Source of the DNA: a virus
Lineage: Duplodnaviria; Caudoviricetes
Direction: 5' to 3' (one strand)
IMG/VR virus record: IMGVR_UViG_3300037506_000199
Location: 1 to 50,488 of that record
Length of the DNA stretch: 50,488 bases
Below the pieces are notes generated by a model. It was given only the letters and a program-made list of their open reading frames with translations, was not told where the DNA came from and ran no database searches. Position numbers and translations under genes: made by a program. Positions 1 to 50,488 of this stretch are shown in pieces. The number at the start of each line of letters is the position of its first letter. Positions within the stretch are counted from its first letter, which is position 1.

Positions 1-182
1 CAGCACTGGCGCAGCGCCAGCGCAGAACAGCACTGGCGCAGCGCCAGCGCAGAGCAGTACTGGCGCAGCGCCAGCGCAGAACAGCACTGGCGCAGCGCCA
101 GCGCAGAACAGCACTGGCGCAGCGCCAGCGCAGAACAGCACTGGCGCAGCGCCAGCGCAGAGCAGTACTGGCGCAGCGCCAG
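1..182 (+). repeat. 27-bp tandem repeat (~6.7 copies), iteron-like
   Basis: Unit CAGCACTGGCGCAGCGCCAGCGCAGAA containing the dyad CTGGCGC-A-GCGCCAG, in frame within the initiator gene. Confidence 0.9.
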
Positions 183-616
183 AAAAGGAAGATAAAAGAA
201 AAAACCAAATAAAAACAGACGCGGCGAACAAGTCGACGCAAAAAAGCTTGACAGAGTGCAAAAGGTACCAAGAGTTACCAAACGATGTGCGGCAAGTGCT
301 TGTGACTTGGCTGGCCTACAAGGCTGAGCGGCGTGAGGGCTACAAGCCGATTGGTCTTGAGCAGTTCGTGTCTGTCGTTGCCAGGCGGATTGCAGAGCAG
401 GGGGCCGGCTACGTGATCAAGCAGTTTCAGCGCGCCATGTCGTCGAACTGGCAGGGCTGGGACTTCGAGTTACCGGCTGAAGTCGCTCAACAAGTTGCCA
501 AACCGCGTCCGATCGGTTGCAACAATGATCCGATCGTGGAACGGATGCTGATCGAGAATAGGCGCAAGATCAGTAAGCAACATTTGGAAACGTGGCTTGA
601 AATGGGAACGGAATAA
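2..616 (+). CDS. Phage replication initiator, C-terminal part (5' truncated by window edge)
   Basis: Frame open from nt 2 (STGAAPAQN repeats) into the listed ORF 248-616; C-terminal WLAYKAERREGYK...AMSSNWQG resembles phage initiator C-domains; matching N-terminal half at 49916-50488. Confidence 0.7.
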   Translation, partial: STGAAPAQNSTGAAPAQSSTGAAPAQNSTGAAPAQNSTGAAPAQNSTGAAPAQSSTGAAPEKEDKRKNQIKTDAANKSTQKSLTECKRYQELPNDVRQVLVTWLAYKAERREGYKPIGLEQFVSVVARRIAEQGAGYVIKQFQRAMSSNWQGWDFELPAEVAQQVAKPRPIGCNNDPIVERMLIENRRKISKQHLETWLEMGTE

Positions 617-1272
617 TGAATGTGCAAGAATACAGAAGCTGGTTACATGCGTTTCGCGATAGTGTTCCAGGATGGGCATCAGTAGTCGACGACGACGACG
701 AAGACGCGAGGGCGTTGAGGCGCCAATGGTACGAAGATGTATTTTCCTTGTTCGAATTGGATTGCTGTTTGGAACTTAACCGTCGTCTCGCACTCGTGTC
801 GGAGCTAATGGGCTCAGTCACGATTGAGGGGTTGCCGAGCATCTTCGTGAAAATGCTGAATCAGATTGTTGCTGAGGAGCCCGCTAAGCAGCGCGCGCAA
901 CATGTCGAGTTGGTGGAACACGTTGTTCAGAACGCGGTGCTTGGTTCGATGATCAAGTACGTACAAGAACGCATGGTAGCGTTTCGGAAGCTTGACCAGG
1001 AAGCTACGCCAGAGTTAATATCACGCTGGGCGAAGGAAGCAAGCGAGCGTTATGATCATGTGCCGGACCCTCATCCGATGATCCCGCCACGGTGCAATCA
1101 CTGTCGGGACACTGGTGTGATTGGTTATCGCGACAACCATGGTTGTTATTTTGCTGGTGCGTGTCCAGCTTGCGAGCGGGGCAGGAAGTTGCACCAGCAG
1201 CGGATGGATGCAGGCAAGCCGATCAGGTTTGTTCCGCTCTCGGCGAGGATGGCCGATGCGAGCCGCGGCTAG
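616..1272 (+). CDS. Hypothetical protein with C-terminal Zn finger (possible helicase loader/replication accessory)
   Basis: Coupled to initiator (TAATG); CNHC...CPAC motifs; function inferred from position only. Confidence 0.6.
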   Translation: MNVQEYRSWLHAFRDSVPGWASVVDDDDEDARALRRQWYEDVFSLFELDCCLELNRRLALVSELMGSVTIEGLPSIFVKMLNQIVAEEPAKQRAQHVELVEHVVQNAVLGSMIKYVQERMVAFRKLDQEATPELISRWAKEASERYDHVPDPHPMIPPRCNHCRDTGVIGYRDNHGCYFAGACPACERGRKLHQQRMDAGKPIRFVPLSARMADASRG

Positions 1273-1305
1273 GCGCTAACAGCGCCGCTCGCCGAGAGCT
1301 TTTTA

Positions 1306-1340
1306 GTTGCAAGCCTGTGCAATGGCTTCGTAATTTCGAC
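1306..1340 (+). repeat. Solitary CRISPR-repeat-like unit (copy D)
   Basis: GTTGCAAGCCTGTGCAATGGCTTCGTAATTTCGAC, 25/35 identical to array repeat; followed by ATAAGGAG and ATG at 1356. Confidence 0.75.
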
Positions 1341-1355
1341 ATAAGGAGAATTGCC

Positions 1356-1640
1356 ATGCCACCGATTGATTGGATGAAGTTTTTGCAGATTGTTATCGCG
1401 TCATTGAATGAGTGTTTGAATCCCGACGTGAGTTTCACGGAGGCGCAGGAGTACGCGCGAAGTCGGCCGTGGTTGACACGCCGCCGGATCGCAGCGGCCT
1501 TGCGAGATCACCGGATCGGGGCTTGGTCTCCGGAGAACTGCAACATGTGTTACCATGTGTTGACCAAGGCGCCCGAGAACGTGCTGGAGTCGCTGGCCTG
1601 CGGCGAGCTGCAATCACCGCCGGCGGAGTACGCGAGCTGA
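1356..1640 (+). CDS. Hypothetical protein (94 aa)
   Basis: AAGGAG RBS before ATG 1356 (MPPIDWMKF...). Confidence 0.7.
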   Translation: MPPIDWMKFLQIVIASLNECLNPDVSFTEAQEYARSRPWLTRRRIAAALRDHRIGAWSPENCNMCYHVLTKAPENVLESLACGELQSPPAEYAS

Positions 1641-1689
1641 AGTGCGATTGGAACCGACCGACTGACAATCACGACAAGGGGCAGTTAAA

Positions 1690-2460
1690 ATGGGCAGGCA
1701 CGGTAAATGGGGATGGCTGTGGGCCGTATCGATTGTAACGGCCCTAGCGGCTTCGCTGGCGAGCGCGGAGACGAAGCGGGTAGAAAGCCGCGATAGGCTC
1801 GTCGAGCTCGTTACGGAAGCCGCTGGGGCCGCTGACGTTGATTGGGAGGCCAGAGACCCGGTTGGGGCCTCCATGAAGACCTTCCGATGTACCGATGGGA
1901 CTACCCGCGCGGTAATCTGGGTAAGCGGCCCCGGCGCGGTGGTCGTCTCGGATGTCATTGACTGGGACGCCCGGCAGCGGATTAAAACCCAGTGGATCGT
2001 GACCATTGTTGGTTCTGATCCACCCCCTGCTCCGGGACCGTCCCCACCTCCTGCTCCGGGACCGTCTCCACCAGCACCAGATGCTGCTCCTTTTCCAGCT
2101 CCAGGACTGACTGTCGTGATCGTGGGCGAGTTTTCCGATGACAATGCGGTGCGGTCTATGCCGGCATCCCAGTTGGCAATCTTCAACAGTGCGCAAGTGC
2201 TGCGGTGGTGCGTCGAGCATTGTTTTCGTCATGGCAATAGTGATATTGCGTTTCGCAGATGGGATGATGATTACACCGATACCGATCTGCATGTCGTGCC
2301 ACCCTTTCTGAAGCAGGCTTATGTGACCACTAAGCAGGCACGAAAAAATGAGCCGGAACCATGGATTGGTATCAGTGACGGCAAGACGGGATACATAGGA
2401 CCATTGCCCAAAGATATTGCTGGTACGTTGGAGTTATTGGGCCAGTACGGAGGCAAATGA
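1690..2460 (+). CDS. Secreted/membrane-anchored protein with Pro-rich linker; near-matched by CRISPR spacers 1 and 16
   Basis: N-terminal signal peptide (WLWAVSIVTALAASLASA), DPPPAPGPSPPPAPGPSPP linker between two domains. Confidence 0.8.
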   Translation: MGRHGKWGWLWAVSIVTALAASLASAETKRVESRDRLVELVTEAAGAADVDWEARDPVGASMKTFRCTDGTTRAVIWVSGPGAVVVSDVIDWDARQRIKTQWIVTIVGSDPPPAPGPSPPPAPGPSPPAPDAAPFPAPGLTVVIVGEFSDDNAVRSMPASQLAIFNSAQVLRWCVEHCFRHGNSDIAFRRWDDDYTDTDLHVVPPFLKQAYVTTKQARKNEPEPWIGISDGKTGYIGPLPKDIAGTLELLGQYGGK

Positions 2461-3230
2461 TGGCACGAATGATTAGCATCAATGACGTGAATTATCGCCA
2501 GTTCGTCAACCCGGTGATCAATGGCGAAACACGTGTCTGCAAAAGTTTCGGTATGTGGTTGCCGCGTTCACGCGGTGCCCCAAAGCCTTTTGAAGCCATG
2601 GGCATCCCAGTGTTGCCCGAATCGTCGTGGGACGAGCGCATTGAGGAACTCGAGCGCAACGAAGCCACGCTGCGACATTTATGCGATGGCATGGAATTGG
2701 AATGCCTGGACCAAAAGTCCACGTCATATTGCTGGGTGTTTGGTCCTACCATGTGTTGCATGATTACCCGTTTGCGGGAAACTGGCCGCGAATACCGTTT
2801 GTCGCCAGCTTCCGCTGGCGCGCCGATCAAAAATTTTCAGAATCGTGGTGGGTGGGGAGAGGAAGCGCTGAATTATTTCGTAAAGTATGGGTTGAACGAG
2901 CAGGCGGATTGGCCTGAGACAGCTATAGATCGCCGATATTACACGGATGAAAATCGGCGTAAGGCGCTGGCACATCGCGTGCTGGAGTATTATCGCATTG
3001 ACACCTGGTTACAAATGGGAAGCGTGATTTTGCATGGCATTCCGGTTTCCCCTGGGTATAACTGGTGGGCTCACCAAGTAACTGGAGTACATGTGCGCCG
3101 TGGCGACCATGCCCTGTTGATTCGCAATTCTTGGGGCAGGGACTGGTCGGATGATGGCTATGGCTGGTTGGAAGGCAACAAACGTTATCCCGATGGTTGC
3201 GTTGCCATTACTACCATGGCGGCGCTGTGA
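2457..3230 (+). CDS. Papain-like (C1 family) cysteine peptidase
   Basis: QKSTSYCW (oxyanion Gln, catalytic Cys), AHQV (His), IRNSWGRDWSDDGYGW (Asn motif). Confidence 0.85.
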   Translation: MMARMISINDVNYRQFVNPVINGETRVCKSFGMWLPRSRGAPKPFEAMGIPVLPESSWDERIEELERNEATLRHLCDGMELECLDQKSTSYCWVFGPTMCCMITRLRETGREYRLSPASAGAPIKNFQNRGGWGEEALNYFVKYGLNEQADWPETAIDRRYYTDENRRKALAHRVLEYYRIDTWLQMGSVILHGIPVSPGYNWWAHQVTGVHVRRGDHALLIRNSWGRDWSDDGYGWLEGNKRYPDGCVAITTMAAL

Positions 3231-3259
3231 TGCCTGTGCAATGACGTTGTAATTGCCAT
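3225..3259 (+). repeat. Solitary CRISPR-repeat-like unit (copy E)
   Basis: CTGTGATGCCTGTGCAATGACGTTGTAATTGCCAT, 21/35 to array repeat; spans peptidase stop and next start codon. Confidence 0.6.
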
Positions 3260-3446
3260 GAACGAAGAACGTCTAAATTCGTTGTTGGATTCGCAAATTG
3301 ACTTGGGCATGATGTTGCATGTCACAAAAGTGCAGCTAGACAAACTGATCGAGAAAGTTCGCGAACTGTCCGAACAAGTGGCCAGCATGCGGGTGGAATG
3401 CCCGTCATGCCCGTCATGCGCGGCAAAGAAAAAGGAGAAAATATGA
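3258..3446 (+). CDS. Small coiled-coil protein with C-terminal CPSCPSC
   Basis: ORF in operon context with heptad pattern. Confidence 0.6.
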   Translation: MNEERLNSLLDSQIDLGMMLHVTKVQLDKLIEKVRELSEQVASMRVECPSCPSCAAKKKEKI

Positions 3447-3721
3447 TGAAACATGTCTTCTGGTTACTGTTGTTATTGACCAGCACAACAAGTGTCATGG
3501 CGCAAACTTGCGGTTCGTCTTGAACGCCGTCGCAGCGCGCGAGTGTCGCGCCCAGAAGGCTGTTGCCGCGTTGGCAAAGCCGTCGCGCGGTTATGAGGAG
3601 TTCGCAGGTGATGCCGCAACGGATGACGCAGACCGTCCGTTTGGCGCCTGCAGTGCCGCAAGTGCAAAACCAAGTGACGAAGAACAAGCAGTTCGCTGTA
3701 TGGTTTGATGATTTGCACTAA
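3443..3721 (+). CDS. Putative secreted peptide with in-frame TGA at 3521 (candidate selenoprotein or nonsense allele)
   Basis: AAGGAG RBS; MMKHVFWLLLLLTSTTSVMA-QTCGSS-TGA, then the frame stays open to TAA 3719-3721; hairpin directly after the TGA. Confidence 0.5.
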
Positions 3722-3775
3722 TGTTGGTCGATTCGCCGTGGGGCTTCGTATGCGCAGAACCAAAGGAGAAACAAA

Positions 3776-4069
3776 ATGAAAATGGTGATTCGCGGTTTGT
3801 GTGTGTGCTGTGTATTGGTGGCCATGTCGCAATTGAAAAGCCATGGCGCAGGTATTGAGTTGTGTCGTTCCGACAGCGGTCACGATTGCATAGCCATTGG
3901 CTGTGGTACCGCGTGTGCAACAACACCGCATGATCACACTGCGTGCGCGATGACGTCGCATAATTGCACCGCGCGCAAGATGTCTCGGCACGAGCACGGC
4001 AAGGCAAAGTGGTGGAGTCGCGGGCCAGTGCGCAGAGGATTGCGCGCGTTACTGCGTGGCGGTTGCTGA
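3776..4069 (+). CDS. Small Cys-rich, probably secreted protein
   Basis: AAGGAG RBS, hydrophobic N-terminus, many Cys. Confidence 0.65.
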   Translation: MKMVIRGLCVCCVLVAMSQLKSHGAGIELCRSDSGHDCIAIGCGTACATTPHDHTACAMTSHNCTARKMSRHEHGKAKWWSRGPVRRGLRALLRGGC

Positions 4070-4321
4070 TTGTGTCTCGCGGTTCTCGCGGTTCTCGCGG
4101 TTCTCGCAATTCTGCTCGAACCGGGATACTGTGACGTGCAATCCCAGGGCCGTGGCGATCCGTTCCAGGCGCGACAGTGTCGGGGACTCTTGCCCCGCCA
4201 GCATGCGAGATAGATGTGCGCGACTACACCCAGTCGCCCGCGCCAGCCCCGCGATGCTACGCCCTTGGCGGCGCGCCTCCGCGCGCAGGATGTCGATGAT
4301 CGCGTCAGGGGTATCTGTCAT
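4049..4321 (-). CDS. XRE/Cro-C1 family HTH transcriptional regulator
   Basis: GRSIAGLARATGCSRAHLSRMLAGQESPTLSRLERIATALG; AGGAG RBS before ATG 4321. Confidence 0.88.
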   Translation of the reverse strand: MTDTPDAIIDILRAEARRQGRSIAGLARATGCSRAHLSRMLAGQESPTLSRLERIATALGLHVTVSRFEQNCENRENRENRETQSATATQ

Positions 4322-4353
4322 CTCCTGTCCTCCCCTTGTCGGTAGTCTCCGGT

Positions 4354-4383
4354 AGCGTACCACATCGGGGTCGACGGCGTCAA
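4354..4383 (-). promoter_or_regulatory. sigma70-type promoter of HTH gene
   Basis: TTGACG-18-TACGCT with a CCCGATGT half-site in the spacer. Confidence 0.55.
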
Positions 4384-4411
4384 GAGCGTGACCCAGCACC
4401 GATACAGGCTA

Positions 4412-4465
4412 TTGACACGCTGTCCCCGATCGGTGATACTGCGGTCATGTCCGGCCTACATCGGG
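4412..4465 (+). promoter_or_regulatory. sigma70-type promoter with operator-like inverted repeat
   Basis: TTGACA-17-GATACT; CCCGATCG-N25-ACATCGGG straddling the -10 and predicted start site. Confidence 0.7.
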
Positions 4466-4500
4466 CCGGTGTACTCAGGCTACCTCACTGGAGAAATATC

Positions 4501-4959
4501 ATGAGCAAGATTAAAGACGTGTACTACAAAGAGTGGTGCTATCAGCTCGAGCGCGCCCAAGCAGACCCACAGCTCAGCGATGAGCCGCGCGTCTGCTGCT
4601 GGCTGATGCTGCCGACCTCCTCGAACGACCTGGTCGATCCGAGGTATCGGTTTGGCACGCGCTGCGAGCTAGCTGGTGCCCCCATCACTGCGGAATGGGG
4701 GGAGATGGCTGCGTGCCAACCATCGTGGGGCGTCTCGCATCGATGCATCGGACGCTGGTTCGATGTCGAGCTGGACGATGCGCCGAGTACGATGACCTAT
4801 GCCATCCTGGAGGCGCGCGCTACAGCATGGGCGCACGCTGAGTTCGATCGGCTCGATGGGTATGTGACGTGCCGACGACTGCGCCATGAACAAGCCAGTG
4901 TCGAGCCACCAGCGGAGGATGTGGAGGATCTGGAGGATGTGGTGCCTGCTAGAGTGTGA
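4501..4959 (+). CDS. Early hypothetical protein (paralog of 5899-6744 domains)
   Basis: GGAG RBS, ATG 4501; LPT...RYRFGTRCELAGAPITAEWG motif shared with 5899-6744; acidic tail. Confidence 0.75.
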   Translation: MSKIKDVYYKEWCYQLERAQADPQLSDEPRVCCWLMLPTSSNDLVDPRYRFGTRCELAGAPITAEWGEMAACQPSWGVSHRCIGRWFDVELDDAPSTMTYAILEARATAWAHAEFDRLDGYVTCRRLRHEQASVEPPAEDVEDLEDVVPARV

Positions 4960-4971
4960 GTGTGACAACAA

Positions 4972-5011
4972 CAAGGCCCCTCGTGGTGTTGCCACGAGGG
5001 GCCTTGGTTTT
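4972..5011. terminator. Intrinsic terminator between convergent early genes (possibly bidirectional)
   Basis: 15-bp perfect stem CAAGGCCCCTCGTGG/CCACGAGGGGCCTTG followed by GTTTT. Confidence 0.8.
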
Positions 5012-5025
5012 GCTAGCTGTTGCTC

Positions 5026-5496
5026 CTATGCCTCGTTCTCGTCCTCGGACATCTCACGCGCCAACCATCCCGGCTCATACGTCACGCGCGTCAGACCCTG
5101 CTCGCCCGTCTGTGGATGCTGTGCCCACGTATCCGTGGTCATGCGCATACCGCAGTGCCGGCAGATCTCGTGGATGATCACCCCACCTCCATGTCCCCAC
5201 ACGCCCGGATTCTCGCGCAGTCCGCCCAGTATCTCGTGCGGCGAATACCACGAGTGCTCGTGACCCGGCTCGCAGGGTGGCGCACTCGGATGCAGCGCCA
5301 CATCCACCACCGTGCCCGCATCGCGATCGCGGACCGGCAGCACCAGTGCCGAGACGTACAGCGTCTCCTGCTCGACATGTGGCGACCACCCCTCACGTAG
5401 CCATTGTGCGGCTCTCTTCTGAGCCGCCGCTACACTCCTGCTGCGTATTCGGATGTATTCCCCCGTGTCCTGGTCAATGATTTCGTAGGTTGTCAT
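5026..5496 (-). CDS. Early hypothetical protein (paralog of 5493-5912)
   Basis: MTTYEIIDQ...AQKRAAQWLREG...PPCEPGHEHSW...CRHCG. Confidence 0.75.
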   Translation of the reverse strand: MTTYEIIDQDTGEYIRIRSRSVAAAQKRAAQWLREGWSPHVEQETLYVSALVLPVRDRDAGTVVDVALHPSAPPCEPGHEHSWYSPHEILGGLRENPGVWGHGGGVIIHEICRHCGMRMTTDTWAQHPQTGEQGLTRVTYEPGWLAREMSEDENEA

Positions 5497-5912
5497 GCTC
5501 CAGTCTCCTCTGATGATAGGGTCGATAGCTCCGTCTCCATCAGCCATGCGCTGTCGTACAGCACACATTCCTGGGCGCCATCCATCACTGTCGTCTTGGT
5601 CTCACGACATGTGCGGCACACTGCGACGTCATAGCGATCGTCCTCACATGGTAGATGCTGCCAGTCATGCTCGCCGTCTGCTGTGCTGCAGCGCGGCTCG
5701 GTCGCCGGTAGCTCCAGCCTCACCGTCTCCGCCCTGCCAATCGGGTCGCCGTCTGCGCCCAGCGCCCACATCTGCCCTGTAACCCAGCGCGTGTACGGCG
5801 CCGGTGCATGACCCTCTCCTAGCCATGCACGCGCACGTCGCTGTGCTGACTCCATGTCGCGCGACCAGATCGTCGTGTGACCGTCTACTCGCTGTACTCT
5901 ATAGCGTGGCAT
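5493..5912 (-). CDS. Early hypothetical protein (paralog of 5026-5496)
   Basis: MPRYRVQRVDG...AQRRARAWLGEG...PRCSTADGEHDW...CRTC; GGAGG RBS. Confidence 0.75.
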   Translation of the reverse strand: MPRYRVQRVDGHTTIWSRDMESAQRRARAWLGEGHAPAPYTRWVTGQMWALGADGDPIGRAETVRLELPATEPRCSTADGEHDWQHLPCEDDRYDVAVCRTCRETKTTVMDGAQECVLYDSAWLMETELSTLSSEETGA

Positions 5913-6744
5913 TGTCCTGCCCTCCAGTGTGATCAGTCGCTCTCGCCGGCAGATCGGCTGCGATCAGCGCCATCTGGCGCCGACGTATCTGCTCGCGCAG
6001 CTTGGCCAGGTCGTCGCCAGCCCAGGCATGAGCAGATGCCTCCAGTGATGCATACGATGGACCGCGGAATTGCTTCTCGCGCCCCACAGCGCAACGGTCA
6101 GCGTCCTGCATAGTCCCCCAGTCACACACCAGCGGGTGGCCTGCCACGCAGCAGCGCCACCCATAGCGGTACTGTGGCGCGAGCAGCAGCGGCCTGTCGT
6201 CGGTCTCGCGGCTGCCCGGTAGCCAGATGCGCGCAGCGACGATGACGTCGTCGCTCACCTCCACGTCGCACTGCCCCAGGCGGATGACCTCGTAGTCGCC
6301 GAGTGGCGCGGTCTCTGCCTGGGCGCAGGCCTCTGCTGCGGCACGAGCGGCCAGCGCAGCGGATAGCCGGTCTAGCTCCGTGCGCGCCCATCGAGTACCT
6401 GCTGCCTCCATCTCGGCGTAGGTGGCGCCGTCGAAGCGCGCGTGTGCCGAGCGCATGTGATGTATTGCGCCGCACCAGCTGTCGTAGGGCACGTCTGCTA
6501 TGGAGCCCCAGCTGCACGAGAGTGGTTCACCTGCGATCTGGAGTCGATGGCCGAACCGCAGTCGTGCCGTCAGCCAATGCTTCTCAGGCTTGTTCGGCTC
6601 GTCCTCCCGATCGTCCTCCCGATCGGTCGGCAAAAATATACGCGCGAGCACATAGGGTGTGTCGCCTTCGTCCGGTGGAGGCTGATGGTGTTCGAGAGCG
6701 TAGTGCCCCGGACCATATGAGATGAGCTTGGGTGTGTTGTTCAT
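5899..6744 (-). CDS. Early hypothetical protein with two internal repeats
   Basis: AGGAG RBS, ATG 6744; RIFLPT...RLRFGHRLQIAGEPLSCSWG and RIWLPG...QYRYGWRCCVAGHPLVCDWG. Confidence 0.78.
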   Translation of the reverse strand: MNNTPKLISYGPGHYALEHHQPPPDEGDTPYVLARIFLPTDREDDREDEPNKPEKHWLTARLRFGHRLQIAGEPLSCSWGSIADVPYDSWCGAIHHMRSAHARFDGATYAEMEAAGTRWARTELDRLSAALAARAAAEACAQAETAPLGDYEVIRLGQCDVEVSDDVIVAARIWLPGSRETDDRPLLLAPQYRYGWRCCVAGHPLVCDWGTMQDADRCAVGREKQFRGPSYASLEASAHAWAGDDLAKLREQIRRRQMALIAADLPARATDHTGGQDNATL

Positions 6745-6773
6745 GTCATGTCTCCTAGTGCATAAGCTGCCTG

Positions 6774-6827
6774 CCCGATGTAGGCCGGCTATGTCCACAG
6801 TGTATCACATCGGGTGCAGCGCGTCAA
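6774..6827 (-). promoter_or_regulatory. sigma70-type promoter with operator-like inverted repeat
   Basis: TTGACG-17-TACACT; CCCGATGT-N25-ACATCGGG; shares CCGGCCTACATCGGGC with the promoter at 4412. Confidence 0.7.
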
Positions 6828-6965
6828 GTCCTACTACTGTGACCACCACCACAGCGCTATGACAGCACTGGCACCACACACTGACACCAGGAGACTGCTC
6901 ACCGTCCGGCTCCAGTCCCAGACTACGCTCTCGCCGCACCGGACACGGGCTTGGTTCAGCTGTGA

Positions 6966-7205
6966 GCTGTACAAATTCTGTACAGCAAACCCGCTGCTGT
7001 ACAAATTCTGTACAGGACATCGCTGTACCAGTGCTGTACCGTCCAGCGCCTGCGCCTGCGCCTGCGCCTGCGCTGCGCCTGCGCCGAAATATCCCTGCGA
7101 CTGCCCTGCGCCTGCGCCTGCATTGCCCTGCACTGCGCCTGCGCCTGCACAGTTCCTGCGCAGGACCTGCGCTGACCTGCACAGGACCTGCGCCGGACCG
7201 GCGCC
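6966..7205. repeat. Non-coding repeat cluster: two GCTGTACAAATTCTGTACAG dyads and a (GCGCCT)n-like microsatellite
   Basis: 20-bp copies at 6966-6985 and 6996-7015; GCGCCT/GCACCT-type hexamers ~7046-7200. Confidence 0.8.
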
Positions 7206-7300
7206 GAGGGGCCCCTGACACACGCTCGTTTGGGTTTCCGCTACACGGTCCAAGCGGTTCAGCTACTCATCTAAACCCTTTCGGCGCCGTCCCGTTTGGC

Positions 7301-7356
7301 GCCTGGACCAGATCAGGAACAGGTCAGGGCCTGGACCAGATCAGGAACAGGTCAGG
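7301..7356. repeat. 28-bp perfect tandem duplication
   Basis: GCCTGGACCAGATCAGGAACAGGTCAGG at 7301-7328 and 7329-7356. Confidence 0.9.
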
Positions 7357-7360
7357 TCAG

Positions 7361-7395
7361 GTCATAATCACCAAGCCATTATGCAGGCATTGACG
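7361..7395 (-). CRISPR. Solitary near-perfect CRISPR repeat (copy F)
   Basis: Minus strand CGTCAATGCCTGCATAATGGCTTGGTGATTATGAC, 32/35 to array repeat. Confidence 0.9.
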
Positions 7396-7755
7396 GGGCC
7401 AGGCGCAGCAGGTGAGCAGGGACGGCCCCCTTACCCCCAGCGGCTAGCTGGTCTAAAAGGGGGGGGCCATTCGGACGGCCGCCGAGCCATTTATATTGGA
7501 GCCGCTCGGCATCACCCTTGGCTCCCGGACGATGGCCGTTGATGGGACGGCCTTACCGTTTATGGGATTTATTTATGCTCGCACCACCATCGAGCGCCAC
7601 CACCGGTACTACCGGTTGGTTCTGGGCTTTGTGGGTTTTGCGTGGCTCTTGCTTCATGGGGGTTCTTGGCCCCTCGGCCAGCGGCCGCGCTACGATAGCT
7701 GTTGCCGAACAGGCGGCTATGACCCGGGATGGGCGACTGCCTTCCGGGCGTGTCG

Positions 7756-7834
7756 GTTGCGAATACGCAGCCATTGCACAGGCATTAAGTCGCAATTACG
7801 TCACAATTACGAAGCCATTGCACAGGCAAAGAGA
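7756..7834 (-). repeat. Two adjacent CRISPR-repeat-like units (copies B 7800-7834 and A 7756-7790) plus a partial copy
   Basis: Both contain GCCTGTGCAATGGCT on the minus strand; 25/35 and 21/35 to array repeat. Confidence 0.7.
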
Positions 7835-7854
7835 AGCTGTACAGCAGCTTAGGT

Positions 7855-7883
7855 AGTATATAGGACGGCTGGAGTGAGTGCAA
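7855..7883 (-). promoter_or_regulatory. sigma70-type promoter directly upstream of repeat-like copy B
   Basis: TTGCAC-17-TATACT. Confidence 0.6.
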
Positions 7884-7886
7884 GAA

Positions 7887-8093
7887 TTATTGCAGATCGA
7901 GATTATTTTTGAGCCGGTCGTTAAGTTCCATGACCATGGCGATATTGGAGATGGCGTTTCCGAGTTGGGCGAAGGCGTAGTCTTTTAGCAGTTCGTCATC
8001 ATCGAGGCGTGCCAGGAGCCGGCTAACGGTTTTGAGGATTTGTTTGGTATCGAGTGGCCCGTCATGGGGCTCGTGGTTTAGGTTTTTTGACAT
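7887..8093 (-). CDS. Hypothetical protein (68 aa) flanked by repeat-like units
   Basis: MSKNLNHEPHDG...; helical, low-GC ORF between copies C and B. Confidence 0.6.
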   Translation of the reverse strand: MSKNLNHEPHDGPLDTKQILKTVSRLLARLDDDELLKDYAFAQLGNAISNIAMVMELNDRLKNNLDLQ

Positions 8094-8108
8094 AACCGTA
8101 TTACCGTG

Positions 8109-8143
8109 GTCGCAATTACGCAGCCATTGCACAGGCAAAGAGG
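8109..8143 (-). repeat. Solitary CRISPR-repeat-like unit (copy C)
   Basis: Minus strand CCTCTTTGCCTGTGCAATGGCTGCGTAATTGCGAC, 23/35; ends 15 nt before ATG 8093. Confidence 0.7.
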
Positions 8144-8236
8144 CGCTGGAGGGTTGAAGAGTTCCCTCCAGCGCCCAACCCGATGCCCACTGGAGAAGGC
8201 ACGGTACAAAACGGGTTCATCACTCCCGTGGGAGAT

Positions 8237-8264
8237 AGTATACCATGCATGGAGTACAGGGCAA
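8237..8264 (-). promoter_or_regulatory. Putative promoter (extended -10) upstream of copy C
   Basis: TTGCCC-16-TATACT with TGG immediately before the -10. Confidence 0.45.
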
Positions 8265-8349
8265 CGGTCGTCTTGACGCGGCGGGTGAAATATGCGCAGG
8301 ATATGTTAGCCGGGGCAATGGTCACTGGCCATTGTTCTGGAGAGATTGC

Positions 8350-8718
8350 ATGGGCAGTAACCCACGTTATGACATAGGGATTAGCGACCCATCTCGATTT
8401 AGCACGACGAACAACGACGTGCTAGGAGACATCGAGGAATTTGGTGGCACGTATTTGCTTCAATCGGCTGGAGCGGAGACACGGATTTTGCCGCGACCGA
8501 CCGAGAACAATCAATTCATGGTAATCGCCATGCACACATACGGCGGCAACGTGACCATCGCAGCACCGACGGGTACGGTACTGAACCAAACAGGGAATAA
8601 CAGGCTGCTGTTTGCGCAGGAAGGTGACTGTATTGGCTTGATTGCCGTACAGAACAAGACGCATGGTCTGCATTGGCGGATTATGTTTAACGATGGAGTT
8701 GAGCTGAGTACGGTGTAA
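8350..8718 (+). CDS. Hypothetical protein, probably virion-associated
   Basis: First ORF of the long plus-strand structural run; beta-rich. Confidence 0.6.
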   Translation: MGSNPRYDIGISDPSRFSTTNNDVLGDIEEFGGTYLLQSAGAETRILPRPTENNQFMVIAMHTYGGNVTIAAPTGTVLNQTGNNRLLFAQEGDCIGLIAVQNKTHGLHWRIMFNDGVELSTV

Positions 8719-8720
8719 TC

Positions 8721-11438
8721 ATGCCGCGCAAATCATGGCTGGACTTGATCTGGCCGGTAGCGGGCATTGATCGTTCGGCCAACTATCAGAATCAGCCTCC
8801 ATACACGACGCCCGATGCGCTAAATGTGCGCGCGGAAGACCCGTCAGAGTATCGCAATCGTGGTGGCAGCCGTCCGGGCCTGGGCTTGGCGTTGCGCACC
8901 AAACTGGCCGGGGAAATTCGATTGTTAACGAAGGTGGCGGTGCTCAAGGCCCAATGGCCTACGAAGTACGTGTCCATTTTCGGGAACAACTTGGAGGGTG
9001 GTTTGACTCGCGTGAGTTACAAAGACCCGCCCACGCTCGTAACTCCCTTTGGTTCCTCTCAGGGGGCGAATTCTTATTTGAGCGGTGCCGATTGGGCTTT
9101 GGCATGGCCGGGCGCGTCGTTGGCAAACAGAGATACCAGCCAAGATTATGAAGCCACGTTTTTTCTGCGGCCGCCGGCTGGCAAGGCAATGGTGGGTACC
9201 GCCAGTATTTACCTATTGTTACCAGACGAATTGGACGATCCTCTTGAGGAGAGTGTGGAGCTGACCTTGACATTCACCGCCACGGATTATAAGGCCAGCA
9301 TCATTCGGCACCAGGGTGGAGTGGTAACCAGCACGTTGCATTCGGCCTTGCAAACGGATGACATAGGCATGGGTGGTGCTTTCACGGCCAAGTTCGATGC
9401 CGGCAGTGGTGGCGTGGATGTGTACTGGCGGCGCAAGCAGGTGTTGAGTCAATTGGTGTCAGGTCCTTATCTGGGCCATGACATGGCAGTCGCCGTGGTG
9501 AGCGCGGATCAGAGCATCGAGGCTACCAAGATGACCACGGATTTTGGTTGGTTCTCCGACCAGCCAAAAGATTACAAATCCCTGCGCAGAGATTTATTGG
9601 TAGCTGTCAGTGAGGGGAATTTGTATCGCGAGGATAGTTCCAACACATTGGTGTTGGTGGGCAGCGACGTGTTCAATCCGGAGGCCGAGCTAACCGCCGT
9701 GGATCGGGAACAGAAGCTGTACATTGCAGATTATGGAGCGGCCATATCTGGTCAAGGCGCGAGCATTGCCTATCCCGCCTTGAATCAGCTTAGCGCGCCG
9801 GGGCAAAACTTCACAGGAGCTGGAATAGACAATCAGTACACGTTGGAGCTGGTGGACTCCAACTACGTGCAAAACGAAAAACAGCAATTGCAAATTCTCA
9901 ATGCCGATGGCGGCACTTATCGTCTTGGCTTTCAGGGAGGACTAACCAGCCCCATTCCTTGGAATACGCAAGGCAATGGGATTCAATCGTACTTAGAGCA
10001 AGTGGCGACGATTGGTGTGGGCCAGGTAGCGGTGACTGGTTTAAGCTCACCATACATCATTGAATTCAAGGGTACCTTGGCTGGCGAAAACTTGGAGTTA
10101 TTAAGTACTGAAAACTCTTTGACCAATTCGAACCCTTCGGCGCCAGCACCCACGGTCAGTGTCTCCGCCGTGCAGTCTGGCGCCAAAGGGGACTTCCTCG
10201 TGGGCAGTTACACGATTTCGGCAGTAGGCGCGACGACAATTGATTTCGCCCCGGCTTTGACGCTTTCACCGGACTGGACCCAAGCTGTATCCAACGTGAG
10301 TTTTCGCATCGTGGTACGGCCTAAAATTTACGATCCCCACGATGATTCCATTGAACCGCATGTCGCGTCCAAGGGCTCAACTCCGGCAGGTTGCCGTCTG
10401 GTTGCACTGTACCGGGATCGGATTGTATATGCCGGCAGCGACGCGCAGCCACATGTCTGGTTCATGTCGCGCCAGGGAGACCCATTTGATTGGGATTACA
10501 CGCAAGAGGATTCCGGTGCTGCAATCTTCGCTCAGGCAAGTATCGGCGGCATGTTGGCCGAGCCCATTACCGCGCTGGTGCCACATGGCGATGAATGCTT
10601 GATCGTAGGCTGCTACAACTCGCTATGGATGATTCGTGGCGATCCCGGCTTTGGCGGCACGCAAGATCAGATCAGCCGCAAGATCGGCATCGTGGGGCCC
10701 CATGCTTGGTGCAAAACGCCCGATGACATGTTGGTCTTTCTTTCGGCTGATGGGTTATATGCCATGGCGGCGGGTTGCCATGGTTTTCCCAGCAGTTTGT
10801 CGCGCGAGCGTTTGCCAGCGGACTTGGTGGCTCAGACCCAGGAACGTGCCGTGCTGAGCATGGAATACGACACGTTGCATCGGGGCATTCATATATTCGC
10901 AACACCTTATGACGACAGTCAAGGTAGTCATTGGTGGTTTGATTGGGAAGCCAAGAGTTTTTGGCGTGTGCAGTTGGACAAGGACCATGAGCCGTTCGCC
11001 ATCCATGAGCAGGTGGCTTGGGACGATATGCCGCGCGTGCTGATCGGCGGACGAGATGGTTATGTTCGTTATTTCAGCAGAGATTTCGAACAAGACGACC
11101 AAGACAAATCTTTCGAGAGCTATTGCTTTTTGGGGCCATTTCACATTGATCGTGAAGGGTACATGGAAGGCATTGTGACCAAGCTGGTGGGAACGCTCGG
11201 CGAACATAGCGGGCCAGTGAATTGGGATTTATACGTAGCGGATAGCGCCCAGCGTACGCTCTCAGTAAGTCCACGAGAAACTGGCACATGGTCGCGAACG
11301 GGTTTAAACTACACGCATCGCCCACGAGCGCGCGGTGTGGCTGGACTGCTCAAGGTAAGTGGTGCTTCAGCAAAACGCTGGTTCCTGGAGCGTATCACGG
11401 CTGTGGTGCGGTCGGCTGGCGAACGGAGAGTGGATTGA
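8721..11438 (+). CDS. Tail nozzle / DNA stabilisation protein (T7 gp12 / P22 gp10-like)
   Basis: 905 aa; YRDRIVYAG...WFMSRQGDPFDW and propeller-like repeats typical of podovirus tail tubular B; accessory insert NEKQQL...GGTYRLGFQG. Confidence 0.65.
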   Translation: MPRKSWLDLIWPVAGIDRSANYQNQPPYTTPDALNVRAEDPSEYRNRGGSRPGLGLALRTKLAGEIRLLTKVAVLKAQWPTKYVSIFGNNLEGGLTRVSYKDPPTLVTPFGSSQGANSYLSGADWALAWPGASLANRDTSQDYEATFFLRPPAGKAMVGTASIYLLLPDELDDPLEESVELTLTFTATDYKASIIRHQGGVVTSTLHSALQTDDIGMGGAFTAKFDAGSGGVDVYWRRKQVLSQLVSGPYLGHDMAVAVVSADQSIEATKMTTDFGWFSDQPKDYKSLRRDLLVAVSEGNLYREDSSNTLVLVGSDVFNPEAELTAVDREQKLYIADYGAAISGQGASIAYPALNQLSAPGQNFTGAGIDNQYTLELVDSNYVQNEKQQLQILNADGGTYRLGFQGGLTSPIPWNTQGNGIQSYLEQVATIGVGQVAVTGLSSPYIIEFKGTLAGENLELLSTENSLTNSNPSAPAPTVSVSAVQSGAKGDFLVGSYTISAVGATTIDFAPALTLSPDWTQAVSNVSFRIVVRPKIYDPHDDSIEPHVASKGSTPAGCRLVALYRDRIVYAGSDAQPHVWFMSRQGDPFDWDYTQEDSGAAIFAQASIGGMLAEPITALVPHGDECLIVGCYNSLWMIRGDPGFGGTQDQISRKIGIVGPHAWCKTPDDMLVFLSADGLYAMAAGCHGFPSSLSRERLPADLVAQTQERAVLSMEYDTLHRGIHIFATPYDDSQGSHWWFDWEAKSFWRVQLDKDHEPFAIHEQVAWDDMPRVLIGGRDGYVRYFSRDFEQDDQDKSFESYCFLGPFHIDREGYMEGIVTKLVGTLGEHSGPVNWDLYVADSAQRTLSVSPRETGTWSRTGLNYTHRPRARGVAGLLKVSGASAKRWFLERITAVVRSAGERRVD

Positions 11439-11860
11439 TGCCGATCGACATCGAGGCGGGCATGCGCAATGCCATGATAGACGCTGGCTTGGCGGTGCTG
11501 AATGTTGGCGGCGCCGGCACGCTCAAAACTTTTGCCGGCGCCAAGCCAGCCAATTGCGCGGCGGCCGATCCAGCTACGGTGTTATCGGTACATGTGTTGG
11601 CCAATCCCGCTTTTAGAGCAGCGGGCACGTTCGGGGAACCAGCAGGACAAGCATTGTCTTACCCAGTGGGCGCTGCTGCTGCCGCTGAGAACACGGGTAC
11701 GCCGGGATGTTGGCGCTTGTATGACCACGCAGGCACGTGTCGCATGCAAGGCACTGCGGGTATTGCCAGTGGTGATCTTAGTTTCACCACCGGCATTGTG
11801 CAAGGCTTGCCGGTGATCGTGGACAGCTTGCGCTACATTCATCCGGAAACAGGACCATGA
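11438..11860 (+). CDS. Virion structural protein (paralog of 12248-12661)
   Basis: MPIDI...RNAMID...GAKPANC...PAF...GTPGCWRLYD; coupled start (TGATG). Confidence 0.7.
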   Translation: MPIDIEAGMRNAMIDAGLAVLNVGGAGTLKTFAGAKPANCAAADPATVLSVHVLANPAFRAAGTFGEPAGQALSYPVGAAAAAENTGTPGCWRLYDHAGTCRMQGTAGIASGDLSFTTGIVQGLPVIVDSLRYIHPETGP

Positions 11861-12228
11861 TGGCTAGAAGATCGGACGAGAACAACAACAAGCAGCCGCA
11901 TATGTCTAGCAACAATGAGCGTACATTTATTCTGCGCACGTATGCCAAGGAAGGACCTTGGGCTTTGTTGGCTGTGGGCGTCATTGCGCTATCGGGCTGG
12001 GTAGCGTGGTTTTTCCTGAATGAATACGTACGGAACAATGCGGACGCGATCCATCAGCTCGTGACCACGCAACACGACTTGTCAAAATATGCTCACATAC
12101 CAGCGCAGAATGCGGAACTACTCCGCAAAAACACGGAATTGTTGGAGCAATTGCTGGCAGAACGCCATAAACAAACTATGTTGTTGGAGCAAATTCTGAA
12201 CGAATTGAAGACCAACAACAAATACTAA
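11857..12228 (+). CDS. Single-TM plus coiled-coil membrane protein (holin-like candidate)
   Basis: GPWALLAVGVIALSGWVAWFFL followed by coiled coil. Confidence 0.55.
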   Translation: MMARRSDENNNKQPHMSSNNERTFILRTYAKEGPWALLAVGVIALSGWVAWFFLNEYVRNNADAIHQLVTTQHDLSKYAHIPAQNAELLRKNTELLEQLLAERHKQTMLLEQILNELKTNNKY

Positions 12229-12247
12229 CACGTAGAGGAGTTGAGAC

Positions 12248-12661
12248 ATGCCGATTGACATCAAAAGTTCCTACCGAGACGACATCACCAATTTGGTTGT
12301 TGATCATATTGATGATGGCGCCAGTGCCGGGTATATCCAGGTGCGCACGGGTGCGCGGCCGGCCAATTGTGAGGCGGCCAATAGCGGTACGCTGCTGGGC
12401 ACGCTCACGTTTAGTGATCCGGCGTTTGGGAATAGTTCCAGCGGCCAAGCCACGGCTAACGCCATCACCAGCGATACCAATGCCGACGCGACGGGCACAG
12501 CCGGTCATTTTCGCGTGTTTGACAGCAACAACGTTTGTATATTTCAAGGCGATTGCGGGCAAGGCACCGGCACAATGAATTTTGACAACACATCCATCGT
12601 GGCGGGCGGTACGATCGCGATTTCTAGTTTCACCTTCACGACTCCATTGACGGGGGCATGA
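12248..12661 (+). CDS. Virion structural protein (paralog of 11438-11860)
   Basis: GAGGAG RBS; MPIDI...GARPANC...DPAF...GTAGHFRVFD. Confidence 0.75.
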   Translation: MPIDIKSSYRDDITNLVVDHIDDGASAGYIQVRTGARPANCEAANSGTLLGTLTFSDPAFGNSSSGQATANAITSDTNADATGTAGHFRVFDSNNVCIFQGDCGQGTGTMNFDNTSIVAGGTIAISSFTFTTPLTGA

Positions 12662-12831
12662 TGGACTTAACAATACCGGAGTGCGATGTGCACATCAAAG
12701 CCACGTCGTCATTTACACGAGCACATGTCTTAGCGGCATTGGAGGCGGAAACGCGCAAGCCGCCAAGTCCCGAACGTACGCTAAACATAGAAATGCTCAA
12801 GCGAGAATTAGAAAGGTTAACAACATCATGA
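12658..12831 (+). CDS. Hypothetical protein (57 aa)
   Basis: MMDLTIPEC...; overlaps both neighbours by ATGA coupling; not in ORF track. Confidence 0.5.
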   Translation: MMDLTIPECDVHIKATSSFTRAHVLAALEAETRKPPSPERTLNIEMLKRELERLTTS

Positions 12832-13019
12832 AAGCTCCATGGCAATCAAAGACAATATGGGTGAATCTCCTCACATTGGCAATTGCAACCTTGGCGTTCA
12901 CTGCGGAACAGCCCTGGATGACTAAGGACATGCTGGCAGTTGTCGTTTACGCGCAAGGCATGGCCAATATCGTCTTGCGATTTCTGACGGATCAGCCATT
13001 GTCAATCCAGAGACGTTAA
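12828..13019 (+). CDS. Small 2-TM holin-like protein
   Basis: MKAPWQSKTIWVNLL...NIVLRFLTDQP pattern common in small phage holins. Confidence 0.6.
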   Translation: MKAPWQSKTIWVNLLTLAIATLAFTAEQPWMTKDMLAVVVYAQGMANIVLRFLTDQPLSIQRR

Positions 13020-13025
13020 ACCAGT

Positions 13026-14168
13026 ATGTCCGTAATCACTCGCTATTTTGATGCTTCCGGAGCTGGCACTGCTGATGGCACGAGCTGGGCCAATCGGGCC
13101 GCGCTCTATACTGGTGGTGCGTGGTCTTCCGTGATCAGGAGCTTCGCGTTTAATGGCAGTGATTCGCTATTGTGTTTGGTGAATGGCACGATCACGATTG
13201 GAGATACGTTGACAACAGCGGATTTCACGAACGCGCCGACCTATTCGAATCCGCTCTTGTTCCATGGTTGTGATGCTTCGGGCAACCCGCTCACCGTGCC
13301 GGACCCCGATTGGGTCTCGGCCATGCCGGCCTGGGATGATACGACTTTGCCAGTGCTGCAGACCACTACCAACATCAGCACCCTCTCCTTCACGACGGGC
13401 TATAACGTACACGGCCGTCTTCTCAAGTTCACCTCGTCAGCGGCAGCACAAGTCCTGGTGGGCAGCAATGGGGTGTGGGATTGGTGCTCTTTTGCAAATT
13501 CAACAAGCAACACCAGCGCCGCACTGATCAATGGGGGACGGTTGGTGAATTGTATCGGGTCGGTTACCGGGACCAGTTATTCGCACTGCTTCGGCGGTAC
13601 GAATCAGTATTGGTCGCTGCACAATTGTCGCGTGACCGGCGTTACGGGTAGTAGCGGCAATCGTTATGGGTTTTCTGCCACGTCGGCGTCTGGCGGCGCA
13701 ATTACGCAGTCCACGGTCGCGGGATGCGGCGGTGTGGGCATTCATAGTGGCAGCGGCAACGCCATGGGCTTTGTCATTCGCAATTGCACGATTCGCAATG
13801 CGGGTGGCAATGGCATTCAACTGACGACGGGCGGCGCACCCACGAATTCGTACATCCTGGAAGGAAATATGATCACGGGCGCGGGCGGGTACGGCATTGA
13901 CGCGGACACGCAGCCGCGCGGTATGTTTGGTCGCAATCGGTTGCGTGACAACACCAGTGGTAATTTTGGCAACGTCACCAATATGCCCACGGACTGGGAT
14001 AATTACACGACCGACAGTGATGACGCCACGGAATATGTGGACACGGCAAGTGGCGATTTGCGCATCGCTCGTCGGGCTTTGATCTGGCCGTATGGATTTG
14101 GAGCGGGACGGCAGGACCCGGGTGGGTTGCTAACGCATCCCGGCATGGCCGGTGGCATGAGAGCATAA
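13026..14168 (+). CDS. Right-handed beta-helix virion protein (spike/depolymerase-like)
   Basis: Repeated Ix(N/R)CxIxxxGxxGI motifs. Confidence 0.7.
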   Translation: MSVITRYFDASGAGTADGTSWANRAALYTGGAWSSVIRSFAFNGSDSLLCLVNGTITIGDTLTTADFTNAPTYSNPLLFHGCDASGNPLTVPDPDWVSAMPAWDDTTLPVLQTTTNISTLSFTTGYNVHGRLLKFTSSAAAQVLVGSNGVWDWCSFANSTSNTSAALINGGRLVNCIGSVTGTSYSHCFGGTNQYWSLHNCRVTGVTGSSGNRYGFSATSASGGAITQSTVAGCGGVGIHSGSGNAMGFVIRNCTIRNAGGNGIQLTTGGAPTNSYILEGNMITGAGGYGIDADTQPRGMFGRNRLRDNTSGNFGNVTNMPTDWDNYTTDSDDATEYVDTASGDLRIARRALIWPYGFGAGRQDPGGLLTHPGMAGGMRA

Positions 14169-14173
14169 GTAAG

Positions 14174-14818
14174 ATGGCAAAACGCGAAATTATTGCTGGT
14201 GCCATAGATCAGACAATTGACGTGTTTATCCTGGATAGTAGTTCCACGATTGGCGCGGGCCTGTCTGGCTTGGTGTACAACGCATCCGGGTTGACATGTT
14301 ATTACCGCAAGGGCGCCACAGGCACGGCCACGCAACTGACGTTGGCCACGCAAACCGTGGGCGGCGCACACACAGATGGTGGCTTCGTGCAAATCGACGC
14401 CACCAACATGAAAGGCGTGTATCGGTTGGACCTTTCGGATACGATTGTTGCGACCGCAGGCATGGTCACCATCTATTTGCAAGGTGCCGCCAACATGGCA
14501 CCGTGCGTGTTGGAAGTAGATGTCGTGGCGGATCGGGATAATCGAGACGCACGCTTTCATCGCGCCAAGAACGCAATCGTGCTGGGCACCGTCACCAGCG
14601 GCGCCACCACGACATCGATTCCCACGAGTTCATTAGATCCAGCAGCATCCGCTACGGATCAATTCAAGGGGCGCATTCTGCTGTTTGACCGTAATACCAC
14701 GACGGCGAATTTGCGAGGGCAGGCCACTGATATCACGGCTTCGACGAGTGGCGGCGTGCTAACGGTCACGGCGCTGAGCCATGCGCCGGTTAGTGGCGAC
14801 ACCTTCACAATCGAATAG
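14174..14818 (+). CDS. Hypothetical virion protein
   Basis: Thr/Ala/Gly-rich beta protein among fibre genes. Confidence 0.65.
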   Translation: MAKREIIAGAIDQTIDVFILDSSSTIGAGLSGLVYNASGLTCYYRKGATGTATQLTLATQTVGGAHTDGGFVQIDATNMKGVYRLDLSDTIVATAGMVTIYLQGAANMAPCVLEVDVVADRDNRDARFHRAKNAIVLGTVTSGATTTSIPTSSLDPAASATDQFKGRILLFDRNTTTANLRGQATDITASTSGGVLTVTALSHAPVSGDTFTIE

Positions 14819-17800
14819 TGATGAGCATTACCCGTCCACATCATGCCCTTCCAGGCCAGCCGTACGGGTCTTTTGCTGGGCGTGGTAATGCTTATAACGC
14901 AACAGTGGCGGCAAATGGTCCGGGGGCCCAAGCCGCAATTGCTGCGACCAGTACGCCACCGGTGTTTACGGCGACGGTTGCCGCACAAACTCCGGGCGTA
15001 ACAGCAGCAGCAGCGGCGACGTACAGCCCGCCCGTGTTCACAGCAGTCGTGGGCGCTCAAGCACCGGGCGCGACAGCAGCGGCGACGGCAACATTCAGCC
15101 CGCCTGTGTTCTCGGCAGTCGTGGGCGCTCAAGCACCGGGCGCGACAGCAGCGGCGACGGCAACATTCAGCCCACCGGTATTCACGGCAACTGTTGGCGC
15201 TCAAGCACCGGGTGAAACAGCAGCAGCAGCGGCAACGTTCAGTCCGCCTGTGTTCACAGCAGTCGTGGGCGCTCAAGCACCGGGTGAAACAGCAGCGGCA
15301 ACGGCAACGTTCAGCCCACCGGTATTCACGGCAACTGTTGCCGCTCAAGCACCTGGCGTGACAGCCTCAGCAACGGCGACATTCACTCCAGCTGCTTTCA
15401 CGGCAACTGTTGCCGCGCAAGCACCAGGTGAAACAGCAGCAGCGACGGCAACATTCAGCCCGCCTGTGTTCACAGCAGTCGTGGGCGCTCAAGCACCGGG
15501 CGTGACAGCAGCGGCGACGGCAACATTCAGCCCACCGGTATTCACAGCAGTCGTAGCTGCTCAAGCGCCGGGTGAAACAGCAGCGGCAGCGGCAACATTC
15601 AGCCCACCGGTATTCACGGCAACTGTTGCCGCTCAAGCACCGGGTGTGACAGCAGCAGCAGCGGCAACGTTCAGTCCGCCTGTGTTCACAGCTGTCGTGG
15701 GCGCTCAAGCACCAGGCGTGACAGTTTCGGCGACCGCGACGTTCAGCCCACCCGTGTTTACGGCGGCTGTTGCCGCTCAAGCACCAGGTGAAACAGCAGC
15801 AGCTACGGCGACGTTCAGTATGCTATCTGTCGCCAATGTGGTGGCCGTTGCTCCAGGAGTTCAAGCGGCCATTATGGCAACGGTGGATAATCCACCAGTG
15901 CCAACAGGCACGGGCATGTTCCAGACAACGGCATTTTATCAGCGCGGAAACGCCGCTTTGAGTTTGGGACCATTTGCGTCCCCACCTGCTCCGGCGGTCG
16001 TGGCGCCACTTACAGGGGAAGCCATGACACGTGATCCGAATTTGTCTCGGTGGCGGGATATAGTGCTTGATCCGTGCAATCGCACGGCTCAGAACCGTAA
16101 TACCGCCGCGATTCGTGACGCGCTGGAAGCGATTGTGGATAACTTGCCGGAGGAACAACAACCAACGGAAACGGGCGGTGATGCGCTGATTTTCTTCCAG
16201 GTTAATGAAGATGCCGTTGGGGAAGCATTCACAGCCGTGACTGAAATGATCTATAACGGCACGACGGGTGAATGGGAACCAACTGGAGCCGCCTATACCG
16301 CTTATGATTGGACGCCATCGCAAGCTTGGAGAACTAACTTCCGTGGGGGATTTTTTGGTGTTGGTCGCATCAATACCAATGTGGCGGCGGATGCGCTCGA
16401 GGTGTTGGCCTTGGAAGGCTTGGCGCGTTTTATTGAGGTCACGCTTAATGAAAATATGGGCGCCACAACCAACAAGCAAGCGGAAGCTACCGTGCAAGTG
16501 TATTGGGGAGATGCCACGAATGGGCGCGATCCAGGCACCACGGTGATCATTCATGACGTTACGAACATGGCGCCGCAGCGGCTCCAGGACGAAAACGCTT
16601 TGGCGATATGGGATGATAAGCGAGGGGCGTATGTCATGATTGCGCCCTGGGATGGATTACAAGCGCCAGGACAGGCCGCAATCGTGAAGGTGCTCGGCGG
16701 CGATGCGAGCAAAGGTTGCAATGACAACGTTAAACCAGATCAGTTCTGCGTGCATACTGGAAAGGTGCAAAACATTTCACTGGCAGGAGAGTTCTGTACG
16801 GAAAAGTTTACCGACGGGGCGCCTGTGTGGATTCTGGATGCCAGAAGTTGTCACACGAATAACCGTTTGAATATGCACGAAAGATACGTGGCGGTGTCCA
16901 TGGGGCTGACATGGGACCCAGATCCCAATGGGCCGGATACCGACGAGCGATATTTGTACGTGGTTGTGGATTATGCACCGGCCTTGCGATGGTTCAAGAT
17001 TTTGAATGACGCGAGTACGTTGGCGTTTACCATTCCTGAAACCAACGAGCTGAAATGTCGTTCGCACGATTGCGGAGGACCACAACCGGACGACGCGCCA
17101 AGCACATGGGCCAAATGGGTCGATATCGATCCTTGCACGCGGCAAGAAACTACGCTGGACAACACACCTACCTTGATTTATTTCCCGATGCATCGCGCGC
17201 GATGCAAGGCGGTTGAAGAGCAAACCGAGGCGGAAAAATGCAAGAACGAAGACGCCAATCCCAAATGCCGACACGATAAATTTGTGTTGGCATTTTGGAA
17301 CCCCATCGCGGAACGCTGGGATGCTATGGCTGATGTGGGCGATTGCGCCCAGGACGAGGAAGTAGCGCTGATTATTGTTTGTGACGGGGAAGCCGATCCC
17401 GATTGTTGCGTGTTTGATGCCTTGAAAATATCGGTATATCCACGAGGTGATTCTTATTGTGATCCCGTCAAGGAACGCACTCCAGTCTGGGTCCGGTGCA
17501 CGAATGGACAATTGGCGTTAACAGATGGGTATTGCGAGCTGGGCGTGAAAATTTGCAATGCCTTTACTTGCAAAAATGAACGGCGACCCATGTACATGTT
17601 CCAATGTGGACAATGTGATGTATGTCGCTGTCCTGATTATGGGAGTCCAATTCGCTTCACGTTGCGCGTCGCCAACCCGGCTGGGCCGTGCGGATATTTG
17701 GATGGTATCTCGGGAGAGGCTCTGTGCTTGGACTCTAACCCGTTTATCAACAATCCACCCCCAGGTGCGGGATGGTACGCGGTATTTGATGTCGAGGGCG

Positions 17801-18579
17801 TCGAACCGCGCCTCGTGTATTTGACATTCCCCAATGATACGGCACATTATCCCGATGGGGCCTGGTTGGAAATTGAATGTGCACCGGAAGGTGGACAAAT
17901 CCTAAGCGCATGGTGCGAAAACAATGGCGTGCTGGAAGCTTGTACCCATGGTATTCCGACGCCCAATGATTATGACACGGCAATCGTGGATTGCCGGCAC
18001 TTGGAGTTTTGGGACACGGCTAGCAGCACGTGGGTGCGACAATACCGGGCGCGTTCATACAAATATGGCATGTGGATTACTTGCGTACCGGGCGGACAGG
18101 GGATTTCCGGGTTGGTGATTTACTTGCTGAGCGCGGCCACGTCGTTCGTGTCGGTGAATCCCTTATGCGACGACAAGGGGTTCCGGGCAGTGATTAGCAG
18201 CGTCAATGCGGTATTGACCGATGGCGAGGGTGTGCCCATCCCCAACAATGCATGTTGTGATAATTTCATGCGGATTCCAATGCAAAAGGACATGGGATGC
18301 CGTAGCGAGGCACCAGATATTCCCATAATTGGCTTGAATAGTGGGCCGGGAGGGGGTACCAATACATGCAAGGAATGTGCCAATCAAGGTGCGGGCTTGC
18401 ATATGTTTGGCGGTTGTCCATGTAATTGGATTGTTTCCAGTGGTGGCAATTGCACGGTGGGTCAGGCAAATTGTGGAGCTTCGCCATTTCCCACAGAAAC
18501 AAGTCAAGGATGCTGCGAGCATGAAGAGAATCAGGTGTTTTTTGATTTCGAGTGGCCCTTCGTTGTGGAGCCTGCGTGA
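14818..18579 (+). CDS. Large fibre-like protein with 24-aa tandem repeats and Cys-rich C-terminal half
   Basis: 1253 aa; FTA(T/V)V(A/G)AQAPGxTAAATATFSPPV repeats; dense Cys after ~aa 630. Confidence 0.75.
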   Translation: MMSITRPHHALPGQPYGSFAGRGNAYNATVAANGPGAQAAIAATSTPPVFTATVAAQTPGVTAAAAATYSPPVFTAVVGAQAPGATAAATATFSPPVFSAVVGAQAPGATAAATATFSPPVFTATVGAQAPGETAAAAATFSPPVFTAVVGAQAPGETAAATATFSPPVFTATVAAQAPGVTASATATFTPAAFTATVAAQAPGETAAATATFSPPVFTAVVGAQAPGVTAAATATFSPPVFTAVVAAQAPGETAAAAATFSPPVFTATVAAQAPGVTAAAAATFSPPVFTAVVGAQAPGVTVSATATFSPPVFTAAVAAQAPGETAAATATFSMLSVANVVAVAPGVQAAIMATVDNPPVPTGTGMFQTTAFYQRGNAALSLGPFASPPAPAVVAPLTGEAMTRDPNLSRWRDIVLDPCNRTAQNRNTAAIRDALEAIVDNLPEEQQPTETGGDALIFFQVNEDAVGEAFTAVTEMIYNGTTGEWEPTGAAYTAYDWTPSQAWRTNFRGGFFGVGRINTNVAADALEVLALEGLARFIEVTLNENMGATTNKQAEATVQVYWGDATNGRDPGTTVIIHDVTNMAPQRLQDENALAIWDDKRGAYVMIAPWDGLQAPGQAAIVKVLGGDASKGCNDNVKPDQFCVHTGKVQNISLAGEFCTEKFTDGAPVWILDARSCHTNNRLNMHERYVAVSMGLTWDPDPNGPDTDERYLYVVVDYAPALRWFKILNDASTLAFTIPETNELKCRSHDCGGPQPDDAPSTWAKWVDIDPCTRQETTLDNTPTLIYFPMHRARCKAVEEQTEAEKCKNEDANPKCRHDKFVLAFWNPIAERWDAMADVGDCAQDEEVALIIVCDGEADPDCCVFDALKISVYPRGDSYCDPVKERTPVWVRCTNGQLALTDGYCELGVKICNAFTCKNERRPMYMFQCGQCDVCRCPDYGSPIRFTLRVANPAGPCGYLDGISGEALCLDSNPFINNPPPGAGWYAVFDVEGVEPRLVYLTFPNDTAHYPDGAWLEIECAPEGGQILSAWCENNGVLEACTHGIPTPNDYDTAIVDCRHLEFWDTASSTWVRQYRARSYKYGMWITCVPGGQGISGLVIYLLSAATSFVSVNPLCDDKGFRAVISSVNAVLTDGEGVPIPNNACCDNFMRIPMQKDMGCRSEAPDIPIIGLNSGPGGGTNTCKECANQGAGLHMFGGCPCNWIVSSGGNCTVGQANCGASPFPTETSQGCCEHEENQVFFDFEWPFVVEPA
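14890..15900 (+). repeat. 72-bp coding tandem repeat (12 conserved + 2 degenerate units)
   Basis: 72-nt period visible in DNA and protein. Confidence 0.9.
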
Positions 18580-18854
18580 TGACTTGCTGTGGCGAAACAG
18601 CGCCACGACGGCAGCGTGATAGAACGTTGTCAACGGTGGCCGTGCCGCGCACAATAACACCAATAAGTCATGATACAGTCATGGCTGTTGTGGTGCGAAT
18701 GCAGGAAGCAACGCGCCTAATCGGAGCGTCTGGCAAGGATTATGGAATGGTACAACAAGGTGTCGTGTTACCAATGCTGCTGGCGGACATGCAAGCGGAT
18801 GTACGTGTGGCCAAGGCCACCCAGGAGACACTGCGATTAGCACGTTTGAAATGA
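18579..18854 (+). CDS. Hypothetical protein
   Basis: Coupled start (TGATG), MTCCGETAPRR... Confidence 0.55.
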   Translation: MTCCGETAPRRQRDRTLSTVAVPRTITPISHDTVMAVVVRMQEATRLIGASGKDYGMVQQGVVLPMLLADMQADVRVAKATQETLRLARLK

Positions 18855-19144
18855 TCGTGTTGGCCTTGGCCGTGGCCCGAGTGACACGGCTAATGATGTA
18901 TGAACATGGACCCAAGGCGATTCTGTGGCATATCAGGAATCGTATTGGGGCACATGCAGAAACAGTACCAGCCGGAAGCTGGGCGGAATTATGGAATTGT
19001 CGATGGTGTTTAAGTTTTTGGGTATCTATTGTAATCGTGTTGTGTTTCTGGTGGTCCAGAACAGTCACAATCACTGTGTGTCTAGTGCTGGCCATCAATG
19101 TCATGGCAGCGATCATTGTCAAGTGGACCGAAGATGCGATGTGA
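18851..19144 (+). CDS. Small membrane protein (DUF1360-like)
   Basis: LAVARVTRL...GP...R...ELWNCRWCLSFWV pattern plus TM segments. Confidence 0.65.
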   Translation: MIVLALAVARVTRLMMYEHGPKAILWHIRNRIGAHAETVPAGSWAELWNCRWCLSFWVSIVIVLCFWWSRTVTITVCLVLAINVMAAIIVKWTEDAM

Positions 19145-19415
19145 TTACATCCAGCTACATCGAAAAGGCGATTTGTACAAACATCGCTGCATCCGCTGTG
19201 GCCGGGAAACGAATTGGACAATGACCGGTCAAAATCCTTATGCTCTTTGCAAGCGCAAAGGCTGTGGCGATAAGATCGAGACGTTGCTGAGGTGGCTGCG
19301 CATCCGACCAAGATGTGGGAGCTGTCAGCGACGCAAAAATGTATTGAATGAAATAGACCGTTATCTCTACCGTTTTCTGCGAGGTCCACGTGATGCCAAA
19401 TACACTGTACCGTAA
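19134..19415 (+). CDS. Small Cys-rich (Zn-binding) protein
   Basis: CIRCG...GCGDKIE...CGSCQRRKNVLN. Confidence 0.55.
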   Translation: MRCDYIQLHRKGDLYKHRCIRCGRETNWTMTGQNPYALCKRKGCGDKIETLLRWLRIRPRCGSCQRRKNVLNEIDRYLYRFLRGPRDAKYTVP

Positions 19416-20337
19416 ATTCAAGCAGCGGACCTTGTTCCGGCCATTGCAGGGTGGTTGGCAGGTGATTCCGTCAGTCAGTCGTTACGGAGGTGGCTTGATT
19501 GGCTCTTTCCAGCAAGCCATCGACAAGGCCAATGCAGCCAACGAACGGCGTTACCAACAAATCCTCTCAGGCTACAATGACTTGGCGAAACGAACCCAGG
19601 CCAATGTGGCCGGACTTGGTCAGGCACAGCTCGCGGACATCAACCGCGAATATGCCAATGCAGGCGCAAATGTTTACAACACCTTGGTTAACAGGGGGTT
19701 CGGCAACAGTTCGCTGCCGGTGACCATGCAGCAGGGGGTCATGCGGGGCCGTGCCCAAGAGGTGGGCCGACTTAATGAGCAGCTCGCTCGGCTGCGAGCC
19801 GAGTACGATATGGCGATCACTCAGGGAAAGTTAGGGGCTATCGAGCGCCGCAGCGACATCGGACCGGACTATGGCCAGTTGGTACAGTTGGCTCAGGCCA
19901 TGGGCCGAGGCGGCTACGGAAGCGGTGGTTACGGTGGTTATGGAGGCGGTTACCCAAGTGGCTATGGAGGTGGTGGTGGAATGTTTATGTCTCCGCTGGG
20001 GTACGGTGGCGATTACTGGCAGAACATCTGGAACAATGCCTACCAGAACGCCATGTACTGGGCGACCTACCGACCGCCCGGTATGTTTCCCTACACGCCA
20101 CGGGCCAATGTGCGAGCGCAAATGGCCAGATATGCCAAGTACGGACCGTTCGGTGTGGGCGGTCTGAAGTCCAGATTGGCTGCGTCGCCGGCACCTTCAG
20201 GTCGGCGAGCGAATTATAACATGGGCACGGTGGCCCCGTATCTCAATCGCTTCGGTCAGTGGCTGGGTGGTGCCAACATGGGCTTGGCTTCGGGACTGGC
20301 CCGGTTGGCTGCAAATACTGCAAGAATCGGTTTCTAA
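19393..20337 (+). CDS. Putative internal virion/ejection protein
   Basis: Gln/Ala helical N-half, Gly-Tyr-rich segment; lies ahead of large ejection-type genes. Confidence 0.55.
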   Translation: MPNTLYRKFKQRTLFRPLQGGWQVIPSVSRYGGGLIGSFQQAIDKANAANERRYQQILSGYNDLAKRTQANVAGLGQAQLADINREYANAGANVYNTLVNRGFGNSSLPVTMQQGVMRGRAQEVGRLNEQLARLRAEYDMAITQGKLGAIERRSDIGPDYGQLVQLAQAMGRGGYGSGGYGGYGGGYPSGYGGGGGMFMSPLGYGGDYWQNIWNNAYQNAMYWATYRPPGMFPYTPRANVRAQMARYAKYGPFGVGGLKSRLAASPAPSGRRANYNMGTVAPYLNRFGQWLGGANMGLASGLARLAANTARIGF

Positions 20338-20472
20338 AAGACCAGGTATGCCTAGGTATGTTTATGCCCAGGAAATGAAGGAGAGAAAACAAAGAGGTTT
20401 GCCACCAGTTGATTATCGTCAATGGTTGTGGGAGTTCTCTCAAGCGAATAAACCAGGTTGGAGATAACACAC

Positions 20473-20832
20473 ATGTTTCTTTATCCGCAAATGGACCCCG
20501 GTGTATTCAATCCGTTGCAAGCATTTCATACATTGCTGCGCACTAATGCTCCAGCTGGATATCCCAATACGGGGTGGGGTCAGCCCAGTCCCTGGGCGAT
20601 GCCATACATGGGTGGTATGCGTCCTCCCTTTATGGGATGGACTCCGTACTTGCGCAATTACGGATCGCCATTGCGCATGCAGATCACTGCGCCGCCACGT
20701 TTGGGACCGTTGCGCGGCGCGGGGTGGATGTATGGTAGTCCAGTAAGACGACAAAACCAAGGCTTTGCGCATTGGCGCGGACTGAGGCCATTCGGTTTTG
20801 GCATGTACGCCAATCAGATGTTGTCGAGGTAG
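20473..20832 (+). CDS. Pro/Gly/Met-rich hypothetical protein
   Basis: GGAG RBS; low-complexity ORF filling the gap. Confidence 0.5.
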   Translation: MFLYPQMDPGVFNPLQAFHTLLRTNAPAGYPNTGWGQPSPWAMPYMGGMRPPFMGWTPYLRNYGSPLRMQITAPPRLGPLRGAGWMYGSPVRRQNQGFAHWRGLRPFGFGMYANQMLSR

Positions 20833-20835
20833 GTT

Positions 20836-21855
20836 ATGCCGATTGTTGTGACTCACAATCCAGATATTGGTTTACTGGCACGAGCTGGGTACGTGGCAGG
20901 TTATGGCGAATTCTTGCAGCGGCAACAAGAATTAGCGCAGCGCGAACGCATGCAAGAGCGCGCGCTGGCCGCTAATATGTACAGCCAGCAAATAGCACAA
21001 AACGCTGCCATGGAACGCATGTTGGTGGGTGGTCAAATGGAAGCGGACCAACGTGCCTGGGCCATGGAACAAGAAATAAATGCGCGTCGTCAATTGGCAG
21101 AACTGGAAGCGCAAAATCGGCTGGATGTGTTGCAACAGCGCATGGAACGTGATCGGCAAAATAAATTGTTGGAACGTGAAACGGCGGGAAATGCGGATAT
21201 TGTAAAGTTTTTCACCAATCGAGCCGCACAACAAATCGATGATGTGAATGGGCTGTTGGCCGAAGGATATCAGTTCGAGGGTGACGGTGAAAAACAATGG
21301 CGAGATACGATGCAACAGATCGCTCGCTTGCAACAAGATCAGACGTTGAGCCCGATGGCAGCGGCACAGGCTATTTACAACAAAATGGCCGAAGCGACAT
21401 TGCCACGATTAAAGCCGCCGGCGCTACAAGATACGATTCCGGCAAGAATCGCCAAAATTGATACACCGGATGGGCCCGTGTGGGTGTCCCAAGCTCGTGA
21501 TTTGAGCACGATATACACGCCACATCCCAAAAAAGACATACAAACACCACCGGCGCAGATGAGCTATGCGGAATGGATCAATTCGAATCCAGCCGTGTGG
21601 AATCAAGCGGTCAAGATGGCGACAGAAGTATTGACAGTGCAGCCAGAAAAATACACCGAAATGAAAAATGACGAAAAAATAGAACACTTTCATCCAGGAA
21701 AAAAACCAACGCCGGATGAAATAGCGGATGCTGCCACGAAAATTCTGCGACGGATGTGGGAACAAGTACCTCGGGAAGTATCGCCAACGGCGCCATTGGT
21801 GGAAGGCTCTGTGCGACGATACGATGTACATACGGGACAATTATCGACACCATGA
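20836..21855 (+). CDS. Putative internal virion (ejection) coiled-coil protein
   Basis: Gln/Glu/Ala-rich helices. Confidence 0.6.
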   Translation: MPIVVTHNPDIGLLARAGYVAGYGEFLQRQQELAQRERMQERALAANMYSQQIAQNAAMERMLVGGQMEADQRAWAMEQEINARRQLAELEAQNRLDVLQQRMERDRQNKLLERETAGNADIVKFFTNRAAQQIDDVNGLLAEGYQFEGDGEKQWRDTMQQIARLQQDQTLSPMAAAQAIYNKMAEATLPRLKPPALQDTIPARIAKIDTPDGPVWVSQARDLSTIYTPHPKKDIQTPPAQMSYAEWINSNPAVWNQAVKMATEVLTVQPEKYTEMKNDEKIEHFHPGKKPTPDEIADAATKILRRMWEQVPREVSPTAPLVEGSVRRYDVHTGQLSTP

Positions 21856-24800
21856 AAACAGTGCAATTGTCTAACGGACGTGTCATGCAATACCCAGATG
21901 ACTGGGATTGGGACCGTATAAAAGCCGACTTGGATCGGCAATATCCAGAGGCAGGGCGCAAAAGCCAGTTAGCAACGGCTGCCGTTTCTGCTCAGTATCC
22001 GCAACCGAATGAAGCTGATATGTTCTCCATGGACAAGGGACCGCTGGACACGTATGGTCCCATGCGCGAAGGTTATGGGCGCACGGTTATGGCGCCACCA
22101 CAGGCAGCTGATCCGTTAACGGAGATGTATCGGCAACAACGGATCGAGGCGGGATTGGAACGGCTCAAATATGGCCGGGAGATTGGGTCAATTGAGTGGC
22201 CAAAATATGACGTTAAGGACATGTCGCCATTCGAGACGGCCGCCGTCGAGGCATTGAGTTTGCTGGGCAATCATGGCGAAGAACTCGATGCGCTGCCCGA
22301 GACATATTTAGGTCGTGCGGAAAACCCGCGACACGTGCGATTGGCTGCGTATCTCAAACGCATGCAAGAGCGGCAAGGCGATCCAGAAACGGATTGGGTG
22401 AATTATTTCGGCGAAAAAATGCCGTTGGCCTTGCCGGCCTTGATGGCGGGTAGTCCTCCCGCGGCGGCGGCGGGAGTATTGGCTTCCCCGATCGTGAAAA
22501 TCATGAATATGCGCCGGGTGCGTCATGCCGCCGAACGATACGTGCAAGACAAAGCATCCGACGAGGACTTGATCACGTTGGCCTTCGCGATTCGGGAACA
22601 GCAGCGGTTGTCGAAGCAGGGCATGCTTCGTCGAGCGCTGGATGTTAGCGCGGAAATGCCACAGTTTGCCACCGAAGTCATGGTGCCTTATTCCAAGGCG
22701 CTTGGTGCAGGTCGCATGGTGGGACAAGCCACTAGAAGCCTCCGAGCCGTGCCCGTGGCGGGACAGTTGCTACGCGGAACGGCCAAGTGGAGTGGCGCCG
22801 AGTTTGTCGGCAAGATGGCGGCTCGGGGCGCCGCCACAGCGGCCTGGAATCCTCAGCGCGTGCTGGAATTCGCGGAAGCCAGGCGATTGTATGAGAATGA
22901 AGACCAGACTAAGGCGCTGTTGAAGGGATTTGCCGATGCCACCATTGAGTATGGCTCGGAAACATTTGGACAATTACTGCCTCGTTCCACCGTGATCAAA
23001 GGGCTCACGAAATGGCTAAAAACCAAGGGCCGATTTGCCAACATGACACCATTCGAGTTTCGCAAGGCGATGAATCGGGCGGGTTTGCAAGGCGTGCTCA
23101 TGGAGATTGCTGAGGAACAGGTCGCCAGTCTGGCTCGTGGATTAACCGTTACGCCTGGTGATTTCGGTAAATGGTCAGCGAATACGTGGGGTGAGACCAT
23201 CGGCCAGTTGATGGAAGAATTTCTTGTTTTCTTGCCCTTGGCTGGTGTTGGCGCGATGGCCCAATTAGGAACCACGCGAAAAGAATGGTTGGCGATAGCA
23301 GAGGCACGCATGCAGGCGCGCGCGGCGAAGGAAGCCGAGCAGTATTTTGCTGAATTGGAAACAGCTGAACCAGCAGCTGAACCAGCAGCTGAACCAACAG
23401 CTGAACCAGCAGTAACGCCAACTGAGATACCGATCGAGACGCCAAGCGAAGCACCGAAGGAGCAACTTGCAGAAACTGGAGTTTTGGATCGCATTGATGT
23501 CACGCCAGAGGAAATTCTGGATCAGGCGCCCGGAATGGCCGAGCAATTGCTGGAGGCGGAGGAAACGTCGCTGCGCGGGCAAGTGAGTCGTAAGCAATTT
23601 GCGGATATTACTGGTATACGTAACCAAACATTCGAACAACATCCACGCGCCGGCGCTTATCGCCAATTGATTAGTGATACCGTGCAGCTAGCCCGCGCGC
23701 GGGCTGAACAGGCGCAAGTCGAGGCCACGACAGGCGCAGCGACACAAGTGGAGGAAAGCCAGTCGGTCAGCGACCAAGCCGCATCAAGCGAGTTAACACC
23801 CGAAGAAGTGCGGGAAGATATGGAGACTCTGTACAACCACTTGGCCGAGAAAATGGGGCACCCGCCAGTAGTGTCAAGGCAGCTACAACCACGGCATTAC
23901 AAAACCAAGCGTCTGGCACAGCGGCTGGGAGTGCAGGTGGAATTTTTTGAAGCATCTGAAGAACAAATAACACCCGACATTGCTGAGCAGGGGAGGGGTG
24001 TGACGTTGAAAAGAGGGCGATTGCTGATGTTGCCAGGACATCAGACAACGGCCCAAAACGAACAAGTCCTGTTGGCACATGAACTGGCACGTGCCGGCGA
24101 AAGGGACAGGGGATGGGAACAGTTTGATCCCGAGCTAATTACACAATACGAGAAAGTGAGACCTACCAGGACGCGAGCGCAACGAACGGCTTATTTGGCG
24201 AAAGATCCAGAAGAGAAGCGCCACGAAACTATGGCTAGCCTGATACATGAGTTTATGCAAAACCCGGATTTGCGCCGGCAGTTGTGGGCAGAGAATCGCG
24301 CGGCCTGGGATTATATCATGACGGGTTTGCGCCAAGCGGTCGGTGCCAAAAACGAATGGAGCAAAGCGACACAACAAATGCTTGATCTGTTTGTGGCGGA
24401 GCGGGGGGAATGGCAACAGCTCCAAGCTAAAATGGAAATTGACGCTGCCAATCGGCCCGAAGAGGAACCCAATGGGCAATGGGGCGCGGAGGAAGAGGAT
24501 AAAAAAAAAGCAAGCGTTGAACCAGATGCCAGTGGCCAGACCGGACCCATGGGAATGCCGCTTAAACGTCCACCAAGCACCGTCTTTACCATGGATATGC
24601 CAATGACATTGACGGGTCCGCCGCCTAAGCATCGCATCTGTACTGTGCCACAAATTTTTCGACAATTACATCGCATCGCCGCGGCGGTCGGATCAAATGC
24701 TCAATTTCGCTTTGGTCTCATGGGCCGATTAGGGAAAAGATTCAAAGGCTGGTACCATCCTGCGTTGGATACTGCTCGGTTGCGCGATGTGGGCGATATA

Positions 24801-27800
24801 CCGGCCGCTGCGCATGAATTAGGTCATGCAGTGGATTGGCATTACTTTGTCACTGGACCAATTGCAGGCAAGGCAGAGGACTTTGATGCGCAATGGCGAG
24901 CAAAACTTGGTAATGGGGCGGCCGATGAACTAGAGGCCGCTGGACATGCGCGCTACACGGACCTTTCCCGGCCACCTGCTGGTGGTTATCTGCGCGAAGG
25001 CTTTGCTGAATTCGTGCGTGTTTATTTAACCAATCCAGAGCAGCTGCCAACGTTGTTTCCCACGATGACGCCGTGGTTCGAAACACAGGCACAAGGTGCG
25101 TTGTTGAAGGAAATGCGGAAGGGGCAACGCATGATCACAGAGTATCGTACCAGTGGTGCTTGGGCGCGCGACGAAGCGGCGCGCGTCAATCCGCATAGCG
25201 CGCGTTATAAACTCCAGAAAATAACATCGTATTTCCGTAGCACGAAACTAATGGAGGACTGGATTGAGGTATTTTATCCGCTCAAGTTGATGGATGCCAT
25301 GGCGGACGAATACCGGCGCAAGCGTGGGCTGCCGCCACGAGCGTGGAATGAACGTCTCTACGAAACCGCGAAGTATACGCGCGGTATGGGTGCGTCATGG
25401 ACACATTTCGCCAAGCGATTCGGACCTATTGACATTGATGGCAAACCGATGGATGCACGGCCCTTGCAAGATGTCAGTCAGTACGTGCATTGGGATGAAG
25501 CGGAACATTTCAAGAAATACTTGGCGGCTTGTCGTACCCTGGCAAGGGCCGGACAACCTGTACAAATGCTGCATGAAAGCGAGGAACAGTTTGCCGAGCG
25601 AAGGAAGTTGGCTCAATCCTTGCCGGCTATCGCGACGCACATGGATGTAGCGGACGCGGCTCAACTAGTAAAAGACGCAGAAGCGTTTTTTGATCAACGA
25701 AAGGAGCTGCATCCACACGGCAAGGACGATCTTAGGGCGGCCGCTGAAATTTATTGGCGCTTTCGGAATGCTGTGCTGACGTATTGCGGTCAAGTTAGCG
25801 AAACCGCGCGAAGAGATATCGAGTTGGTACAACAACTCGATCCCGGCAACTATATTGGCATTGCGTTTCAGCCCGATGAAGAATTTGATCCACATATGCG
25901 CGGTGGCAAAGGGGGTAGTTCCGTGACCACTGGTGCAATCGTCAAGCGCCAGCGTGGCTATCGTGGACAGGTGACGGATTTGTTGGAAGCGTCCTTCAAG
26001 GCAATGCAGCGCCAAGTGGACTCGGCCTGGCGTATGCGATTGGCGGAACAAGTGGCTCGCATCGCCAGTGTGGATGACATTAGCGGCGTTGGTAAATGGA
26101 TCGAACCCGTGGAACGGGCGATGGAAATGAAATACAAGACCGTCAAGGAAGAACTGCTCAAGCGCATTCACAAAGATTTAGTCGTGCGGGATCAAGACGG
26201 CAATGTCATTGATACGCTGCCAAACATATTGGAGGAACTACATATTGGCAAAGCGAGTCTGGCGATTGATGATCACGTCAACCAAATGGTTGAATTTTGG
26301 GCACCGGCACGGGACTATCGGGGACACCGGCCAGTCGTAATTATCAACGTGCCCATCAAGGACGTGAATGGTAAGGTGATCGGCAAGGAACCAAAATGGT
26401 TTTATGTGAATCCCGCTTTGCATCGGATTTTGGTTAGTCCAGATGCCACATGGCATCCTTATGGCAATGCGTTCGTGGATGGCATGTTGGGTATCATGCG
26501 CGCGATTGCCAAGGTGTGGAAATTCAGCACAGTGGGCATTCGACCTGCCTTCAATTTAATTCGCAACCCGGTCAGGGATGTGCGCACATTCTTGTATCAA
26601 ACTACGGACAATAACCCAGCGCGTGCATTATGGTGTTGGGCACAAACACTGGGCAGTGAGACCTATCATTTGTTCACGGAGCAGCCATCGGATTTTCATC
26701 GACTGTTAATGATGTGCGGGGGTATTGCTGGACAGCCATTGACACAAGACGTGCAAGCCTTACGAACCGCGGCCCATGATATTTTTGGCAAGACGCGCGC
26801 CTATTATCTTGATTGGCACAACGTGGGCAAAATCCTCAAGGATGGCTTTTCGGAAGTTGTGGATAGATTGCAGTTTATGGAGCGCGTGCCGAGAATCGCA
26901 GAACTGAAAATGCGCGTGCAACGCTATAATCGCCATGGCATGCTGCGACAAACAGGGGAAGCGGCTTGGCAATTCGGTGATCCAACCACCTTGGAGATGT
27001 TGAAGGATTTGCGATTAGCATCCAGTGAGATCACCATTGATTTTCTAGCGGGAGGACGAATTACGCAAAGCTGGAATGCTTACATGCCATTTTTTAACGT
27101 GGCGTTCCAATCAAAACGCACGACATGGCGGGTATTTCATCGTGATCCACAGAGATTCATTAAGTATTTGAGCATTTATGCTGCTTATGTGTTGGGCATG
27201 TGGTATTTGCACAAGGATGATGAGGATTACAAGGAAGCGGACAATCGAAAATACTTGTACGATCATTTTTTCTTCACGAACCCGGTGACCGGTGAGCGCG
27301 AAGTGTTGATGCTGGCGCGGGATCACGAAATGGGCGTGATGCTGTCGATCCTTGAAGGCTTGGTGGACTCCACGTACCGCAGCATGATCGATAACGAACT
27401 TGATCCAGAGCCGTTCGTGAGGGCCATTGTAACTTATGCGAATTCCTCGTTGCCAAGTCTGGCACCACCGCTGGCGCTGGAAGTATGGGAACAGGGCCGG
27501 AACAAAGACAGTTGGACGGGACGCAAAATTGCTAGCGGGAAGGGGCCACCAGAACAACAATACACGGAATACACAACGGGGGCGGCCATTACCATGGGCC
27601 GCATTCTGGGCGTGTCGCCTGCGCGACTGGATCATGCGATTGAAGGATTATTCGGAGCCACGAGTGTGGACATCCTGCGTTTGTGGACCAACATGGTGGG
27701 CCAGAAACGGACCGTCAAGGATTTTGCTTTGAGCGATATTCCAGTGGCGGGAAGCTTGTTCAAAAAAGGCGGGGCGCTGGGTTATCGCCCGCGCAGTGTG

Positions 27801-28130
27801 GAACAAGTATGGGAAGAGCGCGATCGTGCCGAAGTGGCGCAATATGACGTGGAGCGACCAGAAACAGCACGGCAGCGACAACGCCGTTTGATGCTGTTTG
27901 ACGCCACGCGAGCACTGGCGGCCTATGATGCTGCCAAACGAGCGAGCAAAGAGCGCGATGTGCAACAACAACTCACGCGTGCGCAATATGAGCTGGCCAA
28001 AAAAGTGTTGGCGGATCTGAAGGAAATTGACCAGCGGCAGGCACCTGTGCCGCGCGAACGGATTGCGGCGGCGCGGCGGCAAGCGCAACGCATACAAAAA
28101 CAAGTAGCACAAGAAGCAGCACAACCATGA
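21852..28130 (+). CDS. Giant internal virion / polyvalent protein with zincin-like metallopeptidase motif and LPD38-like C-terminus
   Basis: ~2092 aa from MKTVQL; AAAHELGHAVD...REGFAEFVRVYL; C-terminal PFFNVAFQ...E.G.NKDSWTGR.I...SPARLDHAIEG.FG pattern. Confidence 0.65.
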   Translation: MKTVQLSNGRVMQYPDDWDWDRIKADLDRQYPEAGRKSQLATAAVSAQYPQPNEADMFSMDKGPLDTYGPMREGYGRTVMAPPQAADPLTEMYRQQRIEAGLERLKYGREIGSIEWPKYDVKDMSPFETAAVEALSLLGNHGEELDALPETYLGRAENPRHVRLAAYLKRMQERQGDPETDWVNYFGEKMPLALPALMAGSPPAAAAGVLASPIVKIMNMRRVRHAAERYVQDKASDEDLITLAFAIREQQRLSKQGMLRRALDVSAEMPQFATEVMVPYSKALGAGRMVGQATRSLRAVPVAGQLLRGTAKWSGAEFVGKMAARGAATAAWNPQRVLEFAEARRLYENEDQTKALLKGFADATIEYGSETFGQLLPRSTVIKGLTKWLKTKGRFANMTPFEFRKAMNRAGLQGVLMEIAEEQVASLARGLTVTPGDFGKWSANTWGETIGQLMEEFLVFLPLAGVGAMAQLGTTRKEWLAIAEARMQARAAKEAEQYFAELETAEPAAEPAAEPTAEPAVTPTEIPIETPSEAPKEQLAETGVLDRIDVTPEEILDQAPGMAEQLLEAEETSLRGQVSRKQFADITGIRNQTFEQHPRAGAYRQLISDTVQLARARAEQAQVEATTGAATQVEESQSVSDQAASSELTPEEVREDMETLYNHLAEKMGHPPVVSRQLQPRHYKTKRLAQRLGVQVEFFEASEEQITPDIAEQGRGVTLKRGRLLMLPGHQTTAQNEQVLLAHELARAGERDRGWEQFDPELITQYEKVRPTRTRAQRTAYLAKDPEEKRHETMASLIHEFMQNPDLRRQLWAENRAAWDYIMTGLRQAVGAKNEWSKATQQMLDLFVAERGEWQQLQAKMEIDAANRPEEEPNGQWGAEEEDKKKASVEPDASGQTGPMGMPLKRPPSTVFTMDMPMTLTGPPPKHRICTVPQIFRQLHRIAAAVGSNAQFRFGLMGRLGKRFKGWYHPALDTARLRDVGDIPAAAHELGHAVDWHYFVTGPIAGKAEDFDAQWRAKLGNGAADELEAAGHARYTDLSRPPAGGYLREGFAEFVRVYLTNPEQLPTLFPTMTPWFETQAQGALLKEMRKGQRMITEYRTSGAWARDEAARVNPHSARYKLQKITSYFRSTKLMEDWIEVFYPLKLMDAMADEYRRKRGLPPRAWNERLYETAKYTRGMGASWTHFAKRFGPIDIDGKPMDARPLQDVSQYVHWDEAEHFKKYLAACRTLARAGQPVQMLHESEEQFAERRKLAQSLPAIATHMDVADAAQLVKDAEAFFDQRKELHPHGKDDLRAAAEIYWRFRNAVLTYCGQVSETARRDIELVQQLDPGNYIGIAFQPDEEFDPHMRGGKGGSSVTTGAIVKRQRGYRGQVTDLLEASFKAMQRQVDSAWRMRLAEQVARIASVDDISGVGKWIEPVERAMEMKYKTVKEELLKRIHKDLVVRDQDGNVIDTLPNILEELHIGKASLAIDDHVNQMVEFWAPARDYRGHRPVVIINVPIKDVNGKVIGKEPKWFYVNPALHRILVSPDATWHPYGNAFVDGMLGIMRAIAKVWKFSTVGIRPAFNLIRNPVRDVRTFLYQTTDNNPARALWCWAQTLGSETYHLFTEQPSDFHRLLMMCGGIAGQPLTQDVQALRTAAHDIFGKTRAYYLDWHNVGKILKDGFSEVVDRLQFMERVPRIAELKMRVQRYNRHGMLRQTGEAAWQFGDPTTLEMLKDLRLASSEITIDFLAGGRITQSWNAYMPFFNVAFQSKRTTWRVFHRDPQRFIKYLSIYAAYVLGMWYLHKDDEDYKEADNRKYLYDHFFFTNPVTGEREVLMLARDHEMGVMLSILEGLVDSTYRSMIDNELDPEPFVRAIVTYANSSLPSLAPPLALEVWEQGRNKDSWTGRKIASGKGPPEQQYTEYTTGAAITMGRILGVSPARLDHAIEGLFGATSVDILRLWTNMVGQKRTVKDFALSDIPVAGSLFKKGGALGYRPRSVEQVWEERDRAEVAQYDVERPETARQRQRRLMLFDATRALAAYDAAKRASKERDVQQQLTRAQYELAKKVLADLKEIDQRQAPVPRERIAAARRQAQRIQKQVAQEAAQP

Positions 28131-28540
28131 GCATGGATGAATCACTGCCTCCCAGTGAAGAGGATGTTGTGTGGGTTTATTCCCATCTCAATAAATGTAA
28201 GACGGAAGCAGCGCGCAAACGCGTTAGCCAGGAAGCGCCAAGCAATGGCGCGGCGGAGATGCTGGACTGGGCGCTCGAGAATCGAAACAAATTCTTTGAT
28301 ATATATGTACCCATGTTTATCAAAACCAATAAACGCGAACAAAGGTTGCGCGACGATGGCCGGAAGAGATTGGAAAGATTCGCTCAAGCAGACGCTTACT
28401 ACCGTGCGCAAGAAAATCTTGAACGAGAACGCGCCGTCGGTGGAAGAGGACTTGAAGAAGCTGCCCTTCTACAGCCTGGTGCCCAAGCAACCACTAAGCA
28501 ATCTGGCCTATCGTCAAACGCTTCTGGAGCTGGCGGATGA
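28127..28540 (+). CDS. Putative terminase small subunit
   Basis: Coupled to upstream gene; immediately precedes and overlaps TerL; position-based call. Confidence 0.45.
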   Translation: MSMDESLPPSEEDVVWVYSHLNKCKTEAARKRVSQEAPSNGAAEMLDWALENRNKFFDIYVPMFIKTNKREQRLRDDGRKRLERFAQADAYYRAQENLERERAVGGRGLEEAALLQPGAQATTKQSGLSSNASGAGG

Positions 28541-30248
28541 AGATCCAGAATTGCAGCTAGAGTTATGGATTGCCAGCAAGCGCGATATTTTATTTTTTAC
28601 CAATGTCTTTTTGTGGGTGTTCGAGCCTCGGGAAGCCATTGTTCTGCCGTTTATTACTTGGCCATACCAAGACAAGGTATTGTTGCAAACGGACAAGGCC
28701 ATCGGACGCGAAGACTGCGGCATTGAAAAGTCGCGCGACATGGGCGCTAGCTGGATGTTTTTGACCAACTTCTTTTATCGCTGGCTGTTCTTCAAATACC
28801 AAGTATTTGGCTTGGTGAGCCGCAACCAAGATACCGTGGACGGCAAGGATGATCCCGATACCTTAATGTGGAAACTGGATTTTCATTACAAAAATTTGCC
28901 ACGGTGGATGCAGCCGGAGTTGTATCGCGTCAAGCTGCAAATGAAAAATCTGGAGCTGGAGTCGACAATTACTGGTTATTCGGCCACCGACGACGTGGCG
29001 CGCGGCGGGCGTAAGACGGCATTCGGCATGGATGAGATTGCCAGTTGGGGCGTGGACAATAGTTTTAAGGCGTGGTCCAGCACGCAACACGTGACCAATT
29101 CGCGCATCATGCCTAGTACCCCGCGTGGCATGGCGGGTGTATTTGCCGATTCGATGCGCAATGACAATGGCATGCTGAAGATTAGCATCCATTGGTCGGA
29201 ACACCCCAAAAAACAACCTGGTTTGTATCACAGTGTGGACGGCGTGGTGCGAATCATCGACACGGAGTATCCGTTTCCTCCGGACTATCCCTTCGTGTTG
29301 GATGGCAAGTTACGTTCGCCATGGTATGACCGGGAGTGCAAACGACATCCCATACCCGCTTTGATCGCCCAGGAGTTGGATATTGATTACGGCGGCTCCG
29401 GGTTTCCGTTTTTCAATGCCAAGACGATTGAGGATCATGCCAAGATGTTTGGTTGTGATCCGTATCTGGTCGGAGATTTGGAATTCGATGCGGATATCGC
29501 GAATGTAGAATTTCGGCCGACCGCGATTGGATCGTTGAAGCTTTGGTTGCATTTGGACGGCAATGGACAACCGCCCCACAACGTGGATTACGTGATTGGC
29601 TGTGATGTCGCGACGGGCACGGCTACGGAAGGGGCGAGCAATTCTGTGGCATCTGTGATCAATACCAACACGGGAGAAAAAGTGGCGGAATGGGCCGCCA
29701 ACTTTCTGTCGCCACACAAATTTGCCGAAATGGTTGTGGCCTTGCGCAGATGGTTTCGAGGTCCCAAGGGGATTGCCTTCACGATCTGGGAGTTAAATGG
29801 TCCAGGCACGCAATTCGCGAAGCGTTTCCTGGAGCTCAATAGCGCCCGGATTTTCTACCGTGAGGCTAGTAACCTGATTGCCAGCAGAACAAACACCCCT
29901 GGTTTTTTCAGCAACCGGGAAACAAAACGTGTCTTACTCGGCAAGTATGCCCGTGGTTTGGAGGGCAATTATATGATCAATCGCTCATTGCCCGCTATGG
30001 AAGAATGCCTACATTATGTGTTTACGCCGGAAGGGGCCGTGGAACATGATCGAGCCAAATCCACCATTGATCCAACGGCCGCTGGCGACAATCACGGTGA
30101 CCGTGTGATTGCCGATGCCCTGGCATGGTATGTATGTGGCAGTGCTCATGAGGTGAGCCAGCGGAAAGAGGTATTGCGGCCGCCGATCGGAAGCATAGCT
30201 TGGCGAATAACATTGAAAGCTCGCAAACCCACGGAGCAATGGCTATGA
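28356..30248 (+). CDS. terL: Terminase large subunit (start uncertain)
   Basis: WPYQ adenine motif, Walker A IEKSRDMGASW, Walker B FGMDE, STPRG, nuclease VIGCDVATG and HGDRVIADAL. Confidence 0.92.
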   Translation: MAGRDWKDSLKQTLTTVRKKILNENAPSVEEDLKKLPFYSLVPKQPLSNLAYRQTLLELADEDPELQLELWIASKRDILFFTNVFLWVFEPREAIVLPFITWPYQDKVLLQTDKAIGREDCGIEKSRDMGASWMFLTNFFYRWLFFKYQVFGLVSRNQDTVDGKDDPDTLMWKLDFHYKNLPRWMQPELYRVKLQMKNLELESTITGYSATDDVARGGRKTAFGMDEIASWGVDNSFKAWSSTQHVTNSRIMPSTPRGMAGVFADSMRNDNGMLKISIHWSEHPKKQPGLYHSVDGVVRIIDTEYPFPPDYPFVLDGKLRSPWYDRECKRHPIPALIAQELDIDYGGSGFPFFNAKTIEDHAKMFGCDPYLVGDLEFDADIANVEFRPTAIGSLKLWLHLDGNGQPPHNVDYVIGCDVATGTATEGASNSVASVINTNTGEKVAEWAANFLSPHKFAEMVVALRRWFRGPKGIAFTIWELNGPGTQFAKRFLELNSARIFYREASNLIASRTNTPGFFSNRETKRVLLGKYARGLEGNYMINRSLPAMEECLHYVFTPEGAVEHDRAKSTIDPTAAGDNHGDRVIADALAWYVCGSAHEVSQRKEVLRPPIGSIAWRITLKARKPTEQWL

Positions 30249-30610
30249 GCAATGAATTAAGTACGCATGTTGGCCTGCGATTTTCCAAGGATGGTACCGA
30301 CAAACAGATCGATAAGAATTGGGTGCAGGATGTTGCCAATGGCAACTACACCGAAGGCGTGTTAACCGTTTCCACGAGCTGGGAAGTGATCCCCTTGGCG
30401 GATGTCTCTCAAGTCGGGTATTGCTATTTCGAGACCTTGGGTACGGAAGAAATTGAAATTGGAAATGGCTTGACAGGACCGGCGTTATTGGCTATTCCTA
30501 GCGGTGCCGGGGCGGGGCCAGTGCTGTTACATGGCATTGGATTTGGTACTCCCGCGGCTCGGGCCGTGGCGAACACGTCCACGCTGCGGTATTTTATTTT
30601 CAGCAAATAG
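30245..30610 (+). CDS. Hypothetical virion protein
   Basis: Coupled to TerL stop; beta-rich. Confidence 0.6.
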   Translation: MSNELSTHVGLRFSKDGTDKQIDKNWVQDVANGNYTEGVLTVSTSWEVIPLADVSQVGYCYFETLGTEEIEIGNGLTGPALLAIPSGAGAGPVLLHGIGFGTPAARAVANTSTLRYFIFSK

Positions 30611-30652
30611 GCTGACCGTCCGGGGCACATGGTGCGGGCAGCGCGGTAGCGC

Positions 30653-32410
30653 ATGCTCGATCCTTACAATCCACAAGACCTGTCGCGAATCTTTGAGGCC
30701 GTTCGGGCCTGTCGCCGCCAACTCGCCTCGGCTCGACGTAAGCGTCGTGAGCTAATCCAGGATTTTGTTGGTTCCGCCTATCCCCAGGAATGGATGGTCC
30801 AGACTGACATGCCAGTCAACATGCTGGCGGTCATGATGGACATCTACACCATGCAGTTGGCGGGTTCGAATCCCCGCGTGATATTGCCTACGCCCAGGCG
30901 GGAATTGCTGCCTTTTGCGGCCGACTTGGAGGCAGTGGTTAATCAAGAATTGGAGGACATGCAGTTTTCCAGGACCCTGCGCCGCTGGGTTCAAGAGGCC
31001 ATGTTTTGCCTGGGAATTCTCAAGTCGGGCCTGGCGGACGGCGAATATATCGAGATTATCCCCGGCTCACCGCAACCGACCCAGGAATATTTTCTGGACT
31101 TGGTGGATTTCGATGATTTCGTGTTTGATTTGGACGCTGTGTACTGGGATCGGGTGTCTTTTCTGGGCGACCGCTACAAGGTGAACTACGACGAAGTTGT
31201 GGCCGACCAGCGTTATCCGGCAGAGGCCAGGGCTCAAGTCAAACCGCGCGAATATGGCCAACCAGAGGACGACGAAGGGTCCTCCGAGATCTTTTTCAAT
31301 CGAGGTTCGGAATACGGTATTGAACGGCACCTAAAACGTACCGCTTGGGTCTGGGATATTTGCCTCGTCGAAGAGCGGCTTGTCGTTACCATGGCGGATT
31401 CGGCGTCGGCCAAGATTCCGCTCAAGGTGGTCGAATGGGATGGGCCCTGCCGATCGCCTTATCACATTCTCAGCTTTTCGGACGTGCCGAGCAACATCAT
31501 GCCGTTGGCGCCTGGACAGGTCGTCAAAAGCCTTAACAAGGCCATGAATGCGTTGTTCCGCAAGCTGATCGAGCAGGCCCGACGGCAAAAAACCCTGGGC
31601 ATGTACCGGGCCGGGGACCAAGATGACGTGGAAAAGATCCAGAACGCGGAAGATGGGTTTTTGGTCGGGATTAGCAATCCCGAGGTAGTCAAGGAAATAA
31701 ATTTCGGCGGAGCCAACCCCCAAAACATGGCCTTTGCCATGCAGATTCGCGATTTGTTTTCCATGGTCGCTGGCAATCTGGATGCTTTGGGGGGTTTGGG
31801 GCCTCAGTCGGAGACGTATCGGCAGGACGCCATGATTGCCAATACGGTGAGCAACAAAATAGCCAAGATGCAAATCGCGGTGACGGACGCCACCGTGGAG
31901 GTCTTGCGTGATCTGATTGCCCGGATCTGGCACGATCCACTACGGACCTACGAGGCTCGGCGGGGAGTGACCGGGACAGATGTGGAAGTTGCCGTTTCTT
32001 TGGAGCCAGGTATGCGTTCAGGGTCGATCGAGGATTTTGACGTCAAGATCGAGCCTTTTTCGATGCAATACCGTTCGCCACGCGAAAGAGCAGATGAAAT
32101 TACGGGCCTGATGACCAATTTAGTGTTTCCGATGCTGCCAGTGCTACAGCAGCAGGGGGTGTATTTAGATCTGCAAAGATTGCTCGAAACCTTGGCAAAA
32201 TATCGCAGCTTGCCAGAGCTGAACCATATCTTCCAATTCCAGGCACCGCCATTGCCGGGCACGGCCGGTGAAGAATCACGTCAGCCACAAATAGGCAATC
32301 GCACATACGAACATGTGAATCGGCCGGCGGGCCGGAATAGGGTTCAGCAGCAAATGAAGACACTCATTAGCGCCGGGGCGGCCAAGCAAATGAACGTTTC
32401 GGATGGGTGA
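30653..32410 (+). CDS. Portal protein
   Basis: 585 aa between TerL and scaffold/capsid; P22-like size and helical pattern. Confidence 0.8.
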   Translation: MLDPYNPQDLSRIFEAVRACRRQLASARRKRRELIQDFVGSAYPQEWMVQTDMPVNMLAVMMDIYTMQLAGSNPRVILPTPRRELLPFAADLEAVVNQELEDMQFSRTLRRWVQEAMFCLGILKSGLADGEYIEIIPGSPQPTQEYFLDLVDFDDFVFDLDAVYWDRVSFLGDRYKVNYDEVVADQRYPAEARAQVKPREYGQPEDDEGSSEIFFNRGSEYGIERHLKRTAWVWDICLVEERLVVTMADSASAKIPLKVVEWDGPCRSPYHILSFSDVPSNIMPLAPGQVVKSLNKAMNALFRKLIEQARRQKTLGMYRAGDQDDVEKIQNAEDGFLVGISNPEVVKEINFGGANPQNMAFAMQIRDLFSMVAGNLDALGGLGPQSETYRQDAMIANTVSNKIAKMQIAVTDATVEVLRDLIARIWHDPLRTYEARRGVTGTDVEVAVSLEPGMRSGSIEDFDVKIEPFSMQYRSPRERADEITGLMTNLVFPMLPVLQQQGVYLDLQRLLETLAKYRSLPELNHIFQFQAPPLPGTAGEESRQPQIGNRTYEHVNRPAGRNRVQQQMKTLISAGAAKQMNVSDG

Positions 32411-32686
32411 ATGACACGCAATCGAGTGTTTCGTTATGACCGGGCCACCGACACCGTGGTGGAGAGCGAGCACGTCACACGACCGACAAGACCGCAATGG
32501 CCCCTGGAATTGGATTCGTTGGCCGTGCATCCCAGTCAAATTGAGGAAGCGCGTGCTCGGGATCGAGCCTGTGGTGTGCCAACGGAGTACACGCCGGATG
32601 GTCGTCCGGTCATGACGGGTCCGGGGCATTATCGGCGCTACCGGAAAATCAACCAAGTGCACTTTAGAAATGGATATGAATCGTGA
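32411..32686 (+). CDS. Hypothetical protein
   Basis: ORF in head operon (SLAVHPSQIEE...GVPTEYTPDGRP). Confidence 0.65.
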   Translation: MTRNRVFRYDRATDTVVESEHVTRPTRPQWPLELDSLAVHPSQIEEARARDRACGVPTEYTPDGRPVMTGPGHYRRYRKINQVHFRNGYES

Positions 32687-33702
32687 CTACTGACCAATCT
32701 GATGATCCCAAGCCTGCTGAGTTTTCGTTGGATGCAGCTTCTCCGTCTCCTGGACCAGCACCGGAACGACCGGTGGAGTCGCCAGCGATGCCGGAGGAAA
32801 TAACCCGGCAAGCGCTCGAGATGGGATTTACCGAGGATGAGCTGAGGACTTTCGGCGCCGAGAGAATCCAGGAGATGCTGGTGGCGGCCGACCGTCGTGG
32901 CTTTGAAGCCTTCCGACAACAATTGGAGCAAGAGGCGCGGCGGTCGAATTGGCCGGCAACTCCACAATTCCAGGGCCAGGGAGCGGAACCAGCTTGGCCA
33001 GTACCACAGCCACTGCCGCGACCGGAAGCAGCCTGGCCAGCACCTTTGCCGCAACCACAACCGGCACCAGGCTGGTCCGCGTCTCAACCACAGCCGGAGC
33101 CACGGTCACAAGCCGTGAAATTCGAGCTGGACGCGGAAGCATATGGCCTGCCCCCAGAACTGACAAAACAGCTTCAAGCGGCGTACGACCAGCATAATCA
33201 GCAGCTTGCTGTGCTCCAGCAGGCTTTACAGCGGCAGGAATATATGCTTCAACTACAACAGCAGCAGCACGCGGAAGCTGCCGCGCGAGAATATGCCGGT
33301 TGGTTTGACAGGGCTTTGTCGGCCACCGATGATCTGAGAGCCGTTGTTGGGACTGGCGACTATTGGCACTTGCCCATGGGTTCGCAGGAAGCGCGCCAGC
33401 GCGAAAAACTTCTGGAGGATTTCCAGTTCTTTGCGCAATACAAAGGGCGCGATCCGTTTTCCCGCGACGATGAACTGCTCAAGCAGTTTCTTTCCAATTT
33501 CGTCCGTAAGGACCCCAACATTCAACAACAACAACTTTCAGATAAGCTAAAGGCCGCCAGTCGCAAGACCATTGCCAGGCCGCGGTCGCGCCACCCTGAT
33601 GGGAGGTTCGCTGCGGCCGCTGAGAAGGACCCGGATACCGGCATGCCAATTTCGGGCAATGACAAGATTGATGAATTCTTGTATGCGACGCGAGGCTTCT
33701 AG
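32683..33702 (+). CDS. Capsid scaffolding protein
   Basis: Acidic, Pro/Gln-rich, coiled-coil protein directly upstream of MCP. Confidence 0.7.
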   Translation: MTTDQSDDPKPAEFSLDAASPSPGPAPERPVESPAMPEEITRQALEMGFTEDELRTFGAERIQEMLVAADRRGFEAFRQQLEQEARRSNWPATPQFQGQGAEPAWPVPQPLPRPEAAWPAPLPQPQPAPGWSASQPQPEPRSQAVKFELDAEAYGLPPELTKQLQAAYDQHNQQLAVLQQALQRQEYMLQLQQQQHAEAAAREYAGWFDRALSATDDLRAVVGTGDYWHLPMGSQEARQREKLLEDFQFFAQYKGRDPFSRDDELLKQFLSNFVRKDPNIQQQQLSDKLKAASRKTIARPRSRHPDGRFAAAAEKDPDTGMPISGNDKIDEFLYATRGF

Positions 33703-33717
33703 CCAAGGGAATAACTC

Positions 33718-34821
33718 ATGCCTAGTGCATATACCAATGGGCTCCGGCCTGACCAAATCGACGATCTCGTGGAGCTGACGCTCCATGAGTTTGAAAAAGA
33801 TCGCTGGACTGATTTAACCGTGGACTTGCAATCCTATTTTGCCATGGACAACTTGCTGTTAGGGCAAAAGGTGGAAGTTGACGGTGGCGATCAATTGCAG
33901 TGGCAAGTTAAAGTCCGCAACGCGGGCGCCGCAAAAAACACGGGCATGTATGCCGTGGACGACGTGCGCGTGATTGACACCATGCGGCATGCAATCATCC
34001 CCTGGACGATGCAGACGACAAACATGGCATACGATGTGTACGAAGAGGGCTTTAATAGTCCAGATCGTAACCGCATTGTAAACCTGATCCTTACGCGGCG
34101 GCATTCCGCAATGACGGATTTTGCCGAGCTGATGGAGAATAACTTCTGGGGGATGCCAGCCAATACGACGGATGACGCCGAAGTGATTAAGCCACGCGGC
34201 GTACCTTATTGGATTGTGCGCAATGCCACGAAGGGGTTCAACGGTGGTACGCCGCTTGGCGGTGGCCATTCCACAGTGGCGGGGCTTAATCCTACTACGT
34301 ATCCGCGTTGGAAGAACTGGACGGCGCAATACGCGACGATCAGCACGCGAGATCTGGTGCGGCACATGCGGGAAGCGGTTGCCAAATGCAGGTTTAAGCC
34401 GCCGGTGTCCTATCCGTCGACCACGCCGCAAACGCCTCAGTACGTGATCGCCACGACTTATACGGTCAAGCAGCGGCTGGAAGAGCTGCTGGATGATCGC
34501 AACGAAAACTTGGGCCGCGACGTGGCCGTCAATGATGGCAAGACGTTGTTCCATGGCACGCCCATTACATGGGTGCCATGGTTGGACGCACATCATGATG
34601 ACACGGCACTAATAAGCACTAACCACTATGGCAAAAATCCCGTGTACGGGATTAACCTGGGCGCTTTTAAGATGGTCGTTAAAAGCGGTGCTTACATGGT
34701 GCGCAGTGCTCCTATTGTGGCGGCACAGCAACACAGCGTGCGCCATATTCACTGGGACACATGGTGCCAATATAAGTGCGTGGACCGACGTGGAAACTTC
34801 GTACTTACGCAAAGCGCCTAA
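33718..34821 (+). CDS. Major capsid protein
   Basis: 367 aa after scaffold; VAGLNPTTYPRWKNW and LFHGTPITWVP patterns typical of HK97-fold capsids. Confidence 0.8.
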   Translation: MPSAYTNGLRPDQIDDLVELTLHEFEKDRWTDLTVDLQSYFAMDNLLLGQKVEVDGGDQLQWQVKVRNAGAAKNTGMYAVDDVRVIDTMRHAIIPWTMQTTNMAYDVYEEGFNSPDRNRIVNLILTRRHSAMTDFAELMENNFWGMPANTTDDAEVIKPRGVPYWIVRNATKGFNGGTPLGGGHSTVAGLNPTTYPRWKNWTAQYATISTRDLVRHMREAVAKCRFKPPVSYPSTTPQTPQYVIATTYTVKQRLEELLDDRNENLGRDVAVNDGKTLFHGTPITWVPWLDAHHDDTALISTNHYGKNPVYGINLGAFKMVVKSGAYMVRSAPIVAAQQHSVRHIHWDTWCQYKCVDRRGNFVLTQSA

Positions 34822-34838
34822 CCCGGGAGGACATAAAA

Positions 34839-35300
34839 ATGACTTTTGTGCAACGCGATTTGAAGCAGGCTAATGAGCTGATCGACGTCTGGTATGATGG
34901 TGTCGGCGGCGCATTGCAAAATGGTTATTGCGTGTGTTATGACCCAGCGGAAGCATTGACGCATGCAGCAGGCGAATGGGCGGAGCAAGAACGCTGGAAG
35001 ACCGTGCAAAAGCCAGCGACGGCCAATCTGGCGCTGTTTGCCGGTGTGGTCGTAGACACGCGTGGCCAATCGGGCACAACGCCTGCTATCGTGCAAATCT
35101 GCACGCTGAAACGTGGCAATGTGGTTTCGGCATTGACATTCGCCAACATGACAATTGGAAGCACAATGTTGGAGTGCGTCAACGATAAATGGTATCTGGA
35201 TGATACCGTCACGTTCTCCACCAAAGTGGTGGCCTTGCCGGCCGAGACCGTCAATACTTCAGGTGCCGAAGCCAATGCCATGGTTTTCGGACTGTTGTAA
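34839..35300 (+). CDS. Capsid decoration/cement-like protein
   Basis: GGAGG RBS, follows MCP; FAGVVV motif. Confidence 0.55.
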   Translation: MTFVQRDLKQANELIDVWYDGVGGALQNGYCVCYDPAEALTHAAGEWAEQERWKTVQKPATANLALFAGVVVDTRGQSGTTPAIVQICTLKRGNVVSALTFANMTIGSTMLECVNDKWYLDDTVTFSTKVVALPAETVNTSGAEANAMVFGLL

Positions 35301-35332
35301 ATCGTTGATGCTTTGCCAAAAGCATTGACGCT

Positions 35333-35392
35333 GCCGCCGCCGGTTGTAACGTGACCACATGCCCCGGCGCGTGTCCGGCGGTGGCTGTTTTT
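35333..35392 (+). terminator. Possible intrinsic terminator after capsid genes
   Basis: GCCGCCGCCGG...CCGGCGGTGGC followed by TGTTTTT; long interior, imperfect. Confidence 0.4.
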
Positions 35393-35408
35393 GTTACAAA
35401 GGGAACCC

Positions 35409-35711
35409 ATGCAAGTTACACTGAGACAATTTATTGTGGATTCGCTACCCCGCCTGCCCTTGGAGGTGATCAGCAAACAACTCGGCAAGCAAGCGTTATA
35501 CGATGGTGATTACACAGATGAAGACACCATTGTCGAAGTGGACAAGACTGGCCAGCCAGTGTGGATATCCCAGCATGGTGTCAAGACACAATTGCAAAAA
35601 GTAGACGTGGCGAAGGAAGTCGATGTTGTGCGCCAAGACATGGCCAGAGAATACACCGAAGTGCAAACGCCAGAAGAGGTGTTGCCGCCAGAAGCGCCAA
35701 AGGAGACGTGA
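35409..35711 (+). CDS. Hypothetical acidic protein
   Basis: MQVTLRQF...; coupled to next gene. Confidence 0.6.
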   Translation: MQVTLRQFIVDSLPRLPLEVISKQLGKQALYDGDYTDEDTIVEVDKTGQPVWISQHGVKTQLQKVDVAKEVDVVRQDMAREYTEVQTPEEVLPPEAPKET

Positions 35712-36598
35712 TGTCGGGTATCACTTTTGGGGTTTTGCGCCGCGAGATTGGGCGTGAGGCTGGATTTGATCGTGATCCCGTCAATTGGACGGCGGAACAG
35801 ACGGTGGATGTTTGGGATCTCCTCCGCAACGCTGTCAATCAGGTTCATCGCCCGCCGCGTTTGCCAGGTGAAATAGCGGCATATCAATGGTCTTTTCTGC
35901 GCCCCATGCTAACCGTGCAATTGCGCGCTGGCGTGGAAGATTATGATCTGCCGAAGGATTTTGCCTATCTAGATGGACGCTTGTATTTCATCGCTCAAGA
36001 TAGAGCCGTTGTCGAATTGCAGCGCGTCAACGAAGGGCGCATCTTGGAACGGAGACAACGGACATGGAGCAATAGTCCGCAATATTATCCGCAATTGTTT
36101 GCCATTTGCATCAAAGAGAGTACGCGAGTTACGGAGCAAATTTACGAACTCAAAATTTGGCCAAGACCAGATGCGGATTACACGGTGCGCGGGCGCTATC
36201 ATGCGCGGATTGCTTTTGTGCCCGATGATGCGATGGTGCCGCTGGGTGGCCAAGAACACGCGGAATTGTTTCGCGCGTCTTGCATGGACCTGGTCGAACA
36301 AATGTTGGACGACGATCGAGGGCGTCGTCACGATCAGTTCCTGGAACAATTGGCAGCGAGTATTGACTTTGATCGCAAGGCCAGCACTCCAGCAACGATG
36401 GGTTATAACTGGGACCCGCGAGACCGTCGTGACTACGATCTATACGGCGTGCCCCGTGCCGTAAGTGGGTTGGTGACTGTGGAAAGCAGTTTGCCGGATG
36501 ATGATGGTGAAGCTGAGTCGCCAACCACGAGCCTGACCACACAAGATGGGCAAACCATCACAACTCAGGATGGTGTGCCAATTGGACCACAGCCCTAG
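35711..36598 (+). CDS. Head-tail adaptor (tail tubular A / P22 gp4-like)
   Basis: AAGGAG RBS; WSFL...GVEDYDLPKDF...IWPRPDADYTV pattern. Confidence 0.7.
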   Translation: MSGITFGVLRREIGREAGFDRDPVNWTAEQTVDVWDLLRNAVNQVHRPPRLPGEIAAYQWSFLRPMLTVQLRAGVEDYDLPKDFAYLDGRLYFIAQDRAVVELQRVNEGRILERRQRTWSNSPQYYPQLFAICIKESTRVTEQIYELKIWPRPDADYTVRGRYHARIAFVPDDAMVPLGGQEHAELFRASCMDLVEQMLDDDRGRRHDQFLEQLAASIDFDRKASTPATMGYNWDPRDRRDYDLYGVPRAVSGLVTVESSLPDDDGEAESPTTSLTTQDGQTITTQDGVPIGPQP

Positions 36599-36600
36599 GA

Positions 36601-36966
36601 GTGCGACAAATGCTCACGGAACGCAGCGTATTATTTGGCGCCGTAGTGGTGGCTACCACGGAGCTTGACGCGGAACCATTTCCGTTCCAAGACGCCAGCG
36701 GCGGTTTTATTCACGTGCCCGCCAGCGAGGGTACGGTAACCTTGACGTTTTATGTGTCGGATAACGATCACCATGTGGATGATGTGTCCGAGCCACCCAC
36801 ATTTCAGCTTGCCAAGACCTATGGCGGTGCGGTAATCACCGTGACTTTGGATGGTGGTGAATCCTGCGAAATTCATCCCAGTTTGTTTTCGGCCTGTCAA
36901 TTCAAAATCGTGGCTAGCGCGGTAAGTGCACCGGGCATCAAATACAAAATCACCGCGAAAAGTTAG
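36601..36966 (+). CDS. Hypothetical virion protein
   Basis: AGGAG near start; beta-rich ORF in tail operon. Confidence 0.6.
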   Translation: MRQMLTERSVLFGAVVVATTELDAEPFPFQDASGGFIHVPASEGTVTLTFYVSDNDHHVDDVSEPPTFQLAKTYGGAVITVTLDGGESCEIHPSLFSACQFKIVASAVSAPGIKYKITAKS

Positions 36967-36967
36967 C

Positions 36968-39376
36968 ATGTCGCGCACGGATCAGATCAAGCGCTATTAC
37001 GAACCATTGCTTGAAGGCGCGGAAGCAGCTACGGGATCGGTCTTGCAATGGATACAAGAAACCGGTGATTTCATGATCACGGAGAATGGCGATGCCATTA
37101 CTTTTGAGAGTACCGCCACCGTAGATGATGTGCCGGACTTGTTCGTGTTCACCAATTTGACGAACGTACAAAAAAACACAATGTATTCGTCAAATGTGGT
37201 AACGATCACTGGCATTAACGTGGATGCCACGATTTCAGTTGCCGGAGGTAACTACAAGATCAATGACGGTAACTGGACCGCGAATGATGGGTTCGTGGCC
37301 AAGAATGATCAGGTACAGGTACAAGTGATGTCATCTAACAACGATAATACCACGGTAACGGTGATTCTAACTGTCGGTGGAGTGAGCCAAGTATGGACGG
37401 TCACGACGGCGGCTGCACCAGTGGACACTACACCGGATGCTTTTGCTTTTACGGACGTGACAAATGCCGACATAAACACGCAGTATACGAGCAATGCCAT
37501 TACGGTGTCTGGTATTAACTCGCCCACGCCAATTGCCTTGAGTAGCACGATACCGGACGCGGAATATCAGATTGACAACGGTGCCTGGACGAATGCGCCG
37601 GGTAACGTGACCGTGAACCAACAAGTAAAAGTACGTTTTACAACCTCGGATGTGTACGAACAAGTGCACGATGCCACAATTACCATTGGAGGCGTGTCGG
37701 ATACTTATCGCGCGACGACGAAGGTGTCGCCGCCACCGCCGGATGCCACGCCCGATGCCTTTGCGTTTACCGGTGTGGTGGATGCGTCGCTGTCTACGGT
37801 GTATGCCTCCGAGGAAGTGGTAATTAGCGGCACGAACATGCCAGCGGCTGTAACCATCACGGGTGGCAGCTATTCCATCGATGGCGGGGCTTACGCCAGT
37901 GGCCCCACGACGATCAACAGCGGTCAGAGAATCAAGGTACGTGGCACATCGTCGGCTAACCACAATACGCTGGTGAGCGTGGCATTGACCATAGGCGGCG
38001 TAGTGGGAACATTCGACATTACAACGGCTGCCGCGCCGGGAGGAGATATAACGCCGTTAAATGATCCCGATTGGCTGATCGACGCGGAAGACTATACCGG
38101 CACCAAAGTGGGCTCAACCGGTTATTCGCTGTCGGATTACAGCACCATCCTCAGCCATGCCAATCCGGTCGTAGTCACGGACAATACCACGCTGTACGCG
38201 GCGATTGCTGCTGCCAAGTCCGACACGTCAATCAAGGCGATTCATTTGACGCCAGGTCCGGTTTATACTTGGACGAAGAATCTGATTGGCAATCATCAAC
38301 GGCCAGCCAACGATCCTTTGGTGATCAGCACTTTGCCTGGTGCCACGATTCAGGCTCAAGTATCGCAGATATTAGAAGAGCAAGCATGCCAAGGCATTGC
38401 GTTTGTGGATCTGGACGTGAGCAGCGGCATCGTCCTGCAATTGGCCAACAAAAAATACATTTTGTTGGAAAAATTGAAGGGTTTCATCACCTTGCAAGGG
38501 GAACGATTGCCAAATGCCGTTCCGGGTCTGCCTATGGAAGACGTGCAGATCCGACAATGCCATCTCGTGGACCATTGGGGTACTGGCAGCTCATTGACGC
38601 ATGGTTTGTTCACATGGAACGTTAATCGCTTGCTCGTGGAAGGGTGTTTTGTCGATCATAACGGGTGGGACCCAGCCCATGATCGCTTTTACGCTTCGGA
38701 CCTGGGAGGTCCAAGCAGTCGCGATCACAACATGTACATCAATCGTCCAGCGGGCGTAGGCACCGATATGGCGATCGTGCGGTATTGCATCATCGCGAGA
38801 GCCTCATCGCATGGGTGTCAAGGGAAGGCGCCCACGCAATGCTATCACAATCTGTTCTTGCGCAATCCGGTCTGTTGGCAATTGGGTTATGGCGGCGATG
38901 GTCAATTTGGCAGCCTTGGTACGACCAATGGATCGGTGATGCGCGACAATATTATCGTCGATGCCGATCGTTTGGATGCTTCTGGTGGAAGAGGCGACGT
39001 GGCATGGGTAACCTGTGTCGATCAAGCAGTCGTGGCTAATAACTTAGCCATTGATTACGATCCAGCGTTGCCAACGAGCAATGCTGCATTTGTGTATCTG
39101 GAACAGAATTTTCCTATCACCGTTAACGTTTCCAACAACAAGGCGTGGCAATGGCCGCAAAGCTATCTGTATCGTTCGAGCGGTTACACGCCGAATGTCA
39201 CGGACAGTGGTAATAACTGGGCACTGGCGAGCTTTGACGCGGGCGCTCTGGCATTGGCCAGAACGCTCAAAAGCGATGCGTGGTTGGATAACCATAAGGC
39301 GACGCGGACGCGACTAGGTGTTGATATCGAGGAATTGAAGGCCAACATGGCCGCGATTCGAGCAGGAGCGCCTTAA
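36968..39376 (+). CDS. Tail fibre/spike: three Ig-like repeats plus beta-helix
   Basis: Three D.(T/V)PD.F.FT...Y.S....I.G...IGGV...T repeats; C-terminal beta-helix motifs. Confidence 0.7.
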   Translation: MSRTDQIKRYYEPLLEGAEAATGSVLQWIQETGDFMITENGDAITFESTATVDDVPDLFVFTNLTNVQKNTMYSSNVVTITGINVDATISVAGGNYKINDGNWTANDGFVAKNDQVQVQVMSSNNDNTTVTVILTVGGVSQVWTVTTAAAPVDTTPDAFAFTDVTNADINTQYTSNAITVSGINSPTPIALSSTIPDAEYQIDNGAWTNAPGNVTVNQQVKVRFTTSDVYEQVHDATITIGGVSDTYRATTKVSPPPPDATPDAFAFTGVVDASLSTVYASEEVVISGTNMPAAVTITGGSYSIDGGAYASGPTTINSGQRIKVRGTSSANHNTLVSVALTIGGVVGTFDITTAAAPGGDITPLNDPDWLIDAEDYTGTKVGSTGYSLSDYSTILSHANPVVVTDNTTLYAAIAAAKSDTSIKAIHLTPGPVYTWTKNLIGNHQRPANDPLVISTLPGATIQAQVSQILEEQACQGIAFVDLDVSSGIVLQLANKKYILLEKLKGFITLQGERLPNAVPGLPMEDVQIRQCHLVDHWGTGSSLTHGLFTWNVNRLLVEGCFVDHNGWDPAHDRFYASDLGGPSSRDHNMYINRPAGVGTDMAIVRYCIIARASSHGCQGKAPTQCYHNLFLRNPVCWQLGYGGDGQFGSLGTTNGSVMRDNIIVDADRLDASGGRGDVAWVTCVDQAVVANNLAIDYDPALPTSNAAFVYLEQNFPITVNVSNNKAWQWPQSYLYRSSGYTPNVTDSGNNWALASFDAGALALARTLKSDAWLDNHKATRTRLGVDIEELKANMAAIRAGAP

Positions 39377-41280
39377 TGGCCAATACAAGGATTCGAGAAT
39401 TGACGGCAACTACCGCGGCGGCGATCACCGATCCGTCAGTAGTGCAGTTTGGCGTCGACAAGACGGATATTCCTGGCACGCGAAAGTTGGCATTGAGTGA
39501 ACTACAGCAATTGACCAATGTGAATACGGTCGGTACGGTTGCCGCGCTAGCTACCGCACCAGCACGGGACGGGCAAATTTGGATCACATCCGGGTATAAC
39601 ACCGCCAATGATGGCGGTGGCAATGTCTATACCTATGCTGCTGGTTCATCGGCAACAGTGGATGGTGGCTTTGTAATCAATGGTCCAGGAAGTATTGGGC
39701 GATTTTTGGCGGTAGATACGTCGAGAGCGAACATTCTGCAATTTGGCGCCAAGACGGATGGCACAAATCAAGCAGCAGCTATTCAAGCGGCCATAAACGC
39801 GGCCGGAGATGGGGGAACTGTAGTGATCCCCGTGGGCCAATTCGCCATTTCGTCCACGCTAATCATCAACAAAGCTACGGTATTGCAAGGCGTTGGAAAA
39901 GGGCACAGCGGCGCCGGCACGGCTGGGGCGAGTCTAAAATGGATTGGAGCTACTAATGGTGTCATGCTGCGTGTCAATGATGGCACGAGTGGATTAACGG
40001 TGCATGGTTGGATCATTCGGCAAGTAGGTTTTAATGGTAATTCCATAGCGGGTGTGGTGGGCATTCGTCTTGGAGCAGGCAATGACGGCACACCAAGAGC
40101 GGCCGTCGGCACGATTGAAGCATGTTGGTTCAAAAACTGTCTAGGGCAAGGCATTGATTGCTGGACAGCGCAGATTTGTACGTTTGACACCTTGCACTTT
40201 GAGGGGTGCGGAGATGGTATTAAATTCAGCGCCGGTACGAACTATGCCAATACGGACATTCTAGTTAGTGGGTGTCGTGCCGCGTCCGGCACAATTGGAT
40301 TTCATATTCGTCGGCTTGTCGGTGCTACCTTTGTTAATTGCGCAGCGGAAACAAATCAAAACCAAGGGTTTTATTTGCAAACTGGCGGAACGGATGAAGC
40401 CATCAATGACATCACCTTTTTGTCGTGCTGGCAAGAGGGCAATTTGGCGGGCGGCGGTACTGGCAAGGGTGAGTTCGAGACAGTGTCCACGGGTGCTGGT
40501 ATACGCAGTCATTTGATTACTATCATCAATCATCATTGTGGGGTGCCATCAAGCAATAATTATAATTTGGTGTTCGATGGCTGCGTCGCGGAAGTGCAAC
40601 GACCACGATTGAACGGTAGTGGTCAGGGCATACTGCTGAAAGGCAACAATAGTGGCGCCGTCTCATATGTGCACATGCTGCTGGATTTCGATCCAGCCAC
40701 GTACATAACATTCCAGGCAGGCAGTAGTGCGATATATGGTACCGTGGAGGAAATTCTTACCACGGGTGGCGTAATAGACATGCGCCAGTGGGTCATCAAC
40801 AACGCCGCGCCTTGGATGTGGCAAAAGCGCCACAAAGACTACTTAGAACTTGTGGATAATAGGAACGATGCCACCAACAAAATTCAGCGATTAGTATTGC
40901 CACACTATACTAATTCGGAAGAGCAGATGGCGGCCATGGTCAATGTCTCGACTAGTACTGGTGGTGTAGTCCAAATTGGTGGTGGTTCAGGAGCTTATAA
41001 TGCCGCCACCACGGTGGATGTGTATGCAGCAGCGAACAACACAACCTTACTGGGCAGCAAAATAGCATCTTTTACTAGCAGCGGCATGACGCTGCAAGAT
41101 GGGATGAATATCGCGGCTAACACCGCATCTGGCACTAAGATTGGCACGGGCAGCACCCAAAAATTGGGATTTTGGAACGCTACGCCGGTGGCACAACCAG
41201 TGTTGGCGACTGGAGCGGGGCGCACCGTGGATGATGTAATTAGCATGCTGCAAACGATAGGTTTATGCAAGCAAACGTAA
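39376..41280 (+). CDS. Tailspike, pectate-lyase-like beta-helix
   Basis: GYNTANDGGG; NILQFGAKTDGTNQAAAIQAAINA...GTVVIPVG; C-terminal QKLGFWNATPVAQP. Confidence 0.8.
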   Translation: MANTRIRELTATTAAAITDPSVVQFGVDKTDIPGTRKLALSELQQLTNVNTVGTVAALATAPARDGQIWITSGYNTANDGGGNVYTYAAGSSATVDGGFVINGPGSIGRFLAVDTSRANILQFGAKTDGTNQAAAIQAAINAAGDGGTVVIPVGQFAISSTLIINKATVLQGVGKGHSGAGTAGASLKWIGATNGVMLRVNDGTSGLTVHGWIIRQVGFNGNSIAGVVGIRLGAGNDGTPRAAVGTIEACWFKNCLGQGIDCWTAQICTFDTLHFEGCGDGIKFSAGTNYANTDILVSGCRAASGTIGFHIRRLVGATFVNCAAETNQNQGFYLQTGGTDEAINDITFLSCWQEGNLAGGGTGKGEFETVSTGAGIRSHLITIINHHCGVPSSNNYNLVFDGCVAEVQRPRLNGSGQGILLKGNNSGAVSYVHMLLDFDPATYITFQAGSSAIYGTVEEILTTGGVIDMRQWVINNAAPWMWQKRHKDYLELVDNRNDATNKIQRLVLPHYTNSEEQMAAMVNVSTSTGGVVQIGGGSGAYNAATTVDVYAAANNTTLLGSKIASFTSSGMTLQDGMNIAANTASGTKIGTGSTQKLGFWNATPVAQPVLATGAGRTVDDVISMLQTIGLCKQT

Positions 41281-41291
41281 CGAGGACGAAT

Positions 41292-44200
41292 ATGCGATAC
41301 ATCACTAGTGTGTTTATTGTGCTGCTCGTGGCCAGCATGGGACAAACACAGCAAACGATTTTGCAACAACCCACCTTGCCGGCAACCAGTGTTGACTCGC
41401 CAGCCGACACGGGACAAGTCTGGGCTTTGGTGGACGACAATGTCGTTTCGCCCGCCAAAACAAACAAAGTCGCGCTGCAAACCATCGTGCAGCTCGGTAA
41501 GTATTATTTGAAGCCAACGGGTGTGATCGGTAGCGTTGATGACGTGAATCTTACGGGCGCCGAGCCCGATGTGATTTTGGTGGATTCCATTGACGAAAAA
41601 GACAATCTGGTTGTGCCGGCCAACATGTCTTGCATGCTGGTTAACGTGTCGGAGACTGGCGAGTCGATTGATATTAGCACGGTCGGCAATAACCAAATCA
41701 CCTTAGCTGTCAACGATTGGTGCTGGATAACCTGGTCCGCGACGCACGCGGGCGGGGCACAGCACATTATTTCTCGGCCGGCTGGGTCAATTGTGGATAC
41801 GAGCATGTCTGCCACGTCGAACAATCCGGTGCGCAACAGCACGATCAAGACGTATGTCGATGGCTTGAGTTATTTAACCATTGACTCCGCCATGAGCGGC
41901 ACATCGAACAACGCTGTGCGCAACAGCACGATCAAAACGTACGTGGACAACCGCGCGCTAGTCCGGCCATCGGATGTAATCGTCACGGCATCCGGAAATG
42001 CTGCTACAGATACATCCGCGCTAATTGCCGCCGCCACGGCTTTGGATACGGTGGGATATGGCACATTGTGGATCGACGGCAATGTGCAAATCAATTCCCA
42101 GGTGACGTTGCATGCGCCAATCAGTCTCAAGGGACTAAACAGCAATGCTGGCATTACCTGGACGAATGCCGCTGGTCGAATTCAATGGCAGCCAGTAGGC
42201 ACCAACGATTTTAATCCACCCACAACATCCAGCATTACGGGATCGGCTGCGGCCACTGGTTTTACCGCAACCACGGCCAAGCAAACGTTCGTGTTGAGCG
42301 AAACCCTGGAATTGGCGGACGGCGATTGGTTTATCGTATATTCGGATGACCCAATTCCAAATCACAAACCGCATTCCACCGCGAATTATCCTGCTGAGGT
42401 GCACAGTGTGTTGCGGCGAGACACGGCCACGGTCGTGGCCACGGCTCCTGGCACGGTGACGGCCAACGTGGACAACAATCTGACTTGGGTTGGCAACACA
42501 CTGGCGAATAATGATCGCGTGCGCTTCACTTCCACGGGCACGCTGCCCGCGCCGCTGAGTGCAGCGACGCGATATTACGTGGTGCAAAAGTCAGGTAACT
42601 CGTTCAAAGTCTCGTTGTCGTCCGGTGGCGCCGAGGTGGATATCACCGACACCGGCACGGGCACGCACACAGCTTACACGGATGAATTTACCGAAACGGT
42701 AAGTAGTGGCAAAACGACTGGCACCTTTGGCGATATCAAGAATTCGTGGCCAGTGAAGCTATCCACCACTGGCACGCTACCAGCGCCACTAGTGGCAGGT
42801 ACGCGCTATTACGCCGTCGAATACGATTCCGGCAAGCAATGGAAATTGGCGACCACGCCTGGGGGTACGCCAATTCAAATCACGGACGTAGGCTCGGGGA
42901 CGCACACATTGATTGCCGACGCATATCGCTTGGGCGATTTTATCGTCGATGCCCTGACGACGAACCAGAAAATTCGCAGGCTGCCAATACTAGCACAACC
43001 CGGCAGCGCCAACGTGAGCAACGTGGAAGTGTGTAATCTGACGCTGCGCAGCGCGGATCGGTCGGTCAACAACTATACGTCGCTGTACTTTACTTGCCTC
43101 AATGGCGTACATGTACATGATGTGGTCTGGGAACTCAATGGCACGGCTGGTGGACCGGGTTATATGGGGTTCAATTACTGCGCGAACGTGGAAGTAGATC
43201 ATTGCGCGTTGCACGGTACCGATGACTATGACGACGAGACCAAATCCGCTTACGGTGTTGTGTTTCGGGGCATCAATGGCGCGACATGCCACGATTGCAT
43301 TTTCAAACGAGCTCGGCACGTCGTCGATGTATCTCTGGCCTTTGACGATACTGGGGACGCCAATCTGCGATACGGCACGCCGCGCAACATCTTGATCCAT
43401 AACAATATCGTCGAATTTGACCAGCACGAGGACGGCACAATCGCGTTTAGCACACATGCCGAAGGGTGGGGCGTGACATTCGCAAACAATGTGTTTTTCT
43501 TGGCGGAAGACAGTGGATCAAGCACAAACACCACTGGCGGCATTTTAATTCGGTCCCGGGCCGCCAAGGTGCAGGGCAATGTATTTCACGGACCGGGGCC
43601 AGCAGCCAACGTATCGATCCGATGTTTGCAAATTGCTGCCAGCGATTGTGTTGTACAAGGCAATTTTTTCGATGGTATCGCGCATGCCGTGGCGGTTGAC
43701 TATAGTGATACTGCCGGCCGTTGTAATCGCAATCTCGTGGTTAATAATGTGTTCACGAATTGTGGCGCCACTGTGACAGCCAATGGGATCGTCAAGGTAA
43801 CAGGGGGCGCGGATCACGTGATTAGCGGCAATCAGTTCATTAAGCCGGCTGGCACGAGCGTGAATCTGGTCAATGGCTCCGCCACGCCTAATTTGACGAA
43901 TTGTCGGATTACGAACAATGAGATACACGATCAAGATGGCACAGCCAATACGGCTGCGATATTGTTGGCTGGCACGGGCGCGGCTTCCCTGGAGAACGTG
44001 CGCATCGTAGGCAATGTATTTGACAGCGTGCAGGAGATTTGCATTCGCGTGGCCGGTGGAGCTTCCGGTGTGGGCGATAATATCTGGATCGTTGGTAATT
44101 GTTTCCGAGATTGCACGGCGAGCGACATCATCGAATTCGTCGATGACGGGACAACCACTGGACATCGTGTGGCAAACAATGACGCGCCCAAGATGAGCAA

Positions 44201-44354
44201 CACAAATTTCATGGATGTTGGTGCGTTGGCCACGGCCGCGATTAAAATTCGTGGCAACACAGTCGATGGCTATGGCGCGGGGTCATTGGGCTTGACGGGA
44301 ACCAACGCGGCGGCGATCACGACTGCACAAGCAGCCAAGAATTGGACGGATTAA
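41292..44354 (+). CDS. Large beta-helix spike/depolymerase with signal-peptide-like N-terminus
   Basis: GAGGA RBS; MRYITSVFIVLLVASMG; two TGTLPAPL...TRYY...GG...ITD.G.GTHT repeats; many IxxNxF beta-helix turns. Confidence 0.72.
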   Translation: MRYITSVFIVLLVASMGQTQQTILQQPTLPATSVDSPADTGQVWALVDDNVVSPAKTNKVALQTIVQLGKYYLKPTGVIGSVDDVNLTGAEPDVILVDSIDEKDNLVVPANMSCMLVNVSETGESIDISTVGNNQITLAVNDWCWITWSATHAGGAQHIISRPAGSIVDTSMSATSNNPVRNSTIKTYVDGLSYLTIDSAMSGTSNNAVRNSTIKTYVDNRALVRPSDVIVTASGNAATDTSALIAAATALDTVGYGTLWIDGNVQINSQVTLHAPISLKGLNSNAGITWTNAAGRIQWQPVGTNDFNPPTTSSITGSAAATGFTATTAKQTFVLSETLELADGDWFIVYSDDPIPNHKPHSTANYPAEVHSVLRRDTATVVATAPGTVTANVDNNLTWVGNTLANNDRVRFTSTGTLPAPLSAATRYYVVQKSGNSFKVSLSSGGAEVDITDTGTGTHTAYTDEFTETVSSGKTTGTFGDIKNSWPVKLSTTGTLPAPLVAGTRYYAVEYDSGKQWKLATTPGGTPIQITDVGSGTHTLIADAYRLGDFIVDALTTNQKIRRLPILAQPGSANVSNVEVCNLTLRSADRSVNNYTSLYFTCLNGVHVHDVVWELNGTAGGPGYMGFNYCANVEVDHCALHGTDDYDDETKSAYGVVFRGINGATCHDCIFKRARHVVDVSLAFDDTGDANLRYGTPRNILIHNNIVEFDQHEDGTIAFSTHAEGWGVTFANNVFFLAEDSGSSTNTTGGILIRSRAAKVQGNVFHGPGPAANVSIRCLQIAASDCVVQGNFFDGIAHAVAVDYSDTAGRCNRNLVVNNVFTNCGATVTANGIVKVTGGADHVISGNQFIKPAGTSVNLVNGSATPNLTNCRITNNEIHDQDGTANTAAILLAGTGAASLENVRIVGNVFDSVQEICIRVAGGASGVGDNIWIVGNCFRDCTASDIIEFVDDGTTTGHRVANNDAPKMSNTNFMDVGALATAAIKIRGNTVDGYGAGSLGLTGTNAAAITTAQAAKNWTD

Positions 44355-44384
44355 AAAATTTCTCCTGTGGTGGCAAAAGCGCTC

Positions 44385-44414
44385 TTGACAAGCGATGGTC
44401 CACTTGCTTATATT
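44385..44414 (+). promoter_or_regulatory. sigma70-type promoter
   Basis: TTGACA-18-TATATT. Confidence 0.65.
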
Positions 44415-44560
44415 CAGTCCATCATCAAAGCAACCTGCAATTTTCTACACTGGAAAAGCTGGGAATCCTGGTGCACAAGACGTACTGCGCAGATGGAGTG
44501 CGCGGGCCGAGGGAATGGTGCCGGTAAGGATAGCAACCGGCAATGGCCATGGGAATGGCG

Positions 44561-44599
44561 CGGCAGGCCAGAAAGGAACGAACCTGCCGTTCTTTTTTT
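44561..44599 (+). terminator. Intrinsic terminator/attenuator-like hairpin
   Basis: CGGCAGG...CCTGCCG followed by TTCTTTTTTT. Confidence 0.6.
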
Positions 44600-44625
44600 G
44601 CATTGCACCCGAAGGATGCGCATGT

Positions 44626-44859
44626 ATGACAATCTGGCATGAAGTGCCGTTTCATGGCGCGTTGGAAGAAGAACAATCGCGTGCTGCAGTGATACAGACA
44701 CACAATGACCGTTATGTTCGTGATTTAGCACATTCCGTGGTGATCGTTACCGATCCCCACTTGATCGCGCAGATGTCTCGCTGGCAACGCTGGTTGAATG
44801 GAGAGGATGTTACTCTCACTGGCTCGCCAGAGGATTTTCATTTACCTGGAGGCTCGTAA
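44626..44859 (+). CDS. Hypothetical protein
   Basis: AAGGA RBS; coupled to next gene (TAATG). Confidence 0.55.
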   Translation: MTIWHEVPFHGALEEEQSRAAVIQTHNDRYVRDLAHSVVIVTDPHLIAQMSRWQRWLNGEDVTLTGSPEDFHLPGGS

Positions 44860-45347
44860 TGGACAAGTCCATGCCGCTAAATGATTGGGGAGAAGTGAGC
44901 ACGAGTAACTACCTGAAGGGCTCGGACGTACCGCAGCCATTCGTTGCTACGATTAAGGATGTCAGGACCGTCAAATTGGGGACTGGCAACGAAATGCAGA
45001 TCAAGGCCGTCGTGGAGTTTGATTGTTGCAAGCCAATGATTTTCAACAAAACCAACCAAAATATCCTCTGCGCATTGTATCCCGAGGTGACAAAACGGCC
45101 ACTGAACGCGGTCGGTAAGCAGGTGGAAATTTACTATGACACGACAATTCAGATGCATGGGCAAACGGTGGGCGGTTTGCGTATCCGCAAGCCGCAGGAT
45201 TCGGCGGCTGCTAGGGACAGCGAAGTTGAGAAGCTCAAACGGCAATTGGCCGAGATGATAGCAGAAAAAGCCGCAGAAAAAGCCCAGATGAAGGAGTTTG
45301 AGCGTGCTCAGGAAGAGATGATGCTGAATCAGGAAACACCGTTCTAA
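44859..45347 (+). CDS. Putative ssDNA-binding protein
   Basis: NYLKGSD...KPMIFNKTN...GKQVEIY...VGGLRIR; C-terminal ETPF tail like SSBs. Confidence 0.55.
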   Translation: MDKSMPLNDWGEVSTSNYLKGSDVPQPFVATIKDVRTVKLGTGNEMQIKAVVEFDCCKPMIFNKTNQNILCALYPEVTKRPLNAVGKQVEIYYDTTIQMHGQTVGGLRIRKPQDSAAARDSEVEKLKRQLAEMIAEKAAEKAQMKEFERAQEEMMLNQETPF

Positions 45348-45363
45348 GCGGAGTCATGCCAGG

Positions 45364-45840
45364 ATGGCAATCGATTTAGCCCTTGACCTTGGCGGGAATA
45401 CTGGTTGGGCCATCAGATATGAGAGCGGCGCCGTCCGTTGCGGAAGCTGGTCCCTGGTACGGGGCCAGGTGGGCGGCAGCCGCTCCATTATCCCGCTGGT
45501 AAGGCTCTGGAAGCGTCTCTGTAGGCTTGGTTGGGACCATGAGGTCCGCAGCCTCACCCTGGAAGAAGCGTTCGCCCACGGGGCTGCTGGGTGGCGTCTG
45601 CAAGGGATGCAGACTTTGGCAATGTTTTGGGCACACATGGGCGGTGTGTCTTATCTGCGGCTGCGGCCGAATATGTGGAAAGCGGTCTGCTGCGGGAATG
45701 GTAAACTAGGCAAACTGGAGTATTTGCGATTAGCTCAAGAGCGATGGCCGGAGGTGCGGATTTGGAATGATGACCAAGCTGCTGCCAGATGGATATTGCT
45801 GTACCGAGAACTCATGGAGGAACATGATGAAAAAACGTAG
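45364..45840 (+). CDS. RuvC-like Holliday junction resolvase
   Basis: LALDLGGNTGWA, LTLEE, P..WK..CCGNGK..K, DDQAAA. Confidence 0.75.
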   Translation: MAIDLALDLGGNTGWAIRYESGAVRCGSWSLVRGQVGGSRSIIPLVRLWKRLCRLGWDHEVRSLTLEEAFAHGAAGWRLQGMQTLAMFWAHMGGVSYLRLRPNMWKAVCCGNGKLGKLEYLRLAQERWPEVRIWNDDQAAARWILLYRELMEEHDEKT

Positions 45841-46126
45841 CGAACCACAACCAGGTGATCTGTGGGTGTCACGGACGGAAGGCGAAAAAGAACGTTTCCA
45901 GCGTAACAAGTGCATGACATGCATGCATGGCCGGCACGCTCCGAACAATCATGGTCGGCGGGCGCCACAGCGCCGTGCGGTCTCGATCGGTTGTGAATTG
46001 TGGAAACAAGGCATATTGAACGGACAATCGATTGGTGCTTGGACGTATGATGAATATCTAGAGCCAATGTGTCTGGATTACGAACCTGCGTTGTCATTCT
46101 TGTGCTGTGATGAAGAGACCGATTGA
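45824..46126 (+). CDS. Small Cys-containing hypothetical protein
   Basis: GGAGG RBS; CMTC...C...C. Confidence 0.55.
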   Translation: MMKKRSEPQPGDLWVSRTEGEKERFQRNKCMTCMHGRHAPNNHGRRAPQRRAVSIGCELWKQGILNGQSIGAWTYDEYLEPMCLDYEPALSFLCCDEETD

Positions 46127-46640
46127 ACCAGAACGCTCTATCAGAATCTCATTGCCGGTAAGTTGGTTCGAGGCCATTCAACGGGTAGCAAAACAACGCA
46201 ATGTGTCTCGGCAAGTATATTTGCGGATGACAATTTGGAGATCATTACGGCGTGCGGGCGAGCGAGTCAATCGTTCTGAATCGCAACGAGCTTTATTGCG
46301 CATTGCCTGGCGCGCAGAGCGGGACAAAAAGCGCGGTGGACCGAGCAACAAATCACGAGCGATACGGACAAAGCAATTACATGATCGTTGGGTGAAGTTA
46401 GCAGTGCAATTCACCCCGGAAGGCGAAGTCTGGATCGATGACAATTACTTTGCCAGCGGATGGCTGAGCCGGGATCATTCGTGGCACCACGAATCACCCG
46501 TGCCGTTCGAAGTACTGTTATGGCATTTGCGTGAACAATATCTTGCCAATGTGTCCTTGGCAACGTGCTGGCTGGAAGTGTTGCGCAAATACGATGACTG
46601 GCACGATTTTTCGGGTCGTCCCTCTTTAGGACTGACGTGA
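46107..46640 (+). CDS. Ribbon-helix-helix-like DNA-binding protein
   Basis: IRISLPVSWFEAIQRVAKQRNVSRQVYLRMTI. Confidence 0.55.
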   Translation: MMKRPIEPERSIRISLPVSWFEAIQRVAKQRNVSRQVYLRMTIWRSLRRAGERVNRSESQRALLRIAWRAERDKKRGGPSNKSRAIRTKQLHDRWVKLAVQFTPEGEVWIDDNYFASGWLSRDHSWHHESPVPFEVLLWHLREQYLANVSLATCWLEVLRKYDDWHDFSGRPSLGLT

Positions 46641-46647
46641 TTATAAC

Positions 46648-46788
46648 ATGAATGTGTTATTTAGACTTGGCTTAATACCATTTTGGTTGATGGTGACATG
46701 GGTAATCCTGTGCGTAGCCTTGGTGGGCAAGGCTTGGCAACTGTTGATCATGTGCATGTGTAGTGTGGGTCGTGCTTTACGCGTGTAA
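46648..46788 (+). CDS. Small hydrophobic protein (46 aa) upstream of cas12m
   Basis: MNVLFRLGLIPFWLMVTWVILCVALVGKAWQ...; not in ORF track. Confidence 0.4.
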   Translation: MNVLFRLGLIPFWLMVTWVILCVALVGKAWQLLIMCMCSVGRALRV

Positions 46789-46819
46789 ACGACATCATTA
46801 GTGCGCATTAGGGGGGCAT

Positions 46820-48619
46820 ATGAAAAATTGGTGTTATCGTGCTTATGAGCCGACCAAGAATTTAGAACGAGTGAACGAACAATTGAGACTAGCGCACATC
46901 TACAGAAACAAGCTATGTGAGCTGGAACTGCAAAGACGCGAGGAAGTGGAGGCTTGTTGGCGCGAATGCTGCCCGGAATACATGGTCGCCAAAGACATGA
47001 TGGCCATGAAACAAGCGAAACTGGACGAGCTGTTTGCTAGCATTCGCAAACGAGCGCAAGCCAACAGAACGAAGGCAGCACCAATTGGCGAAGAACGCGC
47101 GTTGATACAGAAACTCAAAGTGGAAATGAAAACCAGTCGCCAGGAAGTCAAGGCGCTACTGGCTACTGCGAAACAACGACCCGATGTCGTACAACGCCTG
47201 ATGGAGCTGAGCGAAGCGCATAAACGTCGCTACCGAGCTGCTAGAGCTAGCAGCGGATTATTTTGGGGCACCTATTTGTTTGTCGAGGATAGCTGCAAGG
47301 ATTTTGGTCGCGGCGCCCCACCACAGTACCGTCGGTGGAATGGTACTGGTACCATCGCATGCCAGGTCCAGTATGGTTTACCAGTGGACGAATTGCTGCA
47401 AGGTCAGGATACTCGCGTGCGATTACACATATCGGCAGCATGTGAAGAAGCGTTGGCGACGCAAGGTAAGGCACATGGCAAGCGTGCTCGGAGCTACGTG
47501 GAGATGCGCATCGGTTCCGAAGGTAGGGCCCCCATATTCGCGACAATACCGATCCAGATGCATCGACCATTACCAGCAGGCGCCAAAATAAAATGGTGCT
47601 ATCTGGAAAAACGGCGGGTGGCGTCACAAGAACAATGGACCGTGCGATTAAGTATTGACGAGCCTCCGCGCATTCGCGCCACATGCGAAGAGCTGTGTTG
47701 TGTACACGTGGGATGGCGAGTGATGGAGGATGGGAGCCTACGTGTCGCCACGTGGCGAGGATCAGATGGCCAACAAGGACAAGTGATGATAGCACCAGAA
47801 CGTATCGCGCGACTGTGCTATTGTGATGAACTACGGAGCGTGCGCGATCACAATACCAACATGCACCGAACTATGCTTATCGAATGGCTCAAGTCGCATG
47901 AGCATCCGGAATGGCTGGGCGAACGCACTGCGACAATCGGACAGTGGCGCAGCCCGGCCAGAATGGCGGCGCTGGTATTGGCGTGGCGCGAACAAAGGTT
48001 TGCTAGCGACGAACAAATATATGTGCCATTGGAAGCATGGCGAAAACAAGACAAACATCTGTGGACGTGGCAAGAACATCAGCGGCGCAATTGTGTGTGC
48101 TGGCGTAATAACGAGTATCGCAACGTCGCCAAGACACTAGCAGCTCGCTATGGGCATATATGCATTATGGATTGCGAATGGGCTGAAATGCGCAAAAAGC
48201 CAGCAATTGGCGAAGAGGAAAAACAAACAACGGCTATGCGGTTCAATAGTTCGTTGGCGGCCGTAGCAACCCTGGAGCGATACTTGCGTGAGGCGTTCGG
48301 TACGGATTGCGAGTTGCACATAGACACGGCTGGCGTGACGCGACAATGCCATGCGTGCGGCGCTAACAATGAAGATATAGGAGTGACACGTATGGTCACA
48401 TGCTGTGGTTGCGGGCGCGAAATAGATATCGATCTCAACGCACTGGACAATATGGTTGCGAGAGCCAAGGTGGTGCACGCTACTCAGCCGCCACTCGCGA
48501 GCATTATGACACAACGAGTTAAAGCACATGGTAACAGCCGACCGCTATCGAAACGACAGGCTGGATTTCGCGCCGCTCGCAAAAGGCCGCGCAACCAGAA
48601 TCCGGACAACAGCTTATGA
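46820..48619 (+). CDS. cas12m: Type V-M CRISPR effector Cas12m-like (C2c4/V-U1), RuvC predicted inactive
   Basis: 599 aa adjacent to array; QLRLAH, GLFWGTY, RWNGTGTIACQVQ, VHVGWR (H296 at RuvC-I), QWRSPARMAAL, ICIMD (D451), CHAC/CCGC Zn finger, DIDLNA (D538); these parallel MmCas12m motifs as recalled from memory. Confidence 0.88.
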   Translation: MKNWCYRAYEPTKNLERVNEQLRLAHIYRNKLCELELQRREEVEACWRECCPEYMVAKDMMAMKQAKLDELFASIRKRAQANRTKAAPIGEERALIQKLKVEMKTSRQEVKALLATAKQRPDVVQRLMELSEAHKRRYRAARASSGLFWGTYLFVEDSCKDFGRGAPPQYRRWNGTGTIACQVQYGLPVDELLQGQDTRVRLHISAACEEALATQGKAHGKRARSYVEMRIGSEGRAPIFATIPIQMHRPLPAGAKIKWCYLEKRRVASQEQWTVRLSIDEPPRIRATCEELCCVHVGWRVMEDGSLRVATWRGSDGQQGQVMIAPERIARLCYCDELRSVRDHNTNMHRTMLIEWLKSHEHPEWLGERTATIGQWRSPARMAALVLAWREQRFASDEQIYVPLEAWRKQDKHLWTWQEHQRRNCVCWRNNEYRNVAKTLAARYGHICIMDCEWAEMRKKPAIGEEEKQTTAMRFNSSLAAVATLERYLREAFGTDCELHIDTAGVTRQCHACGANNEDIGVTRMVTCCGCGREIDIDLNALDNMVARAKVVHATQPPLASIMTQRVKAHGNSRPLSKRQAGFRAARKRPRNQNPDNSL

Positions 48620-48626
48620 GTGCCGC

Positions 48627-49842
48627 GTTCCATGCCTGCATAATGGCTTTGTGATTATGACCCACTCGCTTCGTCTCCGCGCTTGCCAGCGAAGCCGCTA
48701 GTTCCATGCCTGCATAATGGCTTTGTGATTATGACCGTCGCATCGGCGAAGACTGCCGACTTGCGATTGCCGGTTCCATGCCTGCATAATGGCTTTGTGA
48801 TTATGACGGCCTGAAGCCCGGCCGATGGCGCTGCCTGCGCTGCGACGTTCAATGCCTGCATAATGGCTTTGTGATTATGACGTGTGGACGGCGATCGTCG
48901 GGCCCTCGGGAGACAAAGTTCCATGCCTGCATAATGGCTTTGTGATTATGACCGGCTGGCACGCAGCCAGCACGCATCACGTCATAACGTTCAATGCCTG
49001 CATAATGGCTTTGTGATTATGACAACGCGATCTCGTAGCGCGCGATCTGCGCGTCCGTTCAATGCCTGCATAATGGCTTTGTGATTATGACTGGGGACTG
49101 TCCGCCCCGCGCGGACCGATCCCGTGCGTGCGTTCAATGCCTGCATAATGGCTTTGTGATTATGACTCGCTGGCGCTGGAAGCGTCGGCAAGACAACGCT
49201 CGTCGTTCAATGCCTGCATAATGGCTTTGTGATTATGACGCGGAGCACGCGACCCGCACGTTCAATGCCTGCATAATGGCTTTGTGATTATGACAGCCAG
49301 CACGGGATGTCCGATCCACGTCCGTTCAATGCCTGCATAATGGCTTTGTGATTATGACAGGTCGTCGTCCGTCGCCATACCAGCTCTGGGCCGCCGTTCA
49401 ATGCCTGCATAATGGCTTTGTGATTATGACGACTGCCCACGACGCAGAACGTTTAATGCCTGCATAATGGCTTTGTGATTATGACAACGTGAGAGCGTAC
49501 TGGACAACTCGCGTAGGCGCCCGTTCAATGCCTGCATAATGGCTTTGTAATTATGACCCCGCGCATACAGTCTATGTGGTTGCCAGTCGCTATACGTTCA
49601 ATGCCTGCATAATGGCTTTGTAATTATGACCCTGGAAGACATCCTCGAACTGCCAACTCTGCTTGACATGCAATGCCTGCATAATGGCTTTGTGATTATG
49701 ACATCTCCTGGTCCGGGACCGTCTCCACCAGCACCAGATGCGTGCAATGCCTGCATAATGGCTTTGTGATTATGACGACCTGCTGCGACTGTTGCTGTTA
49801 TGAGCGCGTCCAATGCTCGCGTCATGGTGTTGTGATTATGAC
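48627..49842 (+). CRISPR. CRISPR array, 18 repeats / 17 spacers (20-40 nt)
   Basis: Repeat GTTC(A/C)ATGCCTGCATAATGGCTTTGTGATTATGAC (35 nt; often preceded by C); degenerate terminal repeat 49808-49842 and TTT PAM at the spacer-1 match support plus-strand orientation. Confidence 0.98.
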
Positions 49843-49915
49843 TAACTGACTGATTCATGCCCGGGACGATGGATGTACTACGATCAGTGGGGACGAACAA
49901 AAAGAAACAAAAACA

Positions 49916-50488
49916 ATGCCACGAATCAGAACGATCAAGCCAGACTTTTGCTGTCGAGAAGAGATTTGTGCCTGCTCCAAGGGTGCCAGGTTGCTTTACA
50001 TTCTGATGTGGATGCATTGCGATGATTATGGTAACCATCCAGCCAAATTCAATGCATTGCGATCGGCATGTTTTCCGCGCGATTCCGACGGGGTCGAACA
50101 AATAGGCAATTGGATTGCCGAGTTGGTAACACAGGGACTATTAGTAGAATACACAGGTCATGATGGCGAGCAATATTGGCATGTTGTCAACTGGGAGATG
50201 CTGCAAAAAATAGACCGCCCGAGCAAGCAACGTTACCCAAGCAATTCTGGCGGTAGTTCCAATGGGGGAGTGGCTCGAGGAGTAGTTGACGAGTACTCGA
50301 CGAGCCACCCCCCCATAGATACTACGCCTCAACAAAAAACACTCGACGAGTACTCGTCGAGCCACCCCCCCATAGGTACTGACACTCGACGAGTACACTC
50401 GTCGAGCCACCCCCCCATAGGTACTGACACTCGACGAGTACACTCGTCGAGCCACCCCCCCATAGGTACTGACACTCGACGAGTACAC
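49916..50488 (+). CDS. Phage replication initiator, N-terminal part (runs off window)
   Basis: MPRIRTIKPDF...ARLLYILMWMHCDDYGNHPA...FPRD...W...QKIDRPS, typical initiator N-terminus; open to window end (not in ORF track). Confidence 0.8.
   Translation, partial: MPRIRTIKPDFCCREEICACSKGARLLYILMWMHCDDYGNHPAKFNALRSACFPRDSDGVEQIGNWIAELVTQGLLVEYTGHDGEQYWHVVNWEMLQKIDRPSKQRYPSNSGGSSNGGVARGVVDEYSTSHPPIDTTPQQKTLDEYSSSHPPIGTDTRRVHSSSHPPIGTDTRRVHSSSHPPIGTDTRRVH
50354..50488 (+). repeat. 45-bp tandem repeat (3 copies, plus degenerate copy upstream), iteron-like
   Basis: TCGTCGAGCCACCCCCCCATAGGTACTGACACTCGACGAGTACAC with ACTCGACGAGT dyad. Confidence 0.9.

Follow-up and report, generated by a model that had tools for sequence, protein, structure and literature searches.

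Seven lone copies of a Cas12m-type CRISPR repeat outside the array of a phage that encodes Cas12m

Type V-M CRISPR loci are described as lacking Cas1 and Cas2 (PMC10691335), which raises the question of how they gain guides. The scaffold of the Cas12m crRNA has been solved for MmCas12m2 (PMC10442227). Single repeats are known from other types: solitary repeat units (SRUs, Racrs) of types I-C, I-E, I-F and V-A have been tested, V-M going unmentioned in the main text of that report (PMC10651486), and CracrVA1 is described as using one repeat with Cas12a (10.1101/2023.03.03.530964, 10.1101/2024.10.29.618823). Recombination between spacers and phages is also known (Varble 2019, as cited in 10.1101/2020.10.09.333658).

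The window, i.e. the whole stretch of phage DNA analysed here (50,488 nt, IMG/VR record IMGVR_UViG_3300037506_000199), contains a cas12m gene and an array, two spacers of which match an ORF of the phage itself:

46820..48619, + strand: cas12m, 599 aa; matches with E values of 1e-53 to 23vw_A, 2.5e-39 to 8pm4_A and 1.9e-32 to Cas12m2, ~540 aa aligned
48627..49842, + strand: CRISPR array, 18 repeats of 35 nt (the last degenerate) and 17 spacers of 20-40 nt
1745..1783, - strand: match of array spacer 1 in ORF 1690-2460; preceded by TTT on the upstream side; the three mismatches each fall on a third codon position
2046..2084, + strand: match of array spacer 16 in ORF 1690-2460; CCC upstream; two mismatches

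The array begins 7 nt past the cas12m stop. The 41 larger ORFs, scanned against Pfam and PHROGs, held no adaptation family (cas1/cas2) and no transposase, and the locus, an effector gene with an adjoining array and without cas1/cas2 among those ORFs, classifies as type V-M CRISPR-Cas12m. In the protein His296 replaces the first Asp of the RuvC site, which further has Met450/Asp451 and Asp538, and there is a His248-Arg249 motif. Judged by its sequence the phage Cas12m is probably nuclease-dead. By analogy with the enzymes of PMC11013384 it is predicted to bind DNA without cleavage and to process its own pre-crRNA. Spacer 1 matches a synonymous variant of the phage's own gene, so the array targets close relatives.

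The described type V-M systems, MmCas12m2 (PMC10442227), GoCas12m and MsCas12m (PMC11013384) and the myxophage MvCas12m (10.64898/2026.09.14.751636), are alike in having the Cas12m gene followed by the array, with adaptation genes not found. They also share the stem and 6-bp helix, the flipped base, the G:A pair and the terminal C of the repeat, the altered RuvC site, and the T/C-rich PAM that is seen here at the self matches. In these three accounts, however, repeats are described in the array only, whereas this phage has seven outside it.

These seven lone copies of the Cas12m RNA handle are real, and more numerous than the preliminary description had it. Its five 35-nt units lie where it placed them, the 12-mer common to them occurs exactly five times (1313+, 3232+, 7772-, 7816-, 8125-), and gapless identity to the array repeat is 25, 21, 21, 25 and 23 of 35 for copies D, E, A, B and C, respectively. 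Two further copies, F (24/35) and G (32/35), were absent from it. In 300 Markov shuffles of bases 1-48600 there was a mean of 0.06 sites with at least 23/35 identity, and none with at least 25/35. The copies and the elements beside them are:

1306..1340, + strand: copy D, full-length variant repeat; one helix pair broken; covariance-model E 0.0008
1356..1640, + strand: ORF of 94 codons directly 3' of copy D
3225..3259, + strand: copy E, the most decayed; stem pair, outer helix pair and last C altered; covariance-model E 0.24
3826..3860, - strand: copy F, antisense within ORF 3776-4069; a pair broken in the stem and another in the helix; covariance-model E 0.0009
7361..7395, - strand: copy G, near-perfect array-type repeat; all nine pairs intact; covariance-model E 5e-7
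7756..7790, - strand: copy A, second unit of the B-A pair; covariance-model E 0.003
7789..7799, - strand: near-duplicate of the repeat's last 11 nt directly after B, leaving just 9 nt between B and A
7800..7834, - strand: copy B; all nine pairs intact (two G:U); covariance-model E 0.0009
7887..8093, - strand: ORF of 68 codons between C and B, without Shine-Dalgarno; not selected by a simple gene caller
8109..8143, - strand: copy C; all nine pairs intact (one G:U); covariance-model E 0.002
8237..8264, - strand: promoter-like site, 9/12, extended -10; a transcript starting from it would run through C, B, A and G

D, G and C are solitary and intergenic, A and B form a pair, E overlaps gene ends and F lies inside an ORF. 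Measured across the circular junction, all lie 1.9-8.8 kb away from where the array ends. Six of the seven represent a different repeat variant, the loop and arms of which resemble repeats of other arrays, e.g. that of L034, which has its own cas12m. Copy G is followed by 28-nt tandem repeats, and its upstream flank is like spacer 17 (local score 11, reached by 4/400 random windows); the upstream flanks of B and C are identical at 11/14 bases.

It had been claimed that the units lie at gene boundaries and all face local transcription. D, preceded by the stop of ORF 616-1272 and then a short hairpin and T run, ends 2 nt before the RBS and 15 nt before the ATG of ORF 1356, for which no family was found. 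E spans the stop of a papain-like peptidase (3228-3230) and the next start (3258), and C, which has a strong hairpin on its 5' side (z -3.7 for 8080-8200), ends 15 nt before the ATG at 8093. For these three the boundaries were given correctly, and the orientation claim stands for D and E on the plus strand. For A, B and C on the minus strand it rests on the 9/12 promoter-like site, which is weak because six such sites were found against 3.8 expected, and on the doubtful 68-codon ORF, for which no homologue was found and which may not be a gene.

All seven copies follow the Cas12m crRNA scaffold (3-bp stem, G:A, 6-bp helix, 3' AC). Across 16 arrays 143/144 cells of this scaffold are paired and all nine pairs covary. 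A covariance model built from the 16 array repeats only, one of them this phage's own, gives E values of 5e-7 to 0.003 for G, D, F, B, C and A, and of only 0.24 for copy E. Stem and helix are complete in B, C and G, and one to two pairs are broken in D, E, F and A; these four copies may not be loaded by Cas12m. The pairings given in the preliminary description are confirmed: B and C keep all six helix pairs (two and one of them G:U, respectively), D and E five and A four in register (by eye six, if a one-base bulge is allowed), and the GCC/GGC pairing is broken solely in E among its five units. The G and A of the G:A pair are present in 7/7 copies and the terminal C in 6/7, with T in E.

The stem changes had also been read as compensatory, as evidence of selection at each site, and this we could not uphold. 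Five copies have one 5' arm in common, so the changes amount to one shared variant. The six family copies have 16 distinct changes, 10 of them at paired positions (10.3 expected by chance); as 7 of these 10 break the pair, local selection on the fold is not shown. Changes are somewhat sparse in the first 12 core positions (3/16, p 0.04), which the reading of the copies as inserted repeats leaves unexplained. Covariation within a genome was seen in three other phages (G007, G011, G015; p <= 0.0006), where it could be inherited from several donor arrays.

The invariant 12-mer in five copies, the mild 5' conservation bias and the presence of an HTH gene at 4049-4321 might suggest a DNA operator for the phage HTH protein. 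Such an operator is very unlikely: the copies belong to a CRISPR repeat family with paired positions changing together, across arrays as well as within genomes, and a different 8-mer, which clusters four times at promoters around the HTH gene, is a better operator candidate. The covariation, together with the sense-strand bias after stops described below, identifies the units as a Cas12m-type RNA scaffold, as had been proposed; single-repeat guides and decoys, raised at the same time, are both live readings.

No close relatives of this phage were found. Among the other Cas12m phage records, 5/16 have lone copies or mini-arrays far from cas12m; G011 holds 80 copies in 17 clusters of 1-14. In these phages the occupants of one kind of site grade from lone copies into arrays of 14 units. 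For half of the remote clusters (17/34) there is a stop on the same strand no more than 130 nt before them, against a background of 4%, and in an independent scan 14/30 lone copies follow a same-strand stop against 1/30 in the mirrored control (p 2e-4). The nearest confident gene is on the same strand for 22/34 clusters (p 0.12). The sense bias would not follow from insertion by itself, unless spacers have a strand bias. At least 5/6 helix pairs are kept in 123/125 hits, four pairs being free in the search pattern.

Placement of this kind bears on the main idea of the preliminary description, a regulon in which Cas12m binds or cuts handles in the phage's own mRNAs, masking RBSs or splitting operons in step with Cas12m levels. 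The layout of D, just before an RBS, recurs in G009 (twice), G007 and L059, an ATG-started ORF lies within 40 nt of 10/30 independent lone copies versus 3 mirrored ones (p 0.057), and the sense bias after stops is strong; Cas12m is reported to process its own pre-crRNA (PMC10442227). However, the last repeat of multi-unit arrays likewise abuts the next RBS, as would any insertion in a tight junction. Pairing is not conserved in excess within the six-copy family, and pairs are broken in both D and E, the copies before genes. No clear gene follows G, A or B (no called ORF of at least 50 codons directly downstream), F is antisense in an ORF, and the TTN-flanked seed matches of the guides are no longer than shuffled guides give. 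A cas12m match is absent in 3/6 near-complete records that hold lone copies. The records do not belong to relatives of this phage, and the finding comes close to what the preliminary description had named as speaking against its idea, the motif persisting in relatives that lack cas12m. A purpose-built gene-control network is possible, though less well supported than inserted repeat units, and we consider it unlikely.

The would-be guides gave few matches. The longest TTN-flanked seed matches within the phage genome measured 4-7 nt, within the shuffled range, and none was upstream of cas12m. A seed match beside a PAM in the promoter of a cas or toxin gene, as in CreR and Cracr, was looked for in the phage genome and not found, and apart from a 14/17 self match for F the guides of the seven copies gave no target. 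None of the copy flanks had an outside match among the loci compared; the B-A pair encloses 9 nt copying the repeat end, not a viral mini-array spacer.

Transcribed copies could also be decoys that soak up the Cas12m of competing phages, plasmids or the host, like RNA anti-CRISPRs, at the cost of titrating the phage's own enzyme too. Four of the copies (C, B, A and G) share a single minus-strand unit of 900 nt behind the promoter-like site, B would have a copy of the repeat end as its guide, none of the guides has a target, and half of the near-complete lone-copy records are without cas12m. Relatives are targeted at ORF 1690, and Racrs are reported to be effective against type V-A (PMC10651486). 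On the other hand, the solitary repeats of that report are not associated with cas genes, whereas the cognate effector is phage-encoded here; D, E and F are embedded in operons, and an array of the exact variant was not found in two runs or in the collections scanned. We regard decoys as not very likely.

Flanking duplications mark a minority of the units. A TTN with a duplicated guide start was found at 6/33 lone or paired units versus 23/1686 null pairs (including 16/17 in L059 and 18/20 in L037), of which six two are possibly one duplicated event and one is possibly an artefact of the repeat's own ends. The pattern had been noticed by eye in L037 and G009 before testing. The signature was found in 1/31 of the independent set and in 0/7 copies of this phage; an any-PAM duplication score of at least 8 was reached by 3/31 independent lone copies versus 8/928. 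A 3'-end duplication like that after B recurs in L037 and L235. Next to F there is a further element:

3861..3897, - strand: spacer-sized block of 37 nt 5' of F; starts with the same 5 nt that follow F on its 3' side

Block and F together span 72 nt, equal to 24 codons and to one period of the array, and separate two hydrophobic stretches in the N-terminus encoded by ORF 3776. The 5-nt duplication has a spacing of 37 nt and follows CCA. Random sites show a 5-nt match at the distance of a spacer in 2.4% of cases (1.5% in frame), and F was the best of 7 copies tested. The block and F may represent a spacer-repeat unit inserted in frame; no homologue of ORF 3776 able to confirm this was found. 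No empty (repeat-free) allele was found for any copy, nor for G009 or G013, and the X2 pieces were near-identical.

Copies of this kind might be relics, left behind where CRISPR arrays recombined with the genome and by now neutral and in decay. The recombination may have erased a PAM, or the copies may have been crossover points for gene cassettes such as D to E and C to B. The changes in the family look neutral as to pairing, B and C have their upstream flank in common, the D-E interval contains the gene matched by two of the phage's own spacers, and a flanking duplication is present in 2/3 of the near-complete records that have no cas12m (L205, L234); many stand-alone repeats have been considered spurious (10.1101/2023.03.03.530964). 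The 14 to 1 sense bias after stops, the helix pairs kept in nearly all hits and the within-genome covariation, though the last is inheritable from several donor arrays, make relics rather unlikely.

We tentatively favour, as possible rather than probable, inserted repeat units that ride on phage transcripts as array-external guide sources. The seven repeats would have been inserted at gene junctions or in frame, from own and foreign arrays. Transcribed copies would be bound and cut by the phage's Cas12m, yielding extra guide-like RNAs with the next 17-20 bases of phage DNA as guide. A spacer-repeat unit may have recombined with a PAM-flanked site that matched its seed, after which the repeats would have duplicated locally (B from C, A from B) and then decayed. 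The benefit could be array-external guides against related phages with the same locus minus the repeat, the self site being spared in that the repeat end would occupy the PAM position; alternatively, the copies might seed new mini-arrays that borrow mRNA promoters. Cutting of mRNAs or masking of RBSs by Cas12m would be a side effect, not a coordinated regulon. A bolder and quite improbable version is that Cas12m phages make guides without Cas1-Cas2: a repeat inserted behind a PAM-flanked own site would turn the flank into a guide, the inserted allele would be immune, the repeat-free allele of co-infecting relatives would be silenced, and the repeat would spread like a minimal homing element, seeding distributed arrays on mRNAs.

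Junction repeats, some of them between duplicated PAM-flanked targets, offer a direct way to test guide creation by repeat movement. Should Cas12m cut or mask these mRNAs, nature would provide an example of a CRISPR effector that processes the messages of its own carrier.

We found no description of lone Cas12m repeats outside arrays in the literature searched. The SRUs of PMC10651486 are likewise single repeats in viral genomes, mostly intergenic and some behind a promoter-like site; they are described as not cas-associated and as matching the host system, whereas the seven copies here stand beside the phage's own effector and array. The cut-off of SRUFinder is 90% identity (PMC10651486), and six of the seven copies, at 60-71%, fall below it; array-centred annotation thus misses part of phage Cas12m systems. 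CreR, CreA and Cracr (10.1101/2023.03.03.530964, 10.1101/2024.10.29.618823) also consist of a degenerate single repeat with a spacer-like flank, but are reported to have a partial target, next to a PAM, in the promoter of a cas or toxin gene; no such target was found in this phage genome. Viral mini-arrays (PMC11656645) and spacer-phage recombination (Varble 2019 via 10.1101/2020.10.09.333658) resemble our case in spacers that match close relatives, in short remote repeat clusters and, if the copies here were inserted as proposed, in the movement of repeat-spacer units by recombination. The mini-arrays are described as borrowing the host Cas and carrying one or two acquired spacers, whereas in this phage native DNA downstream of the repeat takes the place of the 'spacer', and the phage supplies the effector itself. 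The stand-alone omega RNAs of TnpB and IscB (PMC10691335) are alike in that a scaffold away from the effector gene would take its guide from flanking DNA and work in trans; in this phage, by contrast, a 35-nt CRISPR repeat serves as scaffold, and the ORFs scanned included no transposase. If guides are indeed made by repeat insertion, these phages would represent a living intermediate between the flank-derived guides of TnpB and CRISPR arrays, in which mRNA processing could later be used for phage gene control.

The 50,488-base phage record contains terminase, tail and replication-initiator genes, and is probably circular, because the reading frame of the initiator is open across both record ends. 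The initiator gene (49916-50488 joined to 1-616) contains 45-nt and 27-nt tandem repeats; another coding tandem repeat (72 nt, approximately 14 units) lies at 14827-15846 within ORF 14818-18579. Cas12m is encoded by ORF 46820-48619 (E 1e-53 to 23vw_A). Its first RuvC position is occupied by His296, which suggests that the enzyme is nuclease-dead, as are the characterised members according to the accessible text of PMC11013384. Carriage of Cas12m by phage has already been published (10.64898/2026.09.14.751636, as far as its accessible part describes it). Directly behind cas12m there is an array of 18 repeats, which gave no match to annotated phages and plasmids; the mean GC content of its spacers is 66%. 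Two of the spacers match ORF 1690 of the phage: spacer 1 with TTT upstream and three mismatches, each at a third codon position, and spacer 16 with CCC upstream and two mismatches. We read these two spacers as probably taken from close relatives of the phage.

Seven lone copies of the 35-nt repeat were found in the window (identity to the array repeat in an ungapped scan):
1306-1340, plus strand: copy D, 25/35
3225-3259, plus strand: copy E, 21/35
3826-3860, minus strand: copy F, 24/35
7361-7395, minus strand: copy G, 32/35
7756-7790, minus strand: copy A, 21/35
7800-7834, minus strand: copy B, 25/35
8109-8143, minus strand: copy C, 23/35

The preliminary description had listed A to E as the five occurrences of an exact 12-mer aligning to the array repeat at 21-25 of 35 positions. 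The 12-mer indeed occurs exactly five times, at these positions, and the identities were reproduced; the same scan added F and G. Sites with at least 23/35 identity are expected 0.06 times on average (300 shuffles). Six of the seven copies were recovered at E ≤0.003, and copy E at 0.24, by a covariance model trained exclusively on 16 array repeats. Single-strand folding, which does not reach the pseudoknot, gave z-scores near zero except for a hairpin preceding C. No homologue was found for ORF 7887-8093 or ORF 3776-4069, and Atlas matches for 1356-1640 and 7887-8093 were uninformative. Immediately downstream of G lies a non-coding low-complexity stretch (6960-7360) with 20-nt, 28-nt and GC-rich repeats, possibly an origin or terminal region.

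In the solved Cas12m2 crRNA the repeat forms a short stem, a flipped base, a G:A pair, a 6-bp helix and a terminal C, the latter read by a His-Arg motif (PMC10442227, accessible text). The array repeat and all seven lone copies conform to this geometry overall. In 16 arrays, pairing holds for 143 of 144 cells and all nine pairs are changed on both sides, whereas the slid controls show 34-41% pairing. When the 12 helix positions were unconstrained, five or six helix pairs were present in 55 of 64 distinct variants (from 18 records in all, the window plus another 17 that were fetched, with their arrays) versus one of eight reversed controls, and covariation within genomes was significant in three of the Cas12m records (G007, G011, G015) and weak in the window (p 0.04). 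Two other analyses, a set of descriptor counts and a separate look at covariation among dispersed copies, are partly circular, some rows having been found through pairing. The pairing and covariation make it unlikely that the copies serve as a double-stranded DNA operator. A different 8-mer clusters at promoters adjoining an HTH gene. It occurs four times in 4340-4470 and 6765-6830, and six times in the genome (1.85 expected); promoter-like sites at 4412-4440 (plus strand) and 6799-6827 (minus strand) have spacer and leader motifs in common. The HTH protein (4049-4321) may use these sites as its operator. The surrounding module of short ORFans (4049-7250) is GC-rich (63% versus 54%).

Copies D, E, F, A, B and C form a family departing from the array repeat at seven core positions, two helix double changes among them; G is of the array type. 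The double changes had been taken as compensatory, but rather than selection at each site they reflect one inherited variant, of a kind seen in other arrays. Among the six family copies there are 16 distinct changes, ten of them at paired positions (10.3 expected). Seven of these ten break the pair and three keep it, so the fold is not visibly maintained site by site. Pairing is complete in B, C and G only; D and E, both standing before genes, are not fully paired. The first 12 core positions are mildly short of changes (3/16, p 0.04), for which the insertion reading given below does not account.

A search with the Cas12m profile gave 20 viral loci, from which 16 distinct records were fetched whole after leaving out two duplicates, G003 (a duplicate of record G009) and the distant G017. 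Clear scaffold copies away from cas12m were present in five of the 16 (G007, G009, G011, G013, G015), and two more had one weak match each; in controls no match exceeded score 19 in 1.18 Mb. In G011 (L127-L134) the count is 80, grouped into 17 clusters with 1 to 14 copies each; the three copies beside cas12m differ in stem from the dispersed majority. In G007 an array of more than 20 repeats (locus L084, 11880-13340) has nearly all repeats different yet structure-preserving, very short spacers and an embedded 90-codon gene. G009 has two sense-strand repeats, at 41251 and 42940 (L137), in frame within one 860-codon ORF.

As judged with a simple gene caller, 30 of 34 remote clusters (the window's six included) are intergenic versus 23% of random sites, and a same-strand stop lies at most 130 nt upstream of 17 of them, versus 4%; just 22 share their strand with the closest confident gene. 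An independent scan by pattern, which took no account of cas12m, yielded 82 loci; dropping 18 in records already analysed left 64, with 31 lone copies having at least five helix pairs. A same-strand stop precedes 14 of 30 distinct copies versus one mirrored (p 2e-4), and an ATG-started ORF follows within 40 nt in ten versus three (p 0.057). That the copies are neutral relics is quite improbable: the pattern of decay fits, but the sense bias is not easily explained. The regulon proposed in the preliminary description would fit D and similar copies abutting ribosome-binding sites; array-terminal repeats abut them too, and we consider this reading improbable. The Cas12m profile was matched by nine of the 23 carrier records, five at full length, and three of six near-complete carriers had no match. 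Such carriers, together with the four-copy minus-strand unit and the blank guide of B, would suit decoys for the effector, a role we regard as rather unlikely.

Arrays of the same repeat family, with no cas12m on the same contigs, were seen on two short contigs (L074, L076) of a genome titled Leptospirillia bacterium. The exact variant pattern had no match in viral contigs. In contigs of two sequencing runs, X1, which may be where this DNA comes from, and X2, present in pieces only, every copy was unchanged and no variant-repeat array was seen. The 16-nt repeat core gave 30 matches, none better than 27/35 and none with arrays, which were treated as chance; probably due to chance, too, is the only relaxed-pattern match (L031/G019), which lies in a small-terminase domain on the antisense strand, in a record without Cas12m match.

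Some flanks bear on the origin of the units. Lone repeats are flanked by duplicated tRNA fragments in L037 and, in L059, by the two copies of a 17-nt stretch with TTT upstream; in G009 they follow a duplicated portal end that has TTC ahead of it. Among 33 units, single or paired, 6 had TTN with a duplicated guide start, versus 23 of 1686 null pairs, these three duplications having been seen before the formal test; the seven window copies showed none. The independent set showed the TTN form in 1 of 31, and strong duplication with any upstream triplet in 3 of 31 versus 8 of 928. In the window, a 37-nt block stands 5′ of F, and the 5 nt with which this block starts are also the first 5 nt of the 3′ flank of F; together, block and copy span 72 nt without shifting the frame of ORF 3776 (chance probability 1.5-2.4% for each site). 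A stretch resembling spacer 17 precedes G. B and C have an upstream flank in common, and the last 11 nt of B recur behind it, a duplication also seen at copies in L037 and L235. An insertion of exactly 72 nt at D would keep a stop in frame but lacks seed duplication and was not counted; parsing E as a deletion product was post hoc. The L037 scaffolds, three within a phage tRNA cluster (3536-3910; also L057, L060), each have a tRNA fragment 3′ (Lys 3′ end, Arg-like and Ile 5′ halves) and similar tRNA sequence 5′. No repeat-free allele was found, also in empty-allele searches for G009 and G013; single-protein queries with Cas12m and the peptidase gave no loci and no close relative of the phage. 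The sole relative of the G009 protein is some 11 residues shorter where the first in-frame repeat lies, though the alignment is weak (E 0.011), and has no gap at the second.

Scaffold, effector, placement and recurrence are the observed part of the following mechanism. Repeat units would enter by spacer-target recombination, and recombination of spacers with phage DNA is known (Varble 2019, as cited in the accessible part of 10.1101/2020.10.09.333658). Inserted units would persist at gene junctions or in frame, be transcribed along with neighbouring genes and then be processed by Cas12m, so that guide-like RNAs would derive from the native flank. No convincing target for any copy's guide was found within the phage genome. 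The 17 nt behind F agree in 14 positions with 19079-19098 (minus strand), where TTG lies upstream and the seed is 7 nt long; of 60 shuffled guides one reaches 14; similar hydrophobic peptides are encoded at both places. Tentatively, the most likely use of such RNAs is against relatives without the repeat, or the units may be seeds and remnants of distributed arrays.

Among titles and opening parts of abstracts we found no description of dispersed repeats in Cas12m phages; the supplementary tables on solitary repeat units and Cas12m could hold cases. From Racrs (RNA anti-CRISPRs), as the accessible text describes them, the lone copies are set apart since the cognate effector sits in the same genome. 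They also differ from CreR and Cracr RNAs as outlined in the accessible sources, no promoter target having been found for the window copies. By analogy, the lone copies may nevertheless act as solitary repeat units or crRNA-like RNAs do.

Follow-up and report, generated by a model that had tools for sequence, protein, structure and literature searches.

A phage-borne type V-M locus with a predicted non-cutting Cas12m, a long array and dispersed copies of its crRNA scaffold

What would a tailed phage do with a CRISPR effector that is predicted not to cut DNA, and with a long array but no adaptation genes beside it? The question is raised by a viral record that was analysed here over its whole stretch of 50,488 nt (the window), in which a first-pass annotation had noted a 599-aa type V effector and an adjoining 17-spacer array; both stand (Table 1). 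The explanation that we consider fairly probable as a whole is a phage-borne V-M locus whose non-cutting Cas12m would silence rivals, while dispersed cores of its crRNA scaffold would be bound and cut as RNA.

The phage record and its Cas12m

The record is linear and contains a tailed-phage gene set with terminase, tail-fibre, virion and replication-initiator genes. Because CheckV gives a completeness of 82% and both ends consist of tandem repeats resembling two halves of one replication-initiator gene, the record is likely near-complete, as first annotated, though not closed. Across this record no Pfam match to Cas1, Cas2 or Cas4 was found, as had been claimed, and no integrase with PF00589; an Rfam scan of the window returned no family, including none of the tracrRNA type. 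IMG/VR holds no close relative detectable by single protein, repeat pattern, target gene or spacer 2. The nearest genome-borne member of the phage Cas12m clade belongs to Schlesneria, which is only a hint at the host. A homolog of the peptidase occurs at 30% in one of 401 genomes (phylum of G017), seven further matches being motif-only.

Table 1. Positions of the features discussed, in window coordinates
Feature	Position	Strand	Remark
Scaffold copy, 25/35	1306..1340	+	then AAGGAG; ATG of 94-aa ORF (1356-1640) at guide nt 16-18
256-aa gene holding both self sites	1690..2460	+	upstream of papain-family peptidase gene
Self site of spacer 1	1745..1783	-	36/39 match
Self site of spacer 16	2046..2084	+	within 24-nt tandem duplication
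Scaffold copy, 21/35	3225..3259	+	spans peptidase stop and ATG of 62-aa ORF
Scaffold copy, 24/35	3826..3860	-	antisense to ORF 3776-4069; ATG of 35-aa frame directly after
Solitary array-type repeat, 32/35	7361..7395	-	then tandem-repeat sequence, no ORF
Scaffold copy pair 9 nt apart: 7800-7834 (25/35), 7756-7790 (21/35)	7756..7834	-	
Scaffold copy, 23/35	8109..8143	-	ATG of 68-aa ORF (8093-7887, no clear SD) at guide nt 16-18
Terminase large subunit	28137..30248	+	phage context
cas12m gene, 599 aa	46820..48619	+	profile, PDB sequence, fold
RuvC triad H296 / M450 / D538	47705-47707 / 48167-48169 / 48431-48433	+	alignment to 8hhl/8hio and 8pm4
CRISPR leader	48456..48626	+	overprinted by last ~55 cas12m codons
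CRISPR array, 18 repeats (35 nt, 28-nt pseudoknot core), 17 spacers	48627..49842	+	leader end left
Spacer 1 (newest)	48662..48700	+	36/39 to own genome, flank TTT
Spacer 2	48736..48772	+	36/37 to non-array contig in run X2, flank TTT
Spacer 11	49359..49395	+	89-nt contig in run X2, flank TCT
Spacer 16 (old)	49703..49741	+	37/39 to own genome, mismatches 2 and 9, flank CCC
Replication initiator, N-terminal part	49916..50488	+	directly 3' of array; phage context

The 599-aa protein is confirmed as a Cas12m (V-M/V-U1) by profile, PDB sequence and fold. It is matched by the PADLOC Cas12u1 profile at 7e-98 and by a PADLOC model labelled Cas12f at 1.2e-93, all other models scoring 5.5e-9 or weaker. 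A PDB sequence search finds Cas12m chains at 1e-53 to 5.5e-11, followed by a match with an E of 0.88. The predicted structure (pLDDT 85.5) shows the Cas12m fold of about 600 aa with a long helical REC insertion. Its top four Foldseek matches are all Cas12m (E 5e-32 to 1.5e-24; next 3e-11), and VIA Z is 21.6-22.5 against Cas12m (rmsd 5.3-6.8, 460-537 aligned) versus 17.2 against TnpB. An IS200/605 TnpB or a Cas12f, for which a D-E-D triad, about 400 aa and a long omega/tracr RNA would be expected, does not agree with the best matches, fold and triad, and the Cas12m assignment of the first-pass annotation thus holds in the profile and structure comparison.

The RuvC triad had been read as H296/D451/D538, and H296 and D538 are retained. 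The middle residue had been placed one column too far along: aligned with 8hhl/8hio and 8pm4, with a count of residues by hand, the protein has M450 in the catalytic RuvC-II column (Mm D485, Go D497) and D451 beside it, and the H-D-D triad of the Mm/Go Cas12m2 type was dropped for H-M-D. D-E-D stands at exactly columns 296/450/538 in 66 of 140 homologs, and the phage protein belongs to a separate 16-member clade (FastTree support 0.999) nested among D-E-D forms under a midpoint root. The PAM-contacting residues Y138, W149, Q182 and Q184 are retained, and Mm N156 corresponds to L153. The claimed loss of DNA cleavage is supported as a prediction from the H-M-D triad and from family data, since none of eight Cas12m proteins tested cleaved dsDNA, whatever their triad, in the available text of PMC11013384. 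The phage Cas12m is therefore predicted to bind DNA without cutting dsDNA, likely beside a TTN-like PAM. Once bound, it would likely block transcription or replication of rivals, namely close phage kin and an integrative or satellite-like element.

The array, its leader and its spacer matches

The repeat is a short pseudoknot, in which GCC pairs with a loop GGC and the stem ends 3 nt before the spacer; the core pairing agrees with that of the PmCas12m structure in the available account. The first repeat starts 7 nt past the cas12m stop, spacers are 20-40 nt long, and the terminal repeat at the right is degenerate. Gene and array probably form one transcript, from which Cas12m would trim its own crRNAs of about 50 nt, by analogy with other Cas12m proteins. 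The array of one relative (G006) is of another repeat type.

The basic C-terminal extension of about 60 aa that had been described does exist, as 61 aa beyond D538 with 10 K/R among the last 48 residues, but it overlaps the CRISPR leader; the idea of a free-standing basic protein extension was dropped, the tail being the gene reading through the leader. This leader contains an inverted motif pair at 48456 and 48491 and a proximal motif at 48573, which translates as AARK. In 29 of 35 distinct loci the leader motif, whether translated or not, lies 55-64 nt upstream of the first core; other 10-nt bins hold at most nine. A similar three-motif layout is present in the type I-C leader, with cas1/cas4, of a single genome, which also has a clade member. 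The shared layout fits borrowed Cas1-Cas2, and spacers would likely be added by host Cas1-Cas2 acting on the leader that overlaps the cas12m 3' end; the conserved leader lends indirect support to the borrowing proposed earlier.

Traceable long matches were obtained for four of the 17 spacers, two to one own gene and two to contigs of a second metagenome (run X2; contigs of 89-584 nt at a depth of 2.7-4.3, with flanks read from loose-end letters). The remaining 13 had no match in the phage's own genome, phage and plasmid collections, 401 genomes, run X2 or IMG/VR. Searches with the array against the phage and plasmid collections gave none and one weak match (E 0.3), and its minus-strand frame gave none by tblastn against phages. 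Array plus leader found short matches in 26 of the 401 genomes (E 8.6e-4 or weaker per genome), which were taken as chance. Silencing of host genes, one of the roles first suggested, is unsupported, with no convincing spacer match in these genomes of one phylum. A joint 1004-5992, present in each of the two runs with a likeness of 80%, was weighed as a candidate host array and judged likely to be unrelated sequence.

Spacer 2 is identical to its X2 contig at positions 3-37 and mismatched at position 2. Its minus strand encodes a DUF3987 motif, and 11 of the 12 residues of the peptide agree with a Toprim-DUF3987 protein adjoining an integrase. The DNA of the genome with this protein is only 28/37 identical to spacer 2, so the genome was dropped as the target and is regarded as carrying a homolog. 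In a second DUF3987 test, 8 of 71 spacer frames reached a loose score threshold in at least two loci; because these were mostly low-complexity, it is the 11/12 family-motif match that carries the case. Spacer 2 thus likely targets the primase-helicase gene of an integrative element. Spacer 11 matches its contig with two differences over positions 3-35 and a mismatch at position 2.

The two own-genome matches lie in one gene, whose 256-aa product has a hydrophobic N-terminus and a Pro-rich linker and falls into virus-rich Atlas clusters; the Atlas gives no function for this or the 94-aa gene. Spacer 1 differs from it at positions 2, 5 and 23 only, all silent third-codon changes. Each of the four long matches has a mismatch at spacer position 2, so that there is at present no perfect target among them. 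Their flanks are TTT, TTT, TCT and CCC, with TTG at a relative's self-match, and may reflect a TTN-like (T/C-rich) PAM; the TTN proposed at first thus agrees with two of the four flanks and not with TCT and CCC. Across five records (this phage, G005, G007, G010 and G422), none of six long self-matches combines TTN with an intact 12-nt seed. PmCas12m activity is abolished by single seed mismatches, and Cas12m does not tolerate mismatches among the initial 11-12 nt, in the portions of the published work available. The self-matches are thus predicted to be disarmed, and the phage's own copies of two targets would escape via seed mismatches or a missing PAM. The earlier suggestion that a dead effector suits near-self targets does not agree with this pattern, which holds for every self-match.

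Spacers 1 and 16 might alternatively regulate the phage itself, with dead Cas12m damping the operon from 1690, made up of genes for a secreted protein and a peptidase. Both spacers, one the newest and the other very old, match the same 770-bp gene, and the TTT-flanked site of spacer 1 is 55-93 nt into it, near the promoter-like site 1662-1691. We nevertheless judge self-regulation to be improbable, since mismatches at 2 and 5 in spacer 1, and at 2 and 9 with a CCC flank in spacer 16, fall within the reported intolerant seed, and the same disarmed pattern recurs in four other records. Silencing of competitors, as first proposed, is the predicted use that the matches to own-gene kin and to a likely integrative element support.

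Copies of the crRNA scaffold outside the array

The 28-nt crRNA core recurs in seven variant copies within the first 8.2 kb of the record, on both strands and spread over 7 kb. Six of them have in common a stem variant that differs from the array repeat, and the two 21/35 copies are not above chance by identity alone. In the dispersed cores 91% of cells are paired, with 8 double-sided changes versus 3.1 in shuffled sequences; the count of pairs with a double change is not above shuffles (116/500). Since the crRNA pseudoknot is kept by compensatory change, these cores, too, are likely bound and cut by Cas12m as RNA. The shared stem variant would suit remnants without function, left by a second array that has decayed, or a generic pseudoknot of phages with no relation to Cas12m. 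So would single-strand folding with ViennaRNA, in which the stem is not favoured (z -2.0 to +1.0) and the pseudoknot is not returned; the program cannot fold pseudoknots. Such an origin is nonetheless improbable, given the compensatory stem changes, the placement of all seven copies on both strands of one region, and the lack of a second cas12m remnant in the search for one. In addition, the core pattern with a paired stem goes with Cas12m on the same contig in four of five IMG/VR cases, whereas 15 unpaired matches have no Cas12m in their flanks.

Two copies (1306..1340 and 8109..8143) lie 15 nt upstream of an ATG, the place where the reported guide-end cut of Cas12m would fall. The enrichment of solitary cores in leader positions weakens under a stricter control (4 of 17 intergenic cores versus 9.7%, p=0.075) and is only suggestive. 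Apart from repeat-to-repeat likeness, TTN-anchored matches of the dispersed guides to the phage's own genome do not exceed 7 nt. As no DNA target was found for the cores there, they are taken most likely to control messages from the phage's own early region post-transcriptionally, with about an even chance against the rival readings.

Related Cas12m phages also have dispersed or condensed cores, the latter as arrays that combine a 28-nt core with a 16-22-nt guide and in which many stem variants occur (L099, L160, L081, G001). These arrays suit solitary guides, in which core and the next 17-20 nt or so would form a crRNA to host promoters or genes and reprogram the host as TldR does, rather than acting in cis. 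One 5' scaffold suffices for CRISPRi by Cas12m, and coding transcripts can yield guides, according to the available part of 10.64898/2026.10.26.761838; prophage TldR offers a precedent, as far as its published account was accessible, and copies 7361, 7756 and 7800 precede no clear gene. The own-genome search result just given and the fact that two of the guides are merely leader plus start codon count against solitary guides, which we regard as unlikely.

The cores might also be decoys, resembling Racr-like solitary repeat units, that soak up the Cas12m of the phage or of a rival. SRUs act as RNA anti-CRISPRs in the accessible text of PMC10651486, and G420, judged complete, has a full-stem core before an ORF but no Cas12m. 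The cognate effector is, however, on the same contig here and in four of five viral contigs with a fully paired core, and seven decoys against one's own weapon are hard to rationalise, so that decoys have little probability. Beyond post-transcriptional control lies a tentative and rather doubtful extension, in which one dead Cas12m would work at two levels, as a DNA-binding weapon against kin and satellites via the array and as a programmed RNase or switch on own transcripts via 5'-leader cores. A cut at guide nt 17-18 would separate the gene from its ribosome-binding site and start codon. In relatives the core would have given rise to guide arrays, condensed and self-covarying, and to solitary units throughout the genome; a CRISPR effector would thereby have become a phage gene-regulatory network. 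Genes 3' of solitary cores in relatives share no common family (one of five encodes exonuclease VIII, four have no assigned function).

Relation to known systems and meaning

The phage protein resembles MmCas12m (Cas12m2) and GoCas12m of V-M, as described in the available parts of PMC10442227 and PMC11013384, in fold, size, the His at RuvC-I and the Asp at RuvC-III, and the loci share a pseudoknotted short repeat, the lack of a tracrRNA-type Rfam family and of adaptation genes, and most PAM-contacting residues. It differs in the Met instead of Asp at RuvC-II, the Leu for Mm N156, its separate clade, its phage location, the overlap of gene and leader and an identity of 24-26% in structural alignments. 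MvCas12m of myxophage MV-1 (bioRxiv 10.64898/2026.09.14.751636) is likewise encoded with an array in a phage genome without cas1/2/4; in the text available it keeps D-E-D, has eight spacers with no targets found, and goes without mention of dispersed cores. Host-mediated acquisition is called unlikely there, whereas the leader motif argues for it here.

Phage Cas12r of Thermus Lalka phages (bioRxiv 10.64898/2026.04.20.719267) and viral mini-arrays (PMC11656645) are, in their accessible accounts, also phage type V systems that lack adaptation genes; their targets are integrative elements or related viruses, and host machinery adds their spacers beside the cas gene. Cas12r, however, belongs to another subtype, is active as a nuclease and has an A-rich PAM, and mini-arrays use host effectors. 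The nuclease-dead TnpB repressors of prophages, TldR (PMC10705468), are phage-borne RNA-guided binders whose self sites are protected by PAM and seed changes; according to the portion available they have one fixed guide and a shown host target, in contrast to the CRISPR array here, for whose spacers a search of 401 genomes from one phylum gave no host target. Standalone repeats and regulatory mini-arrays (10.1101/2023.03.03.530964), like Racrs/SRUs (PMC10651486), are repeat-like units outside an array, often upstream of the effector gene (V-A), and serve promoter repression inside cas loci or inhibition of host systems, as far as these sources could be consulted. In this phage as many as seven variant cores are placed at 7-45 kb from the effector of the same phage, and some of them belong to 5' leaders of non-cas genes.

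A phage Cas12m without adaptation genes is not in itself new, because phage and prophage Cas12m are already in print and the absence of such genes is the rule for V-M in the published accounts available; the first-pass annotation overstated this point. New are the four traceable spacer matches, the leader overlap with its I-C-like layout and the seven dispersed cores; the matches to self and kin, the overlap and the dispersed copies had gone unnoticed in the first-pass annotation. No description of dispersed or solitary Cas12m repeats, or of Cas12m mRNA control, was found in the literature covered, which comprised few subscription papers. What published phage Cas12m lacked were targets that can be traced, here kin and a likely integrative element, together with PAM-like flanks and consistent self-escape; with them, inter-element silencing by a dead effector becomes testable. 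The long C-terminal tails of the family are explained as a gene overprinted on a CRISPR leader, and the I-C-like leader suggests a way in which V-M arrays gain spacers in the absence of a cas1 of their own. Should the dispersed cores prove to be processed, phage mRNAs would be under regulation in cis by a CRISPR effector, and the natural, covarying 28-nt cores would offer ready-made orthogonal scaffolds for compact CRISPRi arrays.

The phage Cas12m and its place in type V-M

The linear virus record lies wholly in the window (CheckV 82%) and carries terminase, tail-fibre, virion and replication-initiator genes. The 599-aa effector and 17-spacer array described in the first-pass annotation were found (see the table), and Pfam Cas1, Cas2 and Cas4, which it had not recognised either, have no match in the record; neither has the tyrosine integrase. 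Spacers measure 20-40 nt, spacers 9 and 12 being 20 nt each. The top PADLOC model for the effector is Cas12u1 (7e-98), a PDB sequence search returns Cas12m chains, and Foldseek and VIA-align comparisons of an AlphaFold2 model (pLDDT 85.5) rank four Cas12m structures first, ahead of TnpB and Cas12f; all four comparisons favour the proposed Cas12m assignment.

By residue counts in the printed alignments, H296 aligns with H317 of MmCas12m and H322 of GoCas12m, and D538 with Mm D579. These two positions of the annotated H296/D451/D538 triad are borne out, but D451 was misplaced: the RuvC-II residues Mm D485 and Go D497 stand opposite M450. The aligned triad is H-M-D, at columns that read D-E-D in 66 of 140 homologs. 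In a midpoint-rooted FastTree of 136 proteins, the protein falls in a 16-member clade (support 0.999), whose members all combine the histidine with a long tail and a RuvC-II residue that is not acidic. The clade is nested among D-E-D proteins, apart from an H-D-D group that includes Mycobacterium sequences. Loss of DNA cleavage is a safe prediction, since none of eight Cas12m proteins, D-E-D included, is reported to cleave dsDNA (PMC11013384). PMC10442227 names PAM-contacting residues, of which Y141, W152, Q195 and Q197 are retained; N156 is replaced by Leu, which could relax PAM position -2.

The system belongs to V-M and is predicted to work like other Cas12m. As a novelty, a phage Cas12m with an array and no adaptation genes does not stand: arrays without other cas genes are the usual V-M make-up (PMC11013384, PMC10691335), V-M is enriched on plasmids and occurs in some prophages (PMC11656645), landfill virus-encoded effectors cluster with Cas12m (PMC12607003), and gradual RuvC decay in V-M is already described. 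The phage Cas12m reported in September 2026 (MvCas12m of myxophage MV-1; bioRxiv 10.64898/2026.09.14.751636) is described as D-E-D with eight spacers and no targets, whereas the present system is H-M-D with 17 spacers and four long matches.

Features of the window and of related loci (L-numbers)
Feature	Position	Strand	Detail
cas12m ORF	46820-48619	+	599 aa
CRISPR array	first repeat 7 nt past cas12m stop		18 repeats of 35 nt, 17 spacers
Degenerate terminal repeat	49808-49842		right end of array
Proximal leader motif	48573		encodes AARK in protein
Dispersed copy	7361	-	32/35
Dispersed copy	1306	+	25/35
Dispersed copy	7800	-	25/35
Dispersed copy	3826	-	24/35
Dispersed copy	8109	-	23/35
Dispersed copy	7756	-	21/35
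Dispersed copy	3225	+	21/35
Cro/CI-type HTH gene	4049-4321	-	
1253-aa protein	14818-18579		72-nt tandem repeat block at 14827-15846
2124-aa protein	21756-28130		LPD38 domain
Condensed core arrays	L099:11525-12803; L160:12665-14165; L081:11848-20974 (parts); L001		L001: downstream of cas12m
Scaffold copies just upstream of cas12m start	L003:9880; L089:9883; L132:9811-9946; L097:2811-2908; L116:192		
Scaffold copy	L017		about 117 nt before cas12m ORF

C-terminal tail, leader and adaptation

The annotated basic C-terminal extension is present, and it coincides with the CRISPR leader. Across 38 of 41 loci (three were left out, their first detected core lying at least 200 nt from the stop), the RuvC-III codon and the first repeat core are separated by a near-constant stretch (median 203.5 nt, quartiles 199-211.5), and tail length trades off against stop-to-repeat distance (Spearman -0.70; related loci are not independent). 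Of 35 distinct loci, 29 have a short DNA motif placed 55-64 nt ahead of the core, be it translated or untranslated; every other 10-nt bin holds nine at most. As read from these sequences, the tail is gene overprinted on leader.

One peptide pattern retrieved 18 Cas12m loci from IMG/VR, and Cas1 was absent from all 15 Cas12m records searched. The Schlesneria genome G017 encodes a clade member without linked cas1 and, elsewhere, a type I-C cas3-cas5d-csd1-cas7-cas4-cas1 locus. In the I-C leader, related motifs occur three times (-175/-142/-54), and in the window leader their positions are -168/-132/-50. According to a structural study, leader motifs steer Cas1-2 to diverse GT-starting repeats, and upstream motifs of this kind are present in I-C leaders (10.1101/2023.05.26.542337). 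Because the motif is conserved, the layout resembles the I-C leader and such motifs are reported to direct Cas1-2, the array likely grows by borrowed adaptation machinery, as first proposed for host Cas1-Cas2; from G017, one genome, the donor would be a type I-C host system.

Spacer targets and apparent self-escape

Two spacers match the phage's own 256-aa gene at 1690: spacer 1 at minus-strand 1783-1745 (36/39, flank TTT), with three silent third-codon differences, and spacer 16 at plus-strand 2046-2084 (37/39, flank CCC), with two differences altering a Pro-rich linker. Others match non-array contigs of X2, a second freshwater metagenome run that also contains short identical pieces of this phage. 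Among the matches listed, spacer 11 matches one such contig over 33 letters (two differences, flank TCT) and spacer 2 matches two, the second more diverged. In the first, spacer 2 positions 3-37 show no difference; the position-2 mismatch and TTT flank come from loose-end letters. Its minus-strand reading gives a 12-residue peptide, 11/12 identical to a conserved motif of a Toprim-DUF3987 protein whose gene adjoins a phage integrase (G020). Read by eye, the loose-end letters carry the motif further. The likely target is an integrative or satellite-like element's replication gene.

Spacer position 2 is a mismatch in each of the four long matches (spacers 1, 2, 11 and 16), a pattern suggestive of escape. 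Relatives have their mismatches at positions 3-7 rather than 2. Surveys of 193 guides in 11 records and 42 guides in four found six long self-matches in five records, none with both TTN and an intact 12-nt seed. A single mismatch in the first 12 nt is reported to abolish PmCas12m activity in a human-cell activation assay, and MmCas12m is described as intolerant to mismatch in the first 11 nt (10.64898/2026.10.26.761838). On sequence grounds, the simplest reading is targeting of kin and competitors with self-escape. The competitor part of the first-pass proposal is retained; for the host genes it also named, no target was found in phage and plasmid collections and 401 genomes of the G017 phylum. 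There, in the phage's own genome and among the X2 matches listed, 13 of 17 spacers had no match.

Repeat cores outside the array

Seven repeat-like copies occur outside the array, each within the first 8.2 kb; the 38-kb structural-gene stretch is free of them. Order-3 Markov controls gave 0.03 matches per genome at >=23 and 1.4 at >=21, so copies 7756- and 3225+ count solely through their shared variant stem. Six of seven copies keep just the 28-nt pseudoknot core, and 91.1% of 90 cells are paired, in the pairing described in the PmCas12m cryo-EM structure. Double-sided stem changes number eight, against 3.1 in shuffles (0/500) and 0-1 when slid, whereas the number of pairs bearing them is not above shuffles (116/500); relatedness inflates both scores. 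In the phage's own genome, the dispersed guides give no TTN-anchored match >7 nt.

Guide nucleotides 16-18 form the ATG of a 94-aa ORF after core 1306+, with AAGGAG between core and ATG, and of a 68-aa ORF after 8109-. Two cuts in pre-crRNA are reported for purified PmCas12m, one after repeat nt 2-3 and another at guide nt 17-18, so similar cutting here would sever both messages at the start codon. In E. coli, Cas12m is also reported to free guides from coding transcripts (10.64898/2026.10.26.761838). Regulation of phage messages in cis by Cas12m via these cores is a tentative and rather doubtful proposal. By eye, small hairpins followed by pyrimidine runs directly precede three cores (1273-1305, 7835-7855, 8144-8175); they may be terminators or belong to the RNA unit.

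Also in this region, a 58-nt inverted pair (4412-4469/6770-6827), each copy with a sigma-70-like promoter, faces inward across a small-gene block ending at a bidirectional terminator (4972-5006). Around 7 kb, palindromic and tandemly repeated sequence resembles, inverted, the 27-nt repeats of the replication-initiator gene (6950-7210 and 1-186), a possible origin region. In another Cas12m-array locus, a protein homologous to the window's papain-family peptidase is encoded a few kb downstream (L137:5723-6268).

In whole records of relatives, cores stand alone, in mini-arrays or in more than one array: G003 has a core 33 nt ahead of the cas12m start, G001 a cluster of all-different cores, and G010 five solitary cores and three arrays. 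G012 (L066-L073), a virus record of 153 kb, has two cas12m genes and 73 core motif matches in many clusters on both strands. Condensed arrays, one in an Actinomadura genome (L160), consist of 28-nt cores and 16-22-nt guides with a period of ~47 nt; most cores differ and stems covary. Such arrays resemble mature crRNAs joined head to tail, and it seems difficult for Cas1-Cas2 to maintain them. A Shine-Dalgarno sequence and ORF follow within 45 nt for 11/45 solitary or paired cores; the figures are 28/345 for cores inside arrays and 10% for random sites. A stricter whole-record test gave 8/27 sense against 1/27 antisense, but for cores outside a crude coding mask just 4/17 against 9.7% (p=0.075); placement ahead of ORFs is suggestive only. 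In relatives, scaffold copies that closely precede the cas12m start codon, an arrangement the window lacks, are possibly autoregulatory.

An IMG/VR scan for the core pattern, its stem left free, yielded 21 stretches. Six, in five contigs, have a fully paired stem, and four of these contigs encode Cas12m; the 15 with <=3 pairs have no Cas12m in their flanks. In these sequences, the paired element accompanies Cas12m except in G420, a virus record (CheckV 100%) that has no Cas12m over its whole length and a single fully paired core (G420:24466; L232:10001) 11 nt before a 145-aa ORF, a candidate type V-M RNA anti-CRISPR.

Standalone repeats are reported in type I and V-A loci (10.1101/2023.03.03.530964) and as Racrs (PMC10651486); in the open literature, supplements aside, no description was found of dispersed or condensed Cas12m cores, leader-overprinted tails or Cas12m on phage mRNA leaders. 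Within V-M, this system is set apart by its independent H-M-D clade, the overprinting of its gene on a leader of I-C-like layout, targets in kin and in a likely integrative element with apparent seed escape, and dispersed cores that conserve structure.

What the first reader, a model, noticed from the sequence alone, without database searches (positions are those of the whole stretch)
48662..48700. Spacer 1 matches this phage's own gene with only synonymous mismatches and a TTT PAM
Seen: spacer 1 matches the minus strand of 1745-1783 at 36/39, flanked 5' by CTTT. The three mismatches (1761, 1779, 1782) are all third-codon synonymous in gene 1690-2460 (GCG/GCA, CGG/CGA, GTA/GTG), and two fall at PAM-proximal positions 2 and 5. 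Inference: the spacer came from a close relative under purifying selection, so this is kin-phage warfare, with seed mismatches providing self-discrimination. It also fixes array orientation and supports a TTN PAM.
Basis: partly seen in the sequence, partly recalled or inferred. Interest (0 to 1): 0.78.

Follow-up and report, generated by a model that had tools for sequence, protein, structure and literature searches.

The report
Phage non-cutting Cas12m with near-self guides
A freshwater phage carries its own CRISPR array and a Cas12m protein predicted to bind DNA without cutting it; two guides almost match one of the phage's own genes, likely because they were taken from a rival phage sharing that gene, while mismatches next to the recognition motif would spare the phage itself.

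Summary
Confirmed: spacer 1 matches minus-strand 1745-1783 at 36/39 behind TTT, with three synonymous mismatches at guide positions 2, 5 and 23. The effector is a Cas12m with two of three RuvC residues lost. Orientation and T-rich PAM gain independent support: spacer 2 has a TTT-flanked target in another freshwater run, and its peptide matches a primase-helicase of a tRNA-integrating element. A kin contig keeps the site and the TTT, and shows that the spacer's alleles fit a sister lineage. Spacer 16 hits the same gene (37/39, no TTN). No perfect target for spacer 1 was found. Only 2 of 17 spacers are near-self, and spacers are 66% GC against 54%, so kin conflict is one part of a wider anti-element array. 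Four of 10 Cas12m virus records with arrays hold near-self spacers; none has both TTN and an intact first 12 nt. Self-sparing virus spacers are known (SPV1/SPV2), and this scan noted a similar case on other DNA. New: target evidence for a phage-borne non-cutting Cas12m, and dispersed repeat copies in 5 of 10 records. Self-discrimination is inferred from another Cas12m, untested here.

The parts
46820..48619 (+). cas12m (type V-M effector, 599 aa), RuvC positions H296-M450-D538, zinc finger C510/C513/C528/C531; predicted nuclease-dead
   Evidence: phmmer to solved Cas12m chains, E 1e-53 to 2e-32; alignment columns
48627..49842 (+). CRISPR array, 18 repeats of 35-36 nt, 17 spacers; begins 7 nt after the cas12m stop; last repeat degenerate (trailer end)
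48662..48700 (+). spacer 1, near-self guide (likely the newest)
   Evidence: 36/39 to minus strand 1745-1783; 33/39 to kin contig L005
48736..48772 (+). spacer 2, guide against a Toprim-DUF3987 primase-helicase gene of the kind carried by integrative elements
   Evidence: target in run X2: 36 nt without mismatch, TTT flank, position-2 mismatch; 11-residue peptide identity to L263/L264 protein, Pfam, next to an integrase and tRNA-Leu
49359..49395 (+). spacer 11, imperfect target in runs X1 and X2 (unidentified element, flank TCT)
   Evidence: 33 nt with 2-3 other letters
49703..49741 (+). spacer 16, second near-self guide
   Evidence: 37/39 to plus strand 2046-2084, flank CCC
1745..1783 (-). 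self near-protospacer of spacer 1; TTT PAM at 1784-1786; the only self site with TTN and 15 of the first 17 nt matched by an array spacer
2046..2084 (+). self near-protospacer of spacer 16, no TTN
1690..2460 (+). target gene, 256 aa, hydrophobic signal-peptide-like start (by eye), Pro-rich linker, no Pfam or PHROG family
2457..3230 (+). papain-family (C1) peptidase gene overlapping the target gene's stop; same order in kin contig L005
   Evidence: PF00112 E 9e-7, over cut-off; 57% to L005
1306..1340 (+). dispersed degenerate repeat copy 15 nt before the start of ORF 1356-1640, upstream of the target operon
   Evidence: PWM score 47 against a shuffle maximum of 16 (this copy was one of the five seeds)
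3225..3259 (+). dispersed degenerate repeat copy closing the block after the peptidase
   Evidence: PWM score 22, not a seed
7361..8143 (-). four dispersed repeat copies (7361-7395 near-perfect, 7756-7790, 7800-7834, 8109-8143); a further weak copy at 3826-3860

Best explanation
The phage encodes a type V-M CRISPR system whose Cas12m is predicted to bind DNA without cutting, and spacer 1 was likely acquired from a rival phage that shares the accessory gene at 1690-2460, so the guide would block that gene in the rival while the phage's own copy would escape through mismatches at guide positions 2 and 5. Steps: (1) cas12m and the array are likely co-transcribed and the repeats processed by Cas12m itself (known for other Cas12m; inferred here). 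(2) The complex would read a 5' TTN PAM and about 17 nt (PAM and orientation supported by three natural sites; guide length from other Cas12m). (3) Binding 77-93 nt into the gene would act as a transcription roadblock, polar on the overlapping peptidase gene (inferred). (4) Spacers would be gained in trans, as no cas1 is found (absence shown for this record; source unknown). (5) Self-sparing likely reflects a filter: guides with both a PAM and an intact seed against self are purged; the position-2 change looks derived in this phage, positions 5 and 23 in the donor. (6) The array is a general weapon against co-resident mobile elements, of which gene-sharing phages are one class.
For: Match and synonymy statistics. 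Cas12m homology and degenerate RuvC. Kin contig L005 has the same gene pair, the same peptide at the site, TTT PAM, the spacer allele at position 2 and the self alleles at 5 and 23; the self codon at position 2 is the rare one (15% against 53%). Independent TTT-flanked target of spacer 2 of an integrative-element gene type. Second spacer in the same gene. In 4 of 10 Cas12m virus records with arrays, 5 near-self spacers, none with TTN plus an intact first 12 nt; 7 of 10 mismatches lie in the first 12 nt, expected 3.3, p 0.014; 5 of 7 without spacer 1, p 0.039; non-self kin L005 2 of 6, expected 1.8. PmCas12m loses activity with single mismatches within 12 nt of the PAM, best guide 17 nt (passage); 17-bp heteroduplex (passage); Cas12m protects against phages by binding (section).
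Against: No perfect protospacer for spacer 1 or 16 in IMG/VR, the metagenome scan (1 hit, 33/39), runs X1/X2, 15 Cas12m virus records, 46 terminase relatives or 401 genomes. L005 itself would escape (mismatches at 5, 11, 17). Polarity rests on one outgroup that differs from self at 5 of 13 third positions. PAMs of the other phages' effectors are unknown, so their 'no TTN' may not mean no PAM. The mismatch tolerance comes from another Cas12m in a human-cell reporter. The enrichment test is post hoc on 10 mismatches. Two hits in one 771-bp gene (1.5% of the genome) are also what selection for self-regulation would give.
Confidence: 0.62

Rival explanations
1. Self-acquisition then escape: spacers 1 and 16 were copied from this phage's own ancestor, and the phage's protospacers later changed until they were no longer silenced.
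For: The position-2 self allele looks derived (rare codon; L005 agrees with the spacer). Both hits lie in a gene not found in 40 terminase relatives, where self-silencing would be survivable. No donor was found.
Against: At positions 5 and 23 self and the outgroup agree against the spacer, needing two convergent changes; position 23 lies outside the guide and gives no escape; the likely newest spacer has more mismatches (3) than the old one (2).
Confidence: 0.15
2. Autoregulation: partial pairing lets the non-cutting Cas12m dampen the phage's own secreted-protein/peptidase operon, and the two guides are kept for that.
For: Two guides, at opposite ends of the array, hit one gene (1.5% of the genome); the TTT PAM is intact at site 1; the operon is bracketed by dispersed repeat copies; a non-cutting effector makes self-binding survivable; partial pairing regulates genes in other systems (passages).
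Against: Mismatches at 2 and 5 (and 2 and 9 with no TTN) fall where PmCas12m tolerates none; the sites are in coding sequence, not a promoter; near-self spacers in three other phages hit unrelated genes without TTN.
Confidence: 0.1
3. Module capture: the gene block was taken from a phage that the array already targeted, or the cas12m-array cassette moved in from another phage; the near-match is a by-product and the guide is now inert.
For: Both matches are confined to one block bracketed by repeat copies; the gene is patchy among relatives; codons 18-30 are 35/39 identical to L005 while later segments are 18-25/39, a mosaic pattern; neither cas12m nor the gene was found in the closest complete terminase relative.
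Against: Spacer 1 sits at the likely newest end, implying recent contact with a donor; overlaps with the best explanation in all but current function.
Confidence: 0.11
4. The spacer mutated after acquisition, or is an assembly artefact.
For: All three changes are transitions; no listed contig of run X1 covers spacer 1.
Against: All-synonymous pattern p 0.03-0.05; one allele occurs in nature; exact shared runs are shorter than 31 nt; flanking repeats are intact.
Confidence: 0.02

Closest known systems
CRISPR-Cas subtype V-M (Cas12m; GoCas12m PDB 8pm4, MmCas12m/Cas12m2 PDB 8hhl; PMC11013384, PMC10442227)
   Same: About 600 aa, clear homology, His at RuvC-I, zinc finger, adjacent array with 35-36 nt repeats, T-rich 5' PAM, no cas1 found.
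   Different: Phage-borne; the RuvC-II position is Met, not Asp or Glu; natural targets include a gene the carrier shares; seven dispersed repeat copies elsewhere in the genome.
Virus-borne mini-CRISPR arrays of SPV1/SPV2 (PMC6858448; model in PMC7099407)
   Same: Spacers against related viruses, with the orthologous self loci carrying point mutations or deletions that prevent self-targeting; some spacers hit other elements.
   Different: Those have 1-2 spacers, no cas genes and borrow a cutting host effector; here a 17-spacer array with its own predicted non-cutting effector, and the reciprocal donor was not found.
MvCas12m of myxophage MV-1 (bioRxiv 10.64898/2026.09.14.751636)
   Same: Phage-encoded Cas12m plus array, no adaptation genes.
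   Different: MvCas12m keeps D-E-D and had no protospacer found; here the triad is degenerate and four spacers have matches.
Cas12r of Thermus Lalka phages (bioRxiv 10.64898/2026.04.20.719267)
   Same: Phage type V system whose spacers hit tRNA-integrating elements with primase and helicase genes, as spacer 2 appears to.
   Different: Different subtype and PAM (ARG), interference shown by experiment; no near-self spacer in the section read; Lalka phages encode integrases, none was found here.
Solitary repeat units, Racr and crRNA-like RNAs (10.1101/2023.03.03.530964; PMC11656645; PMC10651486 seen as listing only)
   Same: Single repeat copies outside arrays in virus genomes.
   Different: Those mimic the host's repeat or target cas promoters; here the copies match the phage's own system, are several per genome, and no clear promoter target was found.

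Membership tests
Type V-M (Cas12m) | Sequence homology to characterised Cas12m over the full length, about 600 aa | tested here: met
   599 aa; 5 solved sequences matched, titled Cas12m, Cas12m2, UnCas12m4a or (8pm4) transposase, best E 1e-53, residues 8-551
Type V-M (Cas12m) | RuvC triad canonical or degenerate (D-E-D, H-D-D, N-D-D reported) and zinc finger | tested here: met
   H296, M450 (D451 adjacent), D538; two CxxC pairs. More degenerate than the reported H-D-D
Type V-M (Cas12m) | Adjacent CRISPR array with about 36-nt repeats | tested here: met
   18 repeats 7 nt after the stop; similar repeats beside related viral effectors; repeat fold weak, -6.2 kcal/mol
Type V-M (Cas12m) | 5' T-rich (or C-rich) PAM | tested here: met
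   TTT before the spacer 1 site in self and L005 and before the spacer 2 target; TCT and CCC before the targets of spacers 11 and 16
Type V-M (Cas12m) | Binds dsDNA without cleavage; processes its own pre-crRNA; needs no tracrRNA | not testable with these tools
   Known for other members; needs biochemistry
Virus-borne mini-array (SPV type) | 1-2 spacers and no cas genes | tested here: not met
   17 spacers and its own effector
Virus-borne mini-array (SPV type) | Repeat identical to a host CRISPR repeat | tested here: inconclusive
   No exact match of a degenerate repeat pattern in genome contigs and no array match in 401 genomes; host not identified
Virus-borne mini-array (SPV type) | Spacers match related viruses | tested here: inconclusive
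   33/39 to kin contig L005; no perfect donor found
Virus-borne mini-array (SPV type) | Orthologous self locus altered so that self-targeting is avoided | tested here: met
   Mismatches at 2, 5 and at 2, 9 plus no TTN; the functional effect is inferred
Regulatory crRNA-like RNA (for the dispersed repeats) | Sequence after the repeat pairs with a PAM-flanked promoter in the locus | tested here: inconclusive
   Of 8 such 17-mers, 6 score 10-11/17 like shuffles; one 14/17 is another repeat copy; one 14/17 at 19079-19095 is a mild outlier (14 reached by 1 of 300 shuffles, 25 guides tested)

The most novel reading that the evidence does not exclude
Phage-borne non-cutting Cas12m doubles as a genome-wide regulator of the phage itself: repeat copies placed before phage genes act as Cas12m processing or binding sites on mRNA (or mark genes captured as giant spacers), and near-self guides tune the accessory operon that those repeats bracket.
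Probability: 0.12. Interest if true: 0.8.

Novelty: new variant of a known kind. Interest (0 to 1): 0.5.

Why it matters
Cas12m on phages was reported only recently and without targets. This locus gives natural targets, a PAM and a natural self/non-self pair differing at guide positions 2 and 5, so it makes directly testable whether a non-cutting effector can wage virus-virus conflict and how it spares its carrier. It also shows a wider set of viral Cas12m loci (16 found with one short pattern) with recurring near-self spacers and dispersed repeats. The principle of self-sparing virus spacers is already known, and the donor phage was not found, which caps the interest.

Tried and rejected
Exact and degenerate scans for the spacer 1 donor: none in viral contigs, one imperfect kin in metagenome contigs. 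Single-protein locus scans with the target gene, cas12m and the peptidase found nothing in viral contigs. Array against phage records gave only chance hits (E 1-5), none in plasmids, none in 46 terminase relatives (46 of 80 loci held; 50 given, 4 not held), none in 401 genomes of the phylum of G051 (only 2 candidates scored per genome). Repeat pattern absent from viral and genome collections. No variant letters at 1200-3300 in X1 or X2 contigs: contigs drop rare variants, so the within-population test stays open. No RNA holder listed. Seed-only self targets for the other spacers: none above shuffles. An age gradient of mismatches: not seen. A mechanism that alters spacer position 2: all four matched spacers mismatch there (post hoc p about 5e-4), but L005 matches spacer 1 at that position and near-self spacers of three other phages do not mismatch there, so it is left unexplained. 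Enrichment of dispersed repeats before genes: 6 of 21 (10 array-terminal repeats left out of 31 examined) have a start with a ribosome-binding motif within 40 nt, against 4.5-8% of random positions, but the background is not intergenic-matched, so enrichment is not claimed. The structure job for the target protein did not finish and the profile search of representatives did not run, so its fold and distant family stay open. Wu et al. 2022 (MmCas12m) is not held, so its mismatch data were not seen; no supplements were read.

Full report
Setting. The window is a whole virus record of 50,488 bases, 82% complete by CheckV, with terminase, head-tail adaptor, tail and replication-initiator genes. 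The initiator gene runs off the right end and appears to resume at the left, so the record is likely a circle cut inside a repeat. The two listed runs are freshwater metagenomes; X1 may be the source. Terminase relatives in genomes point to Planctomycetota as host: 15 of 27 loci by record title. This is an inference. No cas1 and no tyrosine integrase were found in the record, with controls ringing.

Observation. Confirmed as written: spacer 1 matches minus-strand 1745-1783 at 36/39 behind CTTT, mismatches at spacer positions 2, 5 and 23, all synonymous third positions of gene 1690-2460. Chance expectation of the match is about 2e-13; the chance that three random changes are all synonymous is 0.027-0.046. 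A second spacer, number 16, matches the plus strand of the same gene at 37/39 with mismatches at 2 and 9, both changing residues in a Pro-rich linker, behind CCC. The gene is 1.5% of the genome.

Effector. ORF 46820-48619 matches solved Cas12m chains over nearly its whole length. The RuvC positions are H296, M450 and D538; its closest homologues also have His and a non-acidic residue there. Characterised Cas12m proteins bind but do not cut DNA, process their own crRNA and block phages and plasmids (PMC11013384: passages and two sections). The heteroduplex is 17 bp (PMC10442227, passage). For PmCas12m, single mismatches within 12 nt of the PAM abolished activity in a human-cell reporter (bioRxiv 10.64898/2026.03.26.714355, passage). 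If that holds here, positions 2 and 5 protect the phage and position 23 is irrelevant.

Orientation and PAM. Laying the array on runs X1 and X2 gave non-self targets for two spacers. Spacer 2 matches an X2 contig over 36 nt without mismatch, with a loose end that reads TTT, then a match at position 1 and a mismatch at position 2. Spacer 11 matches contigs in both runs with 2-3 differences in 33 nt, behind TCT. With the degenerate last repeat at 49808-49842, this supports plus-strand transcription, a T-rich PAM and spacer 1 as the likely newest.

Where spacer 1 came from. A back-translated pattern found one metagenome contig, L005, with the same gene and the same downstream papain-family peptidase (46% and 57% identity). 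Residues 18-32 are invariant in all 5 aligned sequences, in proteins otherwise about 52% alike. L005 keeps the TTT and differs from the spacer at six third positions. At the three self mismatches it sides with the spacer at position 2 and with self at 5 and 23. The self codon at position 2 is the rare one (15% against 53%). The simplest reading is a donor lineage with its own changes at 5 and 23, plus one PAM-proximal change in this phage. One outgroup, differing from self at 5 of 13 third positions, makes this modest evidence. No perfect donor was found.

How much of the array is kin warfare. Only 2 of 17 spacers resemble self. Spacers average 66% GC against 54% for the genome. Spacer 2 encodes 11 residues identical to a Toprim-DUF3987 protein found in 1 of 401 genomes of the likely host phylum, followed by an integrase and tRNA-Leu; at DNA level that locus is only 28/37, so it names the gene type, not the target. 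This parallels Cas12r of Thermus phages (abstract and one section). The target gene of spacers 1 and 16 was not found in 40 terminase relatives (24 virus records, 16 genomes) nor in 401 genomes; these are distant or incomplete. So the rival likely shares an accessory module, and need not be a genome-wide twin.

Is this general. One short pattern from a Cas12m alignment gave 16 viral loci in 15 records searched (L010, a twin of L009, was left out). I fetched 13 of the 15 and defined repeats for 9 plus the window: 120 spacers, those under 25 nt not matched. At 80% identity or more, 4 of 10 records hold near-self spacers: 34/35 behind GGG, 31/35 behind TGC, 36/36 behind GGC, and the two here. None has TTN with an intact first 12 nt. 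Seven of 10 mismatches lie in the first 12 nt (expected 3.3, p 0.014; without spacer 1, 5 of 7, p 0.039), while non-self L005 has 2 of 6 (expected 1.8). The test is post hoc and small, and the other effectors' PAMs are unknown. For spacer 1 alone, one such mismatch is expected 71% of the time, so survivorship suffices.

Dispersed repeats. Seven degenerate repeat copies lie outside the array (scores 21-52 against a shuffle maximum of 16; four were PWM seeds). Two bracket the block that holds the target gene. Such copies occur in 5 of 10 records, several just before a ribosome-binding motif (6 of 21; background not intergenic-matched). No convincing promoter target was found. Their role is open: processing or binding sites on mRNA, effector sponges, or scars of gene capture. 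One literature search for this combination listed only SRU, Racr and crRNA-like RNA papers.

Comparison with what is known. Virus spacers against relatives, with mutated self loci, are described for SPV1/SPV2 (PMC6858448, passages) and modelled (PMC7099407, passages); phage arrays against other phages in PMC7162821 (passages). V-M is noted on plasmids and some prophages (PMC11656645, passages), Cas12m-like proteins on landfill viruses (PMC12607003, passages), and a 2026 preprint claims the first phage Cas12m, with no targets found (passages). In searches I saw no report of natural kin or near-self targets for a phage Cas12m; subscription journals and supplements were not searched.

Verdict. 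Real feature. A member of type V-M by every feature testable here; it works like SPV-type interviral spacers but is not a mini-array. New variant of a known kind, interest 0.5. The decisive step is a silencing assay of the self site against the perfect site.

Noticed in passing
window 1306-1340, 3225-3259 (+); 3826-3860, 7361-7395, 7756-7790, 7800-7834, 8109-8143 (-); also G006, G008, G011, G014: Dispersed degenerate copies of the Cas12m repeat, several just before genes; in G006 the first two repeats after cas12m enclose a 167-aa ORF, and G011 has clusters with very short spacers before genes.
   Followed up: partly
window 3443-3721 (+); L005 2138-2398 (+): A signal-peptide-like ORF has an in-frame TGA after about 26 codons in both this phage and the kin contig, each near a Cys; possible selenocysteine or readthrough, or two short peptides. 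No downstream fold above shuffles.
   Followed up: partly
window 4412-4469 and 6770-6827: 58-nt inverted repeat (78%) with sigma-70-like hexamers by eye, facing inward around a 62% GC block of small paralogous-looking ORFs; possible early-gene region.
   Followed up: no
spacers 1, 2, 11, 16: All four spacers with a natural match mismatch at position 2 (post hoc p about 5e-4); no mechanism found.
   Followed up: partly
window 49240-49259 and 49431-49450: Two 20-nt spacers among 29-40-nt ones; no target found.
   Followed up: partly
window 3809-3825 (-) against 19079-19095 (-): The 17 nt after the weakest dispersed repeat match a TTN-flanked site just before ORF 19098 at 14/17; borderline against shuffles.
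   Followed up: no
G014:C1:19251-19286: A perfect 36/36 self-matching spacer in a 179-kb Cas12m virus record, flanked by GGC rather than TTN; this record has three arrays and six solitary repeats.
   Followed up: partly
window 14827-15846; 1-216; 50295-50488: 72-nt tandem repeats in a 1253-aa ORF; 27-nt and 45-nt repeats inside the replication-initiator gene at the record's two ends.
   Followed up: no
window 21756-28130: 2124-aa protein with an LPD38 domain, typical of large polyvalent proteins.
   Followed up: no
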